Below are positions 1-64,000 of a stretch of DNA of 64,000 nucleotides, one piece after another (within the stretch, counting starts at the first letter, position 1; every line of letters begins with the position of its first letter). This DNA comes from a virus. Taxonomy: Duplodnaviria; Heunggongvirae; Uroviricota; Caudoviricetes. Position numbers and translations under genes: made by a program. The notes beneath the pieces are model-generated. The model did not search any database. It worked only from the letters and a program-made list of their open reading frames with translations, and was not told the DNA's origin. The stretch spans positions 1 to 64,000 of the IMG/VR virus record IMGVR_UViG_3300010356_001624, one strand, 5' to 3'.

Positions 1-1271
1 ATGCTGGGGCAGCAAAAGCAGGACAAGAACCTATAAAAGTTGCTGGTTTATTAAGTACAATTAGAAATCAAATTTCAAGTAAAAATAGTTATGTTGATTT
101 ATCGCAATATAAAATGGAAAATTCTTTAGAACCAGAAATGAAATCATTAGAAGACACATCTGATGTTGAATTACAAGAAGCATTGGGTGGTGCAATTTGG
201 GGTGGTCTTAAAACTATTGGTAAAGGTATTACTGACCCAATAAAAGATAAAGCAAAAAAAGTTGGAACTGCAATAAATAAAGGTATTGAAAATGTAAAAC
301 AAGGTGCTGCTGCTCAAAGTAGAAAGCAAGATATTAGAAGGGGAACTAAAAAAAGAAATGCTTATCTTGATAAAGTTCAAGAAAAAGCAAAAGAATTAAT
401 TGAATTAATACAACAAGCAAATGCTGGGGCAGCAAAAGCAGGACAAGAACCTATAAAAGTTGCTGGTTTATTAAGTACAATTAGAAATCAAATTTCAAGT
501 AAAAATAGTTATGTTGATTTATCGCAATATAAAATGGAAAATTCTTCTGAAATGACAAATACTGAAGTATTACCAGATGTTGATAATAAAATATCAGAAT
601 CGGAAAAAAAATTAAGAAATTATATTAGAAAAAGATTAGAAGAAATTTCTGGGTTAAGAAAAGTTAGTATAAATGAATCTAAAAAATCATCAAAATTGAA
701 AAAATTAGATAAACTAATTGAAAGTCAATATAATTTCTACAAAAAAAAAATAACTGTCGATAATAAAATATCGGAATCGGAAAAATTTTTAAGAAATTAT
801 ATTAGGAAAAGATTGGAAGAAATTTCTGGTTTAAGAAAAGTTAATATTAACGAATCAAAAAAATCATCAAAATTAAAAAAATTAGATAAACTAATTGAAA
901 GTCAATATAATTTATATTTAGATTTAAAAAAAAAGAATATAGAGGAAAATTATAATATTGATGAAATTTTTGGTAAATCAAAAAAAGAAATTTTTTATAA
1001 ATTAGACCCAAACGATGAAAATGCTATTTTAGATTTCTTTAAAAAAGTTTTTTCAGAAGAATTTAATACACCATATAGTGGTGCATTTAAAAATGCTTTA
1101 AATTTGACACCAAGGGAAAAAAGATATAATATTTTAAAACAATATTTTGATAATAATCAAAAAGGAACTATTGCAAGAAATAATCAAACAGGTGAATTAG
1201 TTTATACTTTAAAATCACCACTTATTAAAGGAAATAGTTTAAGCGGTAAAGGATTTAATGCTGGTTATTAA
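1..1271 (+). CDS. Lys-rich tandem-repeat protein, 5'-truncated at the window edge (reading frame open from nt 3; track ORF 114-1271)
   Basis: nt 1-126 are identical to nt 421-546, giving an in-frame 420-bp/140-aa repeat. A second imperfect ~174-nt/58-aa tandem repeat is visible (VDNKISESEK[K/F]LRNYIRKRLEEISGLRKV...). No stop codon occurs between nt 3 and 1271. Confidence 0.6.
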   Translation, partial: AGAAKAGQEPIKVAGLLSTIRNQISSKNSYVDLSQYKMENSLEPEMKSLEDTSDVELQEALGGAIWGGLKTIGKGITDPIKDKAKKVGTAINKGIENVKQGAAAQSRKQDIRRGTKKRNAYLDKVQEKAKELIELIQQANAGAAKAGQEPIKVAGLLSTIRNQISSKNSYVDLSQYKMENSSEMTNTEVLPDVDNKISESEKKLRNYIRKRLEEISGLRKVSINESKKSSKLKKLDKLIESQYNFYKKKITVDNKISESEKFLRNYIRKRLEEISGLRKVNINESKKSSKLKKLDKLIESQYNLYLDLKKKNIEENYNIDEIFGKSKKEIFYKLDPNDENAILDFFKKVFSEEFNTPYSGAFKNALNLTPREKRYNILKQYFDNNQKGTIARNNQTGELVYTLKSPLIKGNSLSGKGFNAGY

Positions 1272-1292
1272 AAAAATAGAAATTCTTGTTTA

Positions 1293-1322
1293 TTTAAACC
1301 CGAAATTTTTCGGGTTTTTTTT
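1293..1322 (+). terminator. Rho-independent terminator: stem cccgaaa/tttcggg followed by a T9 run
   Basis: GC-containing hairpin followed by a poly-T run, immediately after the stop codon at 1271. Confidence 0.6.
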
Positions 1323-1349
1323 TGTAACAATAATTTCAATTTTTCGTAT

Positions 1350-1745
1350 ATGAAAATAAAAATTATGTTTAAATTACATAGAACATATATCAATGGTTCG
1401 AAAAAAAATGAAATGAAGGAATTCAAAAGAATTTTTGGTGAAAACAATGAAGATATTGATTGGGTTGAATATTTAAAATTATTCAGAATATTTATGGAAG
1501 ATAATACTCTTGTATGTGAATCAAGAGCAATATTTACAAAAATAATAACCCATTTTATTTTTTATTTTTTTCTACTATTTAATTATTTTTTTAATTTTTA
1601 TTTAAATTTGTTTATTTTTGTAATATATTTAATTTCTTGGTATTTAAAAAGAAAAACAGAAATAAAATTATCAAGAATATTAATAGCAAATGATTTGGCA
1701 TTATCAACCATAATATATCATGTAAATAAAATATATAATTTTTAA
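1350..1745 (+). CDS. hypothetical protein with a hydrophobic C-terminal segment
   Basis: ORF from the track; only a hydrophobic F/I/L-rich stretch, no recognisable motif. Confidence 0.3.
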   Translation: MKIKIMFKLHRTYINGSKKNEMKEFKRIFGENNEDIDWVEYLKLFRIFMEDNTLVCESRAIFTKIITHFIFYFFLLFNYFFNFYLNLFIFVIYLISWYLKRKTEIKLSRILIANDLALSTIIYHVNKIYNF

Positions 1746-1790
1746 TGAAAATGGAAATTTGTGATAAAAATTTTTTGGTGATATTATTAT

Positions 1791-2024
1791 ATGACATTAA
1801 AGAAAAAAATTGTAAATATAAGAACATACTATTTTAATAAAATTGTTAAAATAAAGGAAGAAGAAAAAAAATTACAAGATTCTGGTGGTTGGAAAAGAAA
1901 TGTAAATCCTCAAAAGGGTTATATTAATTGGTGGGAAAATATTTGTAAGTTTTATTCTCGTAGTAGAATGAAACAAATTTGGAAAAATGAAATTAAAAAT
2001 GAATTACTTGATTGCGAGTTATAA
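1791..2024 (+). CDS. hypothetical small protein
   Basis: ORF only. Confidence 0.3.
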   Translation: MTLKKKIVNIRTYYFNKIVKIKEEEKKLQDSGGWKRNVNPQKGYINWWENICKFYSRSRMKQIWKNEIKNELLDCEL

Positions 2025-2076
2025 TTTTATAATTGCATAAAAACAATAAACAGTTAAATAATAAATAATATATTAT

Positions 2077-2295
2077 ATGTTGAAAAATAATAGTATCGTT
2101 TATATACCATTTGAATTTAAAATTGCTGAAACTATGGTAAATAGTGAAACAGTATGGTATGCTAATAAATGGAAAAATTTATTTTTAAAAATAAAGCATT
2201 TTTTCTTTAAACCTAAATGTTATAATAATTCAAATATTTATAAAAAAAGAATTAATTTTTCCTATTATAAACCAATAAATTCATTAAACAATTAA
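2077..2295 (+). CDS. hypothetical small protein
   Basis: ORF only. Confidence 0.3.
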   Translation: MLKNNSIVYIPFEFKIAETMVNSETVWYANKWKNLFLKIKHFFFKPKCYNNSNIYKKRINFSYYKPINSLNN

Positions 2296-2301
2296 AAAGA
2301 T

Positions 2302-2502
2302 ATGAAAAAAATATATAAAAAAATAAAAGAAACTTCAGAATTTTCAAAAGGATTAATAACATATTCATATAAAGATGATAAGGGAATAATATATCCACTT
2401 AATTATATTACTGTTGATTTTAGAAATAATAAAGAAAATATAAAAAAAATGAATGAAATAAAAAAACAACATGGTGATTTTTTTTTTATTTTTCAACAAT
2501 AG
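2302..2502 (+). CDS. hypothetical small protein
   Basis: ORF only. Confidence 0.3.
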   Translation: MKKIYKKIKETSEFSKGLITYSYKDDKGIIYPLNYITVDFRNNKENIKKMNEIKKQHGDFFFIFQQ

Positions 2503-2555
2503 TGATGAAGGAATAAATTTCTGGAAAAATAATCCTATTACAATAATAATACCAA

Positions 2556-3038
2556 ATGAAAAACGATGAAAATAAATTAAAGTTAATATATGTTCTTAAA
2601 ATAGGGTATAATACAAAGGGTGAGGGATTATATGAATTTATTTTTTCCAATAATCCAACAAATATTGATGTTGAAGGTTGGTGTTGGGATTTAAGTCCTG
2701 CTGTTGATAATGCAACACCACCAACAGAAGAATATATTGATGCTGTTTTTAATTTAAAAACAAAATCATTTGATTTGATTTGTTTACATGAAGCGGTAGA
2801 TAGACCATATATGCATGGTTATCATACAATACATGCATTAGCATACGAAAATGAAAACCCACCAGATAATTTAGATGGATTTTCTGATTATGATAAAATG
2901 TTTTCAGATGAAGATGATATTCCATTATTAGTCTTTCATTATGGAATGTCTTTATATAAAATAAAAGAATTATTAAATTCGAGAAAAATAATTTTAAAAA
3001 ACAATGAATTTGTTGAAGTATCTTCAATTGATATATAA
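2556..3038 (+). CDS. hypothetical protein directly upstream of the large terminase; not recognisably a small terminase
   Basis: 160-aa ORF with an acidic C-terminus. Confidence 0.4.
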   Translation: MKNDENKLKLIYVLKIGYNTKGEGLYEFIFSNNPTNIDVEGWCWDLSPAVDNATPPTEEYIDAVFNLKTKSFDLICLHEAVDRPYMHGYHTIHALAYENENPPDNLDGFSDYDKMFSDEDDIPLLVFHYGMSLYKIKELLNSRKIILKNNEFVEVSSIDI

Positions 3039-3103
3039 AACAAACAATTGAAATACGTTTCAATCTTTTTTATTCATAAAAGTATTTATAATAAACTGAT
3101 TTT

Positions 3104-5122
3104 ATGAATAATAAAGAAGACAATATAAATTATCCAGAACATGAACCACAAATACCATTTAATTATCAACTTGAACAGAGTAAGTTAGATGCAAGAAGAT
3201 TGGCATCTGAATTAAGAAAAAAATCAAGCAAATATATTCCTGTTATAACTACAAAAGAAGGAAAAGTAAAAACGGTAAACGATTTAACTTTTTCAGAACA
3301 AGAAGATGAAATTATTCGTTGTGCTTTAAATCCAATTTATTTTATAGAAAAATATTTAACAATATTTGACCAAACAAAAAATGATGGTAATGGTGAAATA
3401 ATACCATTTAAATTATTTGACTTTCAAAAAGATTTAATTGAAATATATTTACAAAATAAATTTGTTATTGCAAATAAATATCGTCAGGCTGGTGTATCAA
3501 CAACAACTTGTGCATACATTGCATGGTATATTATGTTTAATGAAAATAGACAAGTTGCTATTGTTGCTGATAAATTAGAAACAGCAAAGGATGAATTAAT
3601 GTCAGATGTTGTTAATTTTATTGAGGATTGTCCTGATTGGTTGAAACCTAAAACTGGAAGACAAACAGAAAAAAATCTAAAAGACACACAAAAATTAAAA
3701 TTATATGATAATGGTTCTCGATTAGGTGCTTTTAGTTCAAAAGGACTTCGTGGAATGACACCAACTTTAATTTTTTGGGATGAAACGGCATGGACAGAAA
3801 AGGGTGATATTTTTTGGACATCGGCTAGACCAACACTTCAAACAGGTGGTGCTGCTATTATGGTTAGTACACCATTTGGATTGGATGCTGTATTTTATAA
3901 AACTTTTATGGGTGCTAGAAGAAACGAAAATAATTTTAAAGCAGTTGAATTGTGGTGGTTTAATGACCCAAGATATAATAAAGATTTAATGTGGATAAAA
4001 AATAAAGGAAAAGAAAATGAAAAACAATTAATTGATGAAAATTGGGATAATAAGAAAAGAATTATGATGATGGATGATGGTTGGGAAGCAACTTCTCCTT
4101 GGTTTGAAGAACAAATTCGTGATGCTAATGGTGATATGAAAAAAATAGCACAAGAATTAATGTGTTCATTTCTTGGGTCAGGTGATAATTTCATTGCAGA
4201 AGAATATTTAAAAAGAATTGAAGAAAATGAAATTAAACCACCAATTAGACAGGAATATACTGATTTAAATATGTGGATTTGGGAAGACCCAATAATTGGT
4301 GAAGATTATCTTATTGGTATTGATACATCATCTGGTCATGGTGATGATTATTCAACAATAAACATATTAAAAAAACAAGAAATTATTGAAGAAAAGATTA
4401 TTACAAAAAACAATAAACCACAAAAAATAAAAATTAAAAAAAATAAACTTGTTCAAGTTGCTGAATATTATGGAAAAGTAAAACCACAAACATTAGCAGA
4501 AATTGCTTATCAGTATGCAAAAAGATATAATGATGGATATTGTGTTATTGATATTACTGGTGGTCTTGGTGTACAAGTTGTTGAAAAATTACTTGAATTT
4601 GGATATGAAAATATTCATTATTCAGAAATAACACATAAACCATCACGTGATAGATTACAAGGATATATTAAATCAGCACAAAAAACATTATTTGATGGTA
4701 GAATTGTAAATATAGATTTAATACCAGGTTTTTTTATTGGAAATAATAGAGGTTCTGTTTTACTTGAATTACAAAGAGCAATTCATCTTGGCGATATAAA
4801 AATACAATCAATTAGATTATTAAGTGAATTAAAAACATTTATCACCGTTGCGGGTAATCGAGTTGCTGACCATAAAAGGACTTTTCATGATGATAGTATA
4901 ATGGGATTAGCCATTGGATTATATGTATTAAATTTTGAAATGATTTTATTTAAACAAAATAATTATAATCCAGAAAAAATGATTAATGCAATACTAACCA
5001 GTAATGATGTAAATGAAGAATTAATGAAAAATAAATATAAAAATAGAATATCTCCCAATAATCCGTCTTCACTAAATCCTTATTTGGTACATTCTTGGTT
5101 ATTTACCGATTTAAAAAAATAA
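3104..5122 (+). CDS. terminase large subunit (T4 gp17-like)
   Basis: Aligns by eye to T4 gp17: KYRQAGVSTTT...VAIVADK against SRQLGKTT...VGILAHK, LYDNGSRLGAFSS...RGMT...DETAW against LDNGSSIGAYASS...RG...IEDCAF, GIDTSSGHGDDYS against LDCSEGRGQDYH, and HDDSIMGLAI against HDDLVMSLVI. Confidence 0.93.
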   Translation: MNNKEDNINYPEHEPQIPFNYQLEQSKLDARRLASELRKKSSKYIPVITTKEGKVKTVNDLTFSEQEDEIIRCALNPIYFIEKYLTIFDQTKNDGNGEIIPFKLFDFQKDLIEIYLQNKFVIANKYRQAGVSTTTCAYIAWYIMFNENRQVAIVADKLETAKDELMSDVVNFIEDCPDWLKPKTGRQTEKNLKDTQKLKLYDNGSRLGAFSSKGLRGMTPTLIFWDETAWTEKGDIFWTSARPTLQTGGAAIMVSTPFGLDAVFYKTFMGARRNENNFKAVELWWFNDPRYNKDLMWIKNKGKENEKQLIDENWDNKKRIMMMDDGWEATSPWFEEQIRDANGDMKKIAQELMCSFLGSGDNFIAEEYLKRIEENEIKPPIRQEYTDLNMWIWEDPIIGEDYLIGIDTSSGHGDDYSTINILKKQEIIEEKIITKNNKPQKIKIKKNKLVQVAEYYGKVKPQTLAEIAYQYAKRYNDGYCVIDITGGLGVQVVEKLLEFGYENIHYSEITHKPSRDRLQGYIKSAQKTLFDGRIVNIDLIPGFFIGNNRGSVLLELQRAIHLGDIKIQSIRLLSELKTFITVAGNRVADHKRTFHDDSIMGLAIGLYVLNFEMILFKQNNYNPEKMINAILTSNDVNEELMKNKYKNRISPNNPSSLNPYLVHSWLFTDLKK

Positions 5123-5202
5123 TACTATTTATTAATGTTATTTAATGTTTTTTCATTATTTAAAAGTATTTATAAAAAATTATAATTAATTATAAAATAT
5201 TT

Positions 5203-7209
5203 ATGGATTCAAAAAAAGAAAGGGGTACTATATATCAACAATTAAACAAGTTGTTTAATTTTGATGGTTTTGGTTTTGATAATACTGAAATATCTAACTC
5301 TGATAAAAATCCCAAAATAATAATTAAAGGGGCTTCACCTACAGATGTTCATAGAAAAGGACTTGAAATTGCACAAAAAAAAGAACTACAAAATAAATTT
5401 TTTAGAACAACTGAAAGGGGATTTCAAAAAGCATTACAATATGAAGCAGCAAGACTTCCAGCATATTTAGATTATGAAGGTATGGAATATTATCCAATAA
5501 TTTCAAGTGCATTGGATTTATTCATGGAAGAAGCAACAACAATTGGTATAAACGGAAAAATGTTAAACATATATTCAAATAAAGAAAGAATAAAGTTAAT
5601 ATTAGATGAATTTTTTTATGATATTGTAAATGTTAATGTAAACTTGCCATTTTGGGTTAGAAATTTAGTTAAATATGGTGATAATTTTGTTTTACTATAT
5701 GGTGAACGTAAACATGGTATTTCACATATAAAACAATTAGTTAATTATGACATTGAACGATTTGATAGAATACAAAACAATAAACCAATTGTTAAATTTA
5801 AAGAAAGAACAACTGGTGATGAATTTAATATTTTTGAAATTGCACACTTTAGATTATTAGGTGACGATAAGTATTTGCCTTATGGTTCTTCTGTTCTTAA
5901 TAAAGTACGTAGGGTTTTCAGACAATTAGTTATGGCTGAAGATGCAATGTTAACTTATCGTATAATTAGAGCAGGTGAAAAAAAGGTGTTTAAAATTGAT
6001 GTTGGTAATATGGATGATAATGATGTTGAGGATTATATGTATAAAGTTGCCACTAAATTTAAAAAAATGACACGTGTAAATCCAAATGATGGACAAATTG
6101 ATTATAGTTTTAATATACTTGGAAATGATGAAGACTATTTTTTACCTGTAAGAAATTCTAATGTTCAAACAGGTATTGAAACCCTACCAGGAGCATCTAA
6201 TCTTGACCAAATTCAAGATATTGAATATTTAAGAGATAATTTATTTGTGGGATTGGGGATTCCAAAACCATTTTTATCATTTCAAGATGCTGCGGGTGCT
6301 GGTAAAAATATGGCACAATATGATATTAGATTTGCAAAAAAAATAAATAGAATTCAACAGGCAATAATTCAAGAATTAAATAAAATGGCAATTATCCATT
6401 TATATTTAATGGGTTATAGTGGTGATGATTTAAATTCTTTCACTCTAACATTAACAAATCCAAGTACACAACAAGAATTATTAAAATCAGAATTATTACG
6501 TGATAAAGCACAAACATATAGCGAATTAACAAGAGGTGAAAATGGTATTGCTGCAATGTCGCATACAAACGCAAAAAGAAAAATATGGAATATGAGTGAT
6601 AGTGAAATTGTTGAAGACCTTAAACAACAAAAATTAGAAAGAGTTATTATGCAAGAATTACAAGACGCATCTGTTTTAATTAAAAAAACTGGTCTTTTTG
6701 CAGATATTGATAAAAAATTTGGTGAACCTATGGATAATTTACCACCAACATCTAGTAACACTGAAAATATGTCAATGGGTGGAAATGATATGAGTGGAAT
6801 GGACATGGGTGGTGGTAATATGGGTGGAATGGACATGGGTGGTGGTAATATGGGTGGAATGGACATGGGTGGTGGTAATATGGGTGGAATGGACATGGGT
6901 GGTGGTAATATGCCAATGGGTGGAAATGATATGGGTGGAATGAATATGATGGAAAACAAATATGATAAAAACCTATTTGAAAAATATGTAAATAATTTAG
7001 TTTATGGTGATGAAAAAAACGAAAAAAATAATAATATAAAGAAAAAAATTATCGCCGAAAACACAAAATTAAACAATAATTTAAATTTAAAAGCAAAAAA
7101 TATGATTGAAGAAATTAATGTTTTTTTAGATAAACAAGAAGAAATTATTGATAATAATGATGATGATATTTTAAATGTAAATATTGATAATATTGAATTA
7201 TTAGAATAA
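5203..7209 (+). CDS. portal protein (gp20-like) with a C-terminal Gly/Met-rich decapeptide repeat
   Basis: 668-aa ORF immediately downstream of the terminase, the conserved position for a portal. Protein-level similarity to T4 gp20 was not directly verified. C-terminus carries MGGMDMGGGN x4. Confidence 0.75.
   Translation: MDSKKERGTIYQQLNKLFNFDGFGFDNTEISNSDKNPKIIIKGASPTDVHRKGLEIAQKKELQNKFFRTTERGFQKALQYEAARLPAYLDYEGMEYYPIISSALDLFMEEATTIGINGKMLNIYSNKERIKLILDEFFYDIVNVNVNLPFWVRNLVKYGDNFVLLYGERKHGISHIKQLVNYDIERFDRIQNNKPIVKFKERTTGDEFNIFEIAHFRLLGDDKYLPYGSSVLNKVRRVFRQLVMAEDAMLTYRIIRAGEKKVFKIDVGNMDDNDVEDYMYKVATKFKKMTRVNPNDGQIDYSFNILGNDEDYFLPVRNSNVQTGIETLPGASNLDQIQDIEYLRDNLFVGLGIPKPFLSFQDAAGAGKNMAQYDIRFAKKINRIQQAIIQELNKMAIIHLYLMGYSGDDLNSFTLTLTNPSTQQELLKSELLRDKAQTYSELTRGENGIAAMSHTNAKRKIWNMSDSEIVEDLKQQKLERVIMQELQDASVLIKKTGLFADIDKKFGEPMDNLPPTSSNTENMSMGGNDMSGMDMGGGNMGGMDMGGGNMGGMDMGGGNMGGMDMGGGNMPMGGNDMGGMNMMENKYDKNLFEKYVNNLVYGDEKNEKNNNIKKKIIAENTKLNNNLNLKAKNMIEEINVFLDKQEEIIDNNDDDILNVNIDNIELLE
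6781..6955 (+). repeat. 30-bp in-frame tandem repeat (atgggtggaatggacatgggtggtggtaat, about 4.5 copies)
   Basis: Near-perfect repeats seen directly in the sequence, coding (MGGMDMGGGN)n. Confidence 0.85.
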
Positions 7210-7291
7210 AAAAATAAGATTTCGTTGATTAAAAACATGAATATAATCAAATTATTTAATTAAATAACTATTTATATTAAACATTTTAATA

Positions 7292-8074
7292 ATGAAAAAT
7301 TTTAACATTGGTATTTCAAATTCAATTATTGTTAATAAAATAAATCAAATTAACGAAAACGAAAACATTGAATTAAAAAGAATAATTTCGGAATACATTG
7401 AAATAATAAAAAATTCACCAATTCTTACATTAGAATTTAAAATATATAATAATATTGAAAATAAATATATTGATAATGATGTATTGGCAAATCGTTATAT
7501 TGATAATAATATTAAGTTATTTGAAATATATACAATAGATGAAATTTTAAATGAAAGGAAAAAAATAGTTAAATTTTTAAACAATAATAATATATTAACC
7601 GAAGGAAAAATTAAGAAGATAAAATTATATGAATCAATTAATAATTTAATTATAAATTCAATTTGTGATTATTCTGAAATTGATGTGGATTTAATTCATG
7701 AATCATTGATTACAGTTTTAAATCATTTAAAAAGACCTAAAATAGTAAATGAAACAATTAAATTAAAATTAAATAATGACATTGTTGAAATCGCAGTTAA
7801 ATTATTTAATAAAAAATATAATTTGTTAGAAAATGATGATAAAAAACTAATAAAAAAATTAATTAATTATTCATATGAAGATAAAATAAATCTTTTTAAT
7901 GATATAAAAACAAACGCATTAAATGAATTAAAAAATCATAGAAGTGAAATTTTAAACGAACGTATTGATAAAGCAATTAAGAAAATTAATGATATGAACA
8001 ATACAACAAATAATATTAATGATAATATTATTACTCTTTATGAACTTAAAAAGAATTTAGTTATCACCATATAA
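7292..8074 (+). CDS. hypothetical Asn/Ile/Lys-rich protein
   Basis: ORF only; lies between portal and protease, where T4 has the prohead core genes gp67/68. Confidence 0.4.
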   Translation: MKNFNIGISNSIIVNKINQINENENIELKRIISEYIEIIKNSPILTLEFKIYNNIENKYIDNDVLANRYIDNNIKLFEIYTIDEILNERKKIVKFLNNNNILTEGKIKKIKLYESINNLIINSICDYSEIDVDLIHESLITVLNHLKRPKIVNETIKLKLNNDIVEIAVKLFNKKYNLLENDDKKLIKKLINYSYEDKINLFNDIKTNALNELKNHRSEILNERIDKAIKKINDMNNTTNNINDNIITLYELKKNLVITI

Positions 8075-8980
8075 TAAAAAAGATTCATCTTCTTGTGCTT
8101 TAATTAAATCAAAATTATCAATATCACAATTAATATTGTGTGGTGGTTTATTATAATCAAAACAACCAATAAATTTTGTTTTTTCTATTGTATAATTAAC
8201 TTGTTTTGGATTTCCTAAATAATTAAATATTTTATAAACATAATCAATTCCTTCTTTTGGATATTCTACACCTTTTAGTTTTATTGTATTATTTATTGTA
8301 TTCGTATAACTTATATTATTTTTAGGTATTAAATTATGACCTCTGTTATATTCATATAAACAAATACTTGCAATATTATTAGATAATGTTGATATATACT
8401 TCATATATACAAATTGTGCTTTTATCATTATTTTAGGATTGTCCATTGCATTTTGATGAATAATTGGTCTATTAATTTTTATTAAATCAGTTTTTTTAAA
8501 CGTATCAATTGATTTAATATCACCAGTACAACCACTAGTAATTAAATCAATTTCGTTTTTATTAAATTTATATTCATTATTATTATTTGAATATCTATTC
8601 ATTACAATAACATCATAAATAGTAGATAATAAAAATTGACTTATTCCTGTTGCTGTACTATTGTAACCATTTCTATTTAATTTTGGATAATTCCATAATG
8701 CAAATTTAGATTCTTGGAATGCTTGTGCTGCTAAAATATTAGCATCTAATTTAAAAACATTACTAAAATAATTATACCAAATAATTAAACAATTACATAA
8801 TTCTTTGTTTGTTTTTATTAAATTTCCATTATCATCCTTTGGTTTTGCTTCCCATGTTTTATTTACTTCAGTAAATGGTAATATACCATTAGTTCCTTTA
8901 AGTAATGAATTATCTCCACTACAGGCATTATCAATGAAAGTTTTTCCACCAATTGTTATTTCTAATTCATTATTGTTCAT
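8057..8980 (-). CDS. SLT-domain lytic transglycosylase-like protein
   Basis: AQAFQESKF...NSTATGISQF matches the E-S ... GLMQ signature of soluble lytic transglycosylase domains. Its start (8978-8980) overlaps the stop (8982-8984) of the upstream 1450-aa gene by one nucleotide. Confidence 0.6.
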   Translation of the reverse strand: MNNNELEITIGGKTFIDNACSGDNSLLKGTNGILPFTEVNKTWEAKPKDDNGNLIKTNKELCNCLIIWYNYFSNVFKLDANILAAQAFQESKFALWNYPKLNRNGYNSTATGISQFLLSTIYDVIVMNRYSNNNNEYKFNKNEIDLITSGCTGDIKSIDTFKKTDLIKINRPIIHQNAMDNPKIMIKAQFVYMKYISTLSNNIASICLYEYNRGHNLIPKNNISYTNTINNTIKLKGVEYPKEGIDYVYKIFNYLGNPKQVNYTIEKTKFIGCFDYNKPPHNINCDIDNFDLIKAQEDESFLLYGDN

Positions 8981-8981
8981 A

Positions 8982-11900
8982 TTAAGACATTTTTAATGTA
9001 TATAAAGCATTTATTTTCAATTGATTGTTTTCATAATTTAATATATTTTTAACGAATTCACCACTTGATTGTAATGTTAAATCAAGACCCAAATCAGCAT
9101 ATACTAAAGGTGTCATTACTCTAGGTACTGGATATTTTAAAATTTTAGTACCCGAAAATTCAGTAATCATTTTATTTGGTGTTATTTTATGTTCAACATT
9201 TAATATTACATATGCACCATTAAACAATGGTATGTTTTCTAATTGAAAATATTGTGTTGGTTGTATTGTTGCATTACCTAACATTGTAACAGTCGCACCA
9301 TATGCCCTATTTTCATATAAATTATATAAATTTTGACCTTTAGGTACTGGCGCTGAATTTTTATCATCACCAACTAATCTTGAAAGTATTTGAATACTTT
9401 CATTAGTTTCAGGATATTCTTTACTATCAATTTTCATGTTAATAAACATGGATTGGTTTTGTTCTCCAAATCTAACACGAAAAGCACGTACTTGATTCCA
9501 AGGAAACGATTTATTTGAATCCATCATATTTCTATTAATATCATCTAAATCATTAACATTCTTTTTTCTATTAAAATCAATTAAATCTTTACTTTCTAAA
9601 TCAACAATACCATCAGTCTTAAAAAAATCAGTGTTTATTGATGGATAACTAGATGACCCACCAATGTACATACAAACAAAATGGGTAGATGGTGAATCGG
9701 GTATAATACCAGTTTTCATTTTAAAACAATCTTTCCAACTATCTTCAGTATTAAAAGTTAAAAAATTTTGTAACGGAAAAAATTCAAAGCCATTTACGAA
9801 CAATAATTGTGATAATGCAGTAAATACCGTAATATCTGGATTATCAAATATATCAATAAGTGCTTCAACATTAATAATAGTATCACCAATTGGATTCATT
9901 GCTCTATCAACAAAAGCAAAAGAATCAATCAAATTTTTACCTTTTGGGTTGAAAGGATAACCATTTTGTTCTTTATTACCACCACTCAACCATTTATCGT
10001 TTATGTTTTTAAATGAATAATATGTTTGTGTTATTATATCTATATCACCCCTAATTTCGTCATATTTTTTTTCTTCCTTTTCTAATTCTTTTTTTCTTTC
10101 ATCAATTTCTCTTTTTAATTTACTAAAAAAATTTTCAAAAAATAAAATATTTATCCTTTTTTTGTTGTTATCGTTATTAATTACATCTAATGATTCATAA
10201 TATGTTTTAAAATCATTTGAATTTTTTGGTTGAAATGTTGATTGATAATAATTTACAATATATTTTCTCTCCATTAATATTTTAATGATATTATCAAAAA
10301 ATTCTCCCTTATTATCATAACCAACAATATCTTTACCATCAAAAGATGGATTTAACAAATAACTATACACATCGCCATGTTTTCTATCTGTTTTATTGTA
10401 AATTTCTTTTCTTTTTTCTATTATTTTTAAATAACTATTTTTTATTGTATTAAAACTAAAATTTTCAAAATCGTTATATTCTATTTCAAATACTTCTTTA
10501 TCCTTTTCTGACAAATATTTATCAATATCATGTAAATCGGCAAGAATATAATAATATTTATTATAAAAATTTTTTATGGTTGTGTTTCCTGTTAAATAAT
10601 TAATTACAATATTTTTTATATTAATTTCTTTATTTATTTTTACCAATAAACCAATATATAATGGTACAAAAGAAGGTACTTCAATAATTCCAACATTATT
10701 GAAAAGTATATTATTTAATTGGTTTGGATAACCATTAAAAGGACTTAATGTGTTACCAAAATTAGATAAAATTAATAGCGATATAATAATATCATTATCA
10801 TACTTATTAAATTCGTTTTCTATAACCGATTCATTGTAATATAAATCTCTTGCTAATGTTTCTATAATATTTTCAAAATTATAAAAATAATTTTTAATAT
10901 TTTTATTATTTCTTTTGAAATTACCATGATTTATTAAATCATCAATTTCTATGTTTTTATATTCACCATTGTTGATATATAATGTATTTTTAAACTGACA
11001 TAAAAATCTAGTGTTCATACAAATATTTCTAACAATTTTAGTTTCATTATCATTATCAGGCTTATCTTCAAAATAAATTAAATTTTCTTTAGTGAATTTA
11101 AAATATGGTAGTATTGATTTTCTTTTACTTAACTTACTTTTTTTAAATTTATTTACAATTAAATCTAAATCTAATTCAGTAATCTCTGGTGGATTATTTA
11201 TTATTTTTAATCCAACATATGAATCATCATTTTTATTAATTGGAATTTCATATGTTTTTGTAATTGGTATTTTATTTATTGTATTGTTAGGAAAATTAAA
11301 AATGTTATTCTTTTCATCAAATTTTAAATCATGATATTTATCACGAAAATTATTATAGGTTTTTATGTTTTCAATATTTGTTTTCAACACATCAATATTT
11401 TCTTTATTTAATGCTAATGATATGTTAATTGCTTCTGCTTCAGAAAAATAATCAACATAAACACTTATAACTTTTTCATCAGCACCATAAAAATCATTAT
11501 TTAATATTGCTTGTGATAATATATAAAATCTTAATAATAATGTTTTAAATATATCATTACAAATACTATCAGTAGGATTGTATGGATTTTCGTTTATATT
11601 TTCAACGTTATTAAAATGAGAATCTATTGGAGATAATGGAATCCATAAATTAATATCATTATTGCCCTTTTGTATTTTAATTTGGGTATTTTTATTAATA
11701 ATTTTTTGATTTAAAAAAGAATTGATAAAATCATAAACCAAATCTAATTCAGGAAATTCAATATTGTTGTTTTTTAATTCAATTGGTGCAATTCTTTCTT
11801 CTCTATCACCATTATTTTTTATAATCAATGGAAAAGAATATATAGGATAATCAGTATCAAAATTTAAACTGACACTATCCCTTCTATGTGCATTTTCTGC

Positions 11901-13334
11901 TTTTATTGAAGTATCTCTTAGTTTATCAAAAAATTTATCTACATCATCTAATATTATTTTAAATACGTTGTAAATGGTTGGAAGCATACCCAATTCATTT
12001 TTTACTGCTTGATTTACAGAACTAATTAAATTTAAATTTAATAAATTTTTATTGTTAATATGATTTCCTCTTTTTTCAACAACCTTTTTATAAAAATCAG
12101 TAATATCTAATTCAACATATTCAGTTTTTATATTAACTATTGGTGATATACAACGATTACCAAAAAACGTTGTTGAATTTGGTATATCATTATTATTTGA
12201 ACTTGGAAATAAACTAATTAGCGTTTTTTTATATTTATTTAATGCAATAATTTTATTTTCTTTACTATCTAAAAAATTTAAATTGTTGTATGGTTTATTA
12301 TCATTTTCTTCTGTATACATAATTTTATTAACATATACAATTGATAATCTATTTTCATTTGTTGTTTTATTTTTTATTATGTCATCATATTCAAACAAAC
12401 CATTAATCAATCTAATTAATATACTATTATCATATGTTTCTGATAATGGTGTTGTTGTGGTTTCTTTTATTACAAGAAAAACATCACCATTTGTTTTTAA
12501 AGATATATTGTTTTTTATATTATTTATCGTATCAATTATTAAATTAATATTATCTAATTCTTTATTAACATCAACAAGTTGATTATATTCCTTAGTATTT
12601 TTTATATTATCGTTAACAATTGAATATAAATTTTTTATTTTTGTAAGTAATGAGTTTGTGTTTACTGGTATAATACTAGCATCTGGATTTGATTCATTTA
12701 CTTCATTAATAAGTGGCATATTAACAATATATCTAAATAAAATATCATTTAATGGTGCAAATGTCATGGCAACAAAACTTGCATCTATTACAAAATTACC
12801 TGTTTCTGATTGAAATTCTGATGTATATTTTGTTAAATGTAAATCATAAATAATTGGTTTACCATAATATCCTTTAATTGTTAATCTAAATGTTGGCGGT
12901 GGAAAATCAAAAATTATTCTATATGGTGAATTTTCTTGATTAAAAAATGATAATCCTCTAATATCAACAAATTGTATATTAACTTGTGGTATATATGATG
13001 AATTTATTTTTACATTAATATTACTAATACCAAAACTATCAAATGTTGTTTTTTTTCCTGTACTACCGTCATAATAATTAGTAGTAAATTTTAATTTATT
13101 TAGATTATTATTATCGTCTTGATTATTACCCAATAAATTAATTTTTATTAAATCTTCTGTTGTTGAAGAACTACCATTAATTTCTATTACTGTTCTACCT
13201 TTACGTTTCGCAATTAATTCCACAAAAATATACATATTTTGATATTGTGGAATACTATTAACAATTCTATTGTTAATGTTAAAAGTATTGGGGTCAATTA
13301 AAATGACATTACTAGTACCATCACTCATTTTCAA
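8982..13334 (-). CDS. very large (1450 aa) putative virion or ejection protein of unknown function
   Basis: Long uninterrupted ORF followed immediately by the SLT gene, embedded in the head-gene cluster on the opposite strand. Confidence 0.6.
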   Translation of the reverse strand: MKMSDGTSNVILIDPNTFNINNRIVNSIPQYQNMYIFVELIAKRKGRTVIEINGSSSTTEDLIKINLLGNNQDDNNNLNKLKFTTNYYDGSTGKKTTFDSFGISNINVKINSSYIPQVNIQFVDIRGLSFFNQENSPYRIIFDFPPPTFRLTIKGYYGKPIIYDLHLTKYTSEFQSETGNFVIDASFVAMTFAPLNDILFRYIVNMPLINEVNESNPDASIIPVNTNSLLTKIKNLYSIVNDNIKNTKEYNQLVDVNKELDNINLIIDTINNIKNNISLKTNGDVFLVIKETTTTPLSETYDNSILIRLINGLFEYDDIIKNKTTNENRLSIVYVNKIMYTEENDNKPYNNLNFLDSKENKIIALNKYKKTLISLFPSSNNNDIPNSTTFFGNRCISPIVNIKTEYVELDITDFYKKVVEKRGNHINNKNLLNLNLISSVNQAVKNELGMLPTIYNVFKIILDDVDKFFDKLRDTSIKAENAHRRDSVSLNFDTDYPIYSFPLIIKNNGDREERIAPIELKNNNIEFPELDLVYDFINSFLNQKIINKNTQIKIQKGNNDINLWIPLSPIDSHFNNVENINENPYNPTDSICNDIFKTLLLRFYILSQAILNNDFYGADEKVISVYVDYFSEAEAINISLALNKENIDVLKTNIENIKTYNNFRDKYHDLKFDEKNNIFNFPNNTINKIPITKTYEIPINKNDDSYVGLKIINNPPEITELDLDLIVNKFKKSKLSKRKSILPYFKFTKENLIYFEDKPDNDNETKIVRNICMNTRFLCQFKNTLYINNGEYKNIEIDDLINHGNFKRNNKNIKNYFYNFENIIETLARDLYYNESVIENEFNKYDNDIIISLLILSNFGNTLSPFNGYPNQLNNILFNNVGIIEVPSFVPLYIGLLVKINKEINIKNIVINYLTGNTTIKNFYNKYYYILADLHDIDKYLSEKDKEVFEIEYNDFENFSFNTIKNSYLKIIEKRKEIYNKTDRKHGDVYSYLLNPSFDGKDIVGYDNKGEFFDNIIKILMERKYIVNYYQSTFQPKNSNDFKTYYESLDVINNDNNKKRINILFFENFFSKLKREIDERKKELEKEEKKYDEIRGDIDIITQTYYSFKNINDKWLSGGNKEQNGYPFNPKGKNLIDSFAFVDRAMNPIGDTIINVEALIDIFDNPDITVFTALSQLLFVNGFEFFPLQNFLTFNTEDSWKDCFKMKTGIIPDSPSTHFVCMYIGGSSSYPSINTDFFKTDGIVDLESKDLIDFNRKKNVNDLDDINRNMMDSNKSFPWNQVRAFRVRFGEQNQSMFINMKIDSKEYPETNESIQILSRLVGDDKNSAPVPKGQNLYNLYENRAYGATVTMLGNATIQPTQYFQLENIPLFNGAYVILNVEHKITPNKMITEFSGTKILKYPVPRVMTPLVYADLGLDLTLQSSGEFVKNILNYENNQLKINALYTLKMS

Positions 13335-13409
13335 TAAATTTTAATATAAATACACTGTTTTTATTTTACTTTAATTGGGTTTTAACTATTTATTATTAAA
13401 AATAGAAAG

Positions 13410-13793
13410 TTGAATCAAAACGGTATATATTGGTATAATGATATGTTTTTTTATCTATTTGGTGGTTTGATGATTTTTATAATCACTATGTTAGTTTTCT
13501 TATATTTAAAATTACAAGAAAAAATAAAAGAAAATAAACAATTACAACAACAACATATTGCAAAAATAGATATAATTAGAAAAGAACAATCAATTACGTT
13601 AGAAAACATAAGAATTGAAATGTTAAAACGTGAAGATGAAAGAAATCGACAATGGTTTGAATCAGAAAAAGAAACACTTCATGTTTTAAATGGTATTTCA
13701 ATAGTGTTAGATTTATACGATAAAATGGATAAGGTTGGTAATGAGGAAATTTTAAAAAAATTAGACCAAATAATTGAAAAAATAAATGGATAA
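13410..13793 (+). CDS. small protein with an N-terminal transmembrane segment and a coiled-coil
   Basis: Hydrophobic stretch FYLFGGLMIFIITMLVFLYL followed by a charged helical region. Confidence 0.4.
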   Translation: MNQNGIYWYNDMFFYLFGGLMIFIITMLVFLYLKLQEKIKENKQLQQQHIAKIDIIRKEQSITLENIRIEMLKREDERNRQWFESEKETLHVLNGISIVLDLYDKMDKVGNEEILKKLDQIIEKING

Positions 13794-13952
13794 TTATAAA
13801 ATAAAAAATGATTTGAAAAAAATAGAAAGATTTAAAGAAGTAAATGAATCAATAAATCTTATTATAAAAAAAATGAAATATTGTTTATTTCTTAATGAAG
13901 ATAAAAATATTATTCAAAGAATGGATAATATAATCATTAAATCAAATCATTA
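13788..13952 (+). CDS. possible unannotated 54-aa ORF (MDNYKIKNDLKKIERFKEV...)
   Basis: ATG overlaps the upstream stop codon; the ORF is below the track's length cutoff. Confidence 0.2.
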
Positions 13953-13981
13953 ATTTTAACTATTTATATAAAATATATAAT

Positions 13982-14677
13982 ATGAGCAGAATATTACGAA
14001 AAGGTGATATTGGTTTTGGTATATTAATTGAAAATGATGCAGGATTTATAACACACGAATTAAACAATAATATACTAAATGAAGATTTTAAAATAAACCC
14101 AAATGAACCAATTTTAATTGATTGTATTTTACAAAAATGGGGAGTTAAAAATAAAAACGATAGGATTTATCCAAAAGAAGTATTAGTACCACAAGTAGAA
14201 ATTTATCAGGAATTAATAAAAAACAATAGTTCTGTTTCAGAAGCAGACCATCCTGAGAGTAGCATAATTTCTTTACAAAATATATCCCATTTATTAACAA
14301 AAATGTGGTGGGGTTCTGGTGAAAACGAAAATATATTATATGGAACAATAAAATTAATAGTAAGTCCTGGTTTTTTAAAATATGGTATTGTTTCTGTTAT
14401 TGGTGATAAAATTCTTTTATATTTACAAAATAAAATAAGATTGGGTATATCTAGTAGAGGTGTTGGTAGTTTAAAAGAAATAAATGGTGAAAATATTGTA
14501 CAAAATGATTTTGAATTAATTGGATTTGATTTGGTGGCAACACCAAGTACCCCTGGTGCATATTTATTTCCAAAAAGACATGATGATAAAAATTTTAATG
14601 AATTTTATGTGATTGAAAAAAAACCACAACTATTCGAAAATAAAATAATAAAAACATTAGATGATTTTTTACTTTAA
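13982..14677 (+). CDS. prohead core protease (T4 gp21-like)
   Basis: RIYPKEVL, ADHPESS, ISHLLTKMWW, LGISSRGVGSLKE and IGFDLVATPSTPGAY align with T4 gp21 RLYPKKVL, LDHPEDA, ACALLTKLEM, LGVSSRALGSLKP and IDIVADPSFADAF. Confidence 0.9.
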   Translation: MSRILRKGDIGFGILIENDAGFITHELNNNILNEDFKINPNEPILIDCILQKWGVKNKNDRIYPKEVLVPQVEIYQELIKNNSSVSEADHPESSIISLQNISHLLTKMWWGSGENENILYGTIKLIVSPGFLKYGIVSVIGDKILLYLQNKIRLGISSRGVGSLKEINGENIVQNDFELIGFDLVATPSTPGAYLFPKRHDDKNFNEFYVIEKKPQLFENKIIKTLDDFLL

Positions 14678-14755
14678 ATAAAGTAAAAATCGTCTTTTTA
14701 TCAATTAGTTTGTATTTATATTAAAATTATACTATTAGGTTGATATTTTATTGTT

Positions 14756-16327
14756 ATGAGTGATATAAAAAAAACATCAATTCTTAAAGAAGCATTATCT
14801 GATTATGATGAAATCATGAATGCTGCTAAAATTGTTGCGAATAAAAAATTAGAAGAAGAATATTCAAAACGATTTAATGAAATTATAAATGAAGAATTAA
14901 ATAAAAATAAAACAAAAGAATCCTATAAAAAAATGGATGATAATAAAGAATCTGATGAAGATGATGAAATTAATCAAAAAGAAGAATCTGTTATGAAAAA
15001 GAATGAAAAAGAAACTAAAAAAGTTAAAAAAACCACAGATGAATTAGAAAAACAAAAAGTGGTTGATGAAGATGTAAAAATTACTGATACTGTTGGTGAT
15101 AGTAACCCATATGAGAAAAAAGTTAACGAAAATAACGTTTCTGAAGAAAAAAATAAAGAAATTATGGGCGATGTTGAATCTAATACACCAAATATTGCAA
15201 CTAAAAAAAGCAAAGATGGTGATACATTCAAAGAAAAAACACCAAAAAAAGAAAACATCAAGGAAGAATTTGACATAACAGAATTGGATGTTAATCGAGT
15301 GGGTAATGCATTAGAATGTGCAAATGAAAGTGATGAATTTCAAATTGATGATGACGAAACATTTAGTTTAAATGATATTGAAAAAGAAATTAATGCATTA
15401 AATTCTGAAGATGAATTAGATGACTTAAATTCTGATGAAGAATTAGATGACTTAAATTCTGATGAAGAATTAGAAAATTCAGATTCTAATGAAATCAAAC
15501 CAACATCTAATAATTTGAATGATAAACTATATGAATTGCGTAATCAATTAGATGAAATTATTCAAAATTTTGATTCTAATATTCAAGAAGACGATGAACT
15601 TCAAGATATTGAAATTGATGATGAATTAGATAATCAACTTCAAGATATTGAAATTGATGATGAATTAGATAATCAACTTCAAGAAATTGAAATTACTGAT
15701 GATGATATCGATGCAGCACTTGCTGATAATGAAATCGATGAAACATTAGGAATGTCATATCCCAATAAAAGGGCTACAACTGGAAATATTCCTGATAAAG
15801 AATATCAAACACAAGGAAATGTTCAACGTATGCGTTTTTCTATGAGGGAATCTGAAAGAAGGATTAATGGTTTAATTAATGAGAATAAAAAACTCACAAA
15901 AAAATTAAATGAAAATAAAAAATACAAACAAACCGTATCCAAATTATTAGAACAATATAAAACCGCACTTGAAAAATATCGAAATCAATTGAAAGAAATG
16001 GCAACATTTAATACCAATTTAGCACACGTCAACAACTTATTGGTAAACGAAAATCTTGCCCTTACACAAAATGATAAAATTAATATTATCAACAACTTTA
16101 AAAAAATTGATAATATTGCTGAGTCACAGAAAAAGTATAACGAATTACTTGTAGAAATGCAAAAAAAACCAAATACTTTAACTGAAAGCATTGAAACGAA
16201 AGTGTCTGCTTCAATACAATCGTCTTCAAAGCAAAAACTTGACGAAGTTGTTGAAAAAACTGCATATGAAAATAATCAACATATCGAAAAAATTAAAAAG
16301 TTGATTAATTACGGAAGCAAAAAATAA
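14756..16327 (+). CDS. prohead scaffold protein (gp22-like): acidic, repeat-rich, coiled-coil
   Basis: Sits between the protease and the major capsid gene. Contains DELDDLNS and ELDNQLQDIEIDD tandem repeats and is strongly acidic. Confidence 0.65.
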   Translation: MSDIKKTSILKEALSDYDEIMNAAKIVANKKLEEEYSKRFNEIINEELNKNKTKESYKKMDDNKESDEDDEINQKEESVMKKNEKETKKVKKTTDELEKQKVVDEDVKITDTVGDSNPYEKKVNENNVSEEKNKEIMGDVESNTPNIATKKSKDGDTFKEKTPKKENIKEEFDITELDVNRVGNALECANESDEFQIDDDETFSLNDIEKEINALNSEDELDDLNSDEELDDLNSDEELENSDSNEIKPTSNNLNDKLYELRNQLDEIIQNFDSNIQEDDELQDIEIDDELDNQLQDIEIDDELDNQLQEIEITDDDIDAALADNEIDETLGMSYPNKRATTGNIPDKEYQTQGNVQRMRFSMRESERRINGLINENKKLTKKLNENKKYKQTVSKLLEQYKTALEKYRNQLKEMATFNTNLAHVNNLLVNENLALTQNDKINIINNFKKIDNIAESQKKYNELLVEMQKKPNTLTESIETKVSASIQSSSKQKLDEVVEKTAYENNQHIEKIKKLINYGSKK

Positions 16328-16353
16328 CAAAAAATAAATAAAAATTTAAAACA

Positions 16354-18036
16354 ATGGGATTTTTAATGGAAAGTGGCGAAGTTGGTAACATTGGTATTAA
16401 ACAACTTCGTGAACAAAGAGAAATTACGACAAACCGTTGGGAAAAAATTGGATTACTTGAAGGATTAGATGGCAATATTAAAGAAAATTGCGCTCAATTA
16501 TTCGAAAACCAATTATCTCATATGCTTAAAGAATCTTCTGATTCTACATCAAGCGGTCAATTTGAAACAGTTGCATTCCCTGTTATTCGTAGGGTGTTTG
16601 CAAAATTATTAGCAAACGATATTGTTTCAGTACAAGCACTTAACTTACCTTTAGGTAGATTATATTTTATCAATCCAAAGGCTAGTACACGTGTACAAGA
16701 TAGTACACATACAACAACACTTGGTAATATTCATACATCACCTGATGGTGCATATGGAAATGCTGCTGAAAAAACATCAACAAGTTCAACTAATTTTGAA
16801 ACTCGTTCATTATACGATGCATTCTATGCAACTGAATATAATGATGAAGGTACTTCATTATTCGATTTATCAAAAGGTAGTATTGATAGTAAATCAATTA
16901 CTGGTTTAACTGCTAAAGGTTATACAGCAGGAGATAAATTCGTTACTCTTGAAATCACAGGATTTACTACTGATAATGCAGGTAAATTGGTAGGTCCTGC
17001 TGGCGCACCAATGGATACCGAATCATTCCTTGCTGGATTAAAAGTAACAGCAAATAAAACTTTTACAGCACCAACTGGTTATACAAGTGAAAATATTGCA
17101 AGTGGAAATCCAATACCATTTAACGTAAAAGTTCAAAAATATGGACAGGGTATTGTGGATAAAAATGGTAAAATTGTTGTTTTACTTGATGTTCAATATC
17201 CTGGTAAAGATGGTTATCATGCATTAACCATTCCAACTGGAACTACTTATACTGCAACATATAGAACATATAGCGACCTTGAACAAGATTCAAGAATGGC
17301 AGAAGTAACATTCGTTCTTGATTATGTTACTGTAAGTGTTGAAACTCGTAAAATGAGAGCAATGTGGACACCTGAATTAGCACAAGACGTTTCTGCATTC
17401 CATAATATTGATGCTGAAGCAGAATTAACTGCATTGTTATCAGAACAAATGGCTGCTGAAATTGACCGTGAAATATTACGTGACTTAAGACGTGGTGCTG
17501 CATGGACTGCTCGTTGGGATTATAACGGATTAAGAAAAGGAACTAATACTTATTATGGTGTACAAAAAGACTGGAATCAAACGTTAATTACTAAAATTAA
17601 CCAAATTTCAGCACAAATTAATAAGTCAACATTACGTGGTGGTGCATCATGGATAGTTGTATCTCCTGAAGTTTCTGCTGTTTTTGATGACTTAGAATAT
17701 TTCCACGTTTCAAATGCTTCACCTGAACAAGATAAGTATAATATGGGTATTGAAAAAATTGGTACAATAGGTGGACGTTATGTTGTTTACCGTGACCCAT
17801 ATTCAGCACCTAATACTGTTCTTATTGGACATAAAGGAACTAGCATATTGGAAACCGGCTATATTTATGCACCATATATACCTATGCAATTAACACCTGT
17901 AATGTATAATCCATTTGATTTTACACCAATTCGTGGTATTTTAACACGTTATGCTAAGAAAATGGTTCTAAACCGTTACTATGGTAAAATCTTATGTGAT
18001 GGATTAACAACATTTGGTGTTGGTGATTTATCCTAG
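16354..18036 (+). CDS. major capsid protein (T4 gp23-like)
   Basis: IGLLEGLDG near the N-terminus. MRAMWTPELAQDVSAFHNIDAEAELTALLSEQMAAEIDREI aligns with T4 gp23 LKAAYSIELAQDLRAVHGMDADAELSGILATEIMLEINREV. The C-terminal GGRYVVYRDPY...YIYAPYIPMQLTP...ILTRY aligns with GGKYRVYIDQY...IYYAPYVALTP...FKTRY. Confidence 0.95.
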   Translation: MGFLMESGEVGNIGIKQLREQREITTNRWEKIGLLEGLDGNIKENCAQLFENQLSHMLKESSDSTSSGQFETVAFPVIRRVFAKLLANDIVSVQALNLPLGRLYFINPKASTRVQDSTHTTTLGNIHTSPDGAYGNAAEKTSTSSTNFETRSLYDAFYATEYNDEGTSLFDLSKGSIDSKSITGLTAKGYTAGDKFVTLEITGFTTDNAGKLVGPAGAPMDTESFLAGLKVTANKTFTAPTGYTSENIASGNPIPFNVKVQKYGQGIVDKNGKIVVLLDVQYPGKDGYHALTIPTGTTYTATYRTYSDLEQDSRMAEVTFVLDYVTVSVETRKMRAMWTPELAQDVSAFHNIDAEAELTALLSEQMAAEIDREILRDLRRGAAWTARWDYNGLRKGTNTYYGVQKDWNQTLITKINQISAQINKSTLRGGASWIVVSPEVSAVFDDLEYFHVSNASPEQDKYNMGIEKIGTIGGRYVVYRDPYSAPNTVLIGHKGTSILETGYIYAPYIPMQLTPVMYNPFDFTPIRGILTRYAKKMVLNRYYGKILCDGLTTFGVGDLS

Positions 18037-18051
18037 TAGGTACTTAACTTT

Positions 18052-18085
18052 ATTAAAGGGGGATGTTAAACACATCCCTTTTTTT
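18052..18085 (+). terminator. Rho-independent terminator: gggatgt / acatccc stem followed by a T-run
   Basis: Perfect 7-bp GC-containing stem, 5-nt loop, then tttttttattt, directly after the capsid gene. Confidence 0.65.
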
Positions 18086-18124
18086 ATTTCCAAAATAATA
18101 CTATTTTTGTAAAAATGTTTTTCT

Positions 18125-19582
18125 ATGGAAGCACACCAACATAAAATTAGAATAAAAAAATCAAAAGAAGAAATATTAGATTTTAATTATAAAAACATTT
18201 CTTTAGATAATACAGAAATTAAATTAATTGATAAAAACACTGCAAGTAAAATTATAATAGAATATGAATGGTTAAAAACAATGCCATATATTGTTAAATA
18301 TTGTTTTGGTATATATTTTAATACAGAAAATGGTCAAAAACTAGGTGGTGTTTTAGTTTTTAGTAATGATTATACAGAAAATACTGGTGTTTGGGATAAA
18401 TATGGATTTACAAATAAAATTTTATTATTAAGCAGGGGTGTTTGTTTATGGTGGACACCAAAAAATACAGCATCTTTTTTTATTTCTAGGGTTTGTAAAT
18501 GGTTAAAAAATAATACAAAATATAGAATAATAACAGCAACTGTTGACCCAGCAGCAGGTGAAATCGGAACAATTTATCAATCATTAAATTGGTTATATGT
18601 TGGTGTTATGTCTGGTAATTATTCCAATAATAAAGAAACAAAAAGATTTTCAGTATTAATTGATGGTAAATTAAGATATAGTAGATGGGTTAGAAATAAA
18701 TTGGGTACGATGAAAAAAAATGTTATTTTAAAACACTATCCCAATGCAATATTTTTACCACAATATAGAAAACATAGATATTTTTATTTTATAGACACAC
18801 CAAGAAATAATAAAAAACATAAAACATCTATAAATCATTTAATATTACCATATCCTAAAAGAAATGATGAAATTATTGGCGTTATTTATAAAATAAAAAA
18901 CAAAATAAACAACAAATTATATATTGGACAAACAATTCGTTCAATAAATGAAAAAATATTAGAATATAAAAATGGTTTGGGTAATGATTATATTAATAAT
19001 GCATTCAATAAGTATGGTTGGGATAATTTTGAATTTACAATAATTGATACGGCAAAAACAATTCAAGAACTAAACAATAAAGAAATTAAATATATTAGTG
19101 ATTATAAATCAAACCAAAAAGAATTTGGTTATAATATTGAAGGTGGTGGTAAAAATATAATACCAACAAAAGAAACTTTAGATAAAATGTCTATTTCTCA
19201 TTTAGGTATTAAACAATCTAAAGAATGGATTAATAAAAGAATTTCAAAAGCAGGTAGTAATGATGCAAAAAAATACGGTAGAAAAAAAACAAAGCAAGAT
19301 AAATTAATTTTAAGTAAAAATTCTTCTAAATATTGGTTAGGTAAAAACCATACAGAAGAAACTAAACAAAAAATTAGTAAAACAAAAAAACAAATTGGAT
19401 TGTCTGAAAAACAAAAAGAAATAATTTGCAAAAAGGTATTTAAAGTTAATTTAAAAACTAATGAAATTATTGAATTTGAATCAACAAAAAAGGCGAGTGT
19501 TTTTGAAAATGTTAATCAATCCACAATATCAAGATGGTGTAAAAATGAAAAAAGAGTAAATGGTTATTTATGGAAAAATTAA
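18125..19582 (+). CDS. GIY-YIG homing endonuclease with NUMOD3-like repeats, fused in-frame to a ~230-aa N-terminal domain of unknown function
   Basis: GVIYKIKNK...KLYIGQT...R...AFNKYGWDNFEF...KEIKYIS...GYNIEGGG is the GIY-YIG motif set of I-TevI/Seg-like enzymes. KISKTKKQIG and SISHLGIK resemble NUMOD3 repeats. The C-terminus reads ISRWCKNEK. Confidence 0.85.
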   Translation: MEAHQHKIRIKKSKEEILDFNYKNISLDNTEIKLIDKNTASKIIIEYEWLKTMPYIVKYCFGIYFNTENGQKLGGVLVFSNDYTENTGVWDKYGFTNKILLLSRGVCLWWTPKNTASFFISRVCKWLKNNTKYRIITATVDPAAGEIGTIYQSLNWLYVGVMSGNYSNNKETKRFSVLIDGKLRYSRWVRNKLGTMKKNVILKHYPNAIFLPQYRKHRYFYFIDTPRNNKKHKTSINHLILPYPKRNDEIIGVIYKIKNKINNKLYIGQTIRSINEKILEYKNGLGNDYINNAFNKYGWDNFEFTIIDTAKTIQELNNKEIKYISDYKSNQKEFGYNIEGGGKNIIPTKETLDKMSISHLGIKQSKEWINKRISKAGSNDAKKYGRKKTKQDKLILSKNSSKYWLGKNHTEETKQKISKTKKQIGLSEKQKEIICKKVFKVNLKTNEIIEFESTKKASVFENVNQSTISRWCKNEKRVNGYLWKN

Positions 19583-19872
19583 AATATTAGTGGTTTGAAT
19601 ATATAAGCAGGTTTACCTTATAAAAATTATTAATTTAACTAATATAATTTAATATCTCTTTATAATAAACATTTAGATAATATTTTTAGAGTATATTTTT
19701 AATATTTCAAGAAATTTATTTTTAATATCATTTACATTAGATTCAATTAGTTTTAAGAATTTCTCTAACTTCATCAGATGAATTCTTATATACTTCTTTT
19801 AAGGTTTTATTTGTTTCTTCCATCATTTAATTATTTTTATAATATACGATAAATAATTTAAATTGTTACAAA

Positions 19873-20145
19873 TTATTCAACAAAGTCAATTGTTTTAAAA
19901 TTTTCCAATTCTAACGATAATTTTTCATAAATATCAATCAACTCATTTAATTTTTCATGTATTTTATACATAATATTAGCAATTTGGTTAATATTTATAT
20001 TTAATAAAAAGACATCATTATAAAAATCTATCCAATTATTATTTATTTTATATTGACCAATAAATGTTAAATTTTTTTCTATGGGATTAAATTTAACTAA
20101 TATTCTTCTATCACTATATTTTTCAAAATTTACTTTCCATTCCAT
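19873..20145 (-). CDS. hypothetical protein
   Basis: ORF only. Confidence 0.35.
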   Translation of the reverse strand: MEWKVNFEKYSDRRILVKFNPIEKNLTFIGQYKINNNWIDFYNDVFLLNININQIANIMYKIHEKLNELIDIYEKLSLELENFKTIDFVE

Positions 20146-20157
20146 AAATTTAAAATT

Positions 20158-23100
20158 TTAAGAGATATCTGTCCAATTTCTATCAAAGATTAATTCATTT
20201 TTTGCTCTTGTATATGCAACATATTCTAAATTTTTTTCTTGTAAAAATTCCCAATTTTTTGTTGTTTTCATTGGTAATAAATCTGGTCTTATTATAAAGA
20301 CCCTATTTGCTTCAAGACCCTTTATTTTATGTATTGTACTTAAGCAAATTCCTTGAATTTCATCACTAAAAATTAAACCAATTTTATTTTTTAAATCAAC
20401 AATACTATTTGATAATTTTGCTAAAAAAAGTAATGTTGTTACTTTATCTTCTAATGTAACATAACCACTATGTTCATTTGGGTTTAAAATACCTTCCTTT
20501 TTTAATTCTTTTCTATATTTAATTAATTCTCTATCCCAAAAAAGAATTAAATTGTCAATAGATTTAATATCACCAATTAATTCAATTAACTGAACACCAA
20601 TATCAGAACCTTTCACAATTGCTTTTTTTTCTTGTTCTAAAAATTCAAAAAATAATTTAATTAATGGTATTGTTGTTCTACATAAAACAAAATCACCACT
20701 TTCTGCTTCTTTTAAAACATTACCATCCCTTACAATACCATCAGGTGCATTGGGTAGTGCTTTTATATCAGGTACAATTTCTTGTGCTTTTTTTATTACA
20801 TTTTTTGAACATCTGAATGACGTTGATAATGGTAGTGTTTTAGTATTTGGGAATTTACTAAACCATTCAAACGCTTTTTCATCTGCTGCATTAAATCCAT
20901 ATATACAATTATGTGTTAATATATTATCAGCAACATATGTTTCGTATTTATCAATTTCTAAAGAATAAACTAAACCAGAATATTTTTCATATTTTAATTC
21001 ATATATTTTTTGAATGTTGTGCAAATTTGCATTTAAACTGCAAATTTGCATTAAATCTGGAATAATATTAATTGCATATATTTCTAAAAAATTTTGATTA
21101 TAATCCATATTCCAATTAGAATTCCATATCGGGTAGTTTGAATTTTTATTAAAATCATTAAATATTTTATCTTTATTTGCTAAATAATAATTAGCATCTT
21201 TATATGCATAATACAAAGAATAGTACGATTTTAAAATCCAAATTTTATTAACATCACTTTTATTCTTAAAAATTTTAAAAAAATCAATCTCATTTCTTAT
21301 TGTGAATATACGTATGTGTTGAGTTTCATCCATCAATTCAAACAAACACAATACAAATTGTAATTGTTTTGTTTTTTTTATTTTAACCAAACATTTATGT
21401 TCTGGTGTATATTTAGATTCACATCCTCTTGAAATTATTTTTATTAAATTTCCATTATAATACCTACAACCAATATTGTTAATTTTACTTTTAATAAAGG
21501 AATTACTTTTTCTATCGTAAGAAATAATTAAATCACCAACATTTAAATTTTCAATATCCTTTTCTGTATTATCATTCATTAATATTTTTGTTCCTTTAGG
21601 TTGACATTGATAATAATCACCAACAGATATTAATCTACCTATATATTTACCAGTAGTTTTATCTTTTTTTATTAATTTTTCTACAATTTTTATTTGACAA
21701 CGATTTAAATCTTGAACTTCATCAATAAAAATATAATCTTGAGGAAACATCCAAATACTACTATCTATTGCTGGTAAATATATCATATCAATAAAATCAT
21801 AATTTTTTCTATCAATTGTTGATTCTTCTAATATTTTTAATATTCTTTTAATATCTTTATTTTCTTTAATTGGTATATTATATTTTTCAGCAATATTTGG
21901 AATAAATTCTGAATTTGTTGTTAATGTTAATCTACATAAATTAACCATTTTTTTTATATTATTTAAATATAAAGAAATATCATCGTTATCATCAAATTCA
22001 TCGTTTAATTTCCAATTTTTTGATTTTGATTGTATTATTTTATCAATTTTAAATTCATCGAATTGTATTTTATCACCATATTTTCTTTTAATTGCAGACG
22101 TACCTAAACCATAAGTTGTATAACATCTAACATATTCGGGTAATTTTGTTTTTAATTCTTCTTGTATGTGTTTATTGAACGCTAAAAACATAATAGATTT
22201 ATCTTTAGGTAATAATTTTACTGCATCAACTATGGTTGAAGTATTGTGTGTGATTGTAAAATCACCCAATAAAAATCTACCATTACCATTTAAAGTAAAT
22301 CCAAAATATAAACCTTGTGATATAATATTTTCTTTTATTTTAAAAGAAAATAAATTATTGTAATTTGTTTTTTGTTTTCTTTTATATACTAAAGGTAATA
22401 TGCTAGTATTTCCATTAATGTCAATTTTCCAAAAAATGTTATTTCGAAAAGAAAATATCTTTTTCTCTTTATATATAAAACCTAAACTTTCACATAAAAA
22501 TTTCAAATTAACTATTTTCCTTTTTGAAATTATTGTTAGTTTGGATGTCCTGTTTTTTTTATTATAATAAACATCAAAAATACCCGCCAAGATTTTTTTT
22601 CTATTTTCAATAGAATTTATTAGATATTTGTCTGGTATTGATAAATGAATATTCTTTTTGTTTTTATCAATATTAAAAATAATACACTTTTGAAAATCAT
22701 CGGAATAAAAACCCTTTTCATATTTTTTATTTAAACAAACACTTGTTTTATTTAAAACAAAAAAAGAATTATCTTTTAACTCCAACAATTTTTCTATTAT
22801 TTTTCTTGTTAACCTAAAATCGACAAATAAAAATTGTTTTATATTATTTTTTAAATTATATCCTAACCATAATCCTAATAAATATGGATTTATTTCTGTT
22901 TTATTTTCTTGAAATTCAACAATGGATTTTTTTAATTTAATATTTTTTAAATAACCATTCCATTTTTTTGAATATTTGAGTTCATTTAGTGGTGTATCTA
23001 ACAAAATTTTAGAAATTTCATTGTAATGTGTAATTACATGAACATCATTACAAACCCAAGAATATCCTATTTCATTTTTTATTTTATATAGTTTACCATA

Positions 23101-23328
23101 TCCAATATTTTTATTCAATACTTTACGAGGCGATGAATCATCACCCATTAAAAAATCACCAATTTTTATATCTTGAACCCTTTTTATTGTTCCATCATAC
23201 ATCAATACTGGTGTATCATATCCAAGACATTTACCTGTACCAGCATATGCTTTTATTAAAATATTTTCAGGTCTTTTTTTTGTAAATAAAAATATTCTTT
23301 CTTGTTCTTTTGTTGGTTTATTAATCAT
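20158..23328 (-). CDS. SF1 DNA helicase (Dda/UvrD-like) precursor interrupted by two inteins
   Basis: Extein motifs: AYAGTGK|...|TSTIV (Walker A GTGKT split), IDEVQD (motif II), VGDYYQ|...|CIYGFNAAD (motif III split) and YVAYTRAKNELIF (motif VI). Confidence 0.85.
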   Translation of the reverse strand: MINKPTKEQERIFLFTKKRPENILIKAYAGTGKCLGYDTPVLMYDGTIKRVQDIKIGDFLMGDDSSPRKVLNKNIGYGKLYKIKNEIGYSWVCNDVHVITHYNEISKILLDTPLNELKYSKKWNGYLKNIKLKKSIVEFQENKTEINPYLLGLWLGYNLKNNIKQFLFVDFRLTRKIIEKLLELKDNSFFVLNKTSVCLNKKYEKGFYSDDFQKCIIFNIDKNKKNIHLSIPDKYLINSIENRKKILAGIFDVYYNKKNRTSKLTIISKRKIVNLKFLCESLGFIYKEKKIFSFRNNIFWKIDINGNTSILPLVYKRKQKTNYNNLFSFKIKENIISQGLYFGFTLNGNGRFLLGDFTITHNTSTIVDAVKLLPKDKSIMFLAFNKHIQEELKTKLPEYVRCYTTYGLGTSAIKRKYGDKIQFDEFKIDKIIQSKSKNWKLNDEFDDNDDISLYLNNIKKMVNLCRLTLTTNSEFIPNIAEKYNIPIKENKDIKRILKILEESTIDRKNYDFIDMIYLPAIDSSIWMFPQDYIFIDEVQDLNRCQIKIVEKLIKKDKTTGKYIGRLISVGDYYQCQPKGTKILMNDNTEKDIENLNVGDLIISYDRKSNSFIKSKINNIGCRYYNGNLIKIISRGCESKYTPEHKCLVKIKKTKQLQFVLCLFELMDETQHIRIFTIRNEIDFFKIFKNKSDVNKIWILKSYYSLYYAYKDANYYLANKDKIFNDFNKNSNYPIWNSNWNMDYNQNFLEIYAINIIPDLMQICSLNANLHNIQKIYELKYEKYSGLVYSLEIDKYETYVADNILTHNCIYGFNAADEKAFEWFSKFPNTKTLPLSTSFRCSKNVIKKAQEIVPDIKALPNAPDGIVRDGNVLKEAESGDFVLCRTTIPLIKLFFEFLEQEKKAIVKGSDIGVQLIELIGDIKSIDNLILFWDRELIKYRKELKKEGILNPNEHSGYVTLEDKVTTLLFLAKLSNSIVDLKNKIGLIFSDEIQGICLSTIHKIKGLEANRVFIIRPDLLPMKTTKNWEFLQEKNLEYVAYTRAKNELIFDRNWTDIS
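20908..21606 (-). mobile_element. intein 2 (233 aa) inserted in helicase motif III (GDYYQ|CIYGF)
   Basis: Begins CQPKGTKILMNDNT...VGDLI and ends YVADNILTHN followed by +1 Cys. The flanking exteins reconstitute GDxxQ(S/C)IYGF. Confidence 0.72.
22243..23229 (-). mobile_element. intein 1 (329 aa) with a LAGLIDADG homing-endonuclease domain, inserted in the helicase P-loop between GTGK and T
   Basis: Begins CLGYDTPVLMYDG (block A) and ends GDFTITHN followed by +1 Thr. Two LAGLIDADG-like motifs are present: YLLGLWLGYN and ILAGIFDVYY. Confidence 0.8.
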
Positions 23329-23403
23329 TTGTAGAAATCCAATTATTGTTTAAAATCCCATTTTTTAATTTATATGTTTTCATTTCATTAAGAACCAAAA
23401 CAG

Positions 23404-23811
23404 TTAATCCTTCTTTTCTTTCAAAAATTTTATTGTTATAATATATATATATTTTATATCTAAATTATACAATTCTTCAATATTTTCCACCTGTATGTGA
23501 TAATTTGAATTCAAAGAAAATGCAATATCTCCTTTATCTTTCATATTATTCCATAAAATTTTTGCAATTTCATCACTTATTTGTCCTAATAGTTTAATAG
23601 TATTATTCATGTGTTTAATTGCATTTTCAGAAAACTTATCATTCTTTTCAACATATATTTTTTCCAATAAATATCTTGTTAATTCTATTGCAAAAAATCT
23701 ATCTTCTGGATTATTTTCATAATCATTTGATAAATCCACACAAGGTCTACCATTTTCATTTAATGTAATATCATATTCAATATTAAACATAATAAAAATA
23801 ATATAATGCAA
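23404..23811 (-). CDS. hypothetical protein
   Basis: ORF only. Confidence 0.35.
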   Translation of the reverse strand: MHYIIFIMFNIEYDITLNENGRPCVDLSNDYENNPEDRFFAIELTRYLLEKIYVEKNDKFSENAIKHMNNTIKLLGQISDEIAKILWNNMKDKGDIAFSLNSNYHIQVENIEELYNLDIKYIYIITIKFLKEKKD

Positions 23812-23910
23812 ATATATATTATTAATTCTAATAAGACAACTAATTATAGCAATTTTTAGTATTTATATTAAAGAAATAAATTTAAATAATCCAATTATTA
23901 AATTATAAAT

Positions 23911-25032
23911 ATGGCACTTATATCAACAACAGAAAAAAATAAACTTTATTTAAAAGTTAAACATGTTTTAGGATATCCATTAAGACCTTTTGAAATAACT
24001 AATGAAATGATGGATTCATATCTTGAAATTGTTATTGAAGATTATTCTTCGTTAGTTAATAATTGGTTAATTAAACAACAATGGGTTAGTTTGGAAGGAT
24101 TAAATAGGGAAAATAGTGATTTTTTGGCTGCATTTACTCATAAATCCAATGCATATATGAAAAGTTTTACATATGCTTATTCTAAACAATTGGGATTAGG
24201 TACAAATGCACCAGGAGCAAAAGGTTGGGAATTAAAAAGAGATTTTATTATAACTGAAGAAAACACACAACACTATTTAATACCTAAAGGTCGTGAAGTT
24301 AATGAAGTTTTATGGGAAACACCACCAATTATTGATGGTGGTCTAGTAGACCCATTTGCATTAAATGCTTGGAGTTCTGGATTAATGGGTATGTCTTATT
24401 TAGGTCGTCCTGCATTATATGTTCAACCAACATTTTCAACATTATTGGCAGCACAAGACCGTAGAATGAAACAAAGAGTATTACAATCAATTTTAACATA
24501 TAGAATTACAGGATTAGAAACTGGTGAAAAATTATTACATTTATATCCAGTACCAAATGATAGATATGAAATTGCAAATAGTTGGGGAAAACATTATGCT
24601 GGTAGAAAAGTATGGTATTGGTATTATGATACAAACAATGGTAAAGATAGAGATAGATGTCTTGAAGAAAATGATGATGTCGTAAGATTACCATCAGACC
24701 CACCAACAAAAGTATTAAAATGGGAAGATATGAATGATGTTGCACAACAACAAATAAGAAATTTATTAATTGCTCAAGTGAAAATTGTTATTGGTGGTGT
24801 TAGAGGATTTTATAGTGGTGAATTGGGTGTTAGTGAAAAACAACTAACAATGGATTATCGTCATTTACTTGAAGAAGGTACAAAACTTAAAGAAGACACT
24901 GAAAGATTTATTATTGAACAATTGGATAAAATAAGTCAGGTTAATTTAACGGAAGAACGTGCGAAAATTGCAGAAAATGTTAATAGGGAACGTGGTTTTC
25001 AACCTTTACAATATCCTATTATTGTAATTTAA
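23911..25032 (+). CDS. hypothetical protein, possibly a virion structural protein
   Basis: 373-aa ORF with ordinary (not low-complexity) composition; no motif assignable. Confidence 0.45.
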   Translation: MALISTTEKNKLYLKVKHVLGYPLRPFEITNEMMDSYLEIVIEDYSSLVNNWLIKQQWVSLEGLNRENSDFLAAFTHKSNAYMKSFTYAYSKQLGLGTNAPGAKGWELKRDFIITEENTQHYLIPKGREVNEVLWETPPIIDGGLVDPFALNAWSSGLMGMSYLGRPALYVQPTFSTLLAAQDRRMKQRVLQSILTYRITGLETGEKLLHLYPVPNDRYEIANSWGKHYAGRKVWYWYYDTNNGKDRDRCLEENDDVVRLPSDPPTKVLKWEDMNDVAQQQIRNLLIAQVKIVIGGVRGFYSGELGVSEKQLTMDYRHLLEEGTKLKEDTERFIIEQLDKISQVNLTEERAKIAENVNRERGFQPLQYPIIVI

Positions 25033-25260
25033 GTTTGAATTTCATATTCCACAATCATAAATATGATAATAATTCAATGATGACATTATTTTTCTAAACT
25101 TTTTTTTATAAATAATTATCTATTATTATAATTCTCATTACCATATCTTTCTTTTTTTGTTTTTTTCATTTTAATAACATTTTCCCTATTTTTCATTGGA
25201 TTGTTTTCACCAAATTTTTTATATTTATCATTTGTATTTATATAAAAGATATTTTTTTAT

Positions 25261-25824
25261 ATGAAAAAAAGAAAACAATTTATTGACCTAGAATCAAATC
25301 GAATGGGTTTATTTATGAACAATAATTCATTTGATTTGGATATTATGTATGGTAGAAATTATTTACAAACAGATAATGCTCAAGAAATTATACTATATAA
25401 AATAAATGTTATTGAAAGTAAAACACATGACCTTTATGGTCAAGCAAAAGCAAAAGATAAAAAATATTTACCACCAGTAAGATTGTCCGTTATGGTTAAT
25501 GTTGAACAAAGTAAGCAAGAATATTATGGTAATAATCAAAGCGGTATTGTTCGTGATGATACGGGTAGTTTGATTTTTGGTGTTTATTTAAAAGAATTGG
25601 AAGATAAAAAAATTGATATTGATAGGGGCGATATTGTTATGTATAACATGAGTGGTGAAAAAAATAGATTTTATGAAGTTGAAAATGCTAATAATGTTAC
25701 CGATGAAACAACTAAAACAATTGGTGGATTTAAACCATATTGGAAACGTGTAACGGCAGTTCCAGTGCGTAGTGATGTTGTCGCATTATTCGAAGGTGGT
25801 GAACATGGAGAATTTAGAGTTTAA
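25261..25824 (+). CDS. hypothetical protein
   Basis: ORF only. Confidence 0.4.
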   Translation: MKKRKQFIDLESNRMGLFMNNNSFDLDIMYGRNYLQTDNAQEIILYKINVIESKTHDLYGQAKAKDKKYLPPVRLSVMVNVEQSKQEYYGNNQSGIVRDDTGSLIFGVYLKELEDKKIDIDRGDIVMYNMSGEKNRFYEVENANNVTDETTKTIGGFKPYWKRVTAVPVRSDVVALFEGGEHGEFRV

Positions 25825-26329
25825 TTTTATTTTTTATAAATCTTCTCCAAATAAATGAATAAAATGGTTGCCAATCGTTAAACTCAACAATACAAATCTC
25901 ACCATTTTTTAATGTTTTATTTTCTTTATCATCACAATATTTATATTTTTCAACATCATTCCAATATATTCTATAAAAATCATCATCCGTTTCAAAAGAA
26001 AGCGAATGATTTAATTTTTCAATATGATTAAAATTTTTTTGAATAAAATTATCTCTACAATCTATTGCAAATAAACTATTAAATGTTGGTGATGATTTAA
26101 TAAATAACGAAAAATTATTACCGTAATCTTTTCTTGCTATTAAATTTAGTGCCTTCCAATATGTTCTAGGTAATTCATAATCCCATTCTTTTTGTGTTGT
26201 GGCATATTCATATTCAATTTTACATATCAATTTCTTTTTTCTATCACCACTAATTTGTATTAATATAATATCGTTTTTATTGTATTGATTTTCACATTGA
26301 ATTTCAAAAAAAAATACCACATTTAACAA
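25814..26329 (-). CDS. hypothetical protein
   Basis: ORF only. Confidence 0.35.
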   Translation of the reverse strand: MLNVVFFFEIQCENQYNKNDIILIQISGDRKKKLICKIEYEYATTQKEWDYELPRTYWKALNLIARKDYGNNFSLFIKSSPTFNSLFAIDCRDNFIQKNFNHIEKLNHSLSFETDDDFYRIYWNDVEKYKYCDDKENKTLKNGEICIVEFNDWQPFYSFIWRRFIKNKIKL

Positions 26330-26412
26330 AAAAAAGTGGCATGTTTTTATTCAAATAATGACACATTATAAATTCATTTTGATGATTAATTTTATAATAT
26401 TCATCAACCGCA

Positions 26413-26670
26413 TTATAATTTTTCCCCATTATTTAACAAATGTTTATTCTTAATTTTATTCAATTCTTCTGATAATATTTTGTGTTGGTCTTCTGATTGA
26501 ATACCTAAATCATCACCAAATTCAATGAAAATATCAATAACAAATTTAATATATTCTTTTTCTTTATTAGATAAATAAATGCTTTTTTTTATAAAAAGAA
26601 ATAATCCTATTGAAAGAAATAGAATTATTAATATTAATAAAATAATTAATATAATGCATATTATTGTCAT
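26413..26670 (-). CDS. small membrane protein with an N-terminal transmembrane helix
   Basis: MTIICIILIILLILIILFLSIGLFLFI is a hydrophobic N-terminus. Confidence 0.4.
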   Translation of the reverse strand: MTIICIILIILLILIILFLSIGLFLFIKKSIYLSNKEKEYIKFVIDIFIEFGDDLGIQSEDQHKILSEELNKIKNKHLLNNGEKL

Positions 26671-26694
26671 TCATTAAATTAATTCAAATTTTAA

Positions 26695-27765
26695 TTACTT
26701 TTTTTGGTCTTTAGATAATCCAACAAACAATTCAAAATTTATTTTAGAATGTGATTGATAATTTACCAATTCAAAATCATCAATTGTTAAATTTGTTATA
26801 TCTTCAAGTGTGTTTAAATTTTTATTAATTTTCATTTTCGGTAATTCAAAGGGCTTTCTTTTTGTTTGATTTTTAATATTTTCAATATGATTAAGATAAA
26901 TATGTGTACATCCACCAATCCATATAGCAACACTTGGAATCATATTACATGCTTTTGCCATTAACATTAATAATAAACTCATTGATGCTAAATTATATGG
27001 AACACCAAGCGCAACATCACATGAACGTTGATACATGTTTAAATCAAGATAAAATTTGGGTATGTTATTTGTTTCCAATAAATCTAAATTTGTTTCAAAT
27101 AACATTTTTGGTAATTTTAATTCTTTTACTGCATATTTAATGCGTTCTTTTTTCGTTAATGGTCTTACAATAAAATGATAAAGTAAATGACAAGGTGGTA
27201 ATGCCATGTTATTAAAATCAGATTTATTCCAAGCATTTATAATATGATAACGACTATATGGATTATTTTTTAAACCATCAATAACATCTTTAACTTGGTC
27301 AATACCATTTTGATTTCTCCATTGATAACCATAAACTTTATCCAAATCACCATATGTATATGTTACATATCTTTCATATGGATGTTCTTTAGTTGGGTTT
27401 GGGTTATTAACTTTTGTTTTTTTTCCTCTTTTTACATTATCAATAAATTCATCAAAAGATATTATAGGTGCGCCTAATTTAACATATTTATCATTATACC
27501 ACCTATAGGCATCATCATTCCATATGTTAACATTATTATTAACTAAATATTTAATATTGGTATCACCACGTAAAAACCATAATAATTCATGTACAATACC
27601 CTTCCAATACATTTTTTTTGTTGTTAGTAATGGAAATCCGTTTTTCAAATCCATTTTTATAGAACTTTTTGAAATTTCTAAAGTGTTTGGCATATTAGCC
27701 CTACCACTTTCTTTTTCAACACCATTTTTTAAAATATTATTAACTAAATTTATATATTGTTTCAT
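26695..27765 (-). CDS. thyA: thymidylate synthase family protein (ThyA-like, long-insert type)
   Basis: GFPLLTTKK, HELLWFLRGDTN, LPPCHLLYHF, QRSCDVALGVPYNLAS and GGCTHIY match the ThyA signature motifs, including the catalytic Cys in the PCH motif and the Asn in PYN. Confidence 0.88.
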   Translation of the reverse strand: MKQYINLVNNILKNGVEKESGRANMPNTLEISKSSIKMDLKNGFPLLTTKKMYWKGIVHELLWFLRGDTNIKYLVNNNVNIWNDDAYRWYNDKYVKLGAPIISFDEFIDNVKRGKKTKVNNPNPTKEHPYERYVTYTYGDLDKVYGYQWRNQNGIDQVKDVIDGLKNNPYSRYHIINAWNKSDFNNMALPPCHLLYHFIVRPLTKKERIKYAVKELKLPKMLFETNLDLLETNNIPKFYLDLNMYQRSCDVALGVPYNLASMSLLLMLMAKACNMIPSVAIWIGGCTHIYLNHIENIKNQTKRKPFELPKMKINKNLNTLEDITNLTIDDFELVNYQSHSKINFELFVGLSKDQKK

Positions 27766-27791
27766 GCTTTTATTTTTTTTGTTTTATGTTT

Positions 27792-28265
27792 TTATTTACC
27801 CGTACTACCAAAACCACCCCTATCTTTTGAATTTAATTTATCAACTTCAATAAATTCAATTTTATTATCAAAAATCCATTTAAGTTTAGCCCACCAAGGT
27901 GCTTTCATTGTAGGTCTTATTTCAAACTGACAAATTCTATCACCAGTTGATATTTTTGTTGACCTTAATGCAATAGCACTAAATTTCCAAATATCGTTAT
28001 TACCCGAATAACCATCCGTGTGTTTATCAGGACCGTCAACCACTCCGTAATGATTTCCTTGAATTACACCGAATTTAGAAAAAGTTCCACTTCTAGGAAC
28101 AACACTACCCTGATAATATTTTGGTAATTTCATTGATACTCCCAATGGTATTAATGCATGTTCAAATTCATTTAATTCAATATCAATTGATGATTTTAAA
28201 TCAAACCAATTACCATGTGATTCAATTTTACAATTAGGATTATGATATTTGATTAAAATTTTCAT
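27792..28265 (-). CDS. dut: dUTPase (trimeric dUTP diphosphatase-like). The start is probably the internal Met at 28265; the track ORF extends to 28361.
   Basis: VVPRSGTFSKFGV...GVVDGPDKHTDGYSG resembles dUTPase motifs 2 and 3. MKILIKYH is the likelier start because the upstream part overlaps the gene at 28270-28491. Confidence 0.75.
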   Translation of the reverse strand: MKILIKYHNPNCKIESHGNWFDLKSSIDIELNEFEHALIPLGVSMKLPKYYQGSVVPRSGTFSKFGVIQGNHYGVVDGPDKHTDGYSGNNDIWKFSAIALRSTKISTGDRICQFEIRPTMKAPWWAKLKWIFDNKIEFIEVDKLNSKDRGGFGSTGK

Positions 28266-28269
28266 AATT

Positions 28270-28491
28270 TTATTTATCTTTTGTTTTATAACCTTTAAGA
28301 AAAAACATTTTAAATGGAATAAAAGACTTAATAAAATTATTATTTTTTTCAAAAAATTCACTTCTTTGAAATATTGTTATTATTACAATAAGATAATAAA
28401 CAAATAAAATAATTATAATTCCAAAAATAATTAAACTTATCATGGCTTTATTTTTTTTTTTTATTAAATTAAATATTAAAAAATTATTCAC
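28270..28491 (-). CDS. small membrane protein, possibly an NfeD-like partner of the SPFH protein
   Basis: 73 aa with a hydrophobic stretch MISLIIFGIIIILFVYYLIVIITIF, directly downstream of the SPFH gene in the same operon. Confidence 0.4.
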   Translation of the reverse strand: MNNFLIFNLIKKKNKAMISLIIFGIIIILFVYYLIVIITIFQRSEFFEKNNNFIKSFIPFKMFFLKGYKTKDK

Positions 28492-28512
28492 TTCCCTTAT
28501 TTTATTGTTTGT

Positions 28513-29742
28513 TTATTTGTTTTTATTCAAATCTTCCATCTTTTTCATAACATCCAATCCCATGCTAACACCAATCATATCCATTGGATTTGCACCACCT
28601 TTACCTTCATTTCCCACAATAATCATTGTTGGTACTTTAATTTTAGCAAGTTCAGTTGCAACACCAACTTTTGTTTTATATTCCCATTCAACACGTTCTT
28701 GTGGTGTAAGTCCTGCGGAAACCTTAAGTCTTGCTGCTTCTGCTTCACCTTGACCCTTTGAAATTAATGCTTTACGTTCTTCTTCTGCTTCTTTTGCCTT
28801 AAACATTGCTACTTTATATGCTTTTTCTGCATTAAGTTCTGCGACTTCTTTTTCTTTCTGTGCAATTGTCACTTGTTTAATTTTATCAACTTCTTGGTCT
28901 GCTTTTTCTTTAGCAATTCGTGTTTCACCTTTGGCTTTTTCTGTAATAGCATCTTGTTGTGCTTTTTGTGCATCCTTTCTTGAATCAATTAATGCTATTA
29001 ATTTATCATCAAAATCCATATCCTTAATATTAAATTGTGGTAAAGTGATATCATATTTACCAAGCAACGATTCTTTCATTATTATAGGTTTTCCTGTAGT
29101 ATCTCTATTTACACTATAATGTTTAATTTCTTGATTTTGACCTGCTGAATTTGTAATAAATTCACTTCTTACTTTAGATTCATATAAACCAAATAATGCT
29201 TGTTCTTTCGATAATCGAATAAATTCAGAACGTTTATTGGAATATGCTTCTTCAGCAGACATTAATGTGGCAGTATTTTTTAATGCTTCCGTAATTTGTT
29301 GTTTAATCATATACTGAAGATTAGAATTATTACCATATTTAATATGAAGTTCAATTTGAATTTCTGGAACTAATGGTATTTCATATAAACCAACAAAATC
29401 AATATCGGCATAACCATTCGGAAATAGTACACGTTCAGGTTTAATTTCTCTATTAGTAAGACTTTTATCACCCTTTTCTTTACTTAATATTACATCATCA
29501 GTAATTCGATATGTAGTAATTTTTCCAAAATTTTGCATATAAGTACCAGGTGTATTTCTAACACTCAACTTACCACTAATTAATGATTGTTTAACTTGAT
29601 AATATCCTGCATTGTTTGTTTCAAATAGTTTAAAAATTGCAATAAGAATTAATGCAGAAATTACAACAAGTGATGTAATCATCATAATTGAACGAGATTT
29701 CATAGCGTTCATTTTTGTTTGATTTTCATTTCTTCTTTCCAT
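28513..29742 (-). CDS. SPFH/band-7 (prohibitin/HflKC-like) membrane protein
   Basis: N-terminal transmembrane segment (IMMITSLVVISALILIAIF), a band-7-like core, and a C-terminal coiled-coil (AEKAYKVAMFKAKEAEEERKALISKGQGEAEAARLK) typical of the HflK/prohibitin family. Confidence 0.75.
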   Translation of the reverse strand: MERRNENQTKMNAMKSRSIMMITSLVVISALILIAIFKLFETNNAGYYQVKQSLISGKLSVRNTPGTYMQNFGKITTYRITDDVILSKEKGDKSLTNREIKPERVLFPNGYADIDFVGLYEIPLVPEIQIELHIKYGNNSNLQYMIKQQITEALKNTATLMSAEEAYSNKRSEFIRLSKEQALFGLYESKVRSEFITNSAGQNQEIKHYSVNRDTTGKPIIMKESLLGKYDITLPQFNIKDMDFDDKLIALIDSRKDAQKAQQDAITEKAKGETRIAKEKADQEVDKIKQVTIAQKEKEVAELNAEKAYKVAMFKAKEAEEERKALISKGQGEAEAARLKVSAGLTPQERVEWEYKTKVGVATELAKIKVPTMIIVGNEGKGGANPMDMIGVSMGLDVMKKMEDLNKNK

Positions 29743-29761
29743 TTCTTTATAATTTTAATAG

Positions 29762-30067
29762 TTAAAAATTTTTTGTTAAATTATCTAAATTATTAAAAAT
29801 TTCATTTATTTTATTTTCAGTAATATCTTCATTATTTAAACGTTCAAAATATTCATTATCAATATCTTCATTAAACTTTATCAGTTCATCTATCTTTGAT
29901 AATGCAAATTTTGCTTGTGTACCATTGTCTATTATAATTTTTCTATCTTTAAATTTTGAATCACTTGATGGTAATTTATAATTTTCTTCATCGGAATAAA
30001 ATTCAAGTATTTTCTTAACTAAAAGAAATAAATTATCATATTGTTCAATTGTGATATTATTCATCAT
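29762..30067 (-). CDS. hypothetical acidic protein
   Basis: ORF only. Confidence 0.35.
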   Translation of the reverse strand: MMNNITIEQYDNLFLLVKKILEFYSDEENYKLPSSDSKFKDRKIIIDNGTQAKFALSKIDELIKFNEDIDNEYFERLNNEDITENKINEIFNNLDNLTKNF

Positions 30068-30401
30068 CCAAAATTTGATTATTTTTTTTCCATTCTGAAA
30101 TTATTTTTTTTATTTCATCAATTTCATTGGGATATAGTTTATACTCTTTATATGTTGGATATTTTTCATTATTTCTTATATTACTATGAAAATATTTTCC
30201 TTGGGATTCTGCATTTTCAAAATCATCATAAATTTCTTGGGTTATGTTTAAATATGAATATGTATTTCCTTTATTAAAGACAATATAAAGTTTTTCACTT
30301 TTGGGAAAATATGTACTTTTTAATATATTTTGTGAATTATATATTGCATCAACATATCCAATTTCATTATTTTCTATATGTACCTTTTTTTCAACTAACA
30401 T
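30057..30401 (-). CDS. KTSC-domain protein
   Basis: LYIVFNKGNTYSYLNITQEIYDDFENAESQGKYFHSNIRNNEKY fits the KTSC pattern (G..Y.Y..V...vy..F..A.S.G.yF...I). Confidence 0.5.
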   Translation of the reverse strand: MLVEKKVHIENNEIGYVDAIYNSQNILKSTYFPKSEKLYIVFNKGNTYSYLNITQEIYDDFENAESQGKYFHSNIRNNEKYPTYKEYKLYPNEIDEIKKIISEWKKNNQILDDE

Positions 30402-30541
30402 GTTTTATTTTTTTTATACAAAGATATTTTTAATTTTATAAAAAACAAAATTTCAAAAAAATTTACATTAATATTATATAAATCCAATAAACATATAACC
30501 ATTATTAATAAAAAAATAAGTATTTATAAAAAAAACTAATA

Positions 30542-31306
30542 ATGGCACTTCCAAAAAAAAATAAAACAAAACTTGATATTCGACCACCAAAAATTGGTAG
30601 TGAATACCTTAAATATGGTATGGATAGAATTGAAGAATTGATGAATGCTACCGATATTAAAACGAATTATTTACCAAGAACAATTCTTTTAGAAGATATG
30701 GATAGGGGTATATTTAACCATATCAATTCAAAAAATCTTAAAATTGTGATTGATGGTAAAATAGTTCCCACATTCTATTTGGATAATGACAGATGGGGTG
30801 AATATAGTAAAACTTGGAAGTTTGTTGACGATGATAAAAACGTACCAACACCATATGTAACCATTAGAAGAATTAATAAAGAAATTGGTACTAGATTGGG
30901 TAATAAATATTTAGTGCCACAACTTCGTAAATTTAAGTATATGGATGTTCCAATACTTGATGAAGGAGAAGTAATCTATTTAAGATTTAAAATGCCAGAA
31001 CCCGTTAATGTTGATTTAACATATGAAGTTGTTTTATTCACCAAATATCGTGTTGATGTTAATCAGTATGATGAACAGGTGTTAAGAAATTTTGCATCAC
31101 GTCAAGACTATATCCATATTAATGGTAATCCTTTACCTTTACTTTTTGAAGGATTTACTGAATCAAACCCAATTGAAAATATTGATGGTGATAGATATTT
31201 TGTTTCTAAATACACATTAAAACTATTGGGCTATATTCGTGATGAAAAGGATTATGAAATTGTAAAAACCACAAGAAAACCAAGATTTACAACAACAATT
31301 ATATAA
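30542..31306 (+). CDS. hypothetical protein, possibly structural
   Basis: ORF only. Confidence 0.45.
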   Translation: MALPKKNKTKLDIRPPKIGSEYLKYGMDRIEELMNATDIKTNYLPRTILLEDMDRGIFNHINSKNLKIVIDGKIVPTFYLDNDRWGEYSKTWKFVDDDKNVPTPYVTIRRINKEIGTRLGNKYLVPQLRKFKYMDVPILDEGEVIYLRFKMPEPVNVDLTYEVVLFTKYRVDVNQYDEQVLRNFASRQDYIHINGNPLPLLFEGFTESNPIENIDGDRYFVSKYTLKLLGYIRDEKDYEIVKTTRKPRFTTTII

Positions 31307-31310
31307 TACA

Positions 31311-32111
31311 CTATTGTTCATTAGTATATGTTCCAGTATTAGGATTAAATTTATTCCCACCTTCTGGATATTTTTGTTGAATATAGTTAGTTTTATTAAA
31401 TGTATTATTAATTTTATCAACATATTGTGATTTTGGTAATTCATAGGCTTTAAATTCAGATAAAATTGGTGGTTGTGGTTTAAAGTACCATGTTTTTTCT
31501 TTTTTATTAAAAATAACATCAAAATACATTATTTCTTCAGTATTATTAATCAACTGATTATTATATTTTGCATAATTATAAAATAATGATAAAATACCCG
31601 TTTCTGCATTATAGAAACTTAACTTTAAAAAACAACCAAATTCGTTTTTTTCTTGTTTATTTATATATGATATTGGAACATCAAAAAAAGATAGTTGTGT
31701 ATCTTTTGTTGTTGTTATTATATATTTCGGTTTATTATCATTAGCATAGTCAATAAATTTTGTGAAATATGTTCTAAAAATTTTATTTTGTGTGTTGGAA
31801 TTAAAACTATCATAAAAATCAAATATAAAAAAACTATTTTGAATAAATTTTGTTTTATTATTTTCAAAAGGAAATTCGTTGTAGTGTGATGTTTTACCTT
31901 TGAAATAAAAATAAAATATTTGAGAACCACCAACATTAGATTTTTTAAATCTACAGACTTCTTCATCAATAATTGGATTAATTAAAGAATTACCTACATT
32001 TTCAACTAAATTATTCAATGAATTAATAATAATATCATTTTTAGAATTTAATTGAAAATTTATATTTAAATCTTTTCCTGAAAATTTTAATCTTTTTTTA
32101 TTTATAAGCAT
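31311..32111 (-). CDS. hypothetical protein
   Basis: ORF only. Confidence 0.4.
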   Translation of the reverse strand: MLINKKRLKFSGKDLNINFQLNSKNDIIINSLNNLVENVGNSLINPIIDEEVCRFKKSNVGGSQIFYFYFKGKTSHYNEFPFENNKTKFIQNSFFIFDFYDSFNSNTQNKIFRTYFTKFIDYANDNKPKYIITTTKDTQLSFFDVPISYINKQEKNEFGCFLKLSFYNAETGILSLFYNYAKYNNQLINNTEEIMYFDVIFNKKEKTWYFKPQPPILSEFKAYELPKSQYVDKINNTFNKTNYIQQKYPEGGNKFNPNTGTYTNEQ

Positions 32112-33739
32112 GGTTTTCCAATATCATCTAAATTATTTTTTGGTTTAATTGAAGTAATTTCACCGTTTTTTGTATACCAAAGTTCATCAAATATATTTTT
32201 TGTTGTAATATCATTTAAATCGGGTGTAACTGAAAATATTGTTGGTGTAAAAATATAATGATTATCATTTAAAAACGGATGGTCTACACCAATATTCGTT
32301 AATGGTTCAAAATAACCTTCTGGTAAAATTTCTCTCCAAATATATGTATTATTATTCAAAATATCAATTGCATGTTTTGGTATTTGTTCAATATTTTCAT
32401 ATATACTATCATTAGAACTAATACTATAAACATCACTGCTTAAATATCTTAATCTTATCGGTATAAATGGATTATATTTCCAAACTAATCTTATTTTTAA
32501 ATTATCTTCATTATAATGAAAAGTATATATATTGAATTTTTGTTCTAACAATAATTCTTGATTATAATTTTTTTTATCATATTTAACAATATCAGAAATA
32601 TATTCATTTTCATTATTAGTAACATAATCACCAATTGATAATAATTTACTGTTTAAAATTTTCATTTCATATTCATCATCTTCTTCATCATACATCCAAG
32701 TGCAAAATTTTAACAATTCTGAATCATTATTACCATTATTTGATTCTATATATTTAGCATATAAATATAATTCAGTTATTGGGTATTCATCATCTTTTGC
32801 AAAATCAGAAAGTTTAATTGTTTTATCAATATCCCAATAATAAATTTGTTCGTTATATACATTTTTTGAAAAACCAGCATTATGAATAGTAAAATCGTTA
32901 GGCGTTGCTAATACTTTAAATTTTCTTTTAATATTTTGAGAATCATTGTATAATTCAATTTTTATATAGTCTAAATAAACTTTTAGGGAATTACCTTTTA
33001 CTATAATAACTATTTTACGTATAGGATTTTCATTGTCAATATCACAAGTATATGTTTTTTCACCATCTTCTGTAAGAGAAACATTAAAATCTTTATAATT
33101 ATCATCATCAAATTTTAATAAAACCCTAAAACTATCATTTTCAACATTACCATATACAGTTGTTTTAGTTTTAAAAACCAAAGTACCATAGGATTCTATT
33201 ATGTTTTTTGTCATTTGAATCGTACCATTTTGTAACATACCACTAGGATGTACTATTAATTCTGCTTGATTTGCTAATGTTTGTGACATATAAGAATCTC
33301 CCTTAACAATAACATCCCATCCTCTTGGATAATCCGTTGGTTCTGATATTACCCAATCATCAAAATTTTCATCAATTAATATTTTTGGCTGTTCTTCTAC
33401 TTCATCTAAATTTAATTCTGGTTTAACTAAATAAAAATCAAATGAATTTAAAATATTTTTAGAATTATTTTCACTTGGTTTAAAAAAATCCTTTAATTCA
33501 TTATAACCAAATTTGAGGTTATTTAATAGCGAAATCCATTCAAATTTACCATAAAATCTATAATTATCACTATTTTCTCTTTCTTTTATATATTGTTCAC
33601 TAGAACTAATAGTTTTATGAACATCATATTCAACAATTTCAGATATTTCATTCGTTAATGATATATTATCATGCAAATCAGTATTTGTAGAATCTATATT
33701 TTTTTTATCACCCAATAATATTTTTACCTGTTTATCCAT
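32102..33739 (-). CDS. hypothetical protein, possibly a tail fibre or receptor-binding protein
   Basis: 545-aa ORF with no assignable motif. Confidence 0.45.
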   Translation of the reverse strand: MDKQVKILLGDKKNIDSTNTDLHDNISLTNEISEIVEYDVHKTISSSEQYIKERENSDNYRFYGKFEWISLLNNLKFGYNELKDFFKPSENNSKNILNSFDFYLVKPELNLDEVEEQPKILIDENFDDWVISEPTDYPRGWDVIVKGDSYMSQTLANQAELIVHPSGMLQNGTIQMTKNIIESYGTLVFKTKTTVYGNVENDSFRVLLKFDDDNYKDFNVSLTEDGEKTYTCDIDNENPIRKIVIIVKGNSLKVYLDYIKIELYNDSQNIKRKFKVLATPNDFTIHNAGFSKNVYNEQIYYWDIDKTIKLSDFAKDDEYPITELYLYAKYIESNNGNNDSELLKFCTWMYDEEDDEYEMKILNSKLLSIGDYVTNNENEYISDIVKYDKKNYNQELLLEQKFNIYTFHYNEDNLKIRLVWKYNPFIPIRLRYLSSDVYSISSNDSIYENIEQIPKHAIDILNNNTYIWREILPEGYFEPLTNIGVDHPFLNDNHYIFTPTIFSVTPDLNDITTKNIFDELWYTKNGEITSIKPKNNLDDIGKPCL

Positions 33740-33848
33740 AAAACACTTTCTGTTTATATAAATAGTTATTAAAATAATATAATATTTTGTAACATTTTTT
33801 TACTATTTTCGTATCACTAAATAAACTAACAAAAAAATATTTAAAGCC

Positions 33849-34364
33849 ATGAAAAAACTAATTTATTTTATGATGATTGCAATAGTTGTAGCAACCAGTT
33901 GTAAAAAAGAAGAAATCGTTGAACCCGAACCACCAAAACCAATTCCCATTATTAGTTTTGAAGAACTAATTGGTTACTGGACTACAATTAAATGGGAATA
34001 TGATGGTAATACATATACGGAATGTGATGATGTTAAATTCCTTATGTGGCTTAATGATAAAGGTGCAATACTTTTAGAAATTGAATTTAATAATGACTAT
34101 CCTTGGACGGATGATAATGGTGTACCTTGGGGCTATGGTTTATTTCATGATATGTGTGGTGGTAATTGGGGTAGTCAAAATTATTATTTTATAGATATTG
34201 AAAAAAATCAAATTATTTTTGCTGACCATCTTAGTCTTGAAATTCGTGTATTATTTCAAGTATTGGAATACAACAAAGAAGAACAAATACTGAAATTTGA
34301 ATTAACTAAAACTAAACCTAGTATGAGTTTTATTAATTCAATTTATACAATGAAAAAACTGTAA
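33849..34364 (+). CDS. putative lipoprotein
   Basis: N-terminus MKKLIYFMMIAIVVATSC|KKEE is a signal peptide ending in a lipobox (VATSC). Confidence 0.6.
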   Translation: MKKLIYFMMIAIVVATSCKKEEIVEPEPPKPIPIISFEELIGYWTTIKWEYDGNTYTECDDVKFLMWLNDKGAILLEIEFNNDYPWTDDNGVPWGYGLFHDMCGGNWGSQNYYFIDIEKNQIIFADHLSLEIRVLFQVLEYNKEEQILKFELTKTKPSMSFINSIYTMKKL

Positions 34365-34383
34365 ATGTTTAGCATTAAGTTCA

Positions 34384-34418
34384 AACTCACCACTACTATC
34401 AATAGTGGTGAGTTTGGA
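34384..34418 (+). terminator. 14-bp perfect hairpin (caaactcaccacta ... tagtggtgagtttg) downstream of the lipoprotein gene
   Basis: Inverted repeat seen directly; the T-tract after it is weak. Confidence 0.45.
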
Positions 34419-34587
34419 TTATTCAATTTAGTCTTTATATAATTATAATTAGTAGAATTATAAAAATTTATGATTTTTTATAGAATGAAAAGTATTTATT
34501 AAAAAATATAATTATTAACGTTTCATTTTAAACAAAATAATATAAAATTAGAACATTGTAAATATTTACAAAAATTTAAAAATTTTT

Positions 34588-35121
34588 ATGAAAATAATAA
34601 TAAGAATATTTTTATATTTTCAACATATTTGGAAATTATTTATTGGTTTTCTATCAAAGAAAAAAATTCATAGTAATAATCCACAACTTAGTAGATTGAT
34701 GGAATCAAATTTAAGTTTTAAAGAGTTAGAAATTAAAAGAAAAAAATTAATAAACAAAAAACTAAAGTTGTGTGCTGAATTAAACGCATTTAAATACAAT
34801 AAAATGGAACGTGGAATAGATTATAATATTTTAGACTTCAACGAAAAGAACGATAAAATTTCTCAAATAAATTCTTTGTTGAAAGGCATAGAAGTTAAAT
34901 TAAGAAAAATTGGTTATGTTTATGAATATATAAAAGAAATAGTTGCAAAGAATGAATTTAACGAAAAAATATTATTGAAAAATAGGTGTGAAATTATACT
35001 TGAAAAAAAATATGAATTACCATTAAATCAAGAAGATTTCATTGAAATATTTAAACTTTTAGATTTGAATGATGATGAAAATTTAATATCAATAAGACAT
35101 ATTAAATCTATTAATAGTTAA
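34588..35121 (+). CDS. hypothetical protein
   Basis: ORF only. Confidence 0.35.
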   Translation: MKIIIRIFLYFQHIWKLFIGFLSKKKIHSNNPQLSRLMESNLSFKELEIKRKKLINKKLKLCAELNAFKYNKMERGIDYNILDFNEKNDKISQINSLLKGIEVKLRKIGYVYEYIKEIVAKNEFNEKILLKNRCEIILEKKYELPLNQEDFIEIFKLLDLNDDENLISIRHIKSINS

Positions 35122-35235
35122 TGGATTTAACATACCTATTATTGGCAGTAATAAATTTGAAATAAAAAATATTACTTAATAATATTAATTTAATGTTTGA
35201 TATTGATGATGAAATTGAAATAAAAAAATATTAAA

Positions 35236-35877
35236 ATGAAAAGAATAAAAAATTTTATAAATGTTAAAATATTACCATATTTAAGAAGTGGATATGGTTA
35301 TTACTATTACCTTTGTTTTAAGAATTTTATAATAAAACTCATAAAACCAAAGAAAATAATAGCCATTAAATGGAGAATTACTATTGATGAAGAATTTAAA
35401 TACGTCACGTATGTTGAAAAATGTTTAATTACAAGGTATATAGGAAGAATAAGAAACAATATACTATTTGATAATAAAGACACTTTTCATTTTAAATTTA
35501 ATAATATACCCACAGCACCATCATCAATATATGAAAAGGATGTAATTAATCCAGAAATCAAACCCCAAAACGATTTTTATTTTGTTGAAAAAAACTGTTT
35601 GATTGAATATATAGTGGATGAATTTAATGATAATTCAATTGTTTTTCATTCTGAAAATTTCACACATTTCAAGATTGGTAATTCAGAATGGATACCCATT
35701 GAAAATATTGACTATAGGTATGGTGGATTATGTTTATTTTCGTTTGAACATAAATTATTTGCAATTATTGAAACTGATTTAATTTCAGAAGTAAGTAAAA
35801 ATGAAATTGGTAATTTAATAGAAAAAGATTTAAAGGAATTAACACTTTCTTTTCAAAAAATTAAACAAAAAATATAA
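35236..35877 (+). CDS. hypothetical protein
   Basis: ORF only. Confidence 0.4.
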   Translation: MKRIKNFINVKILPYLRSGYGYYYYLCFKNFIIKLIKPKKIIAIKWRITIDEEFKYVTYVEKCLITRYIGRIRNNILFDNKDTFHFKFNNIPTAPSSIYEKDVINPEIKPQNDFYFVEKNCLIEYIVDEFNDNSIVFHSENFTHFKIGNSEWIPIENIDYRYGGLCLFSFEHKLFAIIETDLISEVSKNEIGNLIEKDLKELTLSFQKIKQKI

Positions 35878-36070
35878 AAATTTAAATAATTATTAAACAT
35901 AAAGAAATTAATTTGTATGGAATTGAATATTTTTTAGTACCAAAATCCACCAAATATGATATTATAAAAACCTAACCAAAGAATATTGAATCCTCACATG
36001 GTCTTTGGAAAATCTTTGAAGAACCAAAAAGAGTTAAAAAAACACAAATTATAATTAATGTTTTAGAAAA

Positions 36071-38158
36071 TCATTTAATGTTAAGAACATCTGCCACAAA
36101 TTTTATACAATCAGATTCCCCCAACCCTTTATAAAAATAAAAATCTGAGTCGGGTTGGTTTGTGGGAATACCATATAATTTTCCACCATTTAATGGGCAA
36201 GCAACACCACCCCATGATGGTGAGTTTACACCGTTACGATAATAACCCAATTCATTAACATCGATATTAAAAACATCATCAATATATTTAAATCCCTTTT
36301 TCTCTATACTATTAAAACTTTTAATATGGTTTTCTGGTACTTCAATAAAATCAGTCCAGTGTAAATTGGGTCGTATAAATCTTTTGGTATTGATATCATT
36401 TGCTGCAATTGGATAACTATTATCATTAATCGATTGAACTTCACCGCTAATTTCTGTATCATAACTAAAACATGTGTTAATTCTTAACCCACCAAATTCA
36501 GCACTTCTAACATATCCCATTTGTGGAAGATAAATAGAAAAATTTAGCCAATTTGCACCAAAAATTTTTTTATTATCATCAGTAAAACCATTACTCGGAA
36601 AATCATCTGTAGTTTTAATAACACCAACAGTAAAAAACGGGTCTTTTTTTAATCTATTAATTTTATCATCTATTTCAAATCCATTACTAAATACTGCCGA
36701 TTCTGTTCCTTTTTTATTATAAACAACACCGTTAAATTTTGAAACGCTATAAATTTTATTTGATTTAAATGTAAAATGACTATTTCTCCATTGAGATGTA
36801 TTTACAGTTTGATAATTAGTGGTATGTTGTGGTATTTTAATTCTTGTTCTGAATAAAGTAACCGAACGTGTTTCATTTCCAATAACATTTTCAAGTCTTA
36901 GATTAGGTGTGGATAAATCATCTTCAGTAATTTCTAATGTTATAAATCCTTTAAATTCGGTATATATACCACCTTGTGTTAAATCGCTTACTTCAATAAG
37001 AGTTCCTTCTTCATTATGTATCATTTTTTTTCTGTTACAATTAACAATAAAAATAAAATCACCATTCCTTTTATGTGTTGTATATTCAGATGGATTTAAT
37101 AATATCATTTTTTTATAAAGATTATTTATTTCTGTAGAATTGGTTGTATTAATTTCATTATCTGTTACATTATTAGGATAATAATATATTTTTTCGGTTA
37201 TATTACCAATTCTCTTATTTTGTATATTAATACTATTATATTGGTCATTTACTCTATATAATTGACCAATACCAAATTTTTTAAAATAATTACCATTTTC
37301 ATCCTTATTTTGATAATTATTAGCCCATCTTGATTCATAGTCATCAGTAAAAGCACTACCAAAAATAGTAAATTGACCACTAATTGTTGCTTTAATTTTA
37401 AAATCCTGTCTGGTTATTCCAATTTCAAAATTTTCTTTATCACCCCAGAATGGTATTATATCCACATTAATTTCTTGTGTTTCTATATGTGGTAAATCAT
37501 CCAAATTTGAACTTTCTTTTATTTTTGTGTTATTATCAGTAAAAAGATTAGGAGAATATCCTAAATTTACTACCATTGCAGCAGGTGTCATTGAAAATTC
37601 ACCAATATCTGTAATATCAACACTCATATGTACTGTTTGCGTTCCTGTTGGTACACCAAAAATCATATAATCACCTGATTTGTTGGTAACAGCAGTATAT
37701 TTATAATATTTTTTATATACATTAAATAAAACTTCGTTGGTTACTAGTTCTGGTTTTATTGGGAATGAACCAAATGGTTGTTTTGGTTTATAAATATTTT
37801 TTTCTTGGTCTAATTCAGAAACACGTGGTAATAGATTATATCGTTTACCTTCATTATTTAAATCTCTAGGCGTTTCATAAGGATAAATGCTATAAATTTC
37901 ATCATTATTTTTATCTTCTTCATTGAGTGGTATAAATATACTAATTTTTGCATTAGGAATTCCAACATTATCGTTTGCAATAACCCTTCCCACTAAAATA
38001 CCATAATCAGAATTAAAATTTTTATAAGCATCTTCTGTTTTAAATTTTAATGACATAAATTCCAAAGTTTTAACTTTTTGTTCAAGTTTAACTTTTATAA
38101 ATTTATCATTATTTGATGGGTCGTTAATATTAAAAAAAATTCGTTGTGATTTATTCAT
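36071..38158 (-). CDS. hypothetical large protein, possibly a baseplate or tail structural protein
   Basis: 695-aa ORF divergent from the sheath gene. Confidence 0.5.
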   Translation of the reverse strand: MNKSQRIFFNINDPSNNDKFIKVKLEQKVKTLEFMSLKFKTEDAYKNFNSDYGILVGRVIANDNVGIPNAKISIFIPLNEEDKNNDEIYSIYPYETPRDLNNEGKRYNLLPRVSELDQEKNIYKPKQPFGSFPIKPELVTNEVLFNVYKKYYKYTAVTNKSGDYMIFGVPTGTQTVHMSVDITDIGEFSMTPAAMVVNLGYSPNLFTDNNTKIKESSNLDDLPHIETQEINVDIIPFWGDKENFEIGITRQDFKIKATISGQFTIFGSAFTDDYESRWANNYQNKDENGNYFKKFGIGQLYRVNDQYNSINIQNKRIGNITEKIYYYPNNVTDNEINTTNSTEINNLYKKMILLNPSEYTTHKRNGDFIFIVNCNRKKMIHNEEGTLIEVSDLTQGGIYTEFKGFITLEITEDDLSTPNLRLENVIGNETRSVTLFRTRIKIPQHTTNYQTVNTSQWRNSHFTFKSNKIYSVSKFNGVVYNKKGTESAVFSNGFEIDDKINRLKKDPFFTVGVIKTTDDFPSNGFTDDNKKIFGANWLNFSIYLPQMGYVRSAEFGGLRINTCFSYDTEISGEVQSINDNSYPIAANDINTKRFIRPNLHWTDFIEVPENHIKSFNSIEKKGFKYIDDVFNIDVNELGYYRNGVNSPSWGGVACPLNGGKLYGIPTNQPDSDFYFYKGLGESDCIKFVADVLNIK

Positions 38159-38449
38159 AATTAAAATTTTTTATAAATACGAATTACAAAAATAACTAAA
38201 ATATTAAAAATTTTCAAATTATTATTTTAGGGTTTTTTCATAAAAAAATTTAAAATTTTAATAAAAAATCAAAAATTTTAAAAAAAAGTAATAAAAAATA
38301 AAAAATAACTCAAAATTGTTGTTTTATTATAAAGAATTACAATACTATAATAATACTATTAAATCTTCTTTTCGATTATTTTTTAGTATTTATTGAAAAA
38401 GAACATAAAATAGAAAAATAATAAATAATATAGTAAAGTAATAAAAAAT
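38159..38449. promoter_or_regulatory. 291-bp extremely A/T-rich divergent intergenic region, likely holding promoters for the sheath gene and the opposite-strand gene
   Basis: Longest non-coding gap flanked by divergent starts. No confident promoter motif was assigned. Confidence 0.3.
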
Positions 38450-41203
38450 ATGGGAAATTTTGTATTCACATCTCCAGGTGTAAAATTTAAAGAACGTGAT
38501 TTAACTTTTGTGACACGTAATGTAGGAATAACAACATTGGGTTTAGTTGGCGAAACTATGAAAGGACCTGCTTTTGAACCTGTTTATATTGAAGATAAAC
38601 AACAATTTAAGGAAATATTTGGAAACCAATCAACCAAAAGAATGGATGGTAATTTACAATACCAATTACCCTATGTTGCTAATGCATATTTAAACGAATC
38701 AAATCAACTATGGGTTACCAGAGTATTGGGTTTAAGTGGTTATGATGCGGGAAATGCTTGGATGTTAACATTAAGTGCTGGATTAGACCCTGATAGTATT
38801 AATATTGTATCAACAATTACTGATAATACAAGTTTAACTGATAATACTTATTATGGTCATAATATCTATTTTAATGGACAAACTGGTACAATAAAAAGTG
38901 GTTATACAAAAAATAATATTAATAACACATTTTCACAAACCGTATATGATTATTATGTTGAAGATTATCAAGAAGGTGGTGATTCTGGTATTCTATATAC
39001 TGCAACCACTTACACAGGTAAATCATACATCAACTATGAAAATATGGTATTGGCAATAATTAGAAGTAATGGTGATTCTAAAATTCCTATTAATGAACCA
39101 CAAAAAACAAAATTTTATACAAAAAATCTTAAAATAAAGAATAATAAAACATTATTTGATATTGGTGATTTATATGGAAGATTTGATATTGAAGTTGTGT
39201 TTGAAGAAAATGGTATAGATAAAACTGAAACATATACGGTTTCATTAAATCCTGATGATGCTAGTTTTCTACCAAATGTTATTGGTAATAAACCAAAAAG
39301 TAAAAAAACAAAAATTTGGGTACAAGAAGTATATCCTGAATTGATGAAAAAACTAAAAACAGATGATTTAGGATATGGTATTAATACTCAAGTAATAACA
39401 GGTAGTTCAACTAATTTTACTGATAGTTTTAATTCTCAATTTCGAACACCAGAAACCCCTTGGGTAGTATCACAAGTTAAGGGTAATGTAGTTGATAGAT
39501 TATTTAAATTTATCAGTATTAGTGATGGTAATGCTGCTAATGAAGAAATAAAAATTTCAATTGAAAATATAGACCCAACAAGTTTAACATTTGATGTAAT
39601 AATTCGTAGTTTTTATGATACTGATGATAATGTTAATATTCTTAAATCATTCATTAAATGTAGTATGATTAAAGAATCAAACAACTATATTGGTAAAAAA
39701 ATTGGTACTATTGATGGTGAATATCAATTAAAAAATAATTATATTATGGTTGAAATTGCTGATAATATTTCTGATGGAGTATTTCCTGCTGGATTTGAAG
39801 GGTATTATTTAAATGATTATAGCACAAAATCAACAGGGGATAATACAACAACAGGTATTTCACCAACAATATTTTATAAAAGGTCATATTTAGTAAGAGA
39901 AGATGTAAAAAAAGCATATTTAGGTATTTCAGAAAAAGGATATGGTACAAACAATGGATTTAATCAAAATATGTTTAACTATAATGGTTATTTTGAATCA
40001 AGTCCATATGTTACTGGATTTACTAAATCTAAAGGATTTCATATGGATATAACTGCTACTGCCATAACCAATACTTCATTTGTTGGTGAATTTGATTGTG
40101 GTATGGATGTTTTTCAAACATATAAAGACATTGATAATCCTAACAATAAATATAATAATATTAAAACAAGAAAATTTACTTTAGTTCCCGCAGGTGGATT
40201 TGATGGTTGGGATGTTCATCGTATTTCACGTTCTAATACTGATGGATATCAACAAGGTGGCATATATAGTGGTTATCCGAACAATCCTTTATTTCCACCA
40301 ACAAATGATTTTCAAGCATGGCAAATGGCAATAGATACTTTTGCTAATCCTGAAGAAGTTACCATAAATTTATTTGCAACTCCTGGTATTAATTGGGCTG
40401 ACCATCAATTATTAGTAAAAGATACAATTGAAATGATTGAAGAAAAAAGAGCAGATAGTTTATATGTTATTGATTCTCCTGATATCGGAATTGAATTTAG
40501 TGTCGGTAATAGTCGTAATGCAGATGTTGATAATGCTGAATCTTATAAAGAAGCATTAGATTTAACAGAAATAGATAGTAGTTATTCTTGTACTTATGCT
40601 CCTTGGATTCAAATTCAAGACACACAAAATATTTCTGATATTTACATTCCACCAACTGGTGAAGTTTTACGTGCAATGGCATATACTGATAAGGTTAATT
40701 TTCCTTGGTATGCCCCTGCTGGTTTAAATCGTGGTGCAATTAATGCAAAACAACCAAAATATAAATTAAGTCTTGAAGCACGTGATATTCTTTATAGTGG
40801 AAGAATTAATCCAATTGCATATTTTTCAGACGTTGGTACTGCAATTTTTGGTCAAAAAACATTAAAGAAAAAAGAAGGTGCGTTAGATAGAATTAATGTT
40901 CGTAGATTACTTCTTCGAATTAAAGTTTTAATTTCTAACATTGCTGTTAGATTATTATTTGAACAAAACGACCAAGATGTTATTAACGAATTCTTGGCTA
41001 AAGCAAATCCTGCTTTAGCAGCAATAAAAAGAGAAAGAGGTTTATATGATTTTAAAATAAAAATGGATGATACTAATAATACCCCAGAAACACGTGATAG
41101 AAATGAACTATATGGTGAAATATTTTTAAAACCAACACGTACTCTTGAATATATTGGTATTACATTTACAATTACACCTTCAGGTGCATCTTTCGAAGAA
41201 TAA
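38450..41203 (+). CDS. contractile tail sheath protein
   Basis: The N-terminus SPGVKFKERDLTFVTRNVGITTLGLVGETMKGPAFEPVYIEDKQQFKEIFG matches the sheath N-terminal signature (PGVY..E.D......T...VG...KGP......S..eF...FG). The C-terminal DRINVRRLLLRIK...FEQND matches the conserved sheath C-terminal domain. Confidence 0.9.
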   Translation: MGNFVFTSPGVKFKERDLTFVTRNVGITTLGLVGETMKGPAFEPVYIEDKQQFKEIFGNQSTKRMDGNLQYQLPYVANAYLNESNQLWVTRVLGLSGYDAGNAWMLTLSAGLDPDSINIVSTITDNTSLTDNTYYGHNIYFNGQTGTIKSGYTKNNINNTFSQTVYDYYVEDYQEGGDSGILYTATTYTGKSYINYENMVLAIIRSNGDSKIPINEPQKTKFYTKNLKIKNNKTLFDIGDLYGRFDIEVVFEENGIDKTETYTVSLNPDDASFLPNVIGNKPKSKKTKIWVQEVYPELMKKLKTDDLGYGINTQVITGSSTNFTDSFNSQFRTPETPWVVSQVKGNVVDRLFKFISISDGNAANEEIKISIENIDPTSLTFDVIIRSFYDTDDNVNILKSFIKCSMIKESNNYIGKKIGTIDGEYQLKNNYIMVEIADNISDGVFPAGFEGYYLNDYSTKSTGDNTTTGISPTIFYKRSYLVREDVKKAYLGISEKGYGTNNGFNQNMFNYNGYFESSPYVTGFTKSKGFHMDITATAITNTSFVGEFDCGMDVFQTYKDIDNPNNKYNNIKTRKFTLVPAGGFDGWDVHRISRSNTDGYQQGGIYSGYPNNPLFPPTNDFQAWQMAIDTFANPEEVTINLFATPGINWADHQLLVKDTIEMIEEKRADSLYVIDSPDIGIEFSVGNSRNADVDNAESYKEALDLTEIDSSYSCTYAPWIQIQDTQNISDIYIPPTGEVLRAMAYTDKVNFPWYAPAGLNRGAINAKQPKYKLSLEARDILYSGRINPIAYFSDVGTAIFGQKTLKKKEGALDRINVRRLLLRIKVLISNIAVRLLFEQNDQDVINEFLAKANPALAAIKRERGLYDFKIKMDDTNNTPETRDRNELYGEIFLKPTRTLEYIGITFTITPSGASFEE

Positions 41204-41220
41204 AAAAATAAAAGTTTACA

Positions 41221-41252
41221 AAAAAAGACCTCAAATGTGAGGTCTTTTTTAT
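41221..41252 (+). terminator. Rho-independent terminator: agacctca / tgaggtct stem followed by a T-run
   Basis: aaaaaagacctcaaatgtgaggtcttttttattt sits directly after the sheath stop codon. Confidence 0.65.
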
Positions 41253-41329
41253 TTAAAAAAATAAAAACTGATAATTTTAATAATAAGACTATTTATATAT
41301 AAATAATTAATTAAAATATTAATATAGAT

Positions 41330-41608
41330 ATGGGAAAAAAATATAAAAAACAATCTGATTTAGAACACAAATTTAATTCAGACATTAACTATAATGATAA
41401 AATTGAAATTAATCAAGAAATTCCTGAAAATGAATATAGTATGGAAGAAAATATAAAAAACGATAATTTTTCAGAAATAGAATATATAGAAAATGAAACA
41501 ATTGAAAAAGAAAATGAAATAATTGTCGAAAAACCAAAAAAATCCATTGCTGATTTAAGTAAATCTGAATATAGACAATATTTAAGAACAGGTATAATTC
41601 CAGAATAA
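41330..41608 (+). CDS. hypothetical acidic small protein
   Basis: ORF only. A TATAAATA motif lies at 41298-41305 upstream. Confidence 0.35.
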   Translation: MGKKYKKQSDLEHKFNSDINYNDKIEINQEIPENEYSMEENIKNDNFSEIEYIENETIEKENEIIVEKPKKSIADLSKSEYRQYLRTGIIPE

Positions 41609-41669
41609 AAAAAGAGAATTAAAACTATTTATAAAAAAAATAAATTTGAATTAATTAAATATATATGAT

Positions 41670-42158
41670 ATGGGTGATATGTTAATAAAAGTGCCAATGC
41701 AACACGAACCAAAAAGAAAAAATAGATATTTTGCTCATTTTGGTACTGATATTGGTATTGAAACTTGGGCAATTCGTAAATTTAAAAGACCTTCAATGAA
41801 AATAAATAAAATTGAAATACCATACATGAATGAACAGAATTATGTTGCGGGTAGATATACATGGGATTCGGTTAATGTTACTTTTCTTGACCCAATCGGT
41901 CCTTCTTCCTCACAAATTCTCATGGAATGGGTTCGTTTACATGCAGAATCCATAACTGGTCGTATGGGTTATGCTGCTGGTTATAAAAAAACCATAACAT
42001 TAGAATCGTTAGACCCAACGGGTATTGCTATTGAAAAATGGACACTTGAAGATTGTCAAATTATTAGTATTGATTTTGGTGATAATGATTATAGTAGTGA
42101 TGACCTAACTGAAATTTCATTAGAATTACAACCTTGGAGATGTATTCTTAATATGTAA
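41670..42158 (+). CDS. tail tube protein (T4 gp19-like)
   Basis: Follows the sheath gene; 162 aa. KINKIEIPYMNEQNYVAGRYTWDSVNVTFLD and LELQPW resemble T4 gp19 KIPVGFMNRKINVAGDRTFDDWTVTVMND and LALDYWE. Confidence 0.72.
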   Translation: MGDMLIKVPMQHEPKRKNRYFAHFGTDIGIETWAIRKFKRPSMKINKIEIPYMNEQNYVAGRYTWDSVNVTFLDPIGPSSSQILMEWVRLHAESITGRMGYAAGYKKTITLESLDPTGIAIEKWTLEDCQIISIDFGDNDYSSDDLTEISLELQPWRCILNM

Positions 42159-42214
42159 ATATTATTTATTCTTAAGTTTAAAAGCAATTATATTTAATTA
42201 TATAATTGCTTTTT

Positions 42215-43126
42215 TTAATTAATAACAATATTTTTTTGAAGCATTGGTTCAAATTGTAGTTCTTCCAACATTCTAATTATTTCTGTTTTTTCTGCTGGTA
42301 ATGCAGAATATCCATGAATATGATTAATTAAAACATTTCTAAATATTTCTAAAATTTCTAATAACACATCACCACGAACTAAAGGATGTGTATTATCAAA
42401 TATTCTTTTTCTATCTTCAAATTTTAATTTTGTTGTTTTTAAATTTGGATTACCATCATGTGAAATTAAAGCAATTTTATCACTGGTCATGATAATATTA
42501 CTTTGATATTCATCTTTTTTTTCTATATTTGGTTCAAAAACTAAACTAATTTGTGCTGGATTTTTTATGTTTAATTTTAAAGGATTATCATTTTCATGTT
42601 TTCCTGCACGTATATGAACTTCATTTAATCTTAATATAACATCAGTATTAACACGACCAATAATTGCAACATCTGTTTTTGTAGGGTAAATACCTTCAGC
42701 ATCTGGATATGTAGATGGTGCTTTTTCAGGTGCTAATCCCATTTCTTTATCAATATTAGACCTTGCACTAAAAATATAATCACCACCAATTTTATGTGGT
42801 TGTGATATAATACTACCTAACCAAAATCTACCTTTTTGATTAAAACTAATATCTTCAATGAATACCCTAACCGTTTCATTAATTTTTGGATATACATGAA
42901 AAAATTTTGGTAATAAGGGATAACACCACGATAAATTTTCAGGATTATCTTTATCTATTTGACTATCTAAATCTGGAATATATACTTTAATTCTCATACC
43001 ATCAGTCTTATCATCAATATCTAAAACAGTACCATAAAAAATTGTTCTTTGTGGTACTATTGTAGATGGTGATTTTCTTAATGGATTACTAGTATGTGTT
43101 ATTTTATTTATATAACTATCTAACAT
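42215..43126 (-). CDS. baseplate hub/spike protein with a gpV/gp5-type N-terminal OB-fold
   Basis: GTVLDIDDKTDGMRIKVYIPDLD...LSWCYPLLP...VRVFIEDISFNQKGRFWLGSI fits the gpV/VgrG/gp5 pattern (G.V..vdD...GRVrV..P.....s.Wa.P..P.....g..V.V.Fe.GD...p.w.G). Confidence 0.62.
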   Translation of the reverse strand: MLDSYINKITHTSNPLRKSPSTIVPQRTIFYGTVLDIDDKTDGMRIKVYIPDLDSQIDKDNPENLSWCYPLLPKFFHVYPKINETVRVFIEDISFNQKGRFWLGSIISQPHKIGGDYIFSARSNIDKEMGLAPEKAPSTYPDAEGIYPTKTDVAIIGRVNTDVILRLNEVHIRAGKHENDNPLKLNIKNPAQISLVFEPNIEKKDEYQSNIIMTSDKIALISHDGNPNLKTTKLKFEDRKRIFDNTHPLVRGDVLLEILEIFRNVLINHIHGYSALPAEKTEIIRMLEELQFEPMLQKNIVIN

Positions 43127-43130
43127 ATTA

Positions 43131-43334
43131 TTATCTTTTATCTAATTCTTCGTGTATTAAACTATTTAATGTTTTTAAATCTTCTAAAATTTTTAAATTT
43201 TCGTTTATTTTATTTTGTAATTCTTCAACCGTCAATAAATCTTTAATAATTTCTTGTTTAAGTGATTCGTGTTCACTTCTAATATCATTACTATATTTTA
43301 GTAATTCTATTTGTGTATAATCTGTTAAATCCAT
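43131..43334 (-). CDS. small coiled-coil protein
   Basis: ORF only. Confidence 0.3.
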   Translation of the reverse strand: MDLTDYTQIELLKYSNDIRSEHESLKQEIIKDLLTVEELQNKINENLKILEDLKTLNSLIHEELDKR

Positions 43335-43338
43335 ATTT

Positions 43339-43746
43339 TTATTGTATTATACCATATCCTTTTGTTATCGTAATTGTTGAACCATATACTGAAACAGGAC
43401 CTGCTGGTGATATTCCCGCAGCAGATAATGTTATTCCTGGTGGTATAGCAACACTAATAATTGCATCAGTTTGAAGTGCTTTAATTATTTCTTCAACTCT
43501 AATTTTTTCCATAATTTCATCAGGATTTGCATTGCCATTTGGTAATACACCAATTGGTAATCCTGCTTCACTTTTTCTTTTAATAATTTCATGTGCAATT
43601 TTACTTGCAGATAAACCACCACGTTGTGGAACACCAACCAAAATTAATGGTGTTGGTATTGGTGGTGGACTTCCAATTGATGATAATTTTAAAATTTTAG
43701 TAAAACCACCAATAATAGAATCAATATTGGTATAATCAATATTCAT
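43339..43746 (-). CDS. hypothetical Pro/Gly-rich protein, possibly a baseplate component
   Basis: ORF upstream of the spike gene on the same strand. Confidence 0.4.
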   Translation of the reverse strand: MNIDYTNIDSIIGGFTKILKLSSIGSPPPIPTPLILVGVPQRGGLSASKIAHEIIKRKSEAGLPIGVLPNGNANPDEIMEKIRVEEIIKALQTDAIISVAIPPGITLSAAGISPAGPVSVYGSTITITKGYGIIQ

Positions 43747-43924
43747 TATATTTATTTTAATGTTTTTAATTTTTTTACATTAACCCATTTCCAACCCAAT
43801 ATTAATCTTGTTAATATTTTTCTAACTAAATTAGGTTTAGAAGTTGTAGCCATTTGTGTACCATTAACATTACCATCAATTAAATACACACCAACTATTT
43901 GTTTATTAACTTTTTGGTCTATAA

Positions 43925-45262
43925 TCATAATATTTTAGATTTTATTGTTGAAACTAATGACATAAGACTATTTTCCCAAGATTCTAATCTTTCTTTCATT
44001 CGTTCTTTTATTTCTGGTTTAATTAATTTAACTAAATATTTAACAACTAAAGCAAAAATAAATGCACCTACAATAAGCATAATTTCTTTTTTCATACAAA
44101 AAATAATTCTTTTCCATTTTTTTAAATCATCTTTTGCTTTTTCTAACATAACTTCACCATTATTAACAATAGCACTATATATTGCCATTAACATTCTTAC
44201 TTGTGGTGCTGTTGTAACTGCTTCTAATAATTTAAGAATAATTGTTTTTATAAATTTAACAAAAAAACCGTCCTTAAAACTTCTTTTATCGGAATCATCA
44301 GAAGTATTTATGCTATTTTCCATTATATCACTAACAATATTACCAACTTCATTAGGATTTTTATTAGAATCATTTATATCCACCATCATTTTTTGTAATG
44401 ATTCCATTGGTAATTCACCATAATATACTTCGTATTCAATTTCTTCAGGTATAAAACCTTGAACTATTTTACAATTAATATCATAAGTTACTAAACCATT
44501 AGAAATTTGTTCCGCTTCTAAATCTAAATCAGGATAATTTTCTATATTAACATCATATGGATTATCTTCATCATTTAAAACATTTTCTAATATTTTTTCA
44601 GTTAAAAGTTCATCTAAAACCTCTTCTTTTGTTTTATTTTGTGATTTAGATAATGTTCCAAATAATTTATCCATTGCATTGCCAACAATTTCATCTGAAT
44701 TTATTATATTTGTATTATCAATAAAATTATTAAAATAATCACCAACATTTACATCTATAGGCTTTAATAAAAAACTATCATTATCAGGATTATAATTTAC
44801 TAATGTATTGTGACAAGGAATATTTGAACTTGGATTATTAATGGCATTTCTTAACATTCTATCACCATTATTATTCGAATCACCATACAATAAATTTCCA
44901 CCCTTTTCTTCATCTGTTGGCAATACTTTTAATTTTTTTTTACTATCGAGAGTTTTTACCTTAACATTTACATCAAATTCTGGTAATGAGTTATCGGCAT
45001 TTGATTGAACAAATTGTTTTTTTAATCCACTTTTTAATTGAGATTCTGAATTATTTAATATATCAACAAGAAAAGAACCAATTAAAAATTTTAATGCTTC
45101 AGTTCCTGCAATTGCTTTTAATACATCCAACATAAATGAAATAGAATCTTTAGAATTATTAACAGAAGAATAACTATCTTTTACTTCTGGTTTATTTCCA
45201 GATTTAGAAGAAAATGCTTTAATGTCTGAAAAGACATTTCTTTTATTGTTAATTCTACTCAT
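43925..45262 (-). CDS. hypothetical protein with a C-terminal hydrophobic region
   Basis: 445-aa ORF. Confidence 0.45.
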   Translation of the reverse strand: MSRINNKRNVFSDIKAFSSKSGNKPEVKDSYSSVNNSKDSISFMLDVLKAIAGTEALKFLIGSFLVDILNNSESQLKSGLKKQFVQSNADNSLPEFDVNVKVKTLDSKKKLKVLPTDEEKGGNLLYGDSNNNGDRMLRNAINNPSSNIPCHNTLVNYNPDNDSFLLKPIDVNVGDYFNNFIDNTNIINSDEIVGNAMDKLFGTLSKSQNKTKEEVLDELLTEKILENVLNDEDNPYDVNIENYPDLDLEAEQISNGLVTYDINCKIVQGFIPEEIEYEVYYGELPMESLQKMMVDINDSNKNPNEVGNIVSDIMENSINTSDDSDKRSFKDGFFVKFIKTIILKLLEAVTTAPQVRMLMAIYSAIVNNGEVMLEKAKDDLKKWKRIIFCMKKEIMLIVGAFIFALVVKYLVKLIKPEIKERMKERLESWENSLMSLVSTIKSKIL

Positions 45263-45635
45263 TACTTTCTTTTCTTTTACGTTCTATTTCTTTTGCAACA
45301 AATGATAATAATTCATTTCTTCTTGCATCAGTAACATCACCCTTTTCTTCATCATCAGAAGATGTTTTTTCGGTTTTTTTCTCAAAAACAACTTCTTTAA
45401 GATATTTAAGTAACATTATTTTTTGGTCTTGATTTTTTGCTTCAGCAGCAATAAGTTTAACAATTTGGTCACCAATAGCAGCAACTTCTCCATTGTCTTT
45501 TACTTTTAATTCCCATTTAGTAAATAATCTAGTGATTTTTGCTTTAATATTATGGGATTCATTATATATTTCTTGAAGTAGTTTATTAACACTTTCTTCA
45601 TCAAATTTTAATTCTTTACGTTTAGGTCTTGCCAT
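45255..45635 (-). CDS. hypothetical basic/acidic small protein
   Basis: ORF only. Confidence 0.35.
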   Translation of the reverse strand: MARPKRKELKFDEESVNKLLQEIYNESHNIKAKITRLFTKWELKVKDNGEVAAIGDQIVKLIAAEAKNQDQKIMLLKYLKEVVFEKKTEKTSSDDEEKGDVTDARRNELLSFVAKEIERKRKESNE

Positions 45636-45679
45636 AATTATTAGTTTTAGTACATATAAATAGTAATAATTAAAATTTA

Positions 45680-46540
45680 TTAATCATCATATATTTCTTT
45701 TTTTTCAAAAAAATAAATATCTTTAAATGGTTTTATTCCCATTCTTATTTCTTTTGTGTTTAATCCTGTTTGTTCTTTTAAAAATAATAGAATTTTATTT
45801 TTTGTAAATTTATTTGTTATTTTTTTATTATAATTACCTTCTGGTGTTTCTTCCATAAATAATTCTTGCCAATTTGATAAAATATTTATTATAGCATCCC
45901 CAACAATAATTTCATTTTTTTTTAAATTTTTATCGTTTTCTAATTTATTTTGAATTTTTTTTATAATATTATTAATTAATATTTCTAATTTATTAAGATA
46001 ATCAATATCCATTTCATAAATATAGTCATTTTCTTTATTAATTTCTTCTATATATTCATCGTAGCATAAATTAACCATCTTATCGTTATATGTTTTTTTA
46101 CTATGGTCTTTATAGTAATTACGAACAATTGTTTGACAATAACTATATGCTTTAGAACAGAAAATTCTATATTTAATATTTTCATTATTATTTTTTAACG
46201 AAAGTAATTTTTCATCAGCATTTTTTTTATATAAGAATCTATAACCATCACCCAATTTAATCCATTTTTCATCATGATAAAATTCAATAATATATGGTTT
46301 ATATTTAACCATTTGGTCAATCATATGGCTAAGAGCATTTGATTCAATTTCTTCCATTTCATAATTACCAATATGTATTGGATATCTTCTTAATATTGAC
46401 TGTATCATTTTTCTAAATGGTTCTATTAAAATCTCATTATAAATTCTATTTTTTTCTTCTTTAGAATTTGATTTAATATAATTTATAACAGCCCTTTCTT
46501 CTTTTTCACCAAAATATTGATTAGTTTCTTCTTTTTCCAT
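45680..46540 (-). CDS. hypothetical protein; weak resemblance to a sigma-70 region-2-like (T4 gp55-type) late sigma factor
   Basis: EILIEPFRKMIQSILRRYP...EMEEIESNALSHMIDQMVKYKP has the spacing of sigma region 2.1-2.2. Low-confidence pattern match only. Confidence 0.3.
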   Translation of the reverse strand: MEKEETNQYFGEKEERAVINYIKSNSKEEKNRIYNEILIEPFRKMIQSILRRYPIHIGNYEMEEIESNALSHMIDQMVKYKPYIIEFYHDEKWIKLGDGYRFLYKKNADEKLLSLKNNNENIKYRIFCSKAYSYCQTIVRNYYKDHSKKTYNDKMVNLCYDEYIEEINKENDYIYEMDIDYLNKLEILINNIIKKIQNKLENDKNLKKNEIIVGDAIINILSNWQELFMEETPEGNYNKKITNKFTKNKILLFLKEQTGLNTKEIRMGIKPFKDIYFFEKKEIYDD

Positions 46541-46640
46541 TCAATAAAAAACATTAAAAATAATATGATATTTTCACATATTTTTCATATTCATTTTTTA
46601 TTATATATTTATATTTAAATAAATTTATAAATAAAAATGT

Positions 46641-47462
46641 TTATTTTTCTTGAAGTTTACTTATATCAATTTCTCTATCTGTAGTGAAATTAGACTCTTT
46701 AAACGCAGTTTCAAACCAAAATTTTCGTTCATCCATTGGCATATTTTTTAAATATCCATCAAATAAACTACCTTCACGATTAATTAAATGTCTATATCCG
46801 ATTTTTGGTATTGCAAATATTTTAGATGCATTATTTAATGCTCTAAGAATAAATTCATACATAAAAGTTAGTTTTATGTTTCTTTTATATCTACCCAAAT
46901 TAATAAATTCAGATTTTTTTATTGCAGCACCACTTAATTTAAAATCAGTATATTGTTTTATTGAATTTAAATTCAAATATCCCAATTCACCATTTTCACC
47001 AACAAATTGTTGTGACCAAACCATTTCATTAGTTAATTTAATACCTTTATTTTCATTTGTTACTTCAATCATCATTATTAAAAAAATATCAATGTTGGGA
47101 TATGCTTTTACATATTCATTAATATTTTTTAAATACGTTAACCCCAATTCGTCATCAAATTCAAGAACAGTAAAATAATCAGTATTAACACTATCAACAG
47201 CAAGATTTACCTGAGATTGATAATCAGTATTTCCATTATTTTTTATTAGTTTAAAATTATAATTAAAATATTTTTCTTTAATAAAATTATTAATTTCATT
47301 TTCTATTGTTGATGAATAAACAATTAAAACGTCTGGTTTTTCAACTTCTTGTTGATTTATAATTGATTCAATCGCTTTATTTAAATATGTTGAAATATTA
47401 TCATTAAATTCATGTATTGGAATTATTATTGATGTACTATTCATTTTCTTTAGTATTTTCAT
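46641..47462 (-). CDS. family-2 (GT-A fold) glycosyltransferase-like protein
   Basis: The N-terminus SIIIPIHEFNDNISTYLNKAIESIINQ matches the GT2 N-terminal pattern, and FDDE is a candidate DxD motif. Confidence 0.55.
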   Translation of the reverse strand: MKILKKMNSTSIIIPIHEFNDNISTYLNKAIESIINQQEVEKPDVLIVYSSTIENEINNFIKEKYFNYNFKLIKNNGNTDYQSQVNLAVDSVNTDYFTVLEFDDELGLTYLKNINEYVKAYPNIDIFLIMMIEVTNENKGIKLTNEMVWSQQFVGENGELGYLNLNSIKQYTDFKLSGAAIKKSEFINLGRYKRNIKLTFMYEFILRALNNASKIFAIPKIGYRHLINREGSLFDGYLKNMPMDERKFWFETAFKESNFTTDREIDISKLQEK

Positions 47463-48615
47463 TATTGTTATTTTTATTAGATTCTAATGCGGATTTAAAT
47501 AAATTAATTCTTTCGTTTACATATCCACTATAAATCTCAACCAATTCTTTTTCAGAATTATCTTGATTGTATTTTGATGCAATCTTATCCATATTATCAT
47601 AAATTTCTTTAGATATATTATCATCTAAAAATTTGACTAATGTATCTGCAATTAAAATTGGTAAATCATAATAATTATTAGTCCAAACGCCACAATTATC
47701 AATTGCTTTTATTGGTTTATCACCATCTTCACTTCTTTCAACCATATATTCAGGAATAATATCTGGTTTTAAACAAATAGGAACAACGCCTGATTTCATA
47801 CATTCAAGAGGAAATGTACCAAAACTTGAGATTCTATCAATCCAAACAGCAGCAAAATTTTCACTCAATCTTTTTGCAAAATCAACCCTACGCATTTGTT
47901 GTGGTGGTTTACTTTTAGTTAACATTGGGTCAAAAGTAATCCAATTAAATTCAGGGTATTTAAGAAAAAACAATTTAACTAATTTACTAATTTCATTTGG
48001 ATTTCTACCAATAATTGATACTACTGGTTTTTTTGGTCTTTCTGTTTTTTCAAAATAATCAGGAATTCCTATTGTATATGATTTAGTTTTATATTTTTTT
48101 CCAAAATATAATTCAATAAATTCCTCAAGTGTTTTTGAAGTAGTAATAATATTATTAATACCAAACATTTCCCAATTTATACCTGGTATTAAACTATTTA
48201 ACATATAATCAATAGATTGTAAAAATCCTATTCTTAAACAAGGTAAATTTTTAGTATGTTCCATGATATTTGAATAAACTTCAGGAATTATCATAATATC
48301 TTCAGGACCGACACTTAATTTATTATTTTCATCCATTGATAAATGTTTAATATCGGTTAATTCACTCTCAATCCAATTAGGTTTTACATAATCATTTTTT
48401 TCTGTGAATATAATTACATCATATCCCATTCTTTTTACAACAGTGGCATGAAAATATAACTCATATATACTTGCTACTGGTGATTGTGATTCGGGTATAC
48501 AAAAAATAAATTTAGATTTTTTATTTTCTAAATTATTTAAAGAAATTTTAATTTTTTCAAATTTTTCTTTTTCAACATCTTCAATTGATTTTTCAATATT
48601 TTTATCCATTTTCAT
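47437..48615 (-). CDS. GT-B fold glycosyltransferase-like protein (GT4-like)
   Basis: ECMKSGVVPI resembles the E-x7-E/EAMAxGxPVI motif of group-1 glycosyltransferases. Confidence 0.45.
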   Translation of the reverse strand: MKMDKNIEKSIEDVEKEKFEKIKISLNNLENKKSKFIFCIPESQSPVASIYELYFHATVVKRMGYDVIIFTEKNDYVKPNWIESELTDIKHLSMDENNKLSVGPEDIMIIPEVYSNIMEHTKNLPCLRIGFLQSIDYMLNSLIPGINWEMFGINNIITTSKTLEEFIELYFGKKYKTKSYTIGIPDYFEKTERPKKPVVSIIGRNPNEISKLVKLFFLKYPEFNWITFDPMLTKSKPPQQMRRVDFAKRLSENFAAVWIDRISSFGTFPLECMKSGVVPICLKPDIIPEYMVERSEDGDKPIKAIDNCGVWTNNYYDLPILIADTLVKFLDDNISKEIYDNMDKIASKYNQDNSEKELVEIYSGYVNERINLFKSALESNKNNNNENTKENE

Positions 48616-49354
48616 TTTTTTTATATTTTATTATTTTTTCAAAATCCTTATTTTCTATTAATTCTGCTATTTGTAAAATTTCCATTGAATATGAATTAAA
48701 CTTTTCATTATATGGTCTTTTTACTTTTATTAGTTTTTTAAACCAAGGTGTTCCTAATTTTAATATTTCTGGGTCTGTTGTTATTAAAATATCAATATTA
48801 TTCCACATTTCAATAGATTTTTTTACAAATCGAATGTTTTCAAATCTACTTTTAATTTTACTTAAAAAGAATAATGTGGGTGGTATACTAAATCTATTTT
48901 CAACAGAAAATAATGTAAAATTAACAGTATCACAATATTTATCATAAAATTTATTACCATCAACATCCATATTTCTATACATCATCGGTGCTGAACCATG
49001 TATTTCAAATAAGTAATCTTCATACATGAATCTATTATAAACTTCTTTTGATGTTAATTTTATTTTATTCTCCTTTTTAAATAATAAAAAATCAGCAGGT
49101 GCTTCATTTTTATCATTCAATTGATATTCTAATGGACTTATATTTTCTGGAATATCTTCTGGCTCTTTAAGTTCTTTAATTATTTCTTCAACATCATTAA
49201 ATTTATAATTATTAAAGAAATCATAAACATATTCCTGTTCTTTTGGAACACCATCTAAACCAAATTCTTCAACATAATACTTATCAAATTGTAACCATTT
49301 CGCCCTTAATATTTCATCAATATCAATTCCAACATTTTTTTTATTTATTTTCAT
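48602..49354 (-). CDS. hypothetical protein
   Basis: ORF only. Confidence 0.4.
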   Translation of the reverse strand: MKINKKNVGIDIDEILRAKWLQFDKYYVEEFGLDGVPKEQEYVYDFFNNYKFNDVEEIIKELKEPEDIPENISPLEYQLNDKNEAPADFLLFKKENKIKLTSKEVYNRFMYEDYLFEIHGSAPMMYRNMDVDGNKFYDKYCDTVNFTLFSVENRFSIPPTLFFLSKIKSRFENIRFVKKSIEMWNNIDILITTDPEILKLGTPWFKKLIKVKRPYNEKFNSYSMEILQIAELIENKDFEKIIKYKKNENG

Positions 49355-49619
49355 TTTCTAATTCATTTATTTGATAATTAAGTAAATTATTTAATTTTTT
49401 CATCATTTCATTATGTTCTTTAATTAATGCTTCTTCAGTAACATATCTCGGATTAATACATTCAATTTTAGTATCAATTGTATTTGTTGGTATAACTATT
49501 ATTTCACCTTCAAATCTTTCAGGTGTAATTTTTTTTGTAACTTTTTTTACAAAATCTTCAATATCTGCTAATCTAATATTAGCAACACCAACATAAATAA
49601 CTAAAATCATATTACTCAT
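49341..49619 (-). CDS. hypothetical protein
   Basis: ORF only. Confidence 0.35.
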   Translation of the reverse strand: MSNMILVIYVGVANIRLADIEDFVKKVTKKITPERFEGEIIVIPTNTIDTKIECINPRYVTEEALIKEHNEMMKKLNNLLNYQINELENENK

Positions 49620-49743
49620 TTTTAATTAATATTTTTCTATATATATAATACGTTTTTTTTATAAAAATCTTGAAATTTTTATAATTTTATTTTTTTGTAG
49701 TATTTATAAAAAAAATAATGGTTATTTATAAAAATTTATAAAA

Positions 49744-50673
49744 ATGTCTGAAGAAAAAAATTTTTCTCAAAAAAAGGGTATTTCTGACCTTCTAAAAAAA
49801 TATAGAAGTCAAAAAGATAATGTTGAAAATGAAAATACAAATCAAATCAACATTCCAAAACCACAAGAAAATACACCTAATTTACAACAATTTAATCATG
49901 AAGAATTTGAAAAAGCCATGTCTAAAGAAACCGACCCAGATTTAATTACAACTTATGAAATTGTTAAATTACCATCTAAAGGTTTATTTTATAAAAATGG
50001 TCTTTCTGAAATAAATGTCGAATATATGACATCAAAAGATGAAGATTTATTAACTACTTCATCATTAATTGAAAGTGGTGTTGTTTTAGACTTACTATTG
50101 AAAAGAAAAATAAAAACACCAAATGTTAATTCAGAAGATTTATTACCAGGTGACCGTAATGCAATTTTACTGTTTTTACGTATAACAAGTTATGGTTCTG
50201 ATTATACTGTTCAAGTAACTGACCCAAGAACAGGTGTTCCATTTAAAACAACAGTTGATTTAACAAAACTTAAATATAAAAAAATTGAAGAAAAACCAAA
50301 CGATAATGGTTTGTTTAGTGTTGATTTACCAATGCGTAAAAAAAATGTACTTTTTAAACTATTAACTGTTGGTGAAGATACAAGAATATATAAAACTGCT
50401 GAATCTTTAAAAGAAGCAAAAAATGAAGAATTTAGTCAGTATTCTACCATGAGATTAGTTGCAAGTATTGTATCAATAGATGGTAATACTAATAAAACAT
50501 ATATTAGTAAGTTTGTTGATGCAATGCCAGCATTGGATGCATACGCAATTCGTAAAAAAATGTTGGATGTTAGTCCTGATGTTGATATGGATTATGTCTT
50601 TACTGCTAAAGATGGATATACTTTCAATGCTAATTTAACAATTGGTTTAGATTTTTTTTTCCCAAGCATCTAG
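49744..50673 (+). CDS. putative tail assembly chaperone (lambda gpG / P2 gpE analogue), 0-frame product
   Basis: Its position immediately upstream of the tape measure gene. A T9 slippery tract (50652-50660) lies 4 codons before its stop, and an open -1 frame continues downstream. Confidence 0.5.
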   Translation: MSEEKNFSQKKGISDLLKKYRSQKDNVENENTNQINIPKPQENTPNLQQFNHEEFEKAMSKETDPDLITTYEIVKLPSKGLFYKNGLSEINVEYMTSKDEDLLTTSSLIESGVVLDLLLKRKIKTPNVNSEDLLPGDRNAILLFLRITSYGSDYTVQVTDPRTGVPFKTTVDLTKLKYKKIEEKPNDNGLFSVDLPMRKKNVLFKLLTVGEDTRIYKTAESLKEAKNEEFSQYSTMRLVASIVSIDGNTNKTYISKFVDAMPALDAYAIRKKMLDVSPDVDMDYVFTAKDGYTFNANLTIGLDFFFPSI

Positions 50674-50861
50674 CGGAAGATTATAAAAAAATGGTAAATG
50701 AAGAAATTTATGTTCTTACTAAACACGCTAAATTTCAAAGCGAATATATTGAAAATATACCCGTTTATCGAAGAAGATATTTTTTATATCTGTTTGAAAA
50801 AGAAATGGAAGAATTAAAAAAACTACAAGAAAAAGAAATCAAAAAAAGACCAAGATTTTAA
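50634..50861 (+). CDS. -1 frame extension, candidate frameshifted C-terminal (GT/E'-like) part of the chaperone. As a stand-alone ORF it is 56 aa (50691-50861).
   Basis: The -1 frame is open from 50634 across the heptamer T TTT TTC (X XXY YYZ) through 50861. The stop is followed by a hairpin and T-run. Confidence 0.4.
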   Translation, partial: FNNWFRFFFPKHLAEDYKKMVNEEIYVLTKHAKFQSEYIENIPVYRRRYFLYLFEKEMEELKKLQEKEIKKRPRF

Positions 50862-50878
50862 AATTTTGGTCTTTTTTT
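50846..50878 (+). terminator. candidate terminator: agaccaa ... ttggtct stem followed by a T-run
   Basis: aaagaccaagattttaaaattttggtctttttttattt; the stem is imperfect in its middle. Confidence 0.4.
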
Positions 50879-50949
50879 ATTTATAATAATCGTAATTTAA
50901 AATTTTATTAAAATTTACCAATAACTATTTATAGTAAAATATTATCACT

Positions 50950-53538
50950 ATGAGCAAAATGTCACCTGAAGAAGTTAGAAAAACATTTGAAGAATATCAA
51001 AAATTAAATAAAGAACTTCAAAAATCAAGAAAATCTTTAATTAATCTTGGTGATTATGAACGTGCTAGAGCAATTACTGTTGAAATTATTGCAAATAATG
51101 AAAAAATTGTAAATCAATTAAAAAATAATACTAAAGGTTTAACAGACGAACAATTAAAACAATACAATAAATTAATTGATGTTCAAAAAGAATTAAATAA
51201 CGAACTTGATAATGAATATAAAAGAAGAAAACATATTATAAGTTCATTAAAACATAGTTTTGATTTATTAGTAAGTGGTTATAAATATTTACAACAACAG
51301 GATAAAATCATAAAAAATACCATTCTTAATCTAGGAATGAGTGGGAACAAAGCAGAATTAATGCGAGGTTCTTTTGAAAGAAGTGCAATGTTTGTTGCTA
51401 GATTGGGTGGTAATCTTGAAGTTATTCAAACCATGATGACTGGATTTGCCGATGAAACAGGTAGGTCACGTGCATTAACATCAGATATGGTTAAGGATAT
51501 TACTGTTATTGGTAAAGGTACTGGTCTTGGAATTGAACAGGCAACTAAACTTTCAGCACAATTTGAAGCAATTGGTATTAATACAAAAGGTGCTTTAGAT
51601 TATGTTCAGGGTGTTGTTGATACTTCTGAAAGAATGGGTGTTAATACCACAAAAGTATTAAAAAATATTACTGATAATTTTAAAAAACTACAAACCTTCC
51701 ATTTTCAACAGGGTGTTAGAGGTTTTAGAGAAATGGCAGAATATGCTGAAAAATTTAAAGTTGATATTTCCGATGCATTAAATTCTGCTGAAATTGCAAG
51801 AACACTTGAAGGGGCTATTGGTATGGTAGCAAATTTACAGGTAATGGGTGGTGAATTTGCTAAATTGGATATGTTTGAAACACTATATTTTGCACGTAAT
51901 GACCCTGCTAAACTTCAAGCAAAAATTGGGGAAATGACAAAGGGTATTGTTACACTTCGTAAAAATAGTGATGGTACTTTTGAAAAATTTATTAGTCCTG
52001 CTGACCGTGATAGGCTTGCTGCTGCTGGTAAAGCATTGGGTATTACTACGGATAAAATGACAGAAATGGCATTAAGAGCATTTGATATCGGAAAAATGTC
52101 ACAGGAATTATCTGGTATGGGTTTAACAAATGAACAAAAACAACTAATTGAAGGTGCTGCATTTTTTAATCAACAAACTGGTAAATTTCAAGTTCAACTT
52201 GGTGAAGATATGAAAAATATCAGTGAATTAACAATACAACAGGCTAAATCTTTTGCACAAGAACAAAAACTATTAAAAGACCGTGCAAAAGAAGCAATGA
52301 CTTTTGATGAAACATTTAAAGCAACAATAGAAATGTTAAAAGCAGGATTATTACCATTATTAAATAATATAAATAAAGCATTGTTATGGATAAGTAAGTA
52401 TTCAGATAAATTATTTGAAGGAAAGGGTATTGTTATTGCTGCTACCACATTATTTGCTGGTGCTAAATTATTTTTTCTTTCTTCAAAACTTCTTAATAGA
52501 GCATTTGATAATTACATATCATATAATAAATTAAGTTTTAGAAATTTAGCAGCAACTAATTCTGGTGGTCTTTCTAGTCTTTTTAGTAAAAGTGTTGGTA
52601 TTGGTGATTCATTAACACCAACAACAGGAAAAGGAAGTAGTGGTTTAGCAGATATGAGAAGGGGTATTGGTGCTGGTGCTGAAGCAAAGGGTATTGGAAT
52701 GAAAAGACTTGGTACTGGTATTGGTGCTGGTGCTGAAGCAAAGGGTATTGGAATGAAAAGACTTGGTACTGGTGCAGGTATTGGTGCTGCTGCTTTAGGA
52801 ATTGGTGGCGGTGTTGCACTTGCTGCTGTTGGTATTAGTAAACTTGCCGATTCTATGAGCAAATTGGATGAAAAACAATTATCTGTTTTAAAAGGAATTG
52901 CCATGACATTAGCCATTTCGTTTCCTGCTGCTGCTCTTGGTATTGCTATTGCAGGTGCTGCTGGTAAACTTGCTGCTCCAGGATTATATGCACTTAGTGT
53001 TGCTGCTTTAGGAATAGGTGCTGCTGTTGGTATTGCTGCTGTTGGAATAGGAATTATGGCAAAAGGAATTGGTGAAATGATTGAAAAAAGTAAAGGTGCT
53101 GGTGATGCAATGCTTAGTGTTGGACTTGGTGTTAGTGCATTATCATTAGCAATGATGGGTTTTACAGCAGGTGCTTTAGGTTTGGGAGTATTTGCATTAA
53201 CAATGAAAACAATAGCAAAACATGCCGATGCTGTTGAAAAGGTAGGTAATGCTTTTGGTAATATAAAAGCAGTAATGTCTGGAACAAAAGAAGATTTTGA
53301 AGCCGTTGAAAGTGCAGTTAAATTAATTTCAAGTGTGAATACAAATAAAGGTAGTGTATTTGCTGAACTTGCAGCATTATTAAAAACACCTTTAAAAGTA
53401 GAATTTGAAAAAAATACAATACCTATTCAAACTGATGTAACGCTTGAAGTTGATGGTGAAAAATTAATGAATAAATCATTTACGAATAGAATTGCTGTTC
53501 AAAAATCAAATGATGCTAAACTTGGTAAGGTAAATTAA
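50950..53538 (+). CDS. tail tape measure protein
   Basis: 862 aa with a long helical N-terminus, Gly/Ala-rich hydrophobic repeats (GIGAGAEAKGIGMKRLGTG x2, AAVGI...), and a position after the chaperone and before a large tail protein. Confidence 0.78.
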   Translation: MSKMSPEEVRKTFEEYQKLNKELQKSRKSLINLGDYERARAITVEIIANNEKIVNQLKNNTKGLTDEQLKQYNKLIDVQKELNNELDNEYKRRKHIISSLKHSFDLLVSGYKYLQQQDKIIKNTILNLGMSGNKAELMRGSFERSAMFVARLGGNLEVIQTMMTGFADETGRSRALTSDMVKDITVIGKGTGLGIEQATKLSAQFEAIGINTKGALDYVQGVVDTSERMGVNTTKVLKNITDNFKKLQTFHFQQGVRGFREMAEYAEKFKVDISDALNSAEIARTLEGAIGMVANLQVMGGEFAKLDMFETLYFARNDPAKLQAKIGEMTKGIVTLRKNSDGTFEKFISPADRDRLAAAGKALGITTDKMTEMALRAFDIGKMSQELSGMGLTNEQKQLIEGAAFFNQQTGKFQVQLGEDMKNISELTIQQAKSFAQEQKLLKDRAKEAMTFDETFKATIEMLKAGLLPLLNNINKALLWISKYSDKLFEGKGIVIAATTLFAGAKLFFLSSKLLNRAFDNYISYNKLSFRNLAATNSGGLSSLFSKSVGIGDSLTPTTGKGSSGLADMRRGIGAGAEAKGIGMKRLGTGIGAGAEAKGIGMKRLGTGAGIGAAALGIGGGVALAAVGISKLADSMSKLDEKQLSVLKGIAMTLAISFPAAALGIAIAGAAGKLAAPGLYALSVAALGIGAAVGIAAVGIGIMAKGIGEMIEKSKGAGDAMLSVGLGVSALSLAMMGFTAGALGLGVFALTMKTIAKHADAVEKVGNAFGNIKAVMSGTKEDFEAVESAVKLISSVNTNKGSVFAELAALLKTPLKVEFEKNTIPIQTDVTLEVDGEKLMNKSFTNRIAVQKSNDAKLGKVN
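52672..52790 (+). repeat. 57-bp in-frame tandem duplication inside the tape measure gene
   Basis: ggtattggtgctggtgctgaagcaaagggtattggaatgaaaagacttggtactggt occurs twice in tandem. Confidence 0.8.
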
Positions 53539-53994
53539 AAAATAATTTAATAAAAATAAAAACAATAAAAATTTGCAAATGTCAAAAATTTTTTATAACT
53601 TTGCCAAGATTTTTATTTTCAATGTAAAAACAATAAAAAGGTAATATTTATTTATTTCAAATAAAAGTAAATAAAAATTCTATTCAAAATCTTTTTTCGT
53701 TTCTACGAAACAAAATCAAAGTTATAATGTTTATAATTAAATTCTACGAATTTAACAAAAAACTTAGATGAAGGGCATATTATATTCAAAAATTTAAAAT
53801 TTTTTTCATTTAAAAAAATCTTACCATTATAATTCATAATTTAAAAATTAAAAATTATTAACACACCTCAATAAAGGAATTGGTTTAATTCAAAATTAAA
53901 TTTTTCGAAAAAGAATATATTTTCCCAATGTAAAGATAATACATATAAAACAATTTAACAAGTATTTATTAAAAATATATAGGATTATATACCA

Positions 53995-56900
53995 ATGGAT
54001 ATTAATTTACCTGAAAATAGTTCAAATTTAATAAGAAAAGATTATATTATTTATAATGATATAAATTATACTCTTGAAGAATTTCTTAATGTAATTTTAA
54101 ATTTAAATAATTTTGACAATAAAAATAATATCCATTATGGTGATGGTGTTTATACTTTTGATGAATTTATAAATTTTATATTATATAGAAATCTTAAAGA
54201 AAATAGATATAGTTTTGATTTAGATTATAAAGATTATGCTACATCAAGTGCTGGAAATTTATTTAGATTTAATAATGATACTAAATTAGGTAATTTTGGA
54301 AATGCACTTCTTGATGTTATACCTCAATATAATTCATTAAATTTATCAAATACTTTAATTGGTCGTGGAATTGATTTTGGATTATTTGGTAACATAACAC
54401 CATTGGAAAGTATTGGTAGTGTTATGTTAGGTAAACAAATGACATTTAATGCTGTATCACAAGCAGCACGTACTACTGCCGATTATCTACCAAGTATTAA
54501 TATTCAAAATTTATTTACGAATGAACCAATTTTTAGTAAACCTGCTGATTATAGTATTACTAAATTAAATATTACTGGTTTTGATTTTGTTGATAATTTA
54601 TTATCACCATCATTTTATAAATCACAACGTATTGATAGTAATTATGAACATATTATAAACGAAAATGAAATTGTTGATTATACAGGTAAAGGTCAATTAA
54701 ATGAATTGTTTAGACAACTAAATTTTAATTTTTATAAATTTAATTCGTTATATGAATATCGTGTTAAATATAATATAAAAGGACAAAAAGATTTAATTGA
54801 TGAATTGAAAGGAAAAAGATTTGATTTTTTTTATAATCCATATTCAATATTATATGGTTCTGATATGATTAAAACATATTCAGATAAATTACCTGAAACA
54901 TATGCTGGTGCAGAAGAATATGTTTCAGATATTCATGATATATCATTTTTTTATGGTAAAACAACTAATCAAGAGTTAACAGAAATTCCTAAAGATTTTA
55001 TAACTAATTATGATTCTGAAGATGATATTCAAAATAACTTAATTTGGGGTAAGGATGGTGTTGGACAAATTGTACATTTTAATTTAGATAATTCAAGGGA
55101 TAAATATACAAAAGAATTAATTAATAATAATATTGAAAATTTCAAAATTAAAAGAGGTTTACTTGAATATACTAAAAATTTATTAAACGTATCATCTGGT
55201 TTTTATGTTGATATGACCAAAAAAATATATAGAGATTTAAATAAAAGAAGAATATATGGATTTAATGGTTCTCCTGTATGGGAAAAAGAATTAACAAAAT
55301 ATTCATCAAAAAATTTTAAAGGTAGAAAAGAAGGTATTCGTCAGCATAATGCATTGGATAAATATGATAAATTTGTAAAGGCAATTAGGTTTGATGGTAA
55401 TATAGCATATAATAAGAGTGGTAATAATAAAGATTCTGTAATATATAATTCAGTAATGCCAAAAATACATCCAATTAGAGATGATAAAGGAAATGTTGAT
55501 AATAAAAACATGATGTTTAGCATTGAAAATCTTGCTGTTACTGCTGTTAAGGATGAATTAAATAATATTGGTTATATTGATGATGAAGATGGTTCTCAAA
55601 TACCGATAAGTGAGGTAGGACCGTTCAACGGTCGTATTATGTGGTTTCCACCATACGGAATTGAACTTAATGAAACTTCAACAGCAAAATTTGACTCTAC
55701 TGTTATGGTGGGTAGAAATGAACCAATATATACATATATGAATTCAGAAAGAAGTGCAACACTTTCTTTTGTTCTCCTTATTGACCATCCACCTCATTTA
55801 ATTAACTATATGGGTGAAGAAGAATATAAAAAGAAAATTGCTAATTTCTTTGCTTTTGGGGGTGATGATTATTATGAAGATAGTGTTAGTATTAGTGATT
55901 TAACAAAAAGAATTGAAGATATAAAACAAGAAATAGATAATATAAAAAAAGATAATTTAATTAATTCTGGTGAAATAGTTGCTGATGGATTAAATTTAGA
56001 AAATTTACCTTCAATTTATTTTCCAAATGATTATCCAAAAGAAGGTGGGGTTTCAAATGTTATTGATTATATATATAATAATAAATATGAAATAAGTAAT
56101 AAAAATTCTACAATAGAGGGTGATGAAGGTAGTTCAGGATTAAATGACAATATATATGTTTTAAGTGCAGATACATCACAATATAATGCAATTAATGAAA
56201 ATTGTTTATTGAATAAGACATTAAAAGAAGTTTATGTTGATAATAATAATAAAAAGGTTATTGGTATTAAACTTGAAGGTTATGCATCAAGACATGGTGA
56301 TAATATAGATGGTTATAATACAATTTTGGTTGAAAGAAGACTTGAAGCAGCAAAAATTTTTATTTTAAAAAGATTAAATGCATTATTTCCTAATAATGAT
56401 TTTGTTGATGAAGATATTTTTATTGAAATAGTAAATAAAGGTTCTAATTATAGTGATGATGTAGATGATAAAAATATTAATGAAGTAAAAGGTGATAGAA
56501 GGGTTGAATTAAGTTTTGTTCATAATGGAAAAACAATATCTGAAGATGGTACTGTTAGTGACAATCAATATGAATTAGAAATAAAAGAATTAGAAAAAGA
56601 ATTAGAAAATTTATATACAACATTATATAGAGCAAGAAATAGAAAGGATAATATATTTACAGAAAGAACAAAAGAAGATAAAGCGATTTTTGATAATTTT
56701 GAATCAATAAAAACGAATCATTATAAACCCATGTATCATTCTCAAACACCAGAGGATTTTCATAAAAGATTAACGTTTTTACAGCAATGTACTAGACAAG
56801 GTTCTTCAGTTAGAAATAGAAATATAAAAGATAAAGATAATTTAACATCAAAAAATTCAGTTTTTGGTAAGCAACCAATATGTATTTTAAGGGTTGGTGA

Positions 56901-57246
56901 TTTCTTTTATACAAAGGTAATTATTAATAATGTTACTGTTGATTACAACGATACAACATGGGATATGAATCCTGAAGGATTTGGTATGCAACCAATGATT
57001 GCAAAGGTTACATTACAAATGAATGTATTGGGTGGTCAATCACTGTCAGGACCTATCGATGCACTTCAAAATGCTGTATCGTATAACTATTATGCCAATT
57101 CAACTTTTACTAATACAGGGATTTATAAAAAGGCAAGTAGAATTGCAAGGGAACAACAAGCATATTTTAAAGAAATAAAAAAGGATATTATTGATAATAT
57201 GAAAAGTAGATATAACGAATTAAAAACAAATAATAATTTATCATAA
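53995..57246 (+). CDS. large tail/baseplate-associated protein with an internal OmpA-like peptidoglycan-binding domain (about nt 56200-56530)
   Basis: LEGYASRHGDNIDGYNTILVERRLEAAKIFILKRL...KGDRRVELSF matches the OmpA_C signature (GHTD..G...YN..LS.RRA.AV..yL...NRRVEI). The gene lies immediately downstream of the tape measure gene. Confidence 0.6.
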   Translation: MDINLPENSSNLIRKDYIIYNDINYTLEEFLNVILNLNNFDNKNNIHYGDGVYTFDEFINFILYRNLKENRYSFDLDYKDYATSSAGNLFRFNNDTKLGNFGNALLDVIPQYNSLNLSNTLIGRGIDFGLFGNITPLESIGSVMLGKQMTFNAVSQAARTTADYLPSINIQNLFTNEPIFSKPADYSITKLNITGFDFVDNLLSPSFYKSQRIDSNYEHIINENEIVDYTGKGQLNELFRQLNFNFYKFNSLYEYRVKYNIKGQKDLIDELKGKRFDFFYNPYSILYGSDMIKTYSDKLPETYAGAEEYVSDIHDISFFYGKTTNQELTEIPKDFITNYDSEDDIQNNLIWGKDGVGQIVHFNLDNSRDKYTKELINNNIENFKIKRGLLEYTKNLLNVSSGFYVDMTKKIYRDLNKRRIYGFNGSPVWEKELTKYSSKNFKGRKEGIRQHNALDKYDKFVKAIRFDGNIAYNKSGNNKDSVIYNSVMPKIHPIRDDKGNVDNKNMMFSIENLAVTAVKDELNNIGYIDDEDGSQIPISEVGPFNGRIMWFPPYGIELNETSTAKFDSTVMVGRNEPIYTYMNSERSATLSFVLLIDHPPHLINYMGEEEYKKKIANFFAFGGDDYYEDSVSISDLTKRIEDIKQEIDNIKKDNLINSGEIVADGLNLENLPSIYFPNDYPKEGGVSNVIDYIYNNKYEISNKNSTIEGDEGSSGLNDNIYVLSADTSQYNAINENCLLNKTLKEVYVDNNNKKVIGIKLEGYASRHGDNIDGYNTILVERRLEAAKIFILKRLNALFPNNDFVDEDIFIEIVNKGSNYSDDVDDKNINEVKGDRRVELSFVHNGKTISEDGTVSDNQYELEIKELEKELENLYTTLYRARNRKDNIFTERTKEDKAIFDNFESIKTNHYKPMYHSQTPEDFHKRLTFLQQCTRQGSSVRNRNIKDKDNLTSKNSVFGKQPICILRVGDFFYTKVIINNVTVDYNDTTWDMNPEGFGMQPMIAKVTLQMNVLGGQSLSGPIDALQNAVSYNYYANSTFTNTGIYKKASRIAREQQAYFKEIKKDIIDNMKSRYNELKTNNNLS

Positions 57247-57257
57247 ATTTTATTATT

Positions 57258-57578
57258 ATGCCAAAATTAGATTATAATAGATATGCCATATTAAAAAAGC
57301 CTGATGGTTCAATTGAACCCATGCCTTTTGTTGATTTACCTGTTAATACTAGTGATAAGTATATTTTTTGGAGTAGTGGTAGTGATAGGTTAGATAAATT
57401 ATCACAAAAATATTATAATAATCCTTTTTACGATTTTTTAATATTATATGCCAATAATGAATATACAAATGAATTTGATATTCCTGATAATGCATTGATT
57501 AGAATACCATTCCCATTAGAGAGGGCAATTTATGATTATGAATTAATTTTAAAAAATCATATGCAACAATTTATTTGA
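57258..57578 (+). CDS. hypothetical protein
   Basis: ORF only. Confidence 0.4.
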   Translation: MPKLDYNRYAILKKPDGSIEPMPFVDLPVNTSDKYIFWSSGSDRLDKLSQKYYNNPFYDFLILYANNEYTNEFDIPDNALIRIPFPLERAIYDYELILKNHMQQFI

Positions 57579-57627
57579 TAATTTAATTTATTTATATTAA
57601 TATTGCAAAATATTAAATTTTTTATAA

Positions 57628-59742
57628 ATGAAAAATAATATTGTTGTTGTTTTTTCATCCCATTTATCTGAAGAAGAAAATCAGAAATTTATTAAACATA
57701 TTAACAATACCATTGGTAAAGTTAAACATGATGTAATTTGCTATTCAAATTTTAATCAGTATAGTCTTACTGAAATTTATAATAAAGCGATTAAAGAACA
57801 TTATAAAAAGGATTCTATATTTGTTGTTTGTCATAATGATATTATTATAGGTACGAGAGATTGGGGTAAATTATTGCTTTTTAAATTTAATCAAACAAAT
57901 TTTGATATTATTGGTGTTGCAGGTAGTACCTATTTACCTGAATCCTGTGTATGGTGGGAAGATAGAACAAAAATGGTTGGTATTGTTGACCATACGGATG
58001 GATATTCTATTTGGACAAGTGAATATTCTAAAGAAAAAAAGGGTGTGATTACACCAGTTGTTTTGGTTGATGGTCTTTTTATTTCTTTTAATCCCGATAC
58101 GATTGTACATAGATTTGATGAAGAATTTAAAGGGTTTCATCTTTATGATTTATCATTTTGTATTCCAAATTGGCTTGATGGTTGTGATATTGGTGTAACA
58201 ACAGATATTAGAATATTACATAAATCAATTGGTGAAACAAATCAACAATGGGATGAAAATAGAAAACAATTAGCGGAAAAATATTATGATGAATTACCAA
58301 TAACAATATTACCAGAATATAATGATTTAATTGTTAATTTATTAACAGAGCCAAAAGTAACAGTAATTATTCCAACAAAAAATAATTTAAAGTATATTAA
58401 AAATAATATTTATTCTTGGAATAATGTTGTTAATTATGATAATTATGAAATAATTATTGCTGATACGGGTAGTGATGAAAGTGTAATTAAGGAATATGAT
58501 TCATTTCTTTCAAATAAAATTAAATTAATAAAATATAATTATTATAATTTTGCTAAAATAAATAATGATGTAGTAAAAAATCATACATCTAATGATACAG
58601 AATTAATACTATTTTGTAATGATGATATAAAATTATTAAATGATAGTCTTAGTAGATGTATTGAAATTTATAATCAAAATAAAGATACTGTTGGTACTAT
58701 TGGTATTAGATTACATTATGGGGATGGTAGTATTCAACATAATGGGATTTTAATGTATAAAGAAAATAATATTTTAAGACTTACACATAAAGATATTAGA
58801 AAAACTGAAAATTATTTTACTGGTATTAATTACGATTCATTGGGAAATACTGGTGGGTTTATGTTAATTAAAAAAGATTTATTTTTAAAATATGGTGGGT
58901 TTAATGAAAACTATATTGAATGTTTGGAAGATGTTGAATTAAATATTAAATGTAAATACGATGGATTAAAAAATATTACAGTTAGTGATGCTGTTGCAAT
59001 TCATTATGAATCTATAAGTAGAAATAAAATTTTGGGTGGTAATGAAAGATTTATGGTTGATTATAATAGATTGATGAATTTTGTAAACGATTTTGAAAAT
59101 AAAGAAAGAGAAATTAAAAGAAATAAAGAAAATAAAAATCCAATTATTAATATTATAACAAGAACACACGATAGACCTAAACATTTTAAAATATGTAGAG
59201 ATTCAATTTTAAATCAAACATATAAAAATATTAATCATATTGTTGGTAGTGATATTGATTGTGATTATTGTGATGATTATATTAAATTAGAATTACAAGA
59301 AGTTCAACCAAAACCAGATAATTTGGCATCATATCCTGCACCTTGGAATTTACACATAAATGTTTTACATAACTATGTAAAAGAAGGTTGGATTATGTAT
59401 TTAGATGATGATGATATGTTTATTAATGAAAATTCTTTAAGTATAATAGTGAATCATATTGAAAATGAAGATGAATTATTGCTTTGGAGAGTAAACATTA
59501 ATGGAAGAATAGTTCCAGATGATAATGGTTTTGGAAAAATTATTGCAGGGAATATATCTGGTATTGGTTTTATGTTTCATTCGAAATATTTACCAATTGA
59601 TTGGGTGTCTTGGAATTTTGGTGATTATAGGGCTATTAAACAATTAGAAAATAAAAAATTAAAACAGAAATGGATTAACCAAGTGTTAACAAAAACACAA
59701 GGTGTTCCAAATTTAGGAAAAAAACCAAATGATTATGAATAG
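57628..59742 (+). CDS. multidomain glycosyltransferase with three GT-A-like modules
   Basis: The middle module reads VTVIIPTKNN...EIIIADTGSDES...CNDDIKLL...IQHNG, which fits GT2 DxD and acceptor-site motifs. The C-terminal module reads INIITRTHDRP...ILNQTY...YLDDDDMF. The N-terminal module reads VVFSSH...VVCHNDIII...LVDGLF. Confidence 0.7.
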   Translation: MKNNIVVVFSSHLSEEENQKFIKHINNTIGKVKHDVICYSNFNQYSLTEIYNKAIKEHYKKDSIFVVCHNDIIIGTRDWGKLLLFKFNQTNFDIIGVAGSTYLPESCVWWEDRTKMVGIVDHTDGYSIWTSEYSKEKKGVITPVVLVDGLFISFNPDTIVHRFDEEFKGFHLYDLSFCIPNWLDGCDIGVTTDIRILHKSIGETNQQWDENRKQLAEKYYDELPITILPEYNDLIVNLLTEPKVTVIIPTKNNLKYIKNNIYSWNNVVNYDNYEIIIADTGSDESVIKEYDSFLSNKIKLIKYNYYNFAKINNDVVKNHTSNDTELILFCNDDIKLLNDSLSRCIEIYNQNKDTVGTIGIRLHYGDGSIQHNGILMYKENNILRLTHKDIRKTENYFTGINYDSLGNTGGFMLIKKDLFLKYGGFNENYIECLEDVELNIKCKYDGLKNITVSDAVAIHYESISRNKILGGNERFMVDYNRLMNFVNDFENKEREIKRNKENKNPIINIITRTHDRPKHFKICRDSILNQTYKNINHIVGSDIDCDYCDDYIKLELQEVQPKPDNLASYPAPWNLHINVLHNYVKEGWIMYLDDDDMFINENSLSIIVNHIENEDELLLWRVNINGRIVPDDNGFGKIIAGNISGIGFMFHSKYLPIDWVSWNFGDYRAIKQLENKKLKQKWINQVLTKTQGVPNLGKKPNDYE

Positions 59743-60436
59743 TAAAGTAGATATTTACATTGCATCTTTATGGCGACAAGGACATGTTGTAAATACAGTA
59801 AATTCAATATTGCTTAATCCAGAAGCGGAAAAAATTACTATATCATGTAATTTGTATACTGATGAACAATGGGGATATGTTAATAATGAGTTGAGAAATT
59901 CAAAAATTAAATTACATAGAACAAACAATGAAAAATGTAGTAATGAAAAATTAAAATATATAAATAACGGTAATAGCCCATATATTGCGTTAATTGATGA
60001 TGATTTAATTTATCCTTCGGATTATTTAAAAAAATTAATTGATGGTTGTGAAAAATATCAAGGACACGTATCATTACATGGGGTAATATTAAATCCAAGA
60101 CCAATTAGGTCATATTATCATAATAGAATAGTATATAGAGGTTTAGGAAATGTGAATGAAGATGTTAAAGTAGATATTATTGGTAGTGGAACATTATTAT
60201 TTAAACGTGAATGGTATGATGATTTGGATGAATGGTATGATAGGTGTAGTAATGTATCAATGGATGATATTTATGTTAGTTTTTTTGCAAGAAGTAAAAA
60301 CATTCCAAGATATGTTTTAGCACATAAAGAAGGATATTTAAAACATAAAGAAATAAAAAAAGAAGATAATTATGTTTTTGATAAATATGTAAATAATGAT
60401 AAGGTACAAACAGATTTTATAAATATTTATTTTTAA
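59729..60436 (+). CDS. glycosyltransferase-like protein with a DxD motif
   Basis: IALIDDDLIYPSDYLKKLIDG resembles a GT-A DXD segment. Confidence 0.4.
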   Translation: MIMNSKVDIYIASLWRQGHVVNTVNSILLNPEAEKITISCNLYTDEQWGYVNNELRNSKIKLHRTNNEKCSNEKLKYINNGNSPYIALIDDDLIYPSDYLKKLIDGCEKYQGHVSLHGVILNPRPIRSYYHNRIVYRGLGNVNEDVKVDIIGSGTLLFKREWYDDLDEWYDRCSNVSMDDIYVSFFARSKNIPRYVLAHKEGYLKHKEIKKEDNYVFDKYVNNDKVQTDFINIYF

Positions 60437-60446
60437 TATAATTAAC

Positions 60447-61031
60447 ATGCCTTTTGAAAGTAAAAAATATTGGATTGATAGGTATGCAACACATGGTGGT
60501 AATTCTGGTGTTGGTTCTTATGGAATATATGCCGAATATAAAGCAAATATTATAAATAAATTTTTTATTGATTATAATATTGAAACTGTTTTGGAATTGG
60601 GATGTGGTGATGGTAATCAATTATCTTATTTAAAACCAAAAAAATACTATGATTATGATATTAGTGATTTTGTAATTAGTAAAAATAAAAAAAGATTTAA
60701 TGGCTCTAATTATTTTTTTACTACAAATTTAGATGAATTGAAATCAAAAAAATTTGATGTGGTTTTATCTTTGGATGTTATTTACCATTTAATAGAAGAT
60801 AATAATTATTATGAATATATGAAAAATTTATTTTTCTTTTCTAAAAAATATGTAATTATATATTCAACAAATAATAATAATAATTGGTTGTCTGAACATT
60901 GTAAAAATAGAATTTTTATGAATGATATTTCAAATAATTTTAAATTAATTAATAAAATTGATAATCCATTAAAAGGAGAAAATACACAATCTGATTTTTA
61001 TTTTTTTAAAAATGAAAAGAACGAGATATAA
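60447..61031 (+). CDS. class I SAM-dependent methyltransferase
   Basis: VLELGCGDGNQLSYL is motif I (E/DxGxGxG); VVLSLDVIYHL is the motif II/post-I acidic strand. Confidence 0.65.
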   Translation: MPFESKKYWIDRYATHGGNSGVGSYGIYAEYKANIINKFFIDYNIETVLELGCGDGNQLSYLKPKKYYDYDISDFVISKNKKRFNGSNYFFTTNLDELKSKKFDVVLSLDVIYHLIEDNNYYEYMKNLFFFSKKYVIIYSTNNNNNWLSEHCKNRIFMNDISNNFKLINKIDNPLKGENTQSDFYFFKNEKNEI

Positions 61032-61917
61032 CATAAAAAAACAAATAAAGAAAAAGATTAATAATACTATAACTAAGAAAAATATAGTAATAAATAATCT
61101 AAATAAAAAAAATAACATTAATTTAAATTCTGATAAAATATATGAAAATAAAAAATCAGAATCAAAATATAATTTTCCTAATATTGTTGAAAATAAAAAA
61201 ATAGAATCGAAAAACGATATTATTAACATAATTGAAAATAAAATAAAAAACTATGATTTGATTGATAATTTAAATCCAAAAATATTATTTTTAATTTCAA
61301 ATTATGAAAGAGAAGAAATGTTAAAACAATTAATTTCAGAAATTAAAACAATAAATGCGGATTATATTATATTTGATGATGTATCATCATATAAAATTGA
61401 TGACCCGAATGTGATTATTAATGATTATCATAGAGGAAAGGGTGATTATTGGAAAACTTTTGATGATATGTTTAAATATTGCAAGGAAAATTATTATGAT
61501 ATATATGTTTTTACACCTAATGATTTTTTAAATTATAAATTTGATAAAATTATAACATATGGTGTTAATTTAAGAAATTATGAATATATATTTAATATTA
61601 TAAATGATGGTAGAAAATCTTGTTGGGTTGGTATTGAAGAAAAAATTTTAAATAATAAAATAAAATTATCGTTTTTTACTGATTGTGGATTTTTTACTAA
61701 TTATAAAACACTTAGTTTATTAGAATTTAAAATGAATAAAATTAATTTAAAACCCATTCCAAATCGAGGGTCTTTTGTTGGAGAACAACTTACAAGAAGA
61801 TTGGTAAACCTAAAAGTGCCAATATTTACACCTATTAAAAGTTTTGCATATCATGGTGACCATGAATCATTAATGAATCCTGAAGTTAGAAAAATTCATA
61901 AAATAATTTCATTATAA
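61012..61917 (+). CDS. hypothetical protein, possibly GT-A-like, with an Asn/Lys-rich N-terminus
   Basis: ILFLISNYEREEMLKQLISEI...IIFDDVSSY weakly resembles a GT2 N-terminus plus DxD motif. Confidence 0.35.
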   Translation: MKRTRYNIKKQIKKKINNTITKKNIVINNLNKKNNINLNSDKIYENKKSESKYNFPNIVENKKIESKNDIINIIENKIKNYDLIDNLNPKILFLISNYEREEMLKQLISEIKTINADYIIFDDVSSYKIDDPNVIINDYHRGKGDYWKTFDDMFKYCKENYYDIYVFTPNDFLNYKFDKIITYGVNLRNYEYIFNIINDGRKSCWVGIEEKILNNKIKLSFFTDCGFFTNYKTLSLLEFKMNKINLKPIPNRGSFVGEQLTRRLVNLKVPIFTPIKSFAYHGDHESLMNPEVRKIHKIISL

Positions 61918-61922
61918 AAAGA

Positions 61923-62606
61923 ATGAATATGAAAAATAATGTTGTTATAAAAAATTTTAAATATGATAATTTTCAATATTCATTTAAAGGAGTTGAAAAT
62001 GAACATATTTTTAAACAAATACCTTGGTATGAACAAGAATTATTAGAATATATTAGTAATTTAAATTTAAATGGTGTTTATGTTGATGTTGGTGGTAATA
62101 TAGGAAATCATTCATTATTTTTTGCCAATCATTGTAATTCAACAAAATTATATATATTTGAACCAGAAAATTTTTGTTTTAACATTTTAAATGAGAATTT
62201 ATCAAAAAATTCAAAAAAACAATATGTTTTAAGAAATATTGTTTTATGGAACAAAAAAGATGAATTAAATTTAATTAAATATGAAACATATCAAAATACT
62301 GGAATATCGAAAGTAATTGAAAAAAATAAAAACAATGACAATTTATTATTTATAATTTCAAATACATTGGATGATGAAATTTCATTAAATGAAAATGTTG
62401 TGTTGATTAAAATAGATACTGAAGGTGCTGAAAGAAAAATACTTGATGGTGGTATAAATTTAATAAAAAACAAATTACCTGTTATTATTTGTGAAGCAGC
62501 AACAAGTGAAGAATTTAAAGAAATTGATGATTTTTTAAAACCTTTGGGATATAAAACACCCACAAGAAGATTTAATGCAACACCAACATATATTTGGGTT
62601 TGTTAA
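61923..62606 (+). CDS. FkbM-family methyltransferase
   Basis: YVDVGGNIGNHSLFFANH and IKIDTEGAERKILDGG match FkbM methyltransferase motifs. Confidence 0.72.
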   Translation: MNMKNNVVIKNFKYDNFQYSFKGVENEHIFKQIPWYEQELLEYISNLNLNGVYVDVGGNIGNHSLFFANHCNSTKLYIFEPENFCFNILNENLSKNSKKQYVLRNIVLWNKKDELNLIKYETYQNTGISKVIEKNKNNDNLLFIISNTLDDEISLNENVVLIKIDTEGAERKILDGGINLIKNKLPVIICEAATSEEFKEIDDFLKPLGYKTPTRRFNATPTYIWVC

Positions 62607-62636
62607 ACTATATTTATTATGTAAAAAAATAATATT

Positions 62637-63392
62637 ATGGATAAAGTATTAGTTATTGGTGATAGTTGTATTGATGAATTTCAATATGGTGTTTGTGAAA
62701 GAATTAGTCCTGAAGCACCAGTGCCTATTTTTAAGAGTTTGTATGGTGTTCAATCTAGTGGTATGGCAAGTAATGTTAAAAATAATTTAGAAGGTTTAGG
62801 TATTTCGTGTGATATAATTACAAATACTATGGTAAAACCACATAAATTAAGATTTGTTGATAAAAAAACAAATCAAATGTTACTTAGGGTTGATGGTTAT
62901 GATAGGATTGTTGAAAAAGCAGAAGAATATTTAGTTAATATTAATTTTAATGATTATGATGCTATTGTAATTTCAGATTATGATAAAGGTTTTCTTACTG
63001 AAAATACTATAACAAATATAACAAATAAACACAAATTAGTTTTTTTAGATAGCAAAAAAAAGTTTGGAAAATGGGCAGATGGTATAGAATTCATAAAAGT
63101 TAATGAAAATGAGTTTAATAATAATTCAAAGTATTTAATTGATGATTTTAAGGGTGAATTAATTATTACCTTGGGGGATGAAGGTGCTAGACATAATGAT
63201 GTTTTATATCATGTTGAACAACAATATGCTATTATTAATTTAGCGGGTGCTGGTGATACTTTTTTTGCAGGTTTTGTGGCAAATTATTTAGAATTTGGAA
63301 ATATTCCAAAAGCAATTAATTTTGCAAATAAATGTGCTTCTTGGGTTGTTTCCCAAAAAGGTGTTGGTGTTATAAATAAAAGTAATATATGA
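62637..63392 (+). CDS. sugar kinase of the ribokinase/PfkB family, HldE/RfaE domain-I-like (D-glycero-D-manno-heptose-7-phosphate kinase-like)
   Basis: The N-terminus KVLVIGDSCIDEFQYGVCERISPEAPVPIF matches the RfaE domain-I signature (iLVvGDvmlDrYw.G.veRiSPEAPVPVv). NLAGAGDTFFAGF is the PfkB motif. Confidence 0.72.
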   Translation: MDKVLVIGDSCIDEFQYGVCERISPEAPVPIFKSLYGVQSSGMASNVKNNLEGLGISCDIITNTMVKPHKLRFVDKKTNQMLLRVDGYDRIVEKAEEYLVNINFNDYDAIVISDYDKGFLTENTITNITNKHKLVFLDSKKKFGKWADGIEFIKVNENEFNNNSKYLIDDFKGELIITLGDEGARHNDVLYHVEQQYAIINLAGAGDTFFAGFVANYLEFGNIPKAINFANKCASWVVSQKGVGVINKSNI

Positions 63393-63772
63393 TAAAAATT
63401 TTAAACATAAATGATTTGGATTTTGAATCTATTGTTGAGAAAAAATGGGGTCGTGAAATAATACTACATAATGATGAAAATTATTGTGGTAAAATACTTC
63501 AATTTAAATCTGGTTCTAAATTTAGTATGCATTACCATTTAAAAAAAGAAGAAACCTTTTATGTAAATAAAGGAAAATTAATATTAAATTATATTGATAC
63601 TAATGATGCTACTGAATATTCAAGAGAACTTAATATTGGTGATGTTATTCATATTGAACAGGGTGACCCACATCAAATAATAGCATTGGAAGATAGTGAA
63701 ATTATTGAAATATCAACACAACATTTTGATTTTGATAGTTATAGAATAAGAAAGGGTGATAGTCAATCATGA
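63389..63772 (+). CDS. cupin-fold protein (sugar epimerase/isomerase-like)
   Basis: WGRE...GKILQFKSGSKFSMHYHLKKEETFYVNKGKL...GDVIHIEQGDPHQI shows the cupin two-motif pattern (G..S.H.H...E and G.....P...H). Confidence 0.55.
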   Translation: MIKILNINDLDFESIVEKKWGREIILHNDENYCGKILQFKSGSKFSMHYHLKKEETFYVNKGKLILNYIDTNDATEYSRELNIGDVIHIEQGDPHQIIALEDSEIIEISTQHFDFDSYRIRKGDSQS

Positions 63773-64000
63773 TAATTTATGTAGATATTGATAATACAAT
63801 ATGTTATACGAATGGAAATGATTATGTTAATTCAATACCAAATTTTGAAAACATCAAAAAGGTAAATAAACTATATGATGATGGTAATATAATAATATAT
63901 TGGACAGGAAGGGGTATGAAAAGTGGTTTAGATTGGACTAATTTAACAAAAAAACAACTATCTGATTGGGGTTGTAAATATAATGAATTAATAATGAATA
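63769..64000 (+). CDS. HAD-superfamily phosphatase (GmhB-like?), 3'-truncated at the window edge
   Basis: MIIYVDIDNTIC carries HAD motif I (DxDxT). Its ATG overlaps the cupin stop codon (ATGA). Confidence 0.45.
   Translation, partial: MIIYVDIDNTICYTNGNDYVNSIPNFENIKKVNKLYDDGNIIIYWTGRGMKSGLDWTNLTKKQLSDWGCKYNELIMN

What the first reader, a model, noticed from the sequence alone, without database searches (positions are those of the whole stretch)
57628..64000. Phage-borne sugar-modification locus: a tri-module glycosyltransferase, two methyltransferases, a heptose-7-phosphate-type kinase, a cupin and a HAD phosphatase
Seven consecutive same-strand genes downstream of the tail genes encode the following. 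One is a 704-aa protein with three GT-A modules. Two are a class-I SAM methyltransferase and an FkbM methyltransferase. Another is a kinase whose N-terminus (VLVIGDSCIDEFQYGVCERISPEAPVPIF) is the HldE/RfaE domain-I signature. A cupin, of the kind that acts as a C3/C5 epimerase in heptose pathways, is present. The last is a HAD phosphatase with GmhB-like motif I. Together these resemble bacterial capsule/LPS heptose-modification cassettes, not phage genes. The locus could glycosylate virion proteins, hypermodify DNA, or remodel the host surface polysaccharide, for example to exclude superinfecting phages. It runs past the window end, so it is incomplete here.
Basis: partly seen in the sequence, partly recalled or inferred. 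Interest (0 to 1): 0.7.

Follow-up and report, generated by a model that had tools for sequence, protein, structure and literature searches.

The report
Phage ADP-heptose and glycan-building gene island
A distant T4-like phage carries a gene island that should make the activated sugar ADP-heptose and build a methylated sugar chain with it; such islands are already annotated in ocean cyanophages, but this one suggests an undescribed enzyme type for the first step of heptose synthesis.

Summary
The genes are real and the heptose reading holds, but they are ordinary phage genes. Window 57628-64000 has eight co-oriented ORFs, not seven: a 704-aa protein with three GT-A modules, a 235-aa GT2, a class-I methyltransferase, a 301-aa protein modelled as another GT-A fold, an FkbM methyltransferase, an HldE-domain-I-like kinase, a metal-binding cupin and a truncated minimal HAD phosphatase. 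Identical contigs show two more genes past the window end: an HldE-domain-II-like nucleotidyltransferase and an epimerase that passes the curated ADP-glyceromanno-heptose 6-epimerase cut-off. No GmhA isomerase is present.

The kinase-cupin-HAD-nucleotidyltransferase set recurs in T4-like cyanophages and many viral contigs. The cupin is fused to the HAD in giant-virus-like contigs and to the kinase in CPR bacteria. I therefore propose it replaces GmhA (inferred, not assayed), not a C3/C5 epimerase.

The island lies between baseplate genes and a conserved 213-aa gene, follows a motif typical of structural-gene upstream regions, and has no membrane, flippase or polymerase genes. Related phages hold different sugar genes in the same slot. 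Strain variants carry disrupted methyltransferases.

The glycan's target is unknown. I favour virion proteins over host envelope or DNA. New member of a known kind; moderate interest.

The parts
57589..57596 (+). Late-promoter-like motif TATTTATA (TTATTTATAT), 39 nt upstream of the first gene of the island
   Evidence: The same sense-oriented [G/C]TATTTATA[A/T] lies 18-51 nt upstream of 18 of 56 listed gene starts. These include the terminase, portal, prohead protease, T4_baseplate and 862-aa tail genes. It is absent before the ThyA, dUTPase and helicase genes. A role as a promoter is inferred, not shown.
57628..59742 (+). 704-aa glycosyltransferase with three GT-A modules
   Evidence: Glyco_tranf_2_5 at 8-219 (3.9e-25). 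Glycos_transf_2 at 245-421 (1.4e-13). PglI/GalT1-like at 505-613, with a DDDD motif at 593. No hydrophobic segment.
59729..60436 (+). 235-aa GT2-family glycosyltransferase
   Evidence: Glycos_transf_2 at 7.8e-7, 29.6 bits against a cut-off of 23.3.
60447..61031 (+). 194-aa class-I SAM methyltransferase
   Evidence: Methyltransf_12/23/11/31/25 score above their cut-offs. The best NCBIfam match is the pseudaminic-acid-associated methylase (1e-9, below its cut-off). An IS605-family insertion interrupts this gene in strain variant L008.
61012..61917 (+). 301-aa protein: basic or disordered N-terminus plus a GT-A-fold domain that no profile library recognises
   Evidence: No Pfam, NCBIfam or PHROG hit. 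The AlphaFold model has pLDDT 82. All top Foldseek PDB hits are GT-A glycosyltransferases, led by KfiA at 6e-5, then B4GALNT1, COLGALT1 and POMGNT1. Homologues are fused to GT25 or GT2 domains. Invariant D122, D123 and D171.
61923..62606 (+). 227-aa FkbM-family methyltransferase
   Evidence: TIGR01444 at 92.7 bits against a cut-off of 37.7. Methyltransf_21 at 5.6e-14. Weak RfbT hit. Carries a deletion in variant L005 and is truncated by an IS in L007.
62637..63392 (+). 251-aa PfkB kinase, short HldE-domain-I type (proposed D-glycero-beta-D-manno-heptose-7-phosphate 1-kinase)
   Evidence: Best NCBIfam match is rfaE_dom_I at 3.5e-35 (121.7 bits, below the 345 cut-off). PDB 4e84 at 2.5e-10, with the ISPEAPVP N-terminal motif aligned. 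PHROG 8133 at 3e-70. 35-44% identity to cyanomyovirus 'carbohydrate kinase'.
63389..63772 (+). 127-aa metal-binding monocupin, proposed non-SIS sedoheptulose-7-phosphate isomerase
   Evidence: Cupin_1/Cupin_2, PHROG 7851 at 1.5e-38. Invariant H48, H50, E55 and H95. Fused to the HAD in giant-virus-like contigs and to the kinase in CPR bacteria. It occupies the only unfilled step in operons that hold kinase, GmhB, nucleotidyltransferase and HldD.
63769..64000 (+). First 77 codons of a 96-aa minimal HAD phosphatase (proposed heptose-1,7-bisphosphate 7-phosphatase). The island continues past the window end.
   Evidence: The full gene is at L003 11133-11423. PDB 9iqw 'capsule biosynthesis protein' at 8e-14. 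TIGR01689 EcbF-BcbF at 3e-7. PHROG 1238 at 2e-20. HAD motif residues D6, D8, T10, T46 and D88 are invariant across the alignment, and the motif III lysine is kept in every phage and giant-virus member. Next come a 141-aa nucleotidyltransferase (rfaE_dom_II, 1.5e-31) at L003 11420-11845 and a 304-aa ADP-glyceromanno-heptose 6-epimerase (TIGR02197, 313 bits against a cut-off of 274.6) at L003 11842-12756.

Best explanation
The island is a self-contained, soluble glycan-building module of a distant T4-like phage.

Its 3' half should convert sedoheptulose-7-phosphate into ADP-L-glycero-beta-D-manno-heptose in five steps:
1. The cupin isomerises sedoheptulose-7-phosphate to D-glycero-D-manno-heptose-7-phosphate. 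This step is inferred. It would be a non-orthologous replacement of GmhA.
2. The short HldE-I-type kinase phosphorylates C1.
3. The minimal HAD phosphatase removes the 7-phosphate. It would be a functional analogue of GmhB.
4. The HldE-II-type nucleotidyltransferase makes ADP-D,D-heptose.
5. The HldD orthologue epimerises C6.

Its 5' half holds five GT-A modules in three proteins and two SAM methyltransferases. These should assemble a short, O-methylated, heptose-containing oligosaccharide.

The acceptor is not shown. I favour virion structural proteins, glycosylated late in infection. The island sits inside the structural gene block behind a late-type motif. It has none of the machinery needed to export a polysaccharide. 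Its heptose core is shared with giant viruses of eukaryotes, which have no LPS to modify.
For: Enzyme assignments:
- HldD passes the curated equivalog cut-off (313.4 against 274.6).
- The kinase and the nucleotidyltransferase have the two HldE domains as their best families. The kinase's best solved relative is a heptose-7-phosphate kinase.
- HAD catalytic motif residues are conserved.

Cupin in the heptose pathway:
- HAD-cupin fusion proteins lie next to a bifunctional PfkB+cytidylyltransferase gene in giant-virus-like contigs.
- A kinase-cupin fusion, a nucleotidyltransferase-GmhB fusion and HldD lie together in a Levyibacteriota contig.
- A Saccharibacteria contig has the operon cupin, kinase, canonical GmhB, nucleotidyltransferase, HldD.
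- No SIS GmhA lies within 8 kb of the cupin in any of 54 cellular loci. Only 1 of 80 viral loci has one.
- 36 of those 80 viral loci carry kinase, cupin, HAD and nucleotidyltransferase together.
- All 31 cyanophage or marine-virus records that hold the kinase also hold the cupin. None of them appears among the 13 phage records that match E. coli GmhA.

Timing and target:
- A TATTTATA motif is shared with structural genes.
- Gaps to the upstream baseplate genes are 12 and 49 nt.
- No hydrophobic segment occurs in any island protein.
- Related phages carry different sugar and glycosyltransferase sets in the same slot.
- Methyltransferase genes are disrupted in 3 of 6 otherwise 97-99.9% identical strain variants.
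Against: - No enzyme was assayed.
- The kinase and the nucleotidyltransferase score below the curated equivalog cut-offs, so substrate identity rests on context and on HldD.
- The cupin fold search does not discriminate. Top hits mix oxalate decarboxylase and quercetinase with D-lyxose isomerase, small archaeal phosphomannose isomerases and CapF.
- About two thirds of cellular cupin loci lack nearby heptose genes, so the family may have another or broader activity.
- The host could supply GmhA.
- From my own knowledge, the known ADP-heptose transferases are GT9 or TibC-type GT-B enzymes, not GT-A. None of the five GT-A modules can be tied to heptose.
- The virion target rests on gene position, a putative promoter motif and an analogy. 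Only part of the 220-240 kb genome was examined.
Confidence: 0.55

Rival explanations
1. Host-surface remodelling. The island makes ADP-heptose and uses the glycosyltransferases and methyltransferases to alter host LPS core, O-antigen or capsule intermediates in the cytoplasm. This would block superinfection or prevent progeny from re-adsorbing to lysing cells. It is the usual reading of the cyanophage and pelagimyophage clusters.
For: - Published comparative analyses read the homologous clusters this way (PMC7824862 section 3.4.10; PMC7029224).
- ADP-L,D-heptose is the LPS inner-core donor (my own knowledge), and HldD is an orthologue.
- GT2 enzymes often act on undecaprenyl-linked intermediates (my own knowledge).
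- Island content varies between related phages in the way O-antigen loci do.
Against: - The island has no initiating phosphoglycosyl transferase, flippase, polymerase, ABC exporter or any membrane protein.
- It carries the motif of the structural-gene class and abuts baseplate genes, whereas exclusion functions are usually early (my own knowledge).
- The same heptose core occurs in giant-virus-like contigs whose hosts have no LPS.
- From my own knowledge, marine picocyanobacterial LPS is reported to lack heptose.
Confidence: 0.25
2. DNA hypermodification. ADP-heptose made by the island is transferred to a hydroxymethylated base in phage DNA, as shown for a metagenomic phage cluster that puts mono- and di-heptose on 5hmC.
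For: - Pyle et al. (bioRxiv 10.1101/2023.12.21.572611) reconstituted heptosylated 5hmC from a HAD/APH enzyme, a cytidylyltransferase and a GT-B enzyme. They also report GT-A enzymes in such clusters.
- The window encodes a Mom-like DNA-modification domain (18125-19582) and an N6/N4 DNA methyltransferase nearby.
Against: - No C5-cytosine methyltransferase, TET/5mYOX dioxygenase or hydroxymethylase homologue was seen in the sequence held.
- The only thymidylate-synthase homologue scores as canonical ThyA (TIGR03284, 260.7 bits against a cut-off of 108) and sits next to a dUTPase.
- The island lies among late structural genes, not replication genes.
- Five glycosyltransferase modules plus two methyltransferases are more than the mono- to trisaccharide DNA systems described.
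Confidence: 0.07
3. The cupin is not the isomerase. Sedoheptulose-7-phosphate isomerisation is done by a host or distally encoded GmhA. The cupin does something else: it acts as a phosphomannose or lyxose-type isomerase on another sugar, epimerises or tailors the heptose, or is a non-catalytic partner.
For: - The fold and sequence are those of a generic metal cupin. The nearest structures include non-sugar enzymes.
- 36 of 54 cellular loci have the cupin without heptose genes. Examples are a Terriglobia locus next to UDP-GlcNAc 2-epimerase and a Planctomycetota locus with unrelated neighbours.
- One viral locus (L147) has both the cupin and a GmhA-like ORF.
- Source annotations call homologues mannose-6-phosphate isomerase-like.
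Against: - The cupin stays with kinase, HAD and nucleotidyltransferase even where no epimerase or other tailoring enzyme is present (20 of 80 viral loci).
- It is fused to pathway enzymes in two unrelated lineages.
- From my own knowledge, eukaryotic hosts of giant viruses make no heptose and so have no GmhA to lend.
- No phage record that holds the kinase matches E. coli GmhA.
- The GmhA reaction is the seven-carbon analogue of the phosphomannose isomerase reaction that small cupins catalyse (my own knowledge).
Confidence: 0.3
4. The locus is a host-derived island, a chimeric assembly, or a recent transfer with no role in the phage.
For: - The closest cellular relatives of the cassette are in CPR bacteria.
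- NCBI and JGI bins label related contigs 'archaeon' or 'Dojkabacteria'.
Against: - The same arrangement occurs at 97-99.9% identity in at least six independent assemblies from different sources, flanked on both sides by phage genes.
- GC matches the rest of the phage.
- Genes overlap or abut with no gaps.
- The slot is occupied by sugar islands in related phages with only 57-66% protein identity.
Confidence: 0.02

Closest known systems
Cyanomyovirus 'LPS/heptose' gene set T4-GC 304-308 (e.g. P-SSM2 PSSM2_309-313, S-SM2 SSM2_200-211); PHROGs 8133, 7851, 1238
   Same: The same five protein families: short PfkB kinase (35-44% identity), cupin (44-51%), minimal HAD (42-54%), small cytidylyltransferase-fold enzyme (36-40%) and an SDR epimerase. 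They occur in T4-like phages near tail or tail-fibre genes and are accompanied by glycosyltransferases.
   Different: - Here the cassette is contiguous and in a different gene order.
- The epimerase is a clear HldD orthologue, whereas the cyanophage ones are only 28-31% identical to it.
- The glycosyltransferase and methyltransferase partners are unrelated.
- The phage is a very distant, 24%-GC lineage: its major capsid protein is about 31% identical to its best matches in the phage collection.
- Database records mislabel the HAD as 'phosphoheptose isomerase' and the cupin as 'cysteine dioxygenase' or 'nucleotidyltransferase'.
Bacterial ADP-L-glycero-beta-D-manno-heptose pathway (GmhA, HldE or HldA+HldC, GmhB, HldD)
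   Same: The kinase, the adenylyltransferase-type enzyme and the epimerase are homologous. The overall chemical logic of five steps from sedoheptulose-7-phosphate is the same.
   Different: - There is no SIS isomerase. A cupin stands in its place (inferred).
- The phosphatase is a 96-aa capless HAD of the EcbF/BcbF type, not HAD-IIIA GmhB.
- The kinase is about 65 residues shorter than the rfaE_dom_I model.
- No GT9 heptosyltransferase is present.
Autonomous virion glycosylation of giant viruses (chlorovirus multi-domain glycosyltransferases, mimivirus fibril sugar clusters; review PMC4691112, listed but not read)
   Same: Virus-encoded nucleotide-sugar synthesis plus multi-module soluble glycosyltransferases and methyltransferases. 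Giant-virus-like contigs carry a HAD-cupin fusion 53-64% identical to the phage proteins, next to FkbM and class-I methyltransferases and glycosyltransferases.
   Different: The glycosyltransferase and methyltransferase proteins of this phage show no detectable sequence similarity to those of the giant-virus-like loci. Heptose has not, to my knowledge, been reported in giant-virus glycans. The comparison with chlorovirus and mimivirus enzymes rests on my own knowledge.
Mycobacteriophage virion glycosylation (Freeman et al. 2023, Cell Host Microbe 31:1216; cited)
   Same: Phage-encoded glycosyltransferases placed beside structural genes and proposed to decorate virion proteins.
   Different: Those phages use host nucleotide sugars and two to four enzymes, in siphoviruses of Actinobacteria. 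Here a complete sugar-activation pathway is phage-encoded. No experimental evidence of virion glycans exists for this phage.
Phage DNA heptosylation cluster ('contig 53', Pyle et al., bioRxiv 10.1101/2023.12.21.572611)
   Same: Phage-encoded HAD-type enzyme plus cytidylyltransferase-fold enzyme plus a glycosyltransferase, producing a heptose conjugate.
   Different: That system uses a HAD/APH bifunctional enzyme and a GT-B DNA glycosyltransferase, and depends on 5hmC. None of these features was found here.

Membership tests
ADP-L-glycero-beta-D-manno-heptose biosynthesis pathway | SIS-domain sedoheptulose-7-phosphate isomerase (GmhA) | tested here: not met
   phmmer and tblastn with E. coli GmhA found nothing in the window, L003, L068 or L069, about 95 kb of this phage. 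A cupin is proposed to do this step.
ADP-L-glycero-beta-D-manno-heptose biosynthesis pathway | D-glycero-beta-D-manno-heptose-7-phosphate kinase (HldE domain I / HldA) | tested here: inconclusive
   rfaE_dom_I is the best family (3.5e-35), but 121.7 bits is below the 345 cut-off. The ISPEAPVP N-terminal motif and the GAGD motif are present. The best PDB hit is heptose-7-phosphate kinase 4e84. Activity was not assayed.
ADP-L-glycero-beta-D-manno-heptose biosynthesis pathway | HAD-IIIA heptose-1,7-bisphosphate phosphatase (GmhB) | tested here: not met
   TIGR01662 gives 13.7 bits against a cut-off of 44.6. phmmer with E. coli GmhB finds no hit. The protein belongs to the minimal EcbF/BcbF-type HAD family. 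Canonical GmhB takes the same place in CPR operons, which suggests functional equivalence.
ADP-L-glycero-beta-D-manno-heptose biosynthesis pathway | Heptose-1-phosphate adenylyltransferase (HldE domain II / HldC) | tested here: inconclusive
   rfaE_dom_II is the best family (1.5e-31, 109 bits, cut-off 181.5). An H-x-G-H motif, GCFDILHSGH, is present. Nucleotide specificity was not tested.
ADP-L-glycero-beta-D-manno-heptose biosynthesis pathway | ADP-glyceromanno-heptose 6-epimerase (HldD) | tested here: met
   TIGR02197 equivalog at 313.4 bits against a cut-off of 274.6, aligned over the full length. This gene lies just past the window end, at L003 11842-12756.
Cyanomyovirus T4-GC 304-308 cassette / PHROGs 8133, 7851, 1238 | Co-occurring short PfkB kinase, small cupin, minimal HAD and small cytidylyltransferase-fold protein in a T4-like phage | tested here: met
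   PHROG 8133 at 3e-70, 7851 at 1.5e-38, 1238 at 2e-20. All five proteins hit P-SSM2 and S-SM2 loci. T4-type core genes are present in the window.
   Pfam and NCBIfam scans at E up to 0.1 returned only generic cupin, WbuC and sugar-isomerase models. H48, H50, E55 and H95 are invariant, which fits a metal site. The only SDR in the locus scores as HldD. That RmlC-type enzymes are metal-independent is from my own knowledge.
Wzx/Wzy- or ABC-transporter-dependent O-antigen or capsule locus | Initiating phosphoglycosyl transferase plus flippase and polymerase, or an ABC exporter (membrane proteins) | tested here: not met
   No such Pfam or NCBIfam hits. The highest 19-residue hydropathy in any island protein is 1.32, so none is predicted to span a membrane.
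Phage DNA sugar-hypermodification clusters (Pyle et al.) | Glycosyltransferase adjacent to a C5-methyltransferase plus 5mYOX/TET, or to a hydroxymethylating thymidylate-synthase homologue | tested here: not met
   None lies within the island or the 64-kb window. The thymidylate-synthase homologue at 26695-27765 scores as canonical ThyA and has a dUTPase neighbour. The rest of the genome was not examined.
Phage virion-glycosylation systems | Glycans covalently attached to capsid or tail proteins | not testable with these tools
   Only positional and promoter-motif evidence is available. This needs glycoprotein staining or mass spectrometry of virions.

The most novel reading that the evidence does not exclude
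This phage lineage coats its own virions with a methylated, heptose-containing glycan made entirely by virus-encoded enzymes starting from sedoheptulose-7-phosphate. The first step would use a previously unrecognised cupin-type isomerase that phages, giant viruses and CPR bacteria share in place of GmhA. The glycan island would then be a hypervariable, IS-mutable 'serotype' locus of the virus particle itself.
Probability: 0.25. Interest if true: 0.7.

Novelty: new member of a known kind. Interest (0 to 1): 0.45.

Why it matters
- Virus-encoded sugar islands are widespread in large phages, but no function has been shown for them. This example is unusually complete and compact, which makes it a good test case.
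- A cupin that does the GmhA step would be a new enzyme class for the first committed step of heptose synthesis. It would correct systematic mis-annotations, such as 'cysteine dioxygenase' and 'phosphoheptose isomerase' on the wrong genes. It would also explain how viruses of heptose-free hosts can make ADP-heptose.
- A virion target would extend self-glycosylation from giant viruses and mycobacteriophages to T4-like phages.
- The variable island could then serve as a marker of particle surface diversity in metagenomes.

Tried and rejected
- Megablast of 50000-64000 against 50,697 phage records found nothing. Only protein-level searches were informative.
- Foldseek of the confident cupin model (pLDDT 92.9) against the PDB gave generic metal cupins of many functions. 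The fold cannot assign the reaction.
- The sigma-70 promoter scan was no better than shuffles: 146 sites against 154 expected. The terminator-like hits are inside genes.
- The T4 late motif TATAAATA is not enriched overall: 43 matches against 37 expected. Only its reverse orientation, TATTTATA, upstream of structural genes stands out.
- A text search for PDB code 9IQW, the closest solved HAD, found no relevant paper.
- Searches for papers linking a cupin with phosphoheptose or sedoheptulose-7-phosphate isomerase returned none. The searched library is incomplete.
- tblastn of the glycosyltransferase and methyltransferase proteins against the giant-virus-like and cyanophage loci gave no hits. 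Only the heptose core is shared.
- The 213-aa protein after HldD has no family hit and only unnamed homologues. I treat it as a conserved phage gene that marks the island border, not as part of the island.
- The idea that the thymidylate-synthase homologue is a hydroxymethylase was rejected on its ThyA equivalog score.
- The window holds no tRNA genes, and the host could not be identified.

Full report
**1. What is in the sequence.**
From 57628 to the window end there are eight co-oriented, abutting or overlapping ORFs.
- 57628-59742 (704 aa) has three GT-A modules. Residues 8-219 match Glyco_tranf_2_5 (3.9e-25). Residues 245-421 match Glycos_transf_2 (1.4e-13). Residues 505-613 resemble the N-terminus of PglI and GalT1, with a DDDD motif at 593.
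- 59729-60436 (235 aa) is a GT2 enzyme, above the Pfam cut-off.
- 60447-61031 (194 aa) is a class-I SAM methyltransferase.
- 61012-61917 (301 aa) hits no profile library.
- 61923-62606 (227 aa) is an FkbM methyltransferase (92.7 bits against a cut-off of 37.7).
- 62637-63392 (251 aa) is a PfkB kinase. Its best family is HldE domain I (3.5e-35).
- 63389-63772 (127 aa) is a cupin.
- 63769-64000 starts a HAD phosphatase.

**2. The 301-aa protein.**
It has 41 homologues, some fused to GT25 or GT2 domains. An AlphaFold model (pLDDT 82; residues 34-64 are disordered) matches only GT-A glycosyltransferases at the top of a PDB search, led by KfiA at 6e-5, then B4GALNT1, COLGALT1, POMGNT1 and heparosan synthase. 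D122, D123 and D171 are invariant. I count it as a fifth GT-A module. This rests on fold, not on a curated family.

**3. What lies beyond the window.**
The kinase protein occurs with identical sequence on at least 23 contigs of up to 220 kb. All six loci examined continue with four genes:
- the 96-aa HAD;
- a 141-aa cytidylyltransferase-fold protein whose best family is HldE domain II (1.5e-31, below the cut-off);
- a 304-aa SDR that passes the curated equivalog cut-off for ADP-glyceromanno-heptose 6-epimerase (313.4 against 274.6);
- a 213-aa protein of unknown function.

The prediction of a GmhA-like isomerase is not. E. coli GmhA finds nothing in about 95 kb of this phage.

**4. It is a phage locus, and a known kind of one.**
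- The window encodes Terminase_6N, Portal_T4, Peptidase_S77, Gp23, a sheath protein and T4_baseplate.
- The major capsid protein is only about 31% identical to its best matches in the phage collection, Flavobacterium phage 'immuto' and an uncultured huge phage.
- GC is 22.8% in the island and 24.2% elsewhere.
- The kinase, cupin and HAD match phage families PHROG 8133, 7851 and 1238 over their full length.
- Homologues of 35-54% identity sit together in cyanomyoviruses including S-SM2, P-SSM2, S-CAM1, S-CAM3, P-TIM68, S-SSM7 and S-T4, as gene clusters T4-GC 304-308.
- Iyer et al. (PMC7824862) already described cyanophage clusters of SDR epimerases, cupin 'sugar isomerases', PfkB kinases, HIGH nucleotidyltransferases and glycosyltransferases. 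They proposed surface-polysaccharide diversification.
- Zaragoza-Solas et al. (PMC7029224) describe glycosyltransferases and rfaE in the 'host recognition cluster' of pelagimyophages.

The statement 'not phage genes' is therefore wrong, and the kind is known at the level of annotation.

**5. The pathway.**
Four of the five steps from sedoheptulose-7-phosphate to ADP-L-glycero-beta-D-manno-heptose have a candidate enzyme by homology.
- Kinase and adenylyltransferase-type enzyme: family-level matches.
- 6-epimerase: equivalog-level match.
- Phosphatase: a capless HAD. Motif residues D6, D8, T10, T46 and D88 are invariant across the alignment, and the motif III lysine is kept in every phage and giant-virus member. 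It is not GmhB. HAD-IIIA scores 13.7 bits against a cut-off of 44.6, E. coli GmhB gives no hit, and the closest solved relative is 9iqw, a 'capsule biosynthesis protein' (8e-14).

The only step without an enzyme is the isomerase, and the only enzyme without a step is the cupin.

**6. Evidence that the cupin belongs to this pathway.**
- The family is highly conserved. Across the 32 aligned homologues, H48, H50, E55 and H95 are invariant, which fits a metal site, and so is a C-terminal DSYR motif.
- Many homologues of 221-223 aa are HAD-cupin fusions. They lie beside a 455-aa bifunctional PfkB+cytidylyltransferase gene on contigs that also encode a eukaryote-type Rpb2 or ankyrin proteins. I read these contigs as giant viruses. 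Two genes there carry four domains.
- In a Levyibacteriota contig, a kinase-cupin fusion (rfaE_dom_I at 314.6 bits plus a C-terminal cupin) is followed by a nucleotidyltransferase-GmhB fusion and by HldD (401 bits).
- In a Saccharibacteria contig the operon is cupin, kinase, canonical GmhB, nucleotidyltransferase, HldD.
- No SIS isomerase lies within 8 kb of the cupin in any of 54 cellular loci. Only 1 of the 80 best viral loci has one, while 36 of those 80 carry kinase, cupin, HAD and nucleotidyltransferase together.
- In the phage collection, all 31 cyanophage or marine-virus records that hold the kinase also hold the cupin. E. coli GmhA matches only 13 records, none of them in that set.

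From my own knowledge, the GmhA reaction is the seven-carbon analogue of the fructose-6-phosphate to mannose-6-phosphate reaction, which small metal cupins catalyse. Such enzymes appear among the structural neighbours (7zvy, 7zvm, D-lyxose isomerase 7nzp), but so do unrelated cupins, so the fold does not decide.

I found no paper that links a cupin with phosphoheptose isomerase.

Caveat: about two thirds of the cellular cupin loci have no heptose genes nearby.

**7. Context, variability and timing.**
- The island begins 49 nt after a small gene with weak baseplate-wedge similarity. It ends at a 213-aa gene that is conserved at 58-66% identity in over 500 protein clusters.
- Three related phages carry, in the same slot, different islands of more than 10 kb. 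Their contents include GT11, GT25, GT1 and GT2 enzymes, FkbM, TylF-type and C-methyltransferases, a DegT aminotransferase, several SDRs, UDP-GlcNAc 2-epimerase and GH16. A PfkB kinase is always near the 3' end.
- Among six versions of this phage that are 97-99.9% identical, three carry lesions in methyltransferase genes. One has an IS605-family element (Y1 transposase plus TnpB) inside the class-I methyltransferase. One has a replaced segment plus an IS that truncates FkbM. One has a roughly 82-nt deletion in FkbM. The heptose genes are identical at the protein level in all six.
- A sense-oriented [G/C]TATTTATA[A/T] lies 18-51 nt upstream of 18 of 56 listed gene starts, including the terminase, portal, protease, baseplate and 862-aa tail genes. 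It is not found before the ThyA, dUTPase or helicase genes. The island's first gene has TTATTTATAT at -39. I read this as a late-promoter-like element. That is an inference.
- No island protein has a hydrophobic segment, and there is no flippase, polymerase, exporter or initiating transferase.

**8. What the glycan is attached to.**
This is not shown by any result here.
- I favour virion proteins. The reasons are the position and the late-type motif, the lack of export machinery, and the fact that the shared heptose core also sits in giant-virus-like contigs, whose hosts have no LPS. From my own knowledge, giant viruses are known to glycosylate their own particles.
- Host-envelope remodelling, the literature's default reading, remains a serious rival.
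- DNA heptosylation is now a documented phage chemistry. However, the window lacks any 5hmC or 5hmU route, and its thymidylate synthase is canonical.
- A further weakness is that the known ADP-heptose transferases are GT-B enzymes (my own knowledge). None of the five GT-A modules can yet be tied to heptose.

**9. Verdict.**
The finding is real and the heptose interpretation is largely right. It is a new, distant member of a known class of phage sugar islands, not something alien to phages. Three things go beyond current annotation: the case for a cupin-type sedoheptulose-7-phosphate isomerase shared by phages, giant viruses and CPR bacteria; the fixed-slot, hypervariable and IS-mutated nature of the island in this phage clade; and a new GT-A family. 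All three are inferences from sequence and context.

Noticed in passing
window 18125-19582 (+): A single 485-aa ORF directly after the Gp23 capsid gene joins a Mom-like DNA-modification domain (PHROG 1384, 1e-25, residues 21-261) to a GIY-YIG group-I-intron-type homing endonuclease (TIGR01453, 6e-23, residues 253-480). It may be a true fusion or an endonuclease inserted in frame.
   Followed up: partly
window 20158-23328 (-): A 1056-aa UvrD-type helicase carries intein signatures (Hom_end_hint, Intein_splicing).
   Followed up: no
window 26695-27765 (-) and 27792-28361 (-): The thymidylate synthase is 355 aa. It passes the ThyA equivalog cut-off but has an insertion of roughly 35-40 residues, about residues 200-238, that splits the match. 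It sits next to a dUTPase.
   Followed up: partly
L008 about 6184-7932 (insertion at window 60568/60569); L007 about 8018-9712: IS200/IS605-family elements (Y1 transposase plus TnpB/Cas12f-like OrfB) are inserted inside the phage's methyltransferase genes in two natural variants. This is a mobile element active within a lytic-type T4-like phage genome.
   Followed up: partly
window, upstream of 18 of 56 listed genes (e.g. 3083-3090, 5167-5174, 13961-13968, 49723-49730, 50926-50933, 57589-57596): A sense-oriented motif [G/C]TATTTATA[A/T] lies 18-51 nt before start codons, including those of the terminase, portal, protease and baseplate genes. It is the reverse orientation of the T4 late promoter TATAAATA.
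   Followed up: partly
window 46641-47462 (-): A further GT2-like gene of 272 aa lies inside the opposite-strand block next to the baseplate genes. The matches are weak: TIGR04440 at 3e-4 and a 'weak' precomputed Glycos_transf_2 hit.
   Followed up: no
window 50950-53538 (+), repeat near 52660-52720: The 862-aa Gly/Ala-rich protein, probably the tape measure, holds a tandem duplicated unit (GIGAGAEAKGIGMKRLGTG). Its length differs between strain variants: 844, 854 and 859 aa are called in other assemblies.
   Followed up: no
L064 8001-8666, L066 3147-3815 (giant-virus-like contigs); L058 7044-8339, L060 626-1951, L061 586-1731 (CPR bacteria): Domain fusions of the cupin occur with the HAD phosphatase in the viral contigs and with the heptose kinase in CPR bacteria. 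In L058 the next gene fuses the nucleotidyltransferase with canonical GmhB.
   Followed up: yes
L003 12750-13391 (just past the window end): A 213-aa protein with no family assignment has over 500 homologous clusters at 58-66% identity, all unnamed. It always lies directly downstream of the variable sugar island in this phage clade.
   Followed up: partly
database labels of P0121 and P0180: Contigs of this phage clade are filed in public bins as 'archaeon' (240-kb contig) and 'Candidatus Dojkabacteria'. The closest cellular relatives of the kinase are also in CPR bacteria. This could be mis-binning by low GC or a hint about the host. The host remains unknown.
   Followed up: no
public records of P-SSM2, S-SM2, S-CAM1, S-CAM3 and others: Annotation errors are systematic. 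The minimal HAD is named 'phosphoheptose isomerase'. The cupin is named 'cysteine dioxygenase', 'putative nucleotidyltransferase' or 'glucose-1-phosphate adenylyltransferase related protein'.
   Followed up: yes
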